Assembly (NCBI GenBank): GCA_026016245.1
Contig: CP061211.1
Location: forward strand, 10,930 to 34,929
Reading direction: 5' to 3'
DNA: 24,000 nt
Source: Candidatus Pacearchaeota archaeon
GTDB lineage: Archaea; Nanobdellota; Nanobdellia; Pacearchaeales; UBA284
The position numbers and the translations under genes were made by a program. Below are positions 1 through 24,000 of the stretch, piece after piece (positions within the stretch are counted from its first letter, which is position 1; every line of letters starts with the position of its first letter). The notes beneath the pieces are model-generated. The model was not told the origin of the DNA. It searched no databases and worked only from the letters and a program-made list of their open reading frames with translations.

Positions 1-1
1 A

Positions 2-763
2 TGGTCTTCAAGGAATAATAGTGCAATTGCTATCCTCGAAGGAAACAAGAAAGAAGCAAAATTAATTTCATTCAAAGATAAAATTTTGACAAACGAAGAA
101 ATAATTGATTTTATAACAAGGGAAACAAAAAATAAAAATACAATTATTGCTATAGATGCTCCTCTTCTTGTTCCAAATGAGAATGGAAGAAGAATAGCAG
201 AAGATTACACAGGACATCTTTTTAGAGAATATCACGCGGGAGCACATCCTGCAAATAGAAAAAGATTAAGTTGGGATGGAGAAGTTAGAGGTGAAAGAAT
301 AGTCAAATTACTAGAAAAAAAAGGTTTTGAACATAATCCTTTTCTAAAACGTTTTGAAAAAACAAATAAAATCATTGAAGTTTATCCTCATCCTTCAATT
401 GTTGTCTTATTTAATCTTAAACATATTCTTAGATATAAAGCCAGGCCAAAAAGAAATTATGAATTTAGATGGAAAGAATTTGAGAAATATAAGAAATATC
501 TAAAGAATTTAGAAAAAGCGAATCCAAAATTAAAACTTCCAAAAGAAATTTTTAAGAAAAAAATAAAAGGATTGAAAGGAAAAGCATTAAAAGAATTTGA
601 AGATTTACTTGATTCAATAATCTGCGCATATATTTCTTATTATTATTGGTGTTACCCAGAAAAATGTGAAGTTCTTGGTAATATGAAGAAAGGCTATATT
701 ATGACTCCTGTATTTGATTTTATGAAAGAAAAATTAAAAAAATTTAAATCTATGAAAAAATGA
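2..763 (+). CDS. DUF429-like predicted RNase H-fold protein; 5' end runs off the window
   Basis: The frame of the 86..763 ORF stays open back to nt 2 (WSSRNNSAIAILEGNKKEAKLISF...), so the TTG at 86 is probably not the true start. Motifs IAIDAPL, EVYPHPS and LDSIICAYISYYYW resemble the DUF429 family as I remember it. The stop overlaps the next gene's ATG (ATGA). Confidence 0.55.
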   Translation, partial: WSSRNNSAIAILEGNKKEAKLISFKDKILTNEEIIDFITRETKNKNTIIAIDAPLLVPNENGRRIAEDYTGHLFREYHAGAHPANRKRLSWDGEVRGERIVKLLEKKGFEHNPFLKRFEKTNKIIEVYPHPSIVVLFNLKHILRYKARPKRNYEFRWKEFEKYKKYLKNLEKANPKLKLPKEIFKKKIKGLKGKALKEFEDLLDSIICAYISYYYWCYPEKCEVLGNMKKGYIMTPVFDFMKEKLKKFKSMKK

Positions 764-1338
764 TATGTTTTTTTATTGGAAAAAGAAACAAGAAAATAGA
801 ATATTCTTTCAAGAAATTAGGTTTTGATAAAGTTTATTTTGTAAAGGAAGTGTCTAAATTAAAGGAAATAAGAAAAGAAGACAAAAGTACTTATAATGCT
901 TTTTTAATTAAAACTAAGGGAATAGAGATGTTGAGGAGGATGGTTGATAAAGCATCTAATTATATTTCCTTTATTCTTGTTTTAGGGATAAATGATGAAA
1001 TAAATCGTATCACTTTAGAACATAAAAAAGTCAGGGCTTTGGTAAGTCCTGAATACAAAAGAGAAAAGGATTTCTTGCATTATAGAAATTCTGGTTTAAA
1101 TCAGGTATTATGTAAGATAGCTAGAGACAATGATAAGATAATTATAGAGAATTTTAGTGATTTTATTTTAGAGAGCAAAGATATAACAAAAGCTCTTATT
1201 TTAGGAAGAATGATTCAGAATGCTCGACTTTGTAAAAAATATAAAACAAGACTTATTATAGGGAATTTTGTTAGAAATAATTCTGAATTTAGGTCAAAAT
1301 ATGATTTAGAAACTTTTAAGAGAATTCTATTTGTTTAG
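760..1338 (+). CDS. rnp3: RNase P protein component 3 (Rpp30/Rnp3-like)
   Basis: 192 aa. The C-terminal two thirds (EHKKVRALVSPE...RNSGLNQVLCKIARDNDKIIIENFSDFI...ILGRMIQNARLCKKYKTRLIIGNF...EFRSKYDLETF) follow the archaeal Rpp30 TIM-barrel pattern: hydrophobic strand, SGL-xx-VL-xx-A, a regulator-like loop, L-x-KKY. Confidence 0.6.
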   Translation: MICFFIGKRNKKIEYSFKKLGFDKVYFVKEVSKLKEIRKEDKSTYNAFLIKTKGIEMLRRMVDKASNYISFILVLGINDEINRITLEHKKVRALVSPEYKREKDFLHYRNSGLNQVLCKIARDNDKIIIENFSDFILESKDITKALILGRMIQNARLCKKYKTRLIIGNFVRNNSEFRSKYDLETFKRILFV

Positions 1339-1611
1339 AATCTTAATGTTTTTGTTTTTATATGGCCAAGGGCTATGGCCTAATTGGATAATCAGGTCTA
1401 TATTCAGGTTTTTAAGTTCAAGAGGCAGGTCGCAAGCACCATAACAAGAACCAAGCCAAATAAGACATTTTGCTTTTGTTTTTTTCTCAATCTTATCTAC
1501 TAACTTTGTGGCTTCTAGCTTTAATCCTTCTGGAAGTTGCAAACAGACAAGTTTTGCTTTTTCCTTTTTAATTGTTCTAATAATTTTGTCTATCTCCAAA
1601 TCATATTTCAT
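1327..1611 (-). CDS. dph2: Dph2 (diphthamide synthesis radical-SAM enzyme) N-terminal domain only; truncated fragment or split gene
   Basis: 94 aa. YDLEIDKII..IKKEKAKLVCLQLPEGLK...WLGSCYGACDL...IDLIIQLGHS matches the first roughly 90 aa of archaeal Dph2, which is about 330-340 aa full length. The ORF stops just after the LGHS motif and overlaps the convergent rnp3 stop by 12 nt. An AGGAG lies about 13 nt upstream of the ATG. Confidence 0.6.
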   Translation of the reverse strand: MKYDLEIDKIIRTIKKEKAKLVCLQLPEGLKLEATKLVDKIEKKTKAKCLIWLGSCYGACDLPLELKNLNIDLIIQLGHSPWPYKNKNIKILNK

Positions 1612-1645
1612 GAATCTTTAATCTCCTTAATCTTTTTATAGTTTT

Positions 1646-2161
1646 TTATTTTAGTTCATAAAGATAAAGTTTCTCAAAGAAAAATTTCTCCTCATCAATT
1701 TTTTTGAAATTGTATTGATATTTTTTAAACAACTGTTCAACATTTTTATTTAAGCTACTACATAACAATAAAATTTTTCCATTTTTTTCTAGATAATTTT
1801 TCGCTTCTCTTAAAAATCTGTTGATGATTTCTGTTCCGCTCTTGCCGCCATCTATTTCTTTATATTTAATTTTTTTGCTTGGAAGGTAAGGTGGATTGAA
1901 TAAAATGAGATTGAATTTTCCTTTTATATTTGAAAATAAATCTGAATATATGAATTTTATTTTGGGATTTTTATTATTTCTTTTTAGTTTCTTAATTAAT
2001 TCTTTATTAATATCACAAGCTATAACTTCTCTAGCATATTTAGATGATTCTTTTGCGAGAATTCCTGATCCTGTTCCTATATCAAGAACAATATCATTTT
2101 TATTTATGTAATTTTTAATATGTTTCAATAAAAGAAAAGAATCCTCTCTAGGCTCATACAT
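1646..2161 (-). CDS. HemK/Mtq2-type N5-glutamine (release-factor) SAM methyltransferase
   Basis: 171 aa. N-terminal YEPREDSFLLL, SAM-binding VLDIGTGSGILA, acidic CDIN, catalytic LILFNPPYLPS (NPPY). Confidence 0.8.
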   Translation of the reverse strand: MYEPREDSFLLLKHIKNYINKNDIVLDIGTGSGILAKESSKYAREVIACDINKELIKKLKRNNKNPKIKFIYSDLFSNIKGKFNLILFNPPYLPSKKIKYKEIDGGKSGTEIINRFLREAKNYLEKNGKILLLCSSLNKNVEQLFKKYQYNFKKIDEEKFFFEKLYLYELK

Positions 2162-2168
2162 TTTATTT

Positions 2169-2594
2169 TTATTTGATTATTACCTTTTTAATACTAAAGA
2201 ACTTTTCAAGAATATCAGAAAGCTCATGGAGTCTTCTTTTCCCTCTTCCAATCAGGGCTGCCTTTTCTCTTAGTGCACTAAAAATTATAAGCTCATTATT
2301 TTGAAGTAAGAGTTTTCTGAATTTATGTGGGAATATGAGAACCTTGATAAAGTATTCAAGATCAGCTCTGCTTGTTGGTACAGCAACTATCTTTACCTTC
2401 CTATTTATTCTCCTCATGAGCCTATTTACATTCTCTGCATTTCTTCCTATGGCTTTGGTGACTAATTTTCTTGGCACCGCGAAAATGATGATTGAATCAT
2501 AATTAAAGCAATATTTTGCTTTTAGTCCAACAACTTTTTCAAAAACATTCATATATTGTATTTTTTGGATGTCAAGTTTTGCTATAATCTTCAT
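2169..2594 (-). CDS. nusA: Archaeal NusA-like transcription termination/antitermination protein (two KH domains)
   Basis: 141 aa, the typical archaeal NusA size. Two KH-like GxxG segments (AIGRNAENVNRL and LIGRGKRRLHEL). Canonical position directly after rpl30e in the RNAP operon. The start overlaps the rpl30e stop (ATGA). Confidence 0.8.
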   Translation of the reverse strand: MKIIAKLDIQKIQYMNVFEKVVGLKAKYCFNYDSIIIFAVPRKLVTKAIGRNAENVNRLMRRINRKVKIVAVPTSRADLEYFIKVLIFPHKFRKLLLQNNELIIFSALREKAALIGRGKRRLHELSDILEKFFSIKKVIIK

Positions 2595-2872
2595 TTTTTG
2601 CTTCCTGTTTTTTTCTTTATTTCTTTTTCTTCTTTTAATACAGAAACAACTGAGATATTAAAACTTTTCTTACACAACTCTTTTAGTTCTTCTCTTGTCA
2701 GATCTGTTTTTATTACTATGCTTGTTTTTGGGAATTCTTTAGAGTCTATTGAACAATCCTTAGACAAGTAGATTTTTTCAATATCCCTAAATTTTTTAAA
2801 AGCTATTTTTGGTCCGAAAATTACATCTCTCTTTTTCAATTCTTTTGTAAGGCTATTTGTAATCTGTGCCAT
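2591..2872 (-). CDS. rpl30e: Ribosomal protein L30e (divergent, short)
   Basis: 93 aa. VIFGPKIAFKKF...IYLSKDC...ELKELCKKSFNISVVSVL parallels the L30e pattern (V-LG-xx-T-K...L-I-A-N-CP...ELG-x-CGKPF-V). Located between rpoA and nusA as in the canonical archaeal operon. AAAGGAG lies just upstream of the ATG. Confidence 0.7.
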   Translation of the reverse strand: MAQITNSLTKELKKRDVIFGPKIAFKKFRDIEKIYLSKDCSIDSKEFPKTSIVIKTDLTREELKELCKKSFNISVVSVLKEEKEIKKKTGSKK

Positions 2873-2911
2873 TTTCTCCTTTGTTTTAGTTTTTTATTTT
2901 TATTTGATTTA

Positions 2912-5900
2912 TTATTTCCTAGCTAAGTCTTCTTGTTTTGTTATTTTTACAAGTAGTCCAGGAAGCCCTGTTCCTACTGGTACAGGTTGGTTGAGAATTA
3001 GGTTTTCAATCACACTCACAAGATGGTCTGTTGATGCTGTGATAGAAGCATTAACAAAATGTTTTATAGGTGTTTCGAATGAAGCTCTAGCAAGAATAGA
3101 TGATTTATCTGATATTATTCCAACTCTTGTAACCCCCTTAACACTTCCGCTTGAAGTCATGGCATCAGCAACCAGTTTAATGTGTTTATCATTTATGGCA
3201 AGACTTTGTTTTTCTATAACCTTCTTTGCTTCATTAATTATTGCTTGTCTTGCTGCCTCTATTCCAAGGACATTATAGATCTCATAAATATTGTTTGTTA
3301 TTACCTTATTTTTATCAATACCTTTTATTTTGAAAATATCTTCAAGATTAGAACCAGCTGTAAGAATAATATAGTCTGAATCTCTTTTTACGATGAGGAT
3401 TTGAGATATTCCCTTGACTCCAGCAACATTTGTCTCTTTTAATTTTTCTTTTATCTTATATAGACCTTTAAAATCTTCTTCTTCCTTTGGTTTTATTGAT
3501 AATCCTTCATCTGTTTTTTTTATTCTGATATATTTTGATTCTAGAGCTGAGATGATTTTTTCCTTGCTTAGATGTAACTCTCTAAGGGATTTTTTGTTTA
3601 GTTTTATATTGATTTTGGATTCGCTAAAATTTACCTGGATTTCTTCAGTAATATCATTTAATTTTATCTCTCTTATCTTTGCAGCTATTCTTTTGGCAGC
3701 CCCTGAATTATTATGCTGTCTTTCTAGATAAATCTCCATACTAGGAGTGCTTGGTTTCTTCCTTGCGTCAAATATTTCTATTAATCTTGGAAGGCCAACT
3801 GTAATCTGCATTTCTGAAACGCCGGCGAAATGGAAAACATTAAGTGTCATCTGTGTAGCTGGTTCACCAAAACTCTCTGCTGTTATAACTCCTATAGCCT
3901 CTCCAGGAGCAATTTTGTTATCTTCAAGATGTTCTTTTGTTATGTCTATACCATCTTCCCCATATTCAAATTGAATAATGTTTGCATTAGAATCTCTTAC
4001 AGTCCCATCATATTCCACCCTCAAATCTTGTAGTGCATTTACAAGCCTTCTGTACAAGTAGCCGGATTTTGGTGTTCTTAGTGCTGTATCCATGAGTCCA
4101 TCTCTTCCTGTAACTGCTGTAAAGAAAAACTCGTCTGCTTTTAATCCATTTAAATAGTTAGAATAAATAAATCCGCCTGCCCTAGCTGCAAAATCCCTCT
4201 CTTTGTAAAATGATAGAGTCCTGTTATTATATCCAAAGTTTATTCTTTTAGCCCAGAGAGACTGCTGTCCCACTGTGGAAGCCATTTGTGTTAAGAACAA
4301 AAGACTTCCTCTGGAGCCACACACAGCCATTATATAGGCAGGATTATCCTTTTTGAGTTCTTTTTTAACAGAATCTCCTACTTTTGTTCTTACCTCATTA
4401 AGTGTCTGTAAGATTTTAATTTCTCTGCTCTCTTCAAATGTTTTTCCAGGAATTATTTCTAAAGTATTGTCATAGAAAGAGGCAATTATTTTCTGTACTT
4501 TCTTTTCAGCTCCTTTGATTATTTCTTTTGTTTCTTCCTTAACCTTATCTGTGGTTTCAATATCTGCTATTGAGATAGTGAAACCCTTTCTTGTCAAATA
4601 AAGGACGCCAAGCAGGAATACTCTCTTTAAGAAATCTATTGTTCTTTTTCTTCCTGCCTGTCTATCTAACTCTCTTGTTAGAGTATTTGTTTCAACACCA
4701 ATTATTTTTTCATCGATAAGACCAGAAATAAGCTTTCCATTTTTGATTGCAACATATGCATTATATGGGCAATTTTCCTTTTTGCATCTTTCAAAGTAAG
4801 GACAGCCCCTTCCTTTACAAGCTTTTGATTTTGTTTCAAAATTTATTTTTGGAAGTAATGCTGAGAATATTTCTCTTCCATAAACCTTTTCTTTAAAGTG
4901 TATGTTTTTTATATTAGTACCACATGCTGAGAGAAGTTGTATAGCCTCTTCTCTTGGGATATTTTTTGCTGATGTCAATAGATAGAGGCCGGTTATAGCA
5001 TCTTCAACACAACCTAACACATTGGCATTTATTTTTGGCGATATGAGATGGTTTGCTACGTCAAGCAGAACTTTAGCTTCAGCTCTAGCTTCTTCTGTTT
5101 GTGGCACGTGAATATTCATAGCATCACCATCAAAGTCTGCATTGTATGGGAAGGTTGCTGCTGGGTGTATTCTAAATGTTCTTCCTGGGAGTACTTTTAC
5201 AAAATGCCCCATAAGACTCATTCTATGTAGTGAGGGATGTCTGTTGAAAAGAACAATATCATTATCTTCTAGGTGTCTCTCAACAAGATAGCCAATATCA
5301 AGTTCTTCTTTAAGTTGTTCTCTTAATTCTTCTGTGATTCTTTTTCTCTTGCCGTCTAGTCTAATAATACTGTTTGCAGCTGGGTAAATTGTTTTTTCAA
5401 TTTTTTTGCTAAGAAGGCCCATGTTAGATGTTGTGATTCTTTCAGGGACAGTAAGAACTTTTGCTATTTCAAGAGGGACGCCAACATCATTAATTTCAAT
5501 GTATGGATCTGGGCTTATGATTGTTCTTGAGCTGAAATTGACTCTTTTACCAGCAAGATTATGCCTGATTCTTCCTTGTTTTCCTTTAATTCTTTCAGTT
5601 ATTGTTTTTAATGGCTGTCCACTTCTATGTCTTGCTGGAGGAACATGACTTATTGTATTATCAAAGAAAGTTGTTGAATGGTATTGTAATAAATCCCATA
5701 GATCCTCGATGATAACTTCTGGGGCCCCTGCATTAAGATTCTCCCACAGACGCTGGTTTGCTCTAACAATATCACTTAGCTTATGTGTCAAATCATCCTC
5801 ACTTCTCTCTCCTGTTTCAAGAGTTATGCTAGGGCGAACTGTTACCGGTGGGACTAACAAAAGAGTTAGAATAGCCCACTCTGGTCTACAAGATTTTGGA

Positions 5901-6424
5901 TTTATTCCTAGAACACGAGCATCACTGTCACTTATCCTAACAAGTCTTTCACGAATTTCTGTAGGGAAGATTCTTTTTTTGCCAATGTAAAAAGAAGATG
6001 GCTTGTCTAGTTTTACTTTTTCTTGTTTTGTTCCACAATAAGGGCATTTTTTTGCTGTTCTTGCTTTATCTACTCTTTTTAATTTTATGTATTCCTCTGT
6101 CAAGAGAATCCTTCCACATTCCTGGCATGTAGCTTTTAAACATAGATATATAAGAGGAAGGAATTTTATGTGCAGAACAGGACGAGCTAGTTCAATATAT
6201 CCAAAATGACCCAAACACTCTTTAAGCAATCCTCCACAAGTTCTGCATCTGACTCCTGGACCTATTGCTCCTAGTCTTAGATCCATCAAGCCACCATCTA
6301 CTGGATAGCCGTCCATGTCATAAAGTTCTGGAGTTACAATTTTAGCAGCACCAAATTTCTTTATCTGCTCAGGAGAGAACAAGGAAAATTGAATTTCCTT
6401 GATCTGTTTAATTATTGGTTCCAT
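2912..6424 (-). CDS. rpoA: DNA-directed RNA polymerase largest subunit, A' and A'' portions fused in one ORF
   Basis: 1170 aa. Contains the N-terminal Zn region (RCRTCGG...CLGHFGYIEL) and the catalytic NADFDGDAMN. The bridge-helix region (TGRDGLMDTALRTPKSGYLYRRL) is followed, with no stop, by the A''-type trigger-loop region (IAPGEAIGVITAESFGEPATQMTLNVFHFAGV...GLPRLIEIFDARK). Confidence 0.95.
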   Translation of the reverse strand: MEPIIKQIKEIQFSLFSPEQIKKFGAAKIVTPELYDMDGYPVDGGLMDLRLGAIGPGVRCRTCGGLLKECLGHFGYIELARPVLHIKFLPLIYLCLKATCQECGRILLTEEYIKLKRVDKARTAKKCPYCGTKQEKVKLDKPSSFYIGKKRIFPTEIRERLVRISDSDARVLGINPKSCRPEWAILTLLLVPPVTVRPSITLETGERSEDDLTHKLSDIVRANQRLWENLNAGAPEVIIEDLWDLLQYHSTTFFDNTISHVPPARHRSGQPLKTITERIKGKQGRIRHNLAGKRVNFSSRTIISPDPYIEINDVGVPLEIAKVLTVPERITTSNMGLLSKKIEKTIYPAANSIIRLDGKRKRITEELREQLKEELDIGYLVERHLEDNDIVLFNRHPSLHRMSLMGHFVKVLPGRTFRIHPAATFPYNADFDGDAMNIHVPQTEEARAEAKVLLDVANHLISPKINANVLGCVEDAITGLYLLTSAKNIPREEAIQLLSACGTNIKNIHFKEKVYGREIFSALLPKINFETKSKACKGRGCPYFERCKKENCPYNAYVAIKNGKLISGLIDEKIIGVETNTLTRELDRQAGRKRTIDFLKRVFLLGVLYLTRKGFTISIADIETTDKVKEETKEIIKGAEKKVQKIIASFYDNTLEIIPGKTFEESREIKILQTLNEVRTKVGDSVKKELKKDNPAYIMAVCGSRGSLLFLTQMASTVGQQSLWAKRINFGYNNRTLSFYKERDFAARAGGFIYSNYLNGLKADEFFFTAVTGRDGLMDTALRTPKSGYLYRRLVNALQDLRVEYDGTVRDSNANIIQFEYGEDGIDITKEHLEDNKIAPGEAIGVITAESFGEPATQMTLNVFHFAGVSEMQITVGLPRLIEIFDARKKPSTPSMEIYLERQHNNSGAAKRIAAKIREIKLNDITEEIQVNFSESKINIKLNKKSLRELHLSKEKIISALESKYIRIKKTDEGLSIKPKEEEDFKGLYKIKEKLKETNVAGVKGISQILIVKRDSDYIILTAGSNLEDIFKIKGIDKNKVITNNIYEIYNVLGIEAARQAIINEAKKVIEKQSLAINDKHIKLVADAMTSSGSVKGVTRVGIISDKSSILARASFETPIKHFVNASITASTDHLVSVIENLILNQPVPVGTGLPGLLVKITKQEDLARK

Positions 6425-6447
6425 TTTGTTTTTTCTTTTTTTTATTC

Positions 6448-8247
6448 TTAATCCTCATATTTGTTCTTGAGCATTAGATGAGGGAATAAGCTGAGAGAGA
6501 TGAGCTCTTCCATTAATAACTTGGAGGCATAAGAAATTTCTACTGGCTCTAATTTCTGGCCACCACAAAGAGGGCAAATTTCTCTTTTCCTTAGCTTATC
6601 TCGAATTCCAAAACTTCCACATTTTGGGCATATGTGTGCAACGATATTATCTGAGCTGAATCTTTCTTTAAGCAATAAGGAAGCTCCATGGGCTACTAAA
6701 ACATCTTTTTCCATCTCCCCTAATCTTAATGCACCACCTTTTGCTCTTCCTTCAACTGGTTGTCTCGTTAACAAGGTAATTTTACCAGAAGCCCTCATTT
6801 GTATTGTGTTTGCAACCATATATTTTAGCTTTAAATAATAAATATTGCCGATGAAAATTTTTGCTTCAAGAGGCTTTCCTGTCAAACCATCATACAGAGT
6901 TTCTTTTCCATCTGGCCTGAAACCTAAGTCAAGCAGCATTTTTTCAAATTCTTTAATATTAGGTTTACTAAAAGAAGAACCATCTATTATTCTTCCATTT
7001 AGACAGCCTATTTTTCCAGTCAGTAGTTCTAGAAGATAGCCAACTGTCATTCTGCCTGGAATCCCATGAGGATTAAAAATAAGGTCTGGCTTGATTCCTT
7101 TGGAAGTGAAGGGTAGATCTTCTTCATTAACTATTGCTCCTATGACACCTTTTTGTCCGTGTGGGGAGGCAAATTTATCTCCGATTTCAGGAATTCTATT
7201 ATCTCTTGTTCTAACCTGCACAATCTTGTGACCTTGAGAGTCTGTTGTAAGAAAAACACCATCTACGATACCTTTTTCAGCCTGTCTTATTACAGTACTA
7301 TTCTCTTTTGTTACCCTGGCTAAAGAAATTTCTTCCATCTCAAGCAAGAATTTTGGAGGGGACATCTTTCCTATAACCACCTCACTTTCTTCTAATTCTG
7401 CTTCTGGGTAAACCACCCCATCCTCTTCTAGATAACGGTAAGATTTCTCTGTTCTGTAACCACTAACATCCTTTGTTGGCACACCTATTTTATCTTTCAA
7501 GTTACCTGTGTAATGCAATTCAGTTGAAGTATATGGTCTAAAGTATGTGCTTCTTCCTAATCCTCTATCCACACTTGCCTTGTTTAGAACTATAGCATCA
7601 CTCATGTTATATCCTTCATAAGGCATGATAGCAACGATAACATTCTGACCAGCCGGATAAAAGTTTATTGTATCATAAACAAAACTTCTCACGATTGGTT
7701 TCTGAGGATAATGGAGAATACTTACATCAGTATCTATAAGATTAAGGTAATTAGCAGCATAAAGGCCAAGAGCTTGTTTATGTGTTCTTCCTACTTTATT
7801 TAATCTTGAGCTCTGGTCATGGTTTCCATAAGGTATCAAAGATATGATTGCTCCAAACATTGCCATTGGATCTACCTCTAGATGCGTGTGTTCTGGGGTT
7901 AAATCTTCTTCTGATATTGCCACAAACAAATTATCCTCTTCAGCAGCATCCACATATTCTATTATGCCAAGAGCTATCAAGTCATCCCAACTCAATTCAT
8001 CTTTTTTTAGTGCTTCTATGTGTTCTTCCTTTAATTTTGGCTGTCCATCTTTGATAATTATTAGGGGCCTTAAAACTCTGCCAACATCAGTTGTCAAGAA
8101 AATTATATCGCCAACTTTATCATATCTAATGCTTAGCTCAGAAGGTAATTCCTGAGCTCTTCTTTTTTCTCTCAATACTTCTATAAAATGCTTATTGTCT
8201 TCTACTTCACCAATAAAATGACCATTGTAAAATACATCTGTTTCCAT
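6448..8247 (-). CDS. rpoB1: DNA-directed RNA polymerase subunit B' (C-terminal half of split RpoB)
   Basis: 599 aa. Motifs SRLNKVGRTHKQALG, GDKFASPHGQKGV, GGALRLGEMEKDVLVAHGA, and a C-terminal Zn ribbon (CPKCGS...CPLCGG). Confidence 0.95.
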   Translation of the reverse strand: METDVFYNGHFIGEVEDNKHFIEVLREKRRAQELPSELSIRYDKVGDIIFLTTDVGRVLRPLIIIKDGQPKLKEEHIEALKKDELSWDDLIALGIIEYVDAAEEDNLFVAISEEDLTPEHTHLEVDPMAMFGAIISLIPYGNHDQSSRLNKVGRTHKQALGLYAANYLNLIDTDVSILHYPQKPIVRSFVYDTINFYPAGQNVIVAIMPYEGYNMSDAIVLNKASVDRGLGRSTYFRPYTSTELHYTGNLKDKIGVPTKDVSGYRTEKSYRYLEEDGVVYPEAELEESEVVIGKMSPPKFLLEMEEISLARVTKENSTVIRQAEKGIVDGVFLTTDSQGHKIVQVRTRDNRIPEIGDKFASPHGQKGVIGAIVNEEDLPFTSKGIKPDLIFNPHGIPGRMTVGYLLELLTGKIGCLNGRIIDGSSFSKPNIKEFEKMLLDLGFRPDGKETLYDGLTGKPLEAKIFIGNIYYLKLKYMVANTIQMRASGKITLLTRQPVEGRAKGGALRLGEMEKDVLVAHGASLLLKERFSSDNIVAHICPKCGSFGIRDKLRKREICPLCGGQKLEPVEISYASKLLMEELISLSLFPHLMLKNKYED

Positions 8248-8251
8248 TTTT

Positions 8252-9784
8252 TTATTTGAAGGTTTTTAATCCTATATTTTCAAGAGTATTTATGAATTCT
8301 TTATCTGAAAGTTTTACAGAAGTGCTCACCTTTGCTAGCAATGATAAATTTTTTCTTAAGCCAATAGATGTTCCTTCAGGTGTCTCTATTGGGCAGAATC
8401 TTCCATAGTGTGTTGGGTGTAATGTCCTTGCCTTGAAATTTTCTTGTTCACTAGGGAGCAGACTTATCACACGCTGCAATTGGGATAGTTTAGAGAGGAT
8501 ATTTGTTTTATCCATATTTTGCGTGACCCCAGAACGCTGTCCTATCCAGGAACCTGTTGCAAGAGCACTTTCAATACGGTGTGAAAATAAGGTGGATTTC
8601 GCAAGACTTCTTATGGAATAAAATTTCTTTTTCCTTGCAATCTTCTGCAAATTATGTTGGAGGTCTCTGATGAAAATTGTCAGGTTAACTCTAAATAAGT
8701 CAGTAAGAAGATTACCACTTAATCTCACACGTTTGTTAGAATAATGATCCTTATCACTCTCTAGCTTATGTTCCTTTGCTACTAGAAATTGTTTGATTAA
8801 TTTGCATAATGTGATTGCTTTTTCCTTTCTTGAGTCTGGCTTTGTCCCTATATGAGGCAATAATGCTGAGTCAAATCTCAGTTTTACTCTATCAAGCATT
8901 TCTTTTTTTGTCCCTTGTATTTTCATGATTTCTGCTATTGCCATCAAGGCGTCATTCATATCCTGCACTTTTGCATGTTCGAACAGATTAACTATGAGAC
9001 TGTCAGATTCGCTACCAATAAAGGAAGCTATGTCTGAATCTTTTGTTATTCCTAAAGCCTTGATAAGAAGAAAGGAGGGGATGCTTTTGAAGCGAGAAAA
9101 AGAGACAAGAATTAACCCATCTTGAGTTTGGGTTATAGAAACAGGAATCCTATAACTGCCACGAGAAGAATACATTCTTAAAGAAATACCTTTTATTGTT
9201 TCTTCTGTAAATGCCTGGTTTTGTGCTAAATCCTCAATCATAACAAGAACACGTTCGTTTCCATTAATGATAAAGTAACCACCAGAATCAGCAGGATCTT
9301 CATAATTCTTCACAAGGTCGGCAGTGGACATACCATGTAAATTACACCACTTACTTTTTGCCATTATGGGCATTCTTCCTATCTCTACATTACTGTATTC
9401 TTTGCCGCCAACTCCTATCTCGAGATAAACAGGAGCTGAATAAGTTATTTTTCTTAACTTGGCCTCTATAGGTAAAATGCTTCTGATAGAACCATCAGCC
9501 TCTATAATTTGTGGCCTTCCAACAGAGATTTTACCTAGCCAGAGCTCGACCTCTTCCCTTGAGATTTCTTCATTTATGTTGTTAACAATCTCCTGAAGTC
9601 TGTTCTCAATAAAATCATTAAAAGATAGAATATTAGATTCAATAAGAGAGTGCTGTTGCAAGTATCTTCTAATAAGGAAGTGTTTTTTCTTCTTATCTTC
9701 CTCGATTTGTTCTTTCCCCTTCCCTTTTTCCTTTTCCTCGACCTTTTGGGCTTCTTCCTTTTTGTTTTTTCCTTCTTCAACCAT
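8252..9784 (-). CDS. rpoB2: DNA-directed RNA polymerase subunit B'' (N-terminal half of split RpoB)
   Basis: The track ORF starts at a TTG (9799); I prefer the in-frame ATG at 9784 (MVEEGKN...). Motifs HSLIESNILSFNDFIENRLQEIV, GGYFIINGNERVLV, DHYSNKRVRLSGNLL, HPTHYGRFCPIETPEG. The stop is 4 nt before the B' start. Confidence 0.9.
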   Translation of the reverse strand: MVEEGKNKKEEAQKVEEKEKGKGKEQIEEDKKKKHFLIRRYLQQHSLIESNILSFNDFIENRLQEIVNNINEEISREEVELWLGKISVGRPQIIEADGSIRSILPIEAKLRKITYSAPVYLEIGVGGKEYSNVEIGRMPIMAKSKWCNLHGMSTADLVKNYEDPADSGGYFIINGNERVLVMIEDLAQNQAFTEETIKGISLRMYSSRGSYRIPVSITQTQDGLILVSFSRFKSIPSFLLIKALGITKDSDIASFIGSESDSLIVNLFEHAKVQDMNDALMAIAEIMKIQGTKKEMLDRVKLRFDSALLPHIGTKPDSRKEKAITLCKLIKQFLVAKEHKLESDKDHYSNKRVRLSGNLLTDLFRVNLTIFIRDLQHNLQKIARKKKFYSIRSLAKSTLFSHRIESALATGSWIGQRSGVTQNMDKTNILSKLSQLQRVISLLPSEQENFKARTLHPTHYGRFCPIETPEGTSIGLRKNLSLLAKVSTSVKLSDKEFINTLENIGLKTFK

Positions 9785-9809
9785 TTTAAGATAAAACAAT
9801 CAAAATTAA

Positions 9810-10019
9810 TTAAGGAACAACAATACGGTAATATATAACTTTGCCGTTGGATGTTTTTCTTTCAATCTTAATTATATCTCCTACTTTTATATCGTCGGAC
9901 AAAATAGGATCTTTTTTTTTGATTTTAGGTAGTTGAGTTGCAGTAATATTAAGTTTTTCCAATAATAATCTGGCTTCTTCTGGCTTCAGTTTAAGGTGTT
10001 TGGATTGTAGAACATACAT
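9810..10019 (-). CDS. rpoH: DNA-directed RNA polymerase subunit H (Rpb5-like)
   Basis: 69 aa. LKPEEARLLLEKLNITATQLPKIKKKDPI...GDIIKIERKT...IYYRIVV is the RpoH consensus. It is the first gene of the rpoH-B-A operon. Confidence 0.9.
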   Translation of the reverse strand: MYVLQSKHLKLKPEEARLLLEKLNITATQLPKIKKKDPILSDDIKVGDIIKIERKTSNGKVIYYRIVVP

Positions 10020-10056
10020 TTTTCAGACAAACTCAACAAGATATTTTATTGAAAAT

Positions 10057-10068
10057 GGTTTTTAAATC
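10057..10068 (-). promoter_or_regulatory. Candidate TATA/BRE box for the rpoH-rpoB-rpoA operon
   Basis: Read on the minus strand: GATTTAAAAACC, centred about 43 nt upstream of the rpoH ATG. That implies a TSS near 10036 and a short leader. Candidate only. Confidence 0.4.
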
Positions 10069-10137
10069 TTTTGTTTTTTAAGACCACAATTTACAGATTC
10101 TTATTTTTAGATTTTTCCTCTATAAAATATATCTTAA

Positions 10138-10154
10138 GGTTTTTGATTTAAAAC
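10138..10154. promoter_or_regulatory. Third copy of the GGTTTTT(A/G)A..TTTAAA motif in the divergent intergenic region; function unknown
   Basis: GGTTTTTGATTTAAAAC lies between the two exact GGTTTTTAAATC copies, with no adjacent gene at promoter distance. Confidence 0.25.
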
Positions 10155-10199
10155 AAAATAGTTTTTTGTAGTCACTTATCAATAATTAAAAAATAGAAA

Positions 10200-10211
10200 G
10201 GTTTTTAAATC
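10200..10211 (+). promoter_or_regulatory. Candidate TATA box for the small-ORF/trmB operon
   Basis: GGTTTTTAAATC is centred about 34 nt upstream of the ATG at 10239, which implies a very short or absent leader. Confidence 0.4.
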
Positions 10212-10238
10212 CCTTTGTCCTTGTCGAATAGTAATAAA

Positions 10239-10421
10239 ATGGAACCAACTGAACTTCAAAAAAACTTGAAATTAGATAGATTTGGTATAATTATTGATGA
10301 AAAGGATGGGTCACACACAATAACCGACCCTGTTTCTAAAACACCCTATATTATTTTTGATCCTTCTACACAATTAAAAGAAAAATCAAAAATAAATAAA
10401 CAAAAAATATATGTAATATAA
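10239..10421 (+). CDS. Hypothetical small protein (60 aa from the ATG)
   Basis: The track ORF starts at a TTG (10215). The ATG at 10239 fits the promoter spacing better. The stop is 1 nt before the trmB ATG. No recognisable motif. Confidence 0.4.
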   Translation: MEPTELQKNLKLDRFGIIIDEKDGSHTITDPVSKTPYIIFDPSTQLKEKSKINKQKIYVI

Positions 10422-10422
10422 G

Positions 10423-11235
10423 ATGATAGCTAAAACTGAACTTATCAAAAAAGTGAAGTACCATTTTAGTTTGAACATTTATGAGAGTAAGGTTTGGATA
10501 GCCCTCTTAAACAAGACTATAGCTACTGTTGGTGAGATAGCTGAGATAAGTGGTGTTCCAAGAAGCCGTGTCTATGATGTTTTAGAAAGCCTGGAAAAGA
10601 GAGGCTTTGCAATAGCCAAATTAGGAAAGCCTGTTAGATACATAGCAGTTAAACCTTCTGTTGTTATTGAGCATATGAAAAATAACATGCTAAGAAATGC
10701 TGAAGAGAGGGCAAAGAATCTGACAACTATGAAAGATAGTGTAGAATATAGGGAGTTAGAGGTTTTGCATAGTAAAGGAATCAAACCTATACAGCCAGAG
10801 GATTTAAGTTCAGCAATTAAAGGAAGACAGAATATTTATAGTCACATAAAAGACTTACTCGGAGGAGCTGAGAAGGAAATTATTTTTATTTCAACCTCTG
10901 ATGCACTTAAGAGAAAAGCACATTTTCTTAAACCTATTTTAAAGAAATTAAAAAATCAAGGTGTTACTGTGAATATAGCTGCAAGTGCAAAGAATCCTGG
11001 AGACGAAAAAGAAAAATTAAACTTGATTAGTTTAAGCAAAGAACTTGGAGTTCCTATAAGAAGAATTAAGATCAATGCTAGATTCTGTATTGTTGATGGT
11101 TCAAAACTCTTGATTTTTATAACTCCTGATAGTGATGTTGAAGGTGACATAGCTATCTGGATCAATAGTCCTTTCTTTGGAAAAGCATTAACAACTTTTT
11201 TAAGTCCTGTATGGAGAATATCTAGAGCAAGATAA
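10423..11235 (+). CDS. TrmB-family transcriptional regulator (N-terminal wHTH plus C-terminal TrmB-type domain)
   Basis: 270 aa. YESKVWIALLNKTIATVGEIAEISGVPRSRVYDVLESLEKRGFAIAKLGKPVRYIAVKP is the TrmB wHTH signature. The C-terminal part (IIFISTSD...VTVNIAAS...ARFCIVDGSKLLIF) resembles the TrmB C-terminal domain. Confidence 0.8.
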   Translation: MIAKTELIKKVKYHFSLNIYESKVWIALLNKTIATVGEIAEISGVPRSRVYDVLESLEKRGFAIAKLGKPVRYIAVKPSVVIEHMKNNMLRNAEERAKNLTTMKDSVEYRELEVLHSKGIKPIQPEDLSSAIKGRQNIYSHIKDLLGGAEKEIIFISTSDALKRKAHFLKPILKKLKNQGVTVNIAASAKNPGDEKEKLNLISLSKELGVPIRRIKINARFCIVDGSKLLIFITPDSDVEGDIAIWINSPFFGKALTTFLSPVWRISRAR

Positions 11236-11236
11236 A

Positions 11237-11467
11237 ATGGAAGAACAAAATAAACCCTCAAAATTAGATTATATTATGTCACTTACCCCTATTCCAGTAA
11301 TAGGTGAAAGATGTGCAAAAAAAGTTTGGTCTTATGAAGCTGAGAAAGATTCAAAAGGAGATGTTAGTGGAAGAGTTTTTATATCAAGATATATCGCATA
11401 TTGCGTTATTCCTTCAATGATTGCTGGCCCATGTGCACTAGCACTTAAAATAAAAAATCTTATATAA
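11237..11467 (+). CDS. Hypothetical small protein (76 aa) with a hydrophobic C-terminal segment
   Basis: The ATG is 1 nt after the trmB stop, which suggests translational coupling. No recognisable motif. Confidence 0.35.
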   Translation: MEEQNKPSKLDYIMSLTPIPVIGERCAKKVWSYEAEKDSKGDVSGRVFISRYIAYCVIPSMIAGPCALALKIKNLI

Positions 11468-11553
11468 TTCTAATTAGTGCTATTTTATTAACTATCTTTT
11501 CTATTTTTAAAACTAAGAAAATTAAAAATAAAATAAAAAATAAAAACAAAAAT
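11468..11553. terminator. Convergent intergenic region with oligo-T runs on both strands (candidate archaeal terminators)
   Basis: The plus strand has TATTTTATT...CTTTTCTATTTTT after the 76-aa ORF. The minus strand reads TTTTTGTTTTTATTTTTTATTTTATTTTT after the membrane-protein gene. Confidence 0.3.
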
Positions 11554-11898
11554 TTAACGTTTAGCCAAGCTAAAAACAGATTTTAGGGCAACAATGATTG
11601 TTGCTGGCACGAACAATATCAGTAGATTCTCTAGGATTTGTGCTAAGAAATTGACGCCAAGTTTGTCTACTCCAAATACACTACCTCCGAAATAGCTAAC
11701 AATAACTAAGATTACACCAGCTATCAGGAAAGGCTGTGCTTCAACATCAGTTATGTTCAATAGACCAATAAGGATACCAATAACTACTAGAACCCAATAA
11801 ACCCATGTTGCCATGGCAAGAAATCCGAAGATCACTGCTATAATCACACCAATAAGAAATGCCCATGCACCTAGCATGTTTCCTTTCTTTTTAGGCAT
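11554..11898 (-). CDS. Small integral membrane protein (3-4 predicted TM helices), unknown function
   Basis: 114 aa, almost entirely hydrophobic segments (AWAFLIGVIIAVIFGFLAMATWVYWVLVVIGILIGLL...). A strong Shine-Dalgarno AAGGAGGT lies about 10 nt upstream of the ATG. Confidence 0.6.
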   Translation of the reverse strand: MPKKKGNMLGAWAFLIGVIIAVIFGFLAMATWVYWVLVVIGILIGLLNITDVEAQPFLIAGVILVIVSYFGGSVFGVDKLGVNFLAQILENLLILFVPATIIVALKSVFSLAKR

Positions 11899-12011
11899 TT
11901 TATTCTTTACCTCCTTTTAGATTTAAAATTACTAATATAAGAGGAATGTTCTTTTTAAAGTTTTTGCTTCATTTTTTCTATCTTTTAGTAATATAAAATA
12001 AAAAAAATAGT

Positions 12012-12758
12012 TTATTTCTTTTTTAACCAATTTATAAGAATTTTTAGTGACTTTTCATAGTTTTCATTAATTCCAAGACTATGGTCCGCTCCTTTAATTA
12101 ATTCTAACTTTGCATCAGGAAAATTTTTTGTTAGCTTCTTAGTATTTTCAGGATTAACACATTCATCATCTGTTCCTTGTATAATTAAAGTTGGAATTTT
12201 AATATTCTTTACTTTATCATACATTGTATACTGGTGACCATCTTCTACAAATTCATATCTTATCTTGTGTTTAGTGCCATCTGATTTTATATGATATGTG
12301 TAACCTTGTTCTTTCCATTTTTTTAATCCTTTTTTTCCTTTCATTAACAATACATCTTCATCATTGGAGGAGGTTGGAGATCTTAAAATTAAAAACTTTA
12401 GTTCTGGATGTTTTAAAGTTGTGGCCATAGCTACCAAACCACCTGTACTTGTGCCAAGCAAACTAATCTTTTTGTAGCCTTTATCTTTACAAAATTTTAT
12501 TGCAGATTCAACAACCCCTATATATTTTGTTATTGTTGCAAATTCAAATTTTGGTTCTGATTCTCCTAGGTTATCTAAGTCTATTCTTAAAGTGTTGATT
12601 TTATTTTTACCTAGTTCTTCTGCAATTATTTTTGTACCTTTATCTTTGTTTGAAGAAAACCCATGAATAAGTATTATAATTTTTTTTTCTGGGCTTGGTT
12701 CATCAATAACGCCACAGATCTTTTCATTAAATTTATTTTTAAAGAATATTTTTTTCAT
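12012..12758 (-). CDS. Alpha/beta-fold hydrolase (serine hydrolase, dienelactone-hydrolase/S9-like)
   Basis: I start at the ATG at 12758 (MKKIFFKNK...), because the upstream part of the track ORF reads through tRNA-Cys. Evidence: oxyanion region ILIHGF, nucleophile elbow GTSTGG (GxSxG), QGTDDECV (Asp), ADHS (His). Confidence 0.75.
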   Translation of the reverse strand: MKKIFFKNKFNEKICGVIDEPSPEKKIIILIHGFSSNKDKGTKIIAEELGKNKINTLRIDLDNLGESEPKFEFATITKYIGVVESAIKFCKDKGYKKISLLGTSTGGLVAMATTLKHPELKFLILRSPTSSNDEDVLLMKGKKGLKKWKEQGYTYHIKSDGTKHKIRYEFVEDGHQYTMYDKVKNIKIPTLIIQGTDDECVNPENTKKLTKNFPDAKLELIKGADHSLGINENYEKSLKILINWLKKK

Positions 12759-12771
12759 CTTTGTTTTGGTA

Positions 12772-12842
12772 AGCAGGGGAGGGGAATTGAACCCCCGTAC
12801 GTCGGTCTGCAACCGACTGCATAACCACTCTGCCACCCCTGC
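12772..12842 (-). tRNA. tRNA-Cys (GCA)
   Basis: Minus-strand read: GCAGGGG TG GCAG AGTGGTTA TGC A GTCGG TTGCAGA CCGAC GTAC GGGGG TTCAATT CCCCT CCCCTGC T. The cloverleaf has a 7-bp acceptor stem, anticodon loop TT-GCA-GA, and discriminator U as expected for tRNA-Cys. No directly encoded CCA. Confidence 0.85.
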
Positions 12843-12844
12843 AG

Positions 12845-12952
12845 AGGGCCTGACGGGACTCGAACCCGCAACATCCAGCTTTCTCCGTTCGGGTTGATAA
12901 GGGCTTGCCCTTATTTAGAAGGCTGGCGCTCTATCCATTGAGCTACAGGCCC
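12845..12952 (-). tRNA. tRNA-Arg (UCU), intron-containing (108-nt precursor, 73 nt mature)
   Basis: Minus-strand read: GGGCCTG TA GCTC AATGGATA GAGC G CCAGC CTTCTA[35-nt insert]A GCTGG ATGTT GCGGG TTCGAGT CCCGT CAGGCCC T. All four stems pair. With the insert at the canonical 37/38 position the anticodon is TCT. Confidence 0.8.
12881..12915 (-). other. tRNA intron (about 35 nt; boundaries ambiguous by 1-2 nt because of flanking A runs)
   Basis: Insert AATAAGGGCAAGCCCTTATCAACCCGAACGGAGAA lies between the anticodon-loop halves. It contains a perfect inverted repeat ATAAGGGC/GCCCTTAT. The 3' AGAA can pair with TTCT of the anticodon loop to form a 4-bp helix, as in bulge-helix-bulge substrates. 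Confidence 0.65.
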
Positions 12953-12973
12953 AATATAAAAAGAAAGAAGAAA

Positions 12974-12984
12974 CTTTTAAATTT
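12974..12984 (-). promoter_or_regulatory. Candidate TATA box for the tRNA-Arg/tRNA-Cys transcription unit
   Basis: Read on the minus strand: AAATTTAAAAG, centred about 26 nt upstream of the tRNA-Arg 5' end (12952). It overlaps the stop codon of the GGDEF gene (12983..12985). Confidence 0.5.
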
Positions 12985-13684
12985 AACTTTTATCCCCAAC
13001 AAATTGTTTTTCTATTTTTTCAAGAAAAGAAATCTTACTGATATCATCATATTCCATATAACAATTCTTACCATGTTCTTTGGCATATCTTAGAGCTATG
13101 TTGGCTTTCTCAAACAAATCTAGATTACCATTTCTCTTCCCATTTTTACTTTTTGGCATAAATTTTTCATAAGCACTTTTCATCTTTGATGTGGCTAATT
13201 CAGTTTTTTTATTATGTGAGGCGACTCCAATACTTGCTGTAAGATTAAAAGAAGCAAGAAATTTATCCTCTTGAATAAACTTCCTAATTCTTTCAGCCAT
13301 ATTTTTAGCATCTTCTGAGGGAGTTTCAGGCATTAAAACAACAAATTCTTCACCGCCAAACCTAGCAGCGACATCTGTTTCTCGGACATTACTTTTGATA
13401 ATCATTGAAACCATCTGTAAAACCTCATCGCCACGAAGATAACCATGCTTATCATTGATCCTTTTAAAATCATCTAAATCAAGAAGCAACATTGAGATAG
13501 TTCTGCCATAACGTTCAGCTATTGCCATCTCATGTTTAAAGACAGAATTAAAATACCTATAATTGTAAAGTTGTGTTTTAGTATCCACAGTAGCTAGATA
13601 ATAAAGCTTGGCTATTTTTTTAGCATCAAGACCTTTCTTAAGATCTTCTTTTCTACCTAAAATTTTCTTTAACCAGTCTGCCAT
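12983..13684 (-). CDS. Stand-alone GGDEF-domain protein (putative diguanylate cyclase)
   Basis: I start at the ATG at 13684 (MADWLKK...); the track start at 13726 is a GTG. Evidence: TQLYNYRYF, LLLDLDDFKRINDKHGYLRGDEVL (metal/GTP-binding Asp, Asn and Asp), RETD I-site-like RxxD five residues before RFGGEEFVVLMP (GGEEF), SIGVA, and ALRYAKEHGKN. Confidence 0.8.
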   Translation of the reverse strand: MADWLKKILGRKEDLKKGLDAKKIAKLYYLATVDTKTQLYNYRYFNSVFKHEMAIAERYGRTISMLLLDLDDFKRINDKHGYLRGDEVLQMVSMIIKSNVRETDVAARFGGEEFVVLMPETPSEDAKNMAERIRKFIQEDKFLASFNLTASIGVASHNKKTELATSKMKSAYEKFMPKSKNGKRNGNLDLFEKANIALRYAKEHGKNCYMEYDDISKISFLEKIEKQFVGDKS

Positions 13685-13730
13685 CTTAAAATTCAAATAT
13701 ATCAAATAATATAATCCAACAAACACAATA

Positions 13731-13744
13731 CCTTTAAAAATTTA
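13731..13744 (+). promoter_or_regulatory. Candidate TATA box for tatD (leaderless spacing)
   Basis: CCTTTAAAAATTTA is centred about 25 nt upstream of the tatD ATG at 13762. Confidence 0.4.
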
Positions 13745-13761
13745 ACCTTTATCAATTTATT

Positions 13762-14526
13762 ATGATAGATTGCCATTGCCATTTTGAGCAAAAAGAGTAT
13801 GATAAAGATAGAAACAAAATCATAGAAAAGTGTAAAAAACAACTAAAAGCAATAATAACATCATCAGCGCATCCAAAAGATATAAAATTAACACTAGAAC
13901 TAACAAAAAAATATCCAAATTTTATATTTGCAGCAATAGGTTTACATCCAACTTATATTAAGGAACTGACAGAAGAGCAAATAAACAAAACAATAGAAGC
14001 AATAAAAAATAACAAAGACAAGATTGTTGCAGTTGGAGAGATAGGTTTAGATTATTTCTGGATCAAAGAAGAGGAATGGCAAGAAAAACAAAGACAACTT
14101 TTCAAAAAAATGATAAAAATAGTAAAAGAACTAGGATTGCCTTTAGTAATTCATAGCAGAAATGCCAGAGAAGATACAATAAAAATTTTAGAAGAAGAAG
14201 GAATGAAAAGGAAAAAGGTTTTAATGCATCTATTTACTGACAGAAAAAATTTACAAAGAGTGATAGATAATGGCTGGTTTGTTTCAATAGGTCCTGGCAT
14301 CAAGAGATCAAAAAATCTAAGAAAGATAGCGAGAGATACTCCTTTAAATAAAATTCTTCTGGAAACTGATTCTCCGTGGTTTGCTCAAGAAAATCAAAAA
14401 TATGGAACTCCACTCAATATAAAAATTGCAGCAAAAAAAATCGCAGAAATAAAAAAATTAACCATAGAACAGGTAGAAAAGCAAACAGATTTAAATGCAA
14501 TTGAATTTTTTAATTTAGAATGGTAG
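13762..14526 (+). CDS. tatD: TatD-family metal-dependent hydrolase/DNase
   Basis: 254 aa. MIDCHCHF (HxH), GEIGLDY, VIHSRNA, LMHLF, ETDSPW: the full set of TatD metal-ligand motifs. Confidence 0.9.
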   Translation: MIDCHCHFEQKEYDKDRNKIIEKCKKQLKAIITSSAHPKDIKLTLELTKKYPNFIFAAIGLHPTYIKELTEEQINKTIEAIKNNKDKIVAVGEIGLDYFWIKEEEWQEKQRQLFKKMIKIVKELGLPLVIHSRNAREDTIKILEEEGMKRKKVLMHLFTDRKNLQRVIDNGWFVSIGPGIKRSKNLRKIARDTPLNKILLETDSPWFAQENQKYGTPLNIKIAAKKIAEIKKLTIEQVEKQTDLNAIEFFNLEW

Positions 14527-14804
14527 ATTTATTCATGATTTTAGCAATAATCGTCGCATTATTAGGTTATCCTCTTGGCCTCATTCTTGCAAAAATAACA
14601 AAAGAAGAATTAAAAACAGGAAAAAAATGGTTTAGGTTGATTATTGCTGTTTGTGTAATAGCAATAGTAGTTTCAGTCATATTTACAGGAGGAAAAACTT
14701 TCTTGTTTCTTATTTTAAGTTTTGTTTTTATTATTCTAGTCACTTTGCCATCATTGATTAAGAAAGAAAAACAAAAGAAGAAAAAGAAGAAAAAGAAAAA
14801 ATAA
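14520..14804 (+). CDS. Small membrane protein (about 3 TM helices) with a poly-lysine C-terminus
   Basis: 94 aa. Hydrophobic segments ILAIIVALLGYPLGLIL, LIIAVCVIAIVVSVIF and FLFLILSFVFIILVTL, then KKEKQKKKKKKKKK. The start is either ATG 14520 (overlapping the tatD stop) or ATG 14535. Confidence 0.45.
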   Translation: MVDLFMILAIIVALLGYPLGLILAKITKEELKTGKKWFRLIIAVCVIAIVVSVIFTGGKTFLFLILSFVFIILVTLPSLIKKEKQKKKKKKKKK

Positions 14805-14805
14805 A

Positions 14806-15516
14806 ATGCTCTATTTGATTGGTTTGGGTTTAGAAAAGAAAGATATTAATATTAAAGCCCTAGAAATAATAAAGAAATGCAAAAAAATCTATCTTGAAAT
14901 TTATACAACAAAACTGCCTTATAAAAAAATAGATCTTGAAAAAGTAATTAAGAAAAAAGTAATTGATGCAAAAAGAGATTTAGTTGAGTCTGATTTTTTA
15001 ATTAAAGAAGCTAAGAAACAAAATATTGCCTTATTAATTTATGGTGATCCTCTTTCTGCAACTACTCATGTATCTTTGATGAATGAGGCAAAGAAAGCTA
15101 AAGTTAAAATACAAATTATGCATAATACATCAATTTTCAATGCGATTAGTGAAACAGGCCTTCACTTATATAAATTTGGTAAAACAGTCAGCATACCAAA
15201 ATGGAAAGAACATTATGAGCCCATGAGTTTTTATCAAACTATAAAGGAAAATTTGAATATAGAAGCACATACTTTATTGTTAGTAGATATTGATTTGAGT
15301 TTAAAAGAAGCATTAAGAGAGCTGGCTGAAGCGTCAAATAAGGAATTAGATAATAAAACAATAATTATATGCTCACAATTAGGAACAAAAAATCAGAAAA
15401 TTGTGAATGGAAAGTTTAAAGAATTAGTAAAAAAAATTCCAAGAGTTAAGGAACCTTTTTGCATTATAATTCCTGCTTCATTACATTTCACAGAAGCAGA
15501 ATTCCTTAAAATTTAG
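14806..15516 (+). CDS. dph5: Diphthine synthase (Dph5)
   Basis: 236 aa. MLYLIGLGL...YLEIYTT...LLIYGDPLSATTH...IMHNTSIFNAISETGLHLYKFGKTVSIP is the Dph5 signature. Confidence 0.9.
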   Translation: MLYLIGLGLEKKDINIKALEIIKKCKKIYLEIYTTKLPYKKIDLEKVIKKKVIDAKRDLVESDFLIKEAKKQNIALLIYGDPLSATTHVSLMNEAKKAKVKIQIMHNTSIFNAISETGLHLYKFGKTVSIPKWKEHYEPMSFYQTIKENLNIEAHTLLLVDIDLSLKEALRELAEASNKELDNKTIIICSQLGTKNQKIVNGKFKELVKKIPRVKEPFCIIIPASLHFTEAEFLKI

Positions 15517-15558
15517 ATATTCTTGAATATAAACATTTATATACCCTAAGGAACATAT

Positions 15559-16095
15559 ATGTTTACTATGAAACAAAAATGTAGCCTTTGGCGGGTTTTT
15601 GATGTATTTGTTGAAAAACCCTTAAAGATTTATTATATCAAAGAAATAGCTAGAAAAATAAATCTTGCTCCAACATCTGTTAAAAAGCATTTGTTATATT
15701 TACTCAAACAAAATTTAATACTTAAAAAGAAAGGTGAAAGGTTTTTTGGTTTTGTAGCTAATAGAGATAATAAAGATTTTTTATTCTACAAGAAGATATT
15801 CAATATAATCAGACTTAAAGAATCTGGATTTCTTGATTTTTTAATTGATTCTCTTCATCCACAAGCAATAGTTCTATATGGTTCATACTTTAGAGGGGAA
15901 GATATAGAGACTAGCGATATAGATATGCTAATACTCTCAAAAATTAAAAAAAGATTAATATTGGAGAAATTTGAGAGAATTTTAAAGAAGGGAATTCATC
16001 TTATAACTATAGCTAGTCTGAAAAAATTAACACCTGGGTTAAAAATGGAAGTAATTAATGGATTGGTTTTACATGGATATTTAAAAAATGATTGA
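15559..16095 (+). CDS. wHTH-fused minimal nucleotidyltransferase (MNT-type, putative antitoxin-like partner)
   Basis: 178 aa. N-terminal wHTH-like segment (IKEIARKINLAPTSVKKHLLYLLKQNLI) and NTase motif VLYGSYFRGEDIETSDIDMLI (GS-x9-11-DxD). TTTATATA at 15536..15543 is a possible TATA box. An alternative ATG lies at 15568. Confidence 0.75.
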   Translation: MFTMKQKCSLWRVFDVFVEKPLKIYYIKEIARKINLAPTSVKKHLLYLLKQNLILKKKGERFFGFVANRDNKDFLFYKKIFNIIRLKESGFLDFLIDSLHPQAIVLYGSYFRGEDIETSDIDMLILSKIKKRLILEKFERILKKGIHLITIASLKKLTPGLKMEVINGLVLHGYLKND

Positions 16096-16492
16096 AGAGA
16101 TATTTAAAATTTCAAAGAGCATGGGAAGGGCAAAAGCATTAAAAGAAATGGCGCAAGAAAGATTTAGTGATGTTGAAAAAGAGAAGAAAACCTACAAAAT
16201 TATAGAGCAATATTATGAAGTAATAAAAGAACTTATAACTGCATTAATGTATCTAGATGGATTCAAAACATTGAGCCATAAGGCCCTTCTTTTTTATTTA
16301 GAAAAAAATTATAATAGATTCTTCAGTAAAGATGAGTTTATTTTAATAGATGAAACAAGAAGATTAAGAAATGATATCTTATATTATGGAAAAAAAATTG
16401 ATTTAACTTTCTTGACAAATAATGAAGAAAGAATAAAAAAGATAACAAATAAACTTATTAGGATAGTTAATAAAAAACTTCCCAACATTTAA
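16088..16492 (+). CDS. HEPN-domain protein (partner of the upstream nucleotidyltransferase)
   Basis: 134 aa, all-helical. It overlaps the NTase gene by 8 nt. The conserved C-terminal segment is ETRRLRNDILYYG, where HEPN proteins carry R-x4-6-H. Arg and Asn are present, but I see Tyr where His is expected. Confidence 0.65.
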   Translation: MIEEIFKISKSMGRAKALKEMAQERFSDVEKEKKTYKIIEQYYEVIKELITALMYLDGFKTLSHKALLFYLEKNYNRFFSKDEFILIDETRRLRNDILYYGKKIDLTFLTNNEERIKKITNKLIRIVNKKLPNI

Positions 16493-16496
16493 AGCA

Positions 16497-16509
16497 AATT
16501 TTAAAAACC
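16497..16509 (+). promoter_or_regulatory. Candidate TATA box for the 1407-aa surface protein gene (leaderless spacing)
   Basis: AATTTTAAAAACC is centred about 26 nt upstream of the ATG at 16529. Confidence 0.4.
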
Positions 16510-16528
16510 TGAAAATCCTTAAAACAAC

Positions 16529-19500
16529 ATGGAAAAAAAGGTGAAGAAATTATTATTAGTGAGCATTTTTCTTGTTATGATTTTCTTGGTTTTGATGGTT
16601 AATGTTAGTGCTGCTGTTAGTTTATGTCGCAGCTCTGAGCTTGTTAAAGTATTTTGTAAGGGTATGGGTTGCCATCCTCTTTGGGAGTCTGTTGAATCTG
16701 AAACAGCATGTCAATATGAAATGTGGGGCGGCCCACCATATGCTAATTACTGTTATGATAATGGTTTTTATCCAATAGCAACAACCACACATAAAGGTTC
16801 GTCAAAAGCGTGTAGATTTGCAAAAACGATTACTGGTTGTGGCCTGTTGTATCGAAATCGTAAATGTTGGGGTATTTGTTCAAAAGGTGAAGAATATGCA
16901 TATAGAACAACAAAATATAATCATATGTTTATAAAAACTAAAATAAATGATACAGACATGATTCCAGATGCTCAGACTTGTTATAATTCTATTCTGTGCG
17001 ATTCTGGTTGGACTGAATATATTAAGTGGCATGATCATGTAAAAATAAGTCCAGGCGGAGATAGGTATCATTGTGTAAGAGTATGTGTTAAATGTGAGGA
17101 TGGATATGTTAATGTTGATAATAACTGGGATAATGGTTGTGAACCTGCTACTGGTTGTGATGCTGTTTGTTATGCTGCATGCCGTCAAAGACCATATCTA
17201 CCTACAGGGTGTCATACACCAATGATGGGTTGGCCACATCCTTTTTGTGAAAGCAGTTGCAAATGTCACTGTAGACATACCCCAGAAGATGGATGTATTC
17301 TGAATTATGCTGAAGACTGTGCTGCTCAAGGAGGAATTTGTCGTGAGATTGGTAATGGAGCAGAATGTCAGACTTTTGGTATAGAACATTGTAGTGGTTC
17401 TTGTCAGGTTTGTCAGAATGTGCTTGATGATATGCCTGATAATCATATTTTAATGATTGATTCTGATATTTCTGCTCCATTTGGCGGCTATGGAAAATAC
17501 TGTTTAAGTTTTGGAGGAACAAATAAAACAATTGATTGTGGAGATAATTGGATTACTGGAGGAGAAGGCCGTGTCACAGGAATTTTTGTTTTAGGCACTG
17601 GCCATACAATTCAAAACTGTAAAATAAAATCCTTTTACGGAGAAAGTGATGGCATTTGGCGAGGTGGGAGAGGAATACAGACTGTTTATGGTGTTAATAT
17701 TAATATAAAAAATATAGAAATAACTGATATAAAAGGTAAATCTAAATACATTCCTCCGGAAGAACCGCCAATACAATATTCAAGTAACAATAATTTTTAT
17801 CCAGAGCTAGAATTCCAAGGAGGAGGTTCTTGGGAACACTATCCAGGTGCGGGAATTGAAATATTAGCTAATACTGGACCTACTTTTATTGGAGCATATC
17901 TTTCTGATGTAAATATACATAATAATGAATGGTATGGTTTATATTTAAGACAAGGTGAGGTTAGTGTAACAAATTCAAGATTTTGTTTTAACAGTCAATT
18001 TGACATTAAAAAAGATGCTGGAAGTGTTAAATATCACTCTGGCCTTACTTGTGATCAAAATAAAGTTCCTGCTGGAGTGACTTGTGAAGAACCTTGCGGA
18101 CTTCCAGGAGAATGTGTTGTAAATTCAATAAGTGTCACACCAGATTGTGAAGGTGGTTCAAGTCCTGCCTGTGAGCTAGGTGAAGAGATAATGATAAGTA
18201 TAAGTTATTCTGGAACTGAGTGTCCTACTCCTTCTTATATTCAGGTCGATGCTAACTCTACTGGAGATCCTCTTGGTGAAAAATGTACTATTGCATGGAA
18301 ATCTCCTCCAGCATCAATCAAAGGAATGGAAACAACATGCACAAGCTCACCTTGCACAGAAAATTGGGTAATTAATATACCTTCAATTCCTTCTGAATGT
18401 TTAGGAAAAACAGTTTATGCTTGGGCAGTTGGCTTGTATGATGATCCTAGCTACACCCCAGGACATCATGTAACAGGCAACACAACTACAATTCCTTATC
18501 CAAGTTATGGTCATTTCACTTTTGCTGAAGAAGAAATACCACCAACAGAATGTAAAATTATAGATGCAGATGTTAAGACATATTGTGGAACTGAAGGATG
18601 TGATAATGGAGACAAAGTTGAATTGAATATAACAGTAGAAGATATGAGTAAGTGTGAGGCATTAAATGTCAATAAAATGCAAATAGATGCTTTTTCAGAT
18701 GCGCAATCACAACCAACAGGCATGGTTATTGGTGGAGGAGCTTTATGTAATGTTTATATGGTTAATTCAAGTGTAATAAAACAAGGTGATACTTATTTAG
18801 GAAATTGGACTGTTATAGTTCCTCAAGGCTGTCAAGGAGAAACTGTAGATGCGAATATAGCAAAAGTTTTCAATAATACTGGACAAATAGCACAAAAATT
18901 TGGAAATTTCGGATCTTTTGATTTTGTTGATGAACCTACAAACTGGTATGTACTTGAAGATATTAGTGTTTCACCTTCAGTTTTTGTTTTGAATATTACT
19001 GACACACAACAACTTGAAGTTATTGCATTAATGAAATGGGTAAAAAACAATAGCTTCTTTACTTTGGATGTAACCCAACAAGCAGATTATATTTCAAATG
19101 ATACTAGCGTTGCTTCTGTTTCAGCACTCGGCTTAGTTACTGGAATTGGAGATGGGACAGGAAAAATAACTGCAGAATACACACATTCTGAGGTCACAAA
19201 AGAAGACTCTAGTATTGTTAATGTCAGATATTTTGAAGATGATTATATTAGATATATTAATCTGGCTTTAAATAAATATGAAATTGAAATAAATGAAGAA
19301 ACAAGTTATGAAGTTAAGGCTTATTGGTCTAATGGTCTGACAACTGATATAACTTCTGAATCAGATGTTCAGAGTTTAAATCCAAATGTTGCTTCTGTAA
19401 ATCAAAATACTCATAGAGTTAAGGGAGAGGATGAAGGAATAGCCATCATAAATGCTAGCTATATTCATAATAATCTTCCTTATGGAGATGAAAAATTTAT

Positions 19501-20752
19501 AATTGTTACTGGAGAAGCAGTTGGAGAATATAATCTTTCAGTTGACACATGTGGAGATACATCTATTCCACCAGATGGAGATTGTGAAGATTTTATTAAT
19601 GTGAAAGGTGAAATAACTGTTAATCAAGAATCTTGGGGCATTGCACCACAAGAAAGATTCCCACTTCCTTCAGATAATTATAGAGTTTCTTTTGGTCCTC
19701 TTCAGGATTGGTATGAACCTGGGGAGATGTCAGTATTTTTGCCTCCAAATGTTTCTTTGATGGGTATTTATACTAAAGAGCCTGTGGAGTATGCTCTAAT
19801 AATTGTCCAAGCTAAAGATGAACAGACAGGACAATTTATCAATGCTTTAATTAACTTATATCTTGAAGATGATCTTGTTAATTCTACTATAAATGATGTG
19901 AGATATAATTATTCAGAGACATATCCTATTGAATTCACAGCTGAATTTGAAGACCAAAGTGGTTACATTACACCATCTAATTTAACAATAACAATTTATG
20001 GAAATGGAATTTATTTCTTTACAGTTTATTATGAAAAAGAAGCAGTTGGAGAATGTTTCTGTGAACCAAAGCATGTTCCTTGTGGTTTTTGTTATGATTT
20101 TTATTCTGAATGTGATGGCCCTCCACAAGGACCTGGACAAATAATTCCTTGTTCACCTGGTTGGATATGTAATTATGTGACAGGAAAATGTCAACCAACT
20201 TCAACCCAAGATGAGTGTCATGATAATGCTACTACTTGTAATATTATCACTGGTTGTTATTGGGATTATCCAGACATCCCTCCTCCTTATTGTAAACATT
20301 GCCAAACAGAAGGTCCTGAAACATGTTCAGGTTATGATAATCAGGGAACTTGTAATTTAGATCCTTGTGTTGTCAAGAATGTTGGTTGTCCTTCTGGTGC
20401 TAGTGACTGTAGATGTGAATGGGAAACTGATGAATGTATTCTTAAATATCAACAACAAACAAATGGAGATTTTTGTGAGATAACTTTAAGACAGGGGACT
20501 TGTGAAGAAGGTTGCCAAGGAAAAATAAATTATAGATGGCAAAATTATACTTGTGATCCTGGTTCATGTTCAGAACAAGCTTGCGTGGATTTAACCTATC
20601 CTCCCCCAGATTATACAAAATCAGAATGTGTGATTTGTCCGACACCTTTTAGAGAGCTTCCATTTTTTTCATGGTGGAATATTTTAGCTGTTGTGTCTGT
20701 ATTGATAGTGTTTTATATATTCATGCTTAGAAAAAAGAGAATTAATTATTAA
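16529..20752 (+). CDS. Giant secreted, C-terminally membrane-anchored surface protein (Cys-rich caps, beta-helix region, duplicated module, two Big_2-like domains)
   Basis: 1407 aa.
- N-terminal signal peptide: KKLLLVSIFLVMIFLVLMVNVSA-AV.
- About 30 Cys in the first roughly 300 aa.
- Parallel beta-helix-like repeats: TGIFVLGTGHTIQNCKI, NINIKNIEITDI, AYLSDVNIHNNEWYGLYLRQGEVSVTNSRF.
- Two Big_2-like domains: ISNDTSVASVSALGLVTGIGDGTGKITAEY and VQSLNPNVASVNQNTHRVKGEDEGIAIINASY.
- About 28 Cys in the last roughly 200 extracellular aa.
- C-terminal TM segment WWNILAVVSVLIVFYIFML followed by RKKRINY.
- Many N-x-S/T sequons. Confidence 0.85.
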   Translation: MEKKVKKLLLVSIFLVMIFLVLMVNVSAAVSLCRSSELVKVFCKGMGCHPLWESVESETACQYEMWGGPPYANYCYDNGFYPIATTTHKGSSKACRFAKTITGCGLLYRNRKCWGICSKGEEYAYRTTKYNHMFIKTKINDTDMIPDAQTCYNSILCDSGWTEYIKWHDHVKISPGGDRYHCVRVCVKCEDGYVNVDNNWDNGCEPATGCDAVCYAACRQRPYLPTGCHTPMMGWPHPFCESSCKCHCRHTPEDGCILNYAEDCAAQGGICREIGNGAECQTFGIEHCSGSCQVCQNVLDDMPDNHILMIDSDISAPFGGYGKYCLSFGGTNKTIDCGDNWITGGEGRVTGIFVLGTGHTIQNCKIKSFYGESDGIWRGGRGIQTVYGVNINIKNIEITDIKGKSKYIPPEEPPIQYSSNNNFYPELEFQGGGSWEHYPGAGIEILANTGPTFIGAYLSDVNIHNNEWYGLYLRQGEVSVTNSRFCFNSQFDIKKDAGSVKYHSGLTCDQNKVPAGVTCEEPCGLPGECVVNSISVTPDCEGGSSPACELGEEIMISISYSGTECPTPSYIQVDANSTGDPLGEKCTIAWKSPPASIKGMETTCTSSPCTENWVINIPSIPSECLGKTVYAWAVGLYDDPSYTPGHHVTGNTTTIPYPSYGHFTFAEEEIPPTECKIIDADVKTYCGTEGCDNGDKVELNITVEDMSKCEALNVNKMQIDAFSDAQSQPTGMVIGGGALCNVYMVNSSVIKQGDTYLGNWTVIVPQGCQGETVDANIAKVFNNTGQIAQKFGNFGSFDFVDEPTNWYVLEDISVSPSVFVLNITDTQQLEVIALMKWVKNNSFFTLDVTQQADYISNDTSVASVSALGLVTGIGDGTGKITAEYTHSEVTKEDSSIVNVRYFEDDYIRYINLALNKYEIEINEETSYEVKAYWSNGLTTDITSESDVQSLNPNVASVNQNTHRVKGEDEGIAIINASYIHNNLPYGDEKFIIVTGEAVGEYNLSVDTCGDTSIPPDGDCEDFINVKGEITVNQESWGIAPQERFPLPSDNYRVSFGPLQDWYEPGEMSVFLPPNVSLMGIYTKEPVEYALIIVQAKDEQTGQFINALINLYLEDDLVNSTINDVRYNYSETYPIEFTAEFEDQSGYITPSNLTITIYGNGIYFFTVYYEKEAVGECFCEPKHVPCGFCYDFYSECDGPPQGPGQIIPCSPGWICNYVTGKCQPTSTQDECHDNATTCNIITGCYWDYPDIPPPYCKHCQTEGPETCSGYDNQGTCNLDPCVVKNVGCPSGASDCRCEWETDECILKYQQQTNGDFCEITLRQGTCEEGCQGKINYRWQNYTCDPGSCSEQACVDLTYPPPDYTKSECVICPTPFRELPFFSWWNILAVVSVLIVFYIFMLRKKRINY
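18946..19515 (+). other. Tandem Big_2-like (bacterial Ig-like group 2) domains inside the 1407-aa protein
   Basis: Two roughly 85-aa segments, each ending in the Big_2 hallmark (S/N)xxxxVA(S/T)Vxxx...GxVxGxxxGxAxIxAxY-like pattern. Boundaries are approximate. Confidence 0.6.
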
Positions 20753-20782
20753 ATTATTTTTTCCTGGTAAAAAAGAGGTGAA

Positions 20783-23461
20783 ATGATAAAAAAAGAAGGA
20801 GTGATTTTAGTATTAGTATTTTTTATTTTATGTTGTTCTTTTAGTTCTGCTTCTGTTATTCCTGGAAATCCTTTTTTTAATTTAAGTCAAGGAAGTTTTG
20901 GTCCAGGCCAAGTTCTTGAGGGTTATTTTAACTTTTCTTTGGAAAATGAACCTGGTAATATTATGGTTAGCGGGCAAGTTGCTGCTGAGATGAAAGAGAT
21001 GAATCTTCTTGATTTTTTACAAGAAGGAGAAGTAGATTTTAATTGTGATCCTAGTGATTGTGATGTTACTTACCAGGCATCGATTCCTTCCCAAACAAAG
21101 ACAGTAGTTCTTAGTGAAGAAGAGAAGTATTTTGGTTTAGTTGCTTTTGGTACTAATCCCCAGATTTTGAACTTAAGTTTTTATCTTACTGGACAAAGCA
21201 CTGCTAATCCTATTTGTGGTGAATCTCCTTTGAAAATTGATTTGCTTGATGATGGCATTATAGATTATGAATATAAAGAGCCAAGTGGAGAATGGTGTTC
21301 TGATTTAAGACATAGTAGATGTTATGATCCTTCTATTGCTACTGGTGTTTCTGTTTTAACTTCTACTCCTCTTTGCCAGAAAATTTCTCTGAATAAGACA
21401 GGAAGGTTAGAAGTTGCTGCTGAACTTAAAGTGTATAGTGGTGAACCTTGGGATTATGATATAGAATTTACTGTTTATGATTTAGGTGGTAGTTTAATTG
21501 GAAACTGCAGTGTTGATTATTTTTATGAATTAGAATATAGTTTTGCAAAATGTTTTATAGGTCCTGAATTTCTAGGAGAGGAATCAACATTCTTTATTGA
21601 AGAAGCAGGTGATTATCTTCTTTGTATCAGGAATAAGGGAACAAGTAGTGCAGAATATTGGATTAAAAAAGAAACTCAAGAAGAGGTTTGTGGTTTTTAT
21701 GGAGAGCCGCCTTCACAGACTTATAATGAGGATTATTCTATTTATGTTCATGAAGCTAAATTTAATGCTTTTACTGAGGAAGTTGTTTTTGATGAGAGCA
21801 TGCATCTTGGTGATGTTCCTTTAATGACTTATGTCCAGAATTATATTAATTCAGAATATGGAGGTAATTGTACTGGATTTAGTGGTTGTATTATTCCTAT
21901 AAAATTTATTTCATCAGCTAGCCAGACTTTGACATTGAGTGATATCAACTTCAAATATCACCCACAAGGCACTTCTCCAACTTATAATAATTATTTTTAT
22001 GATTTGATTGTTGAGTGGCCTAAAATTGATATGGATATACAGACAGTTCCATTCTCTATTCTTAATCTTAGTGCGCCTGAACAGCCAGGTTTCCAGATGG
22101 TTTTAGCTAAGATTGGAATAGCTTCGAGAAGTCTTGGTTTTGATGTTGCAGAAGTCCCAACAATCCAAAGTGTTAGTCCTCTTATTGTAATTCCAGGAAA
22201 GCTAACAGAATTTAGGACTGTTGCTACTGCTCCAGCTGGCAAACAGATTATTCAATATAGATGGGATTTTGGTGATGGTTCAGGAGAGCAAATGACAGCT
22301 GGGCCTAATATAACACATACATACAGCCAGATAAAAACATATATTTTAACTGTCAAGGCTCAAGATACTTCTGGTTTGGTTGGTTCAAGAACTTTTACTA
22401 TTACCAGCAATATAACCCGCGAACTTTTGAATACTACAATACAGAATTTAAGAATAAGATTGGATAATTTTGCTTCTCAGTACAATAATATTGAATATTG
22501 GTACAGAGATATGATTGGAGTGAATGTTACAATAATAAGCACAACCCTTGATGTTTTAGAATCTCAATTAGCTACAGCAACCCAAACACAGCTTCTTGAT
22601 ATTAAAAATGAACTTGATGCTTTGAATGTTCCAATATCTATAAATGATACTTTGGTTTTGAGAGATTCTCCTTATATTCCAAATTTAAATGAAATAGATC
22701 CAAGTTATGTTAGTGATATGACAGGAGAGGATTATGATTCAAATCTCAAAACAGAATATCAGAATGCTGTGGCTTTATGGCAGCAGGATAATGTTAATTT
22801 GAGATTAGGAGGAGAGGCAAAAGCTTTATTTTATGAAGATAGAATAGAAGATAAGATTACAGTTGTTAATATAAAAGTTGATCCTCTTGTTGGTATTTCT
22901 AATGCTTATGTTATTTTCTCCTTGCCTTATGGTGTTAGTTACAATGATGTCAGATTACTGCATGATGCATATGAAGTAAGTGATTTAAATGATGCTATTG
23001 GCTTTGTCTATACTGGCTTAAGTGGCTTGGAAACAATTAGTATAACATTGCCAGGCAAGGTTGATTTTTCAGATATTAATTTTTATATCTCACCTTCTCT
23101 TCAGGAAGTACAAGTAGGAGTACAACCTCTGACAGAGCCACCAAAGAAACCACCCTATCTTCTAGCAATATTTTTAATAATTGTTATTGCGATAGTTGTC
23201 CTTATTATCTTATGGTTTATATGGAAAGGCTCTGGGAAAAGAGAGAAAAAGAAGCTGTTCAAGAATCCTATGGATCTTTATCATATTACTAATTTTATTT
23301 CTAACAATCAAGCTGCTGGAGTTCCAAAAAACAAGATAATAGAGAGGCTGAAAAAAGCTGGTTGGTCAAAAAAACAAATAGATCATGCTTTTAAACAAAT
23401 TGGAAAACAGAAACCAATTTTTACACCTTCAGTGAAAAGAAGACCCACAAGAAGAATTTAA
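20783..23461 (+). CDS. Secreted, C-terminally membrane-anchored surface protein with a PKD domain and a short cytoplasmic tail
   Basis: 892 aa.
- Signal peptide: GVILVLVFFILCCSFSSASV.
- PKD signature: IQYRWDFGDGSGEQMTAGPNITHTYSQIKTYILTVKAQDTSGLVGSRTFTIT, at about nt 22150..22410.
- TM segment: YLLAIFLIIVIAIVVLIILWFIW.
- An 80-aa basic tail.
- Many N-x-S/T sequons. Confidence 0.85.
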   Translation: MIKKEGVILVLVFFILCCSFSSASVIPGNPFFNLSQGSFGPGQVLEGYFNFSLENEPGNIMVSGQVAAEMKEMNLLDFLQEGEVDFNCDPSDCDVTYQASIPSQTKTVVLSEEEKYFGLVAFGTNPQILNLSFYLTGQSTANPICGESPLKIDLLDDGIIDYEYKEPSGEWCSDLRHSRCYDPSIATGVSVLTSTPLCQKISLNKTGRLEVAAELKVYSGEPWDYDIEFTVYDLGGSLIGNCSVDYFYELEYSFAKCFIGPEFLGEESTFFIEEAGDYLLCIRNKGTSSAEYWIKKETQEEVCGFYGEPPSQTYNEDYSIYVHEAKFNAFTEEVVFDESMHLGDVPLMTYVQNYINSEYGGNCTGFSGCIIPIKFISSASQTLTLSDINFKYHPQGTSPTYNNYFYDLIVEWPKIDMDIQTVPFSILNLSAPEQPGFQMVLAKIGIASRSLGFDVAEVPTIQSVSPLIVIPGKLTEFRTVATAPAGKQIIQYRWDFGDGSGEQMTAGPNITHTYSQIKTYILTVKAQDTSGLVGSRTFTITSNITRELLNTTIQNLRIRLDNFASQYNNIEYWYRDMIGVNVTIISTTLDVLESQLATATQTQLLDIKNELDALNVPISINDTLVLRDSPYIPNLNEIDPSYVSDMTGEDYDSNLKTEYQNAVALWQQDNVNLRLGGEAKALFYEDRIEDKITVVNIKVDPLVGISNAYVIFSLPYGVSYNDVRLLHDAYEVSDLNDAIGFVYTGLSGLETISITLPGKVDFSDINFYISPSLQEVQVGVQPLTEPPKKPPYLLAIFLIIVIAIVVLIILWFIWKGSGKREKKKLFKNPMDLYHITNFISNNQAAGVPKNKIIERLKKAGWSKKQIDHAFKQIGKQKPIFTPSVKRRPTRRI

Positions 23462-23466
23462 TTTTA

Positions 23467-24000
23467 TTAAGAAGGTTTAGGAGCTGGAGGCAAAGGTTTT
23501 GGTTTTCTTACTGGTTTTATTGGCATTGGTTTTGGCTTTATAGGTCTGGCTATTGGTTTTGCAGGCATTCTTACTGGCCTTGCTGGAGCTCTTCCTGGTG
23601 GCATTCTTCTTACAGGCCTAGATGGCATCATTCCAGGAAACTCCAATTTGGGTTTGGCTGGTTTTGCTTTCTTCCTTTTTTTAATGGATAGGAATATTAA
23701 AACACCTAATCCTAAGACTAAGAAAATGATGAGAGTTGTTAGCCATGGGAACACACTTGGTTTTTTACATTTCCCTAAACAACATCTGCTTGTATCAGAA
23801 GCTTCAACAATTGTTCCGTCACAAGCAAGGCTAGCATTACAGGCAGTTCCTCCTAAAGACGAACATGAACTTAAACAGCTTCCATCAACACAACATCTCG
23901 TAGCCTCACTTGTCTCATACATTGTTCCAGAACAAATCTGTCCAGCTTCACAAGAAACACCAGGACAGGTTTTTGGAATACATTTCCCTCCTTGGATACA
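23467..24000 (-). CDS. Cys-rich single-pass membrane protein with a Pro/Lys/Arg-rich cytoplasmic tail; N-terminus runs off the window
   Basis: The frame upstream of the track's ATG (23922) stays open to nt 24000 (CIQGGKCIPKTCPGVSCEAGQICSGT-MYETSEATRCCVDGSC...), so the gene is partial. The Cys-rich ectodomain is followed by the TM segment WLTTLIIFLVLGLGVLIFLSI. The 71-aa tail then contains 22 Pro by my count (ARPVRMPAKPIARPIKPKPMPIKPVRKPKPLPPAPKPS). Confidence 0.7.
   Translation of the reverse strand, partial: CIQGGKCIPKTCPGVSCEAGQICSGTMYETSEATRCCVDGSCLSSCSSLGGTACNASLACDGTIVEASDTSRCCLGKCKKPSVFPWLTTLIIFLVLGLGVLIFLSIKKRKKAKPAKPKLEFPGMMPSRPVRRMPPGRAPARPVRMPAKPIARPIKPKPMPIKPVRKPKPLPPAPKPS

What the first reader, a model, noticed from the sequence alone, without database searches (positions are those of the whole stretch)
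16529..24000. Cell-surface island: three adjacent membrane-anchored secreted proteins, two of them unusually cysteine-rich, occupying a third of the window
About 7.5 kb encodes nothing but three type-I-like surface proteins: 1407 aa, 892 aa and a partial one of at least 177 aa. The two complete ones have an N-terminal signal peptide, and all three have a large ectodomain, a single C-terminal TM helix and a basic cytoplasmic tail.

Recognisable adhesin-type parts (beta-helix, Big_2, PKD) are interleaved with long stretches I cannot assign to any family. The first two genes are co-oriented, with only 30 nt between them. The third converges on them with a 5-nt gap.

In a small-genome, DPANN-like archaeon such proteins are the prime candidates for attachment to a host or partner cell or for an unconventional envelope. 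Nothing in the cluster resembles a classical S-layer protein that I recognise.
Basis: partly seen in the sequence, partly recalled or inferred. Interest (0 to 1): 0.7.

Follow-up and report, generated by a model that had tools for sequence, protein, structure and literature searches.

The report
Pacearchaeal surface-protein cluster beside vesiculation genes
These three genes are the visible part of a lineage-specific cluster of at least five disulfide-rich surface proteins in a tiny DPANN archaeon; one protein is fast-shuffling and adhesin-like, and another almost always sits just upstream of the archaeal vesicle-forming GTPase genes, which points to a testable link between cell-surface contact and membrane remodelling.

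Summary
The region contains three real ORFs: p1 (1407 aa), p2 (892 aa) and a partial p3. p1 and p2 each have a signal peptide and one C-terminal TM helix; the p3 fragment shows the TM helix. p1 and p3 are strongly Cys-enriched (5.8% and 7.9% against 1.06% background).

The source is a Candidatus Pacearchaeota MAG. The island runs past the window: full p3 (754 aa), a pilin-like p4 (about 260 aa) and a Cys-rich polytopic p5 (about 1200 aa) follow.

- **p1** occupies a hypervariable slot. It has a constant Cys-rich stalk with an "LPFF"-TM-basic C-terminus and shuffled head modules. Two 99%-identical strains differ by whole cassettes in this slot and in p5.
- **p2** is a conserved, unnamed family: five conserved disulfide pairs inferred from ten invariant Cys, a PKD domain, a TM helix and a conserved cytoplasmic three-helix domain.
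- **p2 linkage.** In 22 of 23 informative loci p2 lies upstream of, and co-oriented with, arvA-arvB-arvC (small GTPase, OapB, OapC), the haloarchaeal vesiculation operon.
- **p3** carries an extracellular alpha/alpha-toroid (terpene-cyclase-like fold, no DxDD motif) on a stalk of Cys repeats.

My best reading is a variable contact/adhesion apparatus, possibly coupled to ArvA-driven membrane remodelling. The surface location is well supported. The host-attachment role and the ArvA coupling are inferences.

The parts
16529..20752 (+). p1: 1407-aa modular Cys-rich surface protein occupying the variable 'P1 slot' upstream of p2
   Evidence: ORF. 81 Cys and SP+TM. Mosaic relation to the slot proteins of relatives. 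Only 51 distant relatives among 1.84e9 representatives.
16616..17428 (+). p1 N-terminal Cys-rich head (aa 30-300, about 30 Cys)
   Evidence: Cys map. Relatives are limited to the L011 and L002_453 slot proteins and two representatives, P0199 and P0209. No Pfam match.
17573..17995 (+). p1 putative right-handed beta-helix (aa about 349-489)
   Evidence: PF13229 Beta_helix at E = 3e-5, 24.1 bits, just under the 25.9 cut-off, and only when scanned as a fragment. No homologues in the loci or in the exhaustive search.
18086..18943 (+). p1: two copies of a roughly 135-aa Cys-containing module (aa 520-665 and 665-805)
   Evidence: The module recurs 1-3 times in slot proteins of loci including L002, L004, L010, L011, L012, L015, L016, L017 and L023. 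Nearly all hits of the exhaustive search fall on it. No Pfam family.
18941..19528 (+). p1 tandem Ig-like (Big_2) domains (aa 805-1000)
   Evidence: PF02368 at E = 1.9e-7 on 811-882. Teneurin-like Ig repeats in PDB match 809-961. p1 aa 662-999, which covers this block, is 73% identical to L002_810.
20042..20752 (+). p1 constant C-terminal Cys-rich stalk (aa 1172-1370), then 'ELPFF' motif, TM helix and RKKRINY tail
   Evidence: Shared by slot proteins of L002, L004, L011, L012, L014, L016 and L017. Tripartite C-terminus conserved in about 20 of 30 slot proteins. Sub-threshold hits to PEF-/Loki-/Heimdall-CTERM models.
20775..20781 (+). Shine-Dalgarno-like GAGGTGA, 1 nt upstream of the p2 ATG, in the 30-nt p1-p2 gap (a T6 run lies at 20757-20762)
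   Evidence: Read from the sequence. Suggests p2 is translated from a p1-p2 co-transcript. This is inference.
20783..23461 (+). p2: 892-aa conserved PKD-containing membrane protein (the 'P2 family'), the conserved upstream neighbour of arvABC
   Evidence: Full-length homologues at 23-58% identity. Alignment A1 has 10 invariant Cys. AF2 pLDDT 83.6. Synteny.
22157..22405 (+). p2 PKD domain (aa 459-541)
   Evidence: PF18911 at E = 3.9e-12. ColG PKD domains match at rmsd 1.4-1.6 A and TMt 0.84-0.87.
23159..23227 (+). p2 transmembrane helix (aa 793-815)
   Evidence: KD hydropathy 3.61. Helix 793-815 in the AF2 model.
23252..23404 (+). p2 conserved cytoplasmic three-helix domain (aa 824-874; LFK..DLYNI.NFI...G..K.EI...L.K.GW.K.QI.YAFKK)
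   Evidence: Invariant F826, I852, L856, W861, Q865, A869, K871. Present in all 28 family members. Helices 829-844, 849-858 and 863-874. No PDB or Pfam relative.
23467..24000 (-). p3, C-terminal 177 aa: last Cys-rich repeats, TM helix and Pro/Lys/Arg-rich cytoplasmic tail. The full protein (754 aa) continues beyond the window.
   Evidence: Full gene on L001 5925-8189 (-). Family of 68 proteins. AF2 pLDDT 87 shows an alpha/alpha toroid plus an inserted beta-sandwich, Cys repeats, a TM helix and a disordered tail. Foldseek hits to class II terpene cyclases and RabGGTase-beta.

Best explanation
The region is the left part of a cell-surface gene cluster restricted to Pacearchaeota, Woesearchaeota and Nanoarchaeia. 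The gene order is: [variable P1 slot] -> P2 -> <- P3 -> P4 -> P5 -> (arvA-arvB-arvC).

**The parts**
- **p1** is a modular, disulfide-stabilised, adhesin-like protein. A constant C-terminal Cys-rich stalk and anchor carries head modules that are swapped between lineages and even between strains.
- **p2** is the conserved core: a beta-sandwich/PKD ectodomain locked by ten invariant cysteines, one TM helix, and a small conserved cytoplasmic helical domain.
- **p3** displays a non-catalytic alpha/alpha-toroid (a ligand-binding-type fold) on a stalk of Cys repeats.

**Proposed mechanism**
- The variable proteins (p1, p5) recognise and bind a partner cell or surface.
- p2 spans the membrane and, through its cytoplasmic domain, couples the contact site to the adjacent ArvA small-GTPase system. 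That system drives membrane deformation and vesicle budding in haloarchaea.

**Status of each step**
- Shown here: the gene models, the secretion and anchor features, the Cys enrichment, family conservation, slot variability, the p2-arvABC adjacency, and the folds.
- Inferred: disulfide formation, the adhesion or host-contact role, and any physical or regulatory link to ArvA.
For: **Surface location.** SP plus a single TM in p1, p2 and full-length p3, with all Cys on the predicted outside. There are 10 invariant Cys in p2 and about 50 invariant Cys in p3.

**Lineage.** NCBI names are Pacearchaeota or Nanoarchaeota. The 22 GTDB loci are all Pace-, Woese- or Nanoarchaeia apart from one bin labelled Bathyarchaeota (L021).

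**Cluster.** The same order P1slot-P2-P3-P4-P5 occurs in L001 (the window), L002, L004, L005, L010, L011, L012, L016, L017 and L021.

**Variability.**
- Window against L002: housekeeping proteins are 73-82% identical, p4 72%, p3 65%, p2 57%, p5 52%, and p1 matches only in patches.
- Slot proteins carry NosD, Beta_helix, PKD, LamG or Big_2 in different combinations.
- Strains L004 and L010 are 99.3-99.97% identical in the shared flanks. They differ by a replaced p5 body and by gene gain and loss in the slot.

**ArvABC link.**
- p2 is followed, co-oriented, by a small GTPase (PF01926/Arf), OapB (57.6 bits against a cut-off of 27) and OapC (78 against 23).
- This holds in every locus with enough downstream sequence, 22 of 23.
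- It includes members only 23-29% identical to the window p2.
- No other neighbouring family is shared by more than 9 of 28 loci.
- ArvA is required for extracellular-vesicle formation in H. volcanii and occurs in DPANN. That study analysed only the downstream genes (PMC10927574).
Against: - No experiment, expression data or proteome supports any of this.
- A host is not known for this organism.
- The p2-arvA gaps (5-208 nt) often contain TATA-like boxes (TTTATAAA), so arvA probably has its own promoter.
- In the window's lineage three genes, one on the opposite strand, lie between p2 and arvA. Co-transcription is therefore not conserved.
- arvABC of the window genome itself was not seen, because L001 ends inside p5.
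- One divergent P2-like gene (L035) is not next to arvA.
- The cytoplasmic domain has no known relatives, so its partner is a guess.
- Cassette variation could equally reflect virus pressure.
Confidence: 0.55

Rival explanations
1. Envelope or S-layer reading. p2, possibly with p3, is the structural surface-layer or stalk protein of these archaea. p1 and p5 are accessory envelope proteins. The neighbourhood of arvABC is incidental.
For: - p2 is single-copy in each locus, conserved across the lineage, about 900 aa, beta-sandwich-rich and C-terminally TM-anchored, with 12 N-glycosylation sequons.
- Foldseek lists the H. volcanii S-layer protein 7ptp and an archaeal S-layer PKD/YVTN fragment among its weak hits.
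- No other S-layer candidate is known for Pacearchaeota.
Against: - The matches are generic Ig-array hits (TM-score 0.1 or less).
- p2 has a conserved cytoplasmic domain that a lattice subunit would not need.
- There are only 30 nt and a Shine-Dalgarno-like motif upstream, with no room for a strong independent promoter.
- At 57% identity against 73-82% for housekeeping proteins, p2 evolves fast, though S-layer proteins do too.
Confidence: 0.2
2. Synteny without function. The surface cluster is real and mediates adhesion or recognition. Its adjacency to arvABC is inherited gene order, or the site is a permissive insertion hotspot, and there is no functional coupling.
For: - Promoter-like TATA boxes lie in the p2-arvA gaps.
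- Three extra genes, one on the opposite strand, are inserted between p2 and arvA in the long-type loci.
- L002 and L012 carry a further DUF7847 gene before arvA.
- L019 has an extra Cys-rich gene there.
- L035 lacks arvA after its P2-like gene.
Against: - The adjacency survives divergence to 23-29% identity.
- It also survives turnover of all other neighbours: no other family is shared by more than 9 of 28 loci, against 20 of 20 for arvA where the sequence reaches that far in that set.
- p2 is the only cluster member with a conserved cytoplasmic domain.
Confidence: 0.4
3. Virus-interface reading. The hypervariable p1 and p5 are receptors or decoys shaped by an arms race with archaeal viruses, not by host attachment.
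For: - Cassette replacement between 99%-identical strains is confined to p5 and the P1 slot.
- The modules are of the kind found in phage-binding and phage tail proteins. The BFVD hits are Ig arrays in tail and virion proteins.
Against: - The BFVD matches are generic (TM-score about 0.1).
- No defence genes or provirus lie in the window.
- No DGR-type repeats and no reverse transcriptase were found.
- Both pressures can act on the same proteins, so this reading is not exclusive.
Confidence: 0.15
4. Extracellular-enzyme reading. The proteins are surface-tethered enzymes: a beta-helix lyase or hydrolase in p1 and a terpenoid cyclase or prenyltransferase in p3.
For: - Sub-threshold Beta_helix in p1.
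- NosD/Beta_helix in 5 of 30 slot proteins.
- The p3 toroid matches class II terpene cyclases and RabGGTase-beta at probability 0.99-1.0 and TMt about 0.5.
- Weak SQHop_cyclase Pfam and TIGR01507 hits.
Against: - p3 has no DxDD motif and no CGEQ thioester. It has only two QW-like motifs.
- The Foldseek E-values are 4e-3 or weaker, and identity is about 10%.
- The Pfam hits are below the cut-off.
- No catalytic domain was found in p1, p2, p4 or p5.
Confidence: 0.07

Closest known systems
ArvA/ArvB/ArvC (OapA/B/C) vesiculation operon of Haloferax volcanii (Mills et al. 2024, PMC10927574)
   Same: In relatives of the window genome, the genes after the cluster are a roughly 213-aa single-domain GTPase (PF01926/Arf-like, with an amphipathic N-terminus), then OapB (PF09846) and OapC (PF09845). 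This is the order that paper reports for 93% and 78% of ArvA-encoding archaea, DPANN included.
   Different: No upstream partner is described in that paper. Here a large secreted TM protein (the P2 family) is the conserved upstream neighbour in 22 of 23 loci. EV formation has not been shown in any DPANN archaeon. arvABC itself lies outside the window.
Fast-evolving hypothetical surface proteins of Nanoarchaeota (Jarett et al. 2018, PMC6142677)
   Same: These are DPANN episymbionts in which predicted surface proteins carry the highest non-synonymous SNP densities. The authors interpret them as host-recognition or evasion factors.
   Different: That work reports SNP density in N-terminally anchored hypothetical proteins. 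Here the variation is module shuffling and whole-cassette replacement at one defined locus, in C-terminally anchored Cys-rich proteins, next to conserved partners.
PGF-/PEF-/Loki-/Heimdall-CTERM archaeosortase sorting signals
   Same: p1 and about 20 of 30 slot proteins end in a short conserved motif (L-[P/S/G]-F-F), a hydrophobic helix and a short basic tail at the extreme C-terminus. This is the same tripartite layout.
   Different: All NCBIfam CTERM models score below their cut-offs (best 14.1 bits against 23). The motif differs from every defined one. No archaeosortase gene was seen or could be searched for.
Class II terpene cyclase / prenyltransferase-beta alpha/alpha-toroid fold, as also found in alpha-2-macroglobulin thioester domains and transcobalamin
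   Same: The p3 ectodomain (aa about 30-375) is confidently predicted (pLDDT above 90) as an alpha/alpha toroid with two QW-like motifs. Its best matches are drimenyl-diphosphate synthase, SHC, MstE and RabGGTase-beta.
   Different: It is extracellular, carries an inserted beta-sandwich (136-241), and lacks the DxDD and CGEQ motifs. It is fused to six or seven Cys-rich repeats and a TM anchor. Sequence models are below threshold.
Bacterial and archaeal PKD/Big_2/beta-helix adhesins and S-layer proteins
   Same: Ig-like, PKD and beta-helix building blocks, a signal peptide and a C-terminal anchor.
   Different: Most of the length (the p1 head, the 135-aa modules, the Cys stalk, p2 residues 24-455 and 546-770, and the p2 tail) belongs to no Pfam or NCBIfam family. 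Extreme cysteine content is unusual for prokaryotic surface proteins.

Membership tests
ArvABC-associated locus (archaeal vesiculating GTPase system) | Small single-domain GTPase of the ArvA type (PF01926, Arf-like, N-terminal amphipathic helix) | tested here: met
   In relatives only. L002 and L009 GTPases give PF01926 at E = 3e-16 and 8e-17, with weaker Arf hits. The GTPase is 69-77% identical across the L002, L004, L005 and L007 loci. It was not seen for the window genome, whose contig copy L001 ends inside p5.
ArvABC-associated locus (archaeal vesiculating GTPase system) | arvB (OapB) directly downstream and arvC (OapC) within two genes | tested here: met
   OapB scores 57.6 and 61.3 bits (cut-off 27). 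OapC scores 78 and 72.7 bits (cut-off 23). Both were present in 19 and 16 of the 20 ArvA-bearing loci of that set.
ArvABC-associated locus (archaeal vesiculating GTPase system) | Role in extracellular-vesicle formation | not testable with these tools
   Shown only for H. volcanii (PMC10927574). No DPANN data exist.
Archaeal S-layer protein | Significant sequence or fold match to a characterised S-layer protein over most of its length | tested here: not met
   The PDB sequence search finds only PKD and Ig domains. Foldseek matches 7ptp at E = 1.1e-4 with TM-score 0.08-0.10.
Archaeal S-layer protein | Forms the 2-D lattice; very high abundance | not testable with these tools
   Needs cryo-ET or proteomics.
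Archaeosortase substrates (PGF/PEF/Loki/Heimdall-CTERM) | C-terminal tripartite signal that scores above the family model's cut-off | tested here: not met
   Best scores are PEF-CTERM 14.1 bits (cut-off 23), Heimdall-CTERM 13.6 (24) and Loki-CTERM 10.8 (19.9). The tripartite layout itself is present and conserved.
Archaeosortase substrates (PGF/PEF/Loki/Heimdall-CTERM) | A cognate archaeosortase gene in the genome | not tested
   Only about 34 kb of this genome was accessible. None was seen in the fetched loci.
Class II terpene cyclase / SHC family (p3) | Pfam/TIGRFAM match above the cut-off | tested here: not met
   PF13243 scores 22.9 against 26.1 and PF13249 scores 19.2 against 26.2. TIGR01507 scores 22.1 against 431.
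Class II terpene cyclase / SHC family (p3) | Catalytic DxDD motif | tested here: not met
   No D.DD anywhere in p3.
Class II terpene cyclase / SHC family (p3) | alpha/alpha-toroid fold | tested here: met
   AF2 pLDDT is 92-98 over 30-370. Foldseek probability is 0.99-1.0 and TMt 0.35-0.53 to drimenyl-PP synthase, SHC, MstE and RabGGTase-beta.
Right-handed beta-helix (PF13229) in p1 | Pfam match above the gathering score | tested here: inconclusive
   24.1 bits against 25.9, E = 3e-5, and only on the isolated fragment. No hit in the full-length scan. No PDB sequence hit.
Archaeal type IV pilin-like protein (p4, outside the window) | Class III signal peptide: [K/R]-G-Q/A followed by a hydrophobic stretch at the N-terminus | tested here: inconclusive
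   K-[KR]-[GA]-Q-[VTI]-T-[LI]-F-[IV]-I-[IV]-A is conserved in 9 of 9 members. This was read by eye. No FlaFind was run and no prepilin peptidase was examined.
Diversity-generating retroelement target | Template/variable repeat pair and a reverse transcriptase nearby | tested here: not met
   No direct repeats of 30 nt or more beyond AT-rich chance matches. No RT among the window genes.

The most novel reading that the evidence does not exclude
The P2 family is a previously unrecognised fourth component, a transmembrane receptor or cargo adaptor, of the ArvABC small-GTPase membrane-remodelling system in Pacearchaeota, Woesearchaeota and Nanoarchaeia. Its conserved cytoplasmic three-helix domain would recruit or regulate ArvA at sites where the variable Cys-rich proteins (p1, p5) and the toroid protein p3 engage a partner cell. 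Vesicles or membrane protrusions would then form at the contact. This would be a prokaryotic counterpart of receptor-coupled Arf/Sar1 budding, and a candidate mechanism for material exchange in DPANN symbioses. The extracellular isoprenoid-cyclase-like toroid of p3 might bind host lipids.
Probability: 0.2. Interest if true: 0.85.

Novelty: new variant of a known kind. Interest (0 to 1): 0.62.

Why it matters
How DPANN archaea recognise, hold on to and take material from other cells is largely unknown at the molecular level. No components are known for Pacearchaeota or Woesearchaeota, which have no cultured representative.

This locus supplies named, alignable candidates:
- a hypervariable adhesin slot with a constant stalk;
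- three conserved, unannotated families (P2, P3, P4/P5);
- a strong genomic association between one of them and the only archaeal GTPase shown to drive vesicle formation.

The association turns a vague idea, 'surface proteins for attachment', into specific experiments: tail-ArvA binding, localisation, and vesicle phenotype.

It also flags a possible new C-terminal sorting signal. It is also an unusual case of heavy extracellular disulfide use in a prokaryote.

Tried and rejected
- **p1 as a true orphan.** The word-indexed search found only p1 itself. Local BLAST and phmmer against relatives' loci and the exhaustive HMMER search then found patchy relatives. I rejected 'orphan' in favour of 'mosaic'.
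- **Fusexin or class II fusogen, or another known whole-protein fold, for p2.** Foldseek against PDB and BFVD gave only PKD and generic Ig-array hits with TM-score about 0.1. Rejected.
- **A2M-like thioester protein (p2 MG-like arrays plus p3 TED-like toroid).** There is no CGEQ motif and the matches are generic. Rejected.
- **DGR-driven variation.** No template/variable repeats and no RT. Rejected.
- **Known relatives of the p2 cytoplasmic domain.** A profile against PDB and a Pfam scan found nothing significant.
- **Profile of the p3 family against PDB sequences.** Nothing found.
- **Pfam on p4, p5 and other p3 members.** Nothing at E = 0.1 or better of any note.
- **Sigma-70 promoter and terminator scan.** At chance level, and not relevant to archaea.
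- **Metagenome scan.** It was swamped by generic PKD proteins and added only two informative loci plus one counterexample.
- **Retrieval of the 710-kb NCBI contig failed**. arvABC in the window's own genome is therefore inferred from synteny.

Full report
**Observation**

- p1: 16529-20752 +, 1407 aa.
- p2: 20783-23461 +, 892 aa.
- p3: 23467-24000 -, open at the window end, 177 aa.

The intergenic gaps are 30 nt and 5 nt. Kyte-Doolittle scans give a hydrophobic N-terminus and a single C-terminal TM segment in p1 and p2, and a TM segment in the p3 fragment. Signal-peptidase-like sites (VSA|A, SSA|S) can be read from the sequence. Dedicated predictors were not available.

Cysteine enrichment is real for p1 and for p3. 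p1 has 81 Cys where 14.9 are expected from the 1.06% of the other 18 ORFs (p = 2e-33). The p3 fragment has 14 where 1.9 are expected (p = 9e-9). p2 is not enriched (p = 0.10).

Pfam confirms Big_2 in p1 and PKD in p2. The beta-helix in p1 is sub-threshold: PF13229 at 24.1 bits against a cut-off of 25.9, and only on the isolated fragment.

The 'basic tail' description fits only p1, whose tail is RKKRINY. p2 has a roughly 75-aa cytoplasmic region. p3 has a roughly 70-aa Pro/Lys/Arg-rich tail.

**Source and context**

Sequences identical to p1, p2 and p3 are in NCBI as 'MAG: Candidatus Pacearchaeota archaeon', on a 710,724-bp contig. They are annotated only as 'Ig-like domain-containing', 'PKD domain-containing' and 'hypothetical'.

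The rest of the window is archaeal housekeeping: split RpoB, RpoA, TrmB, TatD and others. G+C is 26-38%.

**The island is larger than the window**

A Logan contig with identical sequence (L001) continues past position 24000. It shows:
- full-length p3 (754 aa);
- then a 264-aa protein, p4;
- then a protein of at least 1150 aa, p5. It has 5.4% Cys, a Cys-rich N-terminal ectodomain, a Gly/Ala/Trp-rich polytopic segment, and a second large domain.

p4 begins with K-[KR]-[GA]-Q-V-T-L-F-I-I-I-A, conserved in 9 of 9 members. This resembles an archaeal class III (prepilin-type) signal. It was read by eye.

**p2 is a conserved family**

Thirteen full-length homologues (23-58% identity) were found in the protein database. 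Twenty-two loci were found among GTDB species representatives. All are labelled Pacearchaeota, Woesearchaeota, Nanoarchaeota/Nanoarchaeia or simply 'archaeon', apart from one bin labelled Bathyarchaeota (L021).

The alignment has ten invariant ectodomain cysteines, the PKD signature, and a conserved cytoplasmic block: LFK..DLYNI.NFI...G..K.EI...L.K.GW.K.QI.YAFKK. Invariant residues are F826, I852, L856, W861, Q865, A869 and K871. The block is present in all 28 family members examined, and duplicated in one.

AlphaFold2 with this alignment gives mean pLDDT 83.6:
- a chain of beta-sandwich domains (24-455);
- PKD (460-542);
- a helical segment and a further beta domain (546-770);
- a TM helix (793-815);
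- three cytoplasmic helices (829-874).

Foldseek against PDB and BFVD matches only the PKD domain well (ColG PKD, rmsd 1.4 A). Everything else is a generic Ig-array hit with TM-score about 0.1. The tail profile has no PDB or Pfam relative.

**p2 is linked to arvABC**

In every locus with enough downstream sequence, p2 is followed on the same strand by three genes:
- a roughly 213-aa GTPase (PF01926, with weaker Arf hits);
- OapB (57.6 bits against a cut-off of 27);
- OapC (78 bits against a cut-off of 23).

There are two layouts:
- Short: P1slot-P2-arvABC, with gaps of 5-208 nt. Fourteen loci, plus L019, which has an extra Cys-rich gene in between, and two metagenome loci.
- Long: P1slot-P2-(P3 convergent)-P4-P5-arvABC. 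Complete in L002, L004, L005, L010 and L011. Truncated in the window/L001, L012, L014, L016, L017 and L021.

Clustering all neighbouring ORFs gives the following counts among 28 distinct loci: arvA in 20, arvB in 19, arvC in 16. The eight loci without arvA all end too early. No other family is shared by more than nine loci.

With the two metagenome loci, the count is 22 of 23. The exception is a divergent P2-like gene in L035, which is followed by an LmbE-like gene and a glycosyltransferase.

ArvA (OapA) is the small GTPase whose deletion abolishes, and whose overexpression increases, extracellular-vesicle production in Haloferax volcanii. Homologues occur in seven DPANN phyla. The authors analysed only the downstream genes (PMC10927574).

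There are caveats. TATA-like boxes in many p2-arvA gaps suggest that arvA has its own promoter. The long layout interposes three genes. arvABC of the window genome itself was not retrievable.

**p1 occupies a hypervariable slot**

The word-indexed search returned only p1 itself. Local comparison shows a mosaic:
- aa 662-999 are 73% identical to part of an 810-aa protein in L002.
- aa 995-1170 are 52% identical to part of a 1132-aa protein in L004.
- aa 1172-1407 (the Cys-rich stalk and anchor) are shared with slot proteins of seven loci.
- aa 1-369 resemble a separate 453-aa protein in L002 at 27.5%.

Two roughly 135-aa Cys-containing modules (520-665 and 665-805) recur one to three times in slot proteins of many loci.

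An exhaustive HMMER search of aa 1-800 against 1.84 billion representatives found only 51 proteins at E = 1e-3 or better. Almost all hits fall on those modules. Two proteins match the N-terminal head, and none matches 300-480. The hits that carry names are Nanoarchaeota.

Across 30 slot proteins Pfam finds PKD (8), NosD (5), Beta_helix (4), LamG (2) and Big_2 (2).

About 20 of the 30 slot proteins end in a conserved tripartite C-terminus: C..C...L-[P/S/G]-F-F, a hydrophobic helix with a conserved Tyr, and a short basic tail. The archaeal CTERM sorting-domain models score only below their cut-offs.

Window against L002:

| Protein | Identity |
|---|---|
| Housekeeping proteins | 73-82% |
| p4 | 72% |
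| p3 | 65% |
| p2 | 57% |
| p5 | 52% |
| p1 | matches only in patches |

Loci L004 and L010 come from strains 99.3-99.97% identical at the nucleotide level. They differ in three ways:
- The p5 body (about 3 kb) is replaced; only 164 bp align, at 73%.
- A 3.4-kb slot gene is present in only one of the two.
- A further slot segment is replaced.

No DGR-type repeats and no reverse transcriptase are present.

**p3**

The family has 68 members, all 'hypothetical' and all from Pace- or Nanoarchaeota. About 50 cysteines are invariant among the nine cluster copies.

AlphaFold2 with 67 sequences gives mean pLDDT 87:
- an alpha/alpha toroid (30-375, pLDDT 92-98) with an inserted beta-sandwich (136-241);
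- a run of small Cys-rich units (385-656);
- a TM helix (663-684);
- a disordered tail.

Foldseek places the toroid with class II terpene cyclases and RabGGTase-beta (probability 0.99-1.0, TMt 0.35-0.53, E = 4e-3 or weaker, about 10% identity). This agrees with the sub-threshold SQHop_cyclase and TIGR01507 hits.

There is no DxDD motif and no CGEQ motif. Two QW-like motifs remain. The fold is shared with those enzymes, but membership of the enzyme family is not met.

Shorter P3-like proteins occur in a different context in other lineages.

**Interpretation**

Well supported: these are secreted, membrane-anchored, probably disulfide-stabilised surface proteins of a Pacearchaeote. They belong to a conserved cluster that combines a fast-changing part (P1 slot, p5) with conserved parts (p2, p3, p4).

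Moderately supported, by analogy with fast-evolving surface proteins of other DPANN (PMC6142677): the variable part mediates recognition of, or adhesion to, a partner.

Inferred only: p2 couples the surface to ArvA-driven membrane remodelling through its cytoplasmic domain.

The rivals are p2 as an S-layer subunit, adjacency without function, virus-driven variation, and surface enzymes. They are weighed in the structured fields.

**Novelty and score**

Surface-protein islands and fast-evolving surface proteins are expected in DPANN genomes, so the kind is known.

What I did not find described, either in the annotations or in the papers searched:
- the defined cluster;
- the P2, P3, P4 and P5 families;
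- the constant-stalk, variable-head slot with a candidate new C-terminal signal;
- the near-universal P2-arvABC adjacency.

I rate this a new variant of a known kind, with interest 0.62. The main uncertainty is functional, not observational.

Noticed in passing
window 2912-6424 (-), 6448-8247 (-), 8252-9799 (-): RpoA is a single 1170-aa ORF with Rpb1 domains 1-5, whereas archaeal RpoA is usually split into A' and A''. RpoB is split into 515-aa and 599-aa ORFs.
   Followed up: no
window 12983-13726 (-): A GGDEF diguanylate cyclase (PF00990, E = 5e-40) in an archaeal genome. It is conserved at 73% identity in the relative L002. c-di-GMP signalling is unusual in archaea.
   Followed up: partly
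window 12772-12842 (-): tRNA-Cys(GCA) overlaps the 5' end of the alpha/beta-hydrolase ORF 12012-12836, so that ORF probably starts further downstream.
   Followed up: no
window 15559-16095 (+) and 16088-16492 (+): A nucleotidyltransferase (PF01909/Polbeta) and an overlapping 134-aa ORF with no family lie immediately upstream of p1. They look like a toxin-antitoxin-type pair. They are absent at this position in L002, which has a 70-aa gene instead.
   Followed up: no
window 20648-20749 (p1 aa 1374-1407); slot proteins in L002, L004, L005, L011, L012, L014-L018, L020, L023, L024 and others: A conserved extreme C-terminus, L-[P/S/G]-F-F followed by a TM helix and a basic tail, is present in about 20 of 30 slot proteins. 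It gives only sub-threshold hits to the PEF-, Loki- and Heimdall-CTERM sorting-domain models. It may be a new sortase-type signal.
   Followed up: partly
L004 2181-3312, 6477-9834, 16236-19203 versus L010: Two strains 99.3-99.97% identical in the shared flanks differ by replacement of the p5 body and by gene gain, loss and replacement in the P1 slot.
   Followed up: yes
L007, L019, L024, L026, L028, L031 (6-9 kb upstream of P2): Type IV pilus/archaellum-type ATPase (T2SSE) and platform (T2SSF) genes recur upstream of the short-type P2-arvABC loci. The long-type cluster instead contains the pilin-like p4.
   Followed up: no
L019 9917-12628; L007 10001-13102: One P2 homologue carries two tandem copies of the cytoplasmic domain. 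Another has an extra C-terminal polytopic extension after it.
   Followed up: no
L035 3-1793: A divergent P2-like protein retains the cytoplasmic domain but is followed by an LmbE-like deacetylase and a glycosyltransferase rather than arvA. It is the only counterexample to the linkage.
   Followed up: partly
p1: The word-indexed protein search returned only p1 itself. It missed an 810-aa relative with 73% identity over 342 aa that the exhaustive search did find (P0190). 'No homologues' from the indexed search alone would have been misleading.
   Followed up: yes
L113 10001-11851 and a JGI contig: Shorter P3-like proteins (about 600-670 aa) sit in a different conserved context (PCNA, a 540-558-aa protein, the P3-like gene, a 404-441-aa protein, MJ0538). 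The toroid-plus-Cys-repeat family is therefore wider than this cluster.
   Followed up: partly
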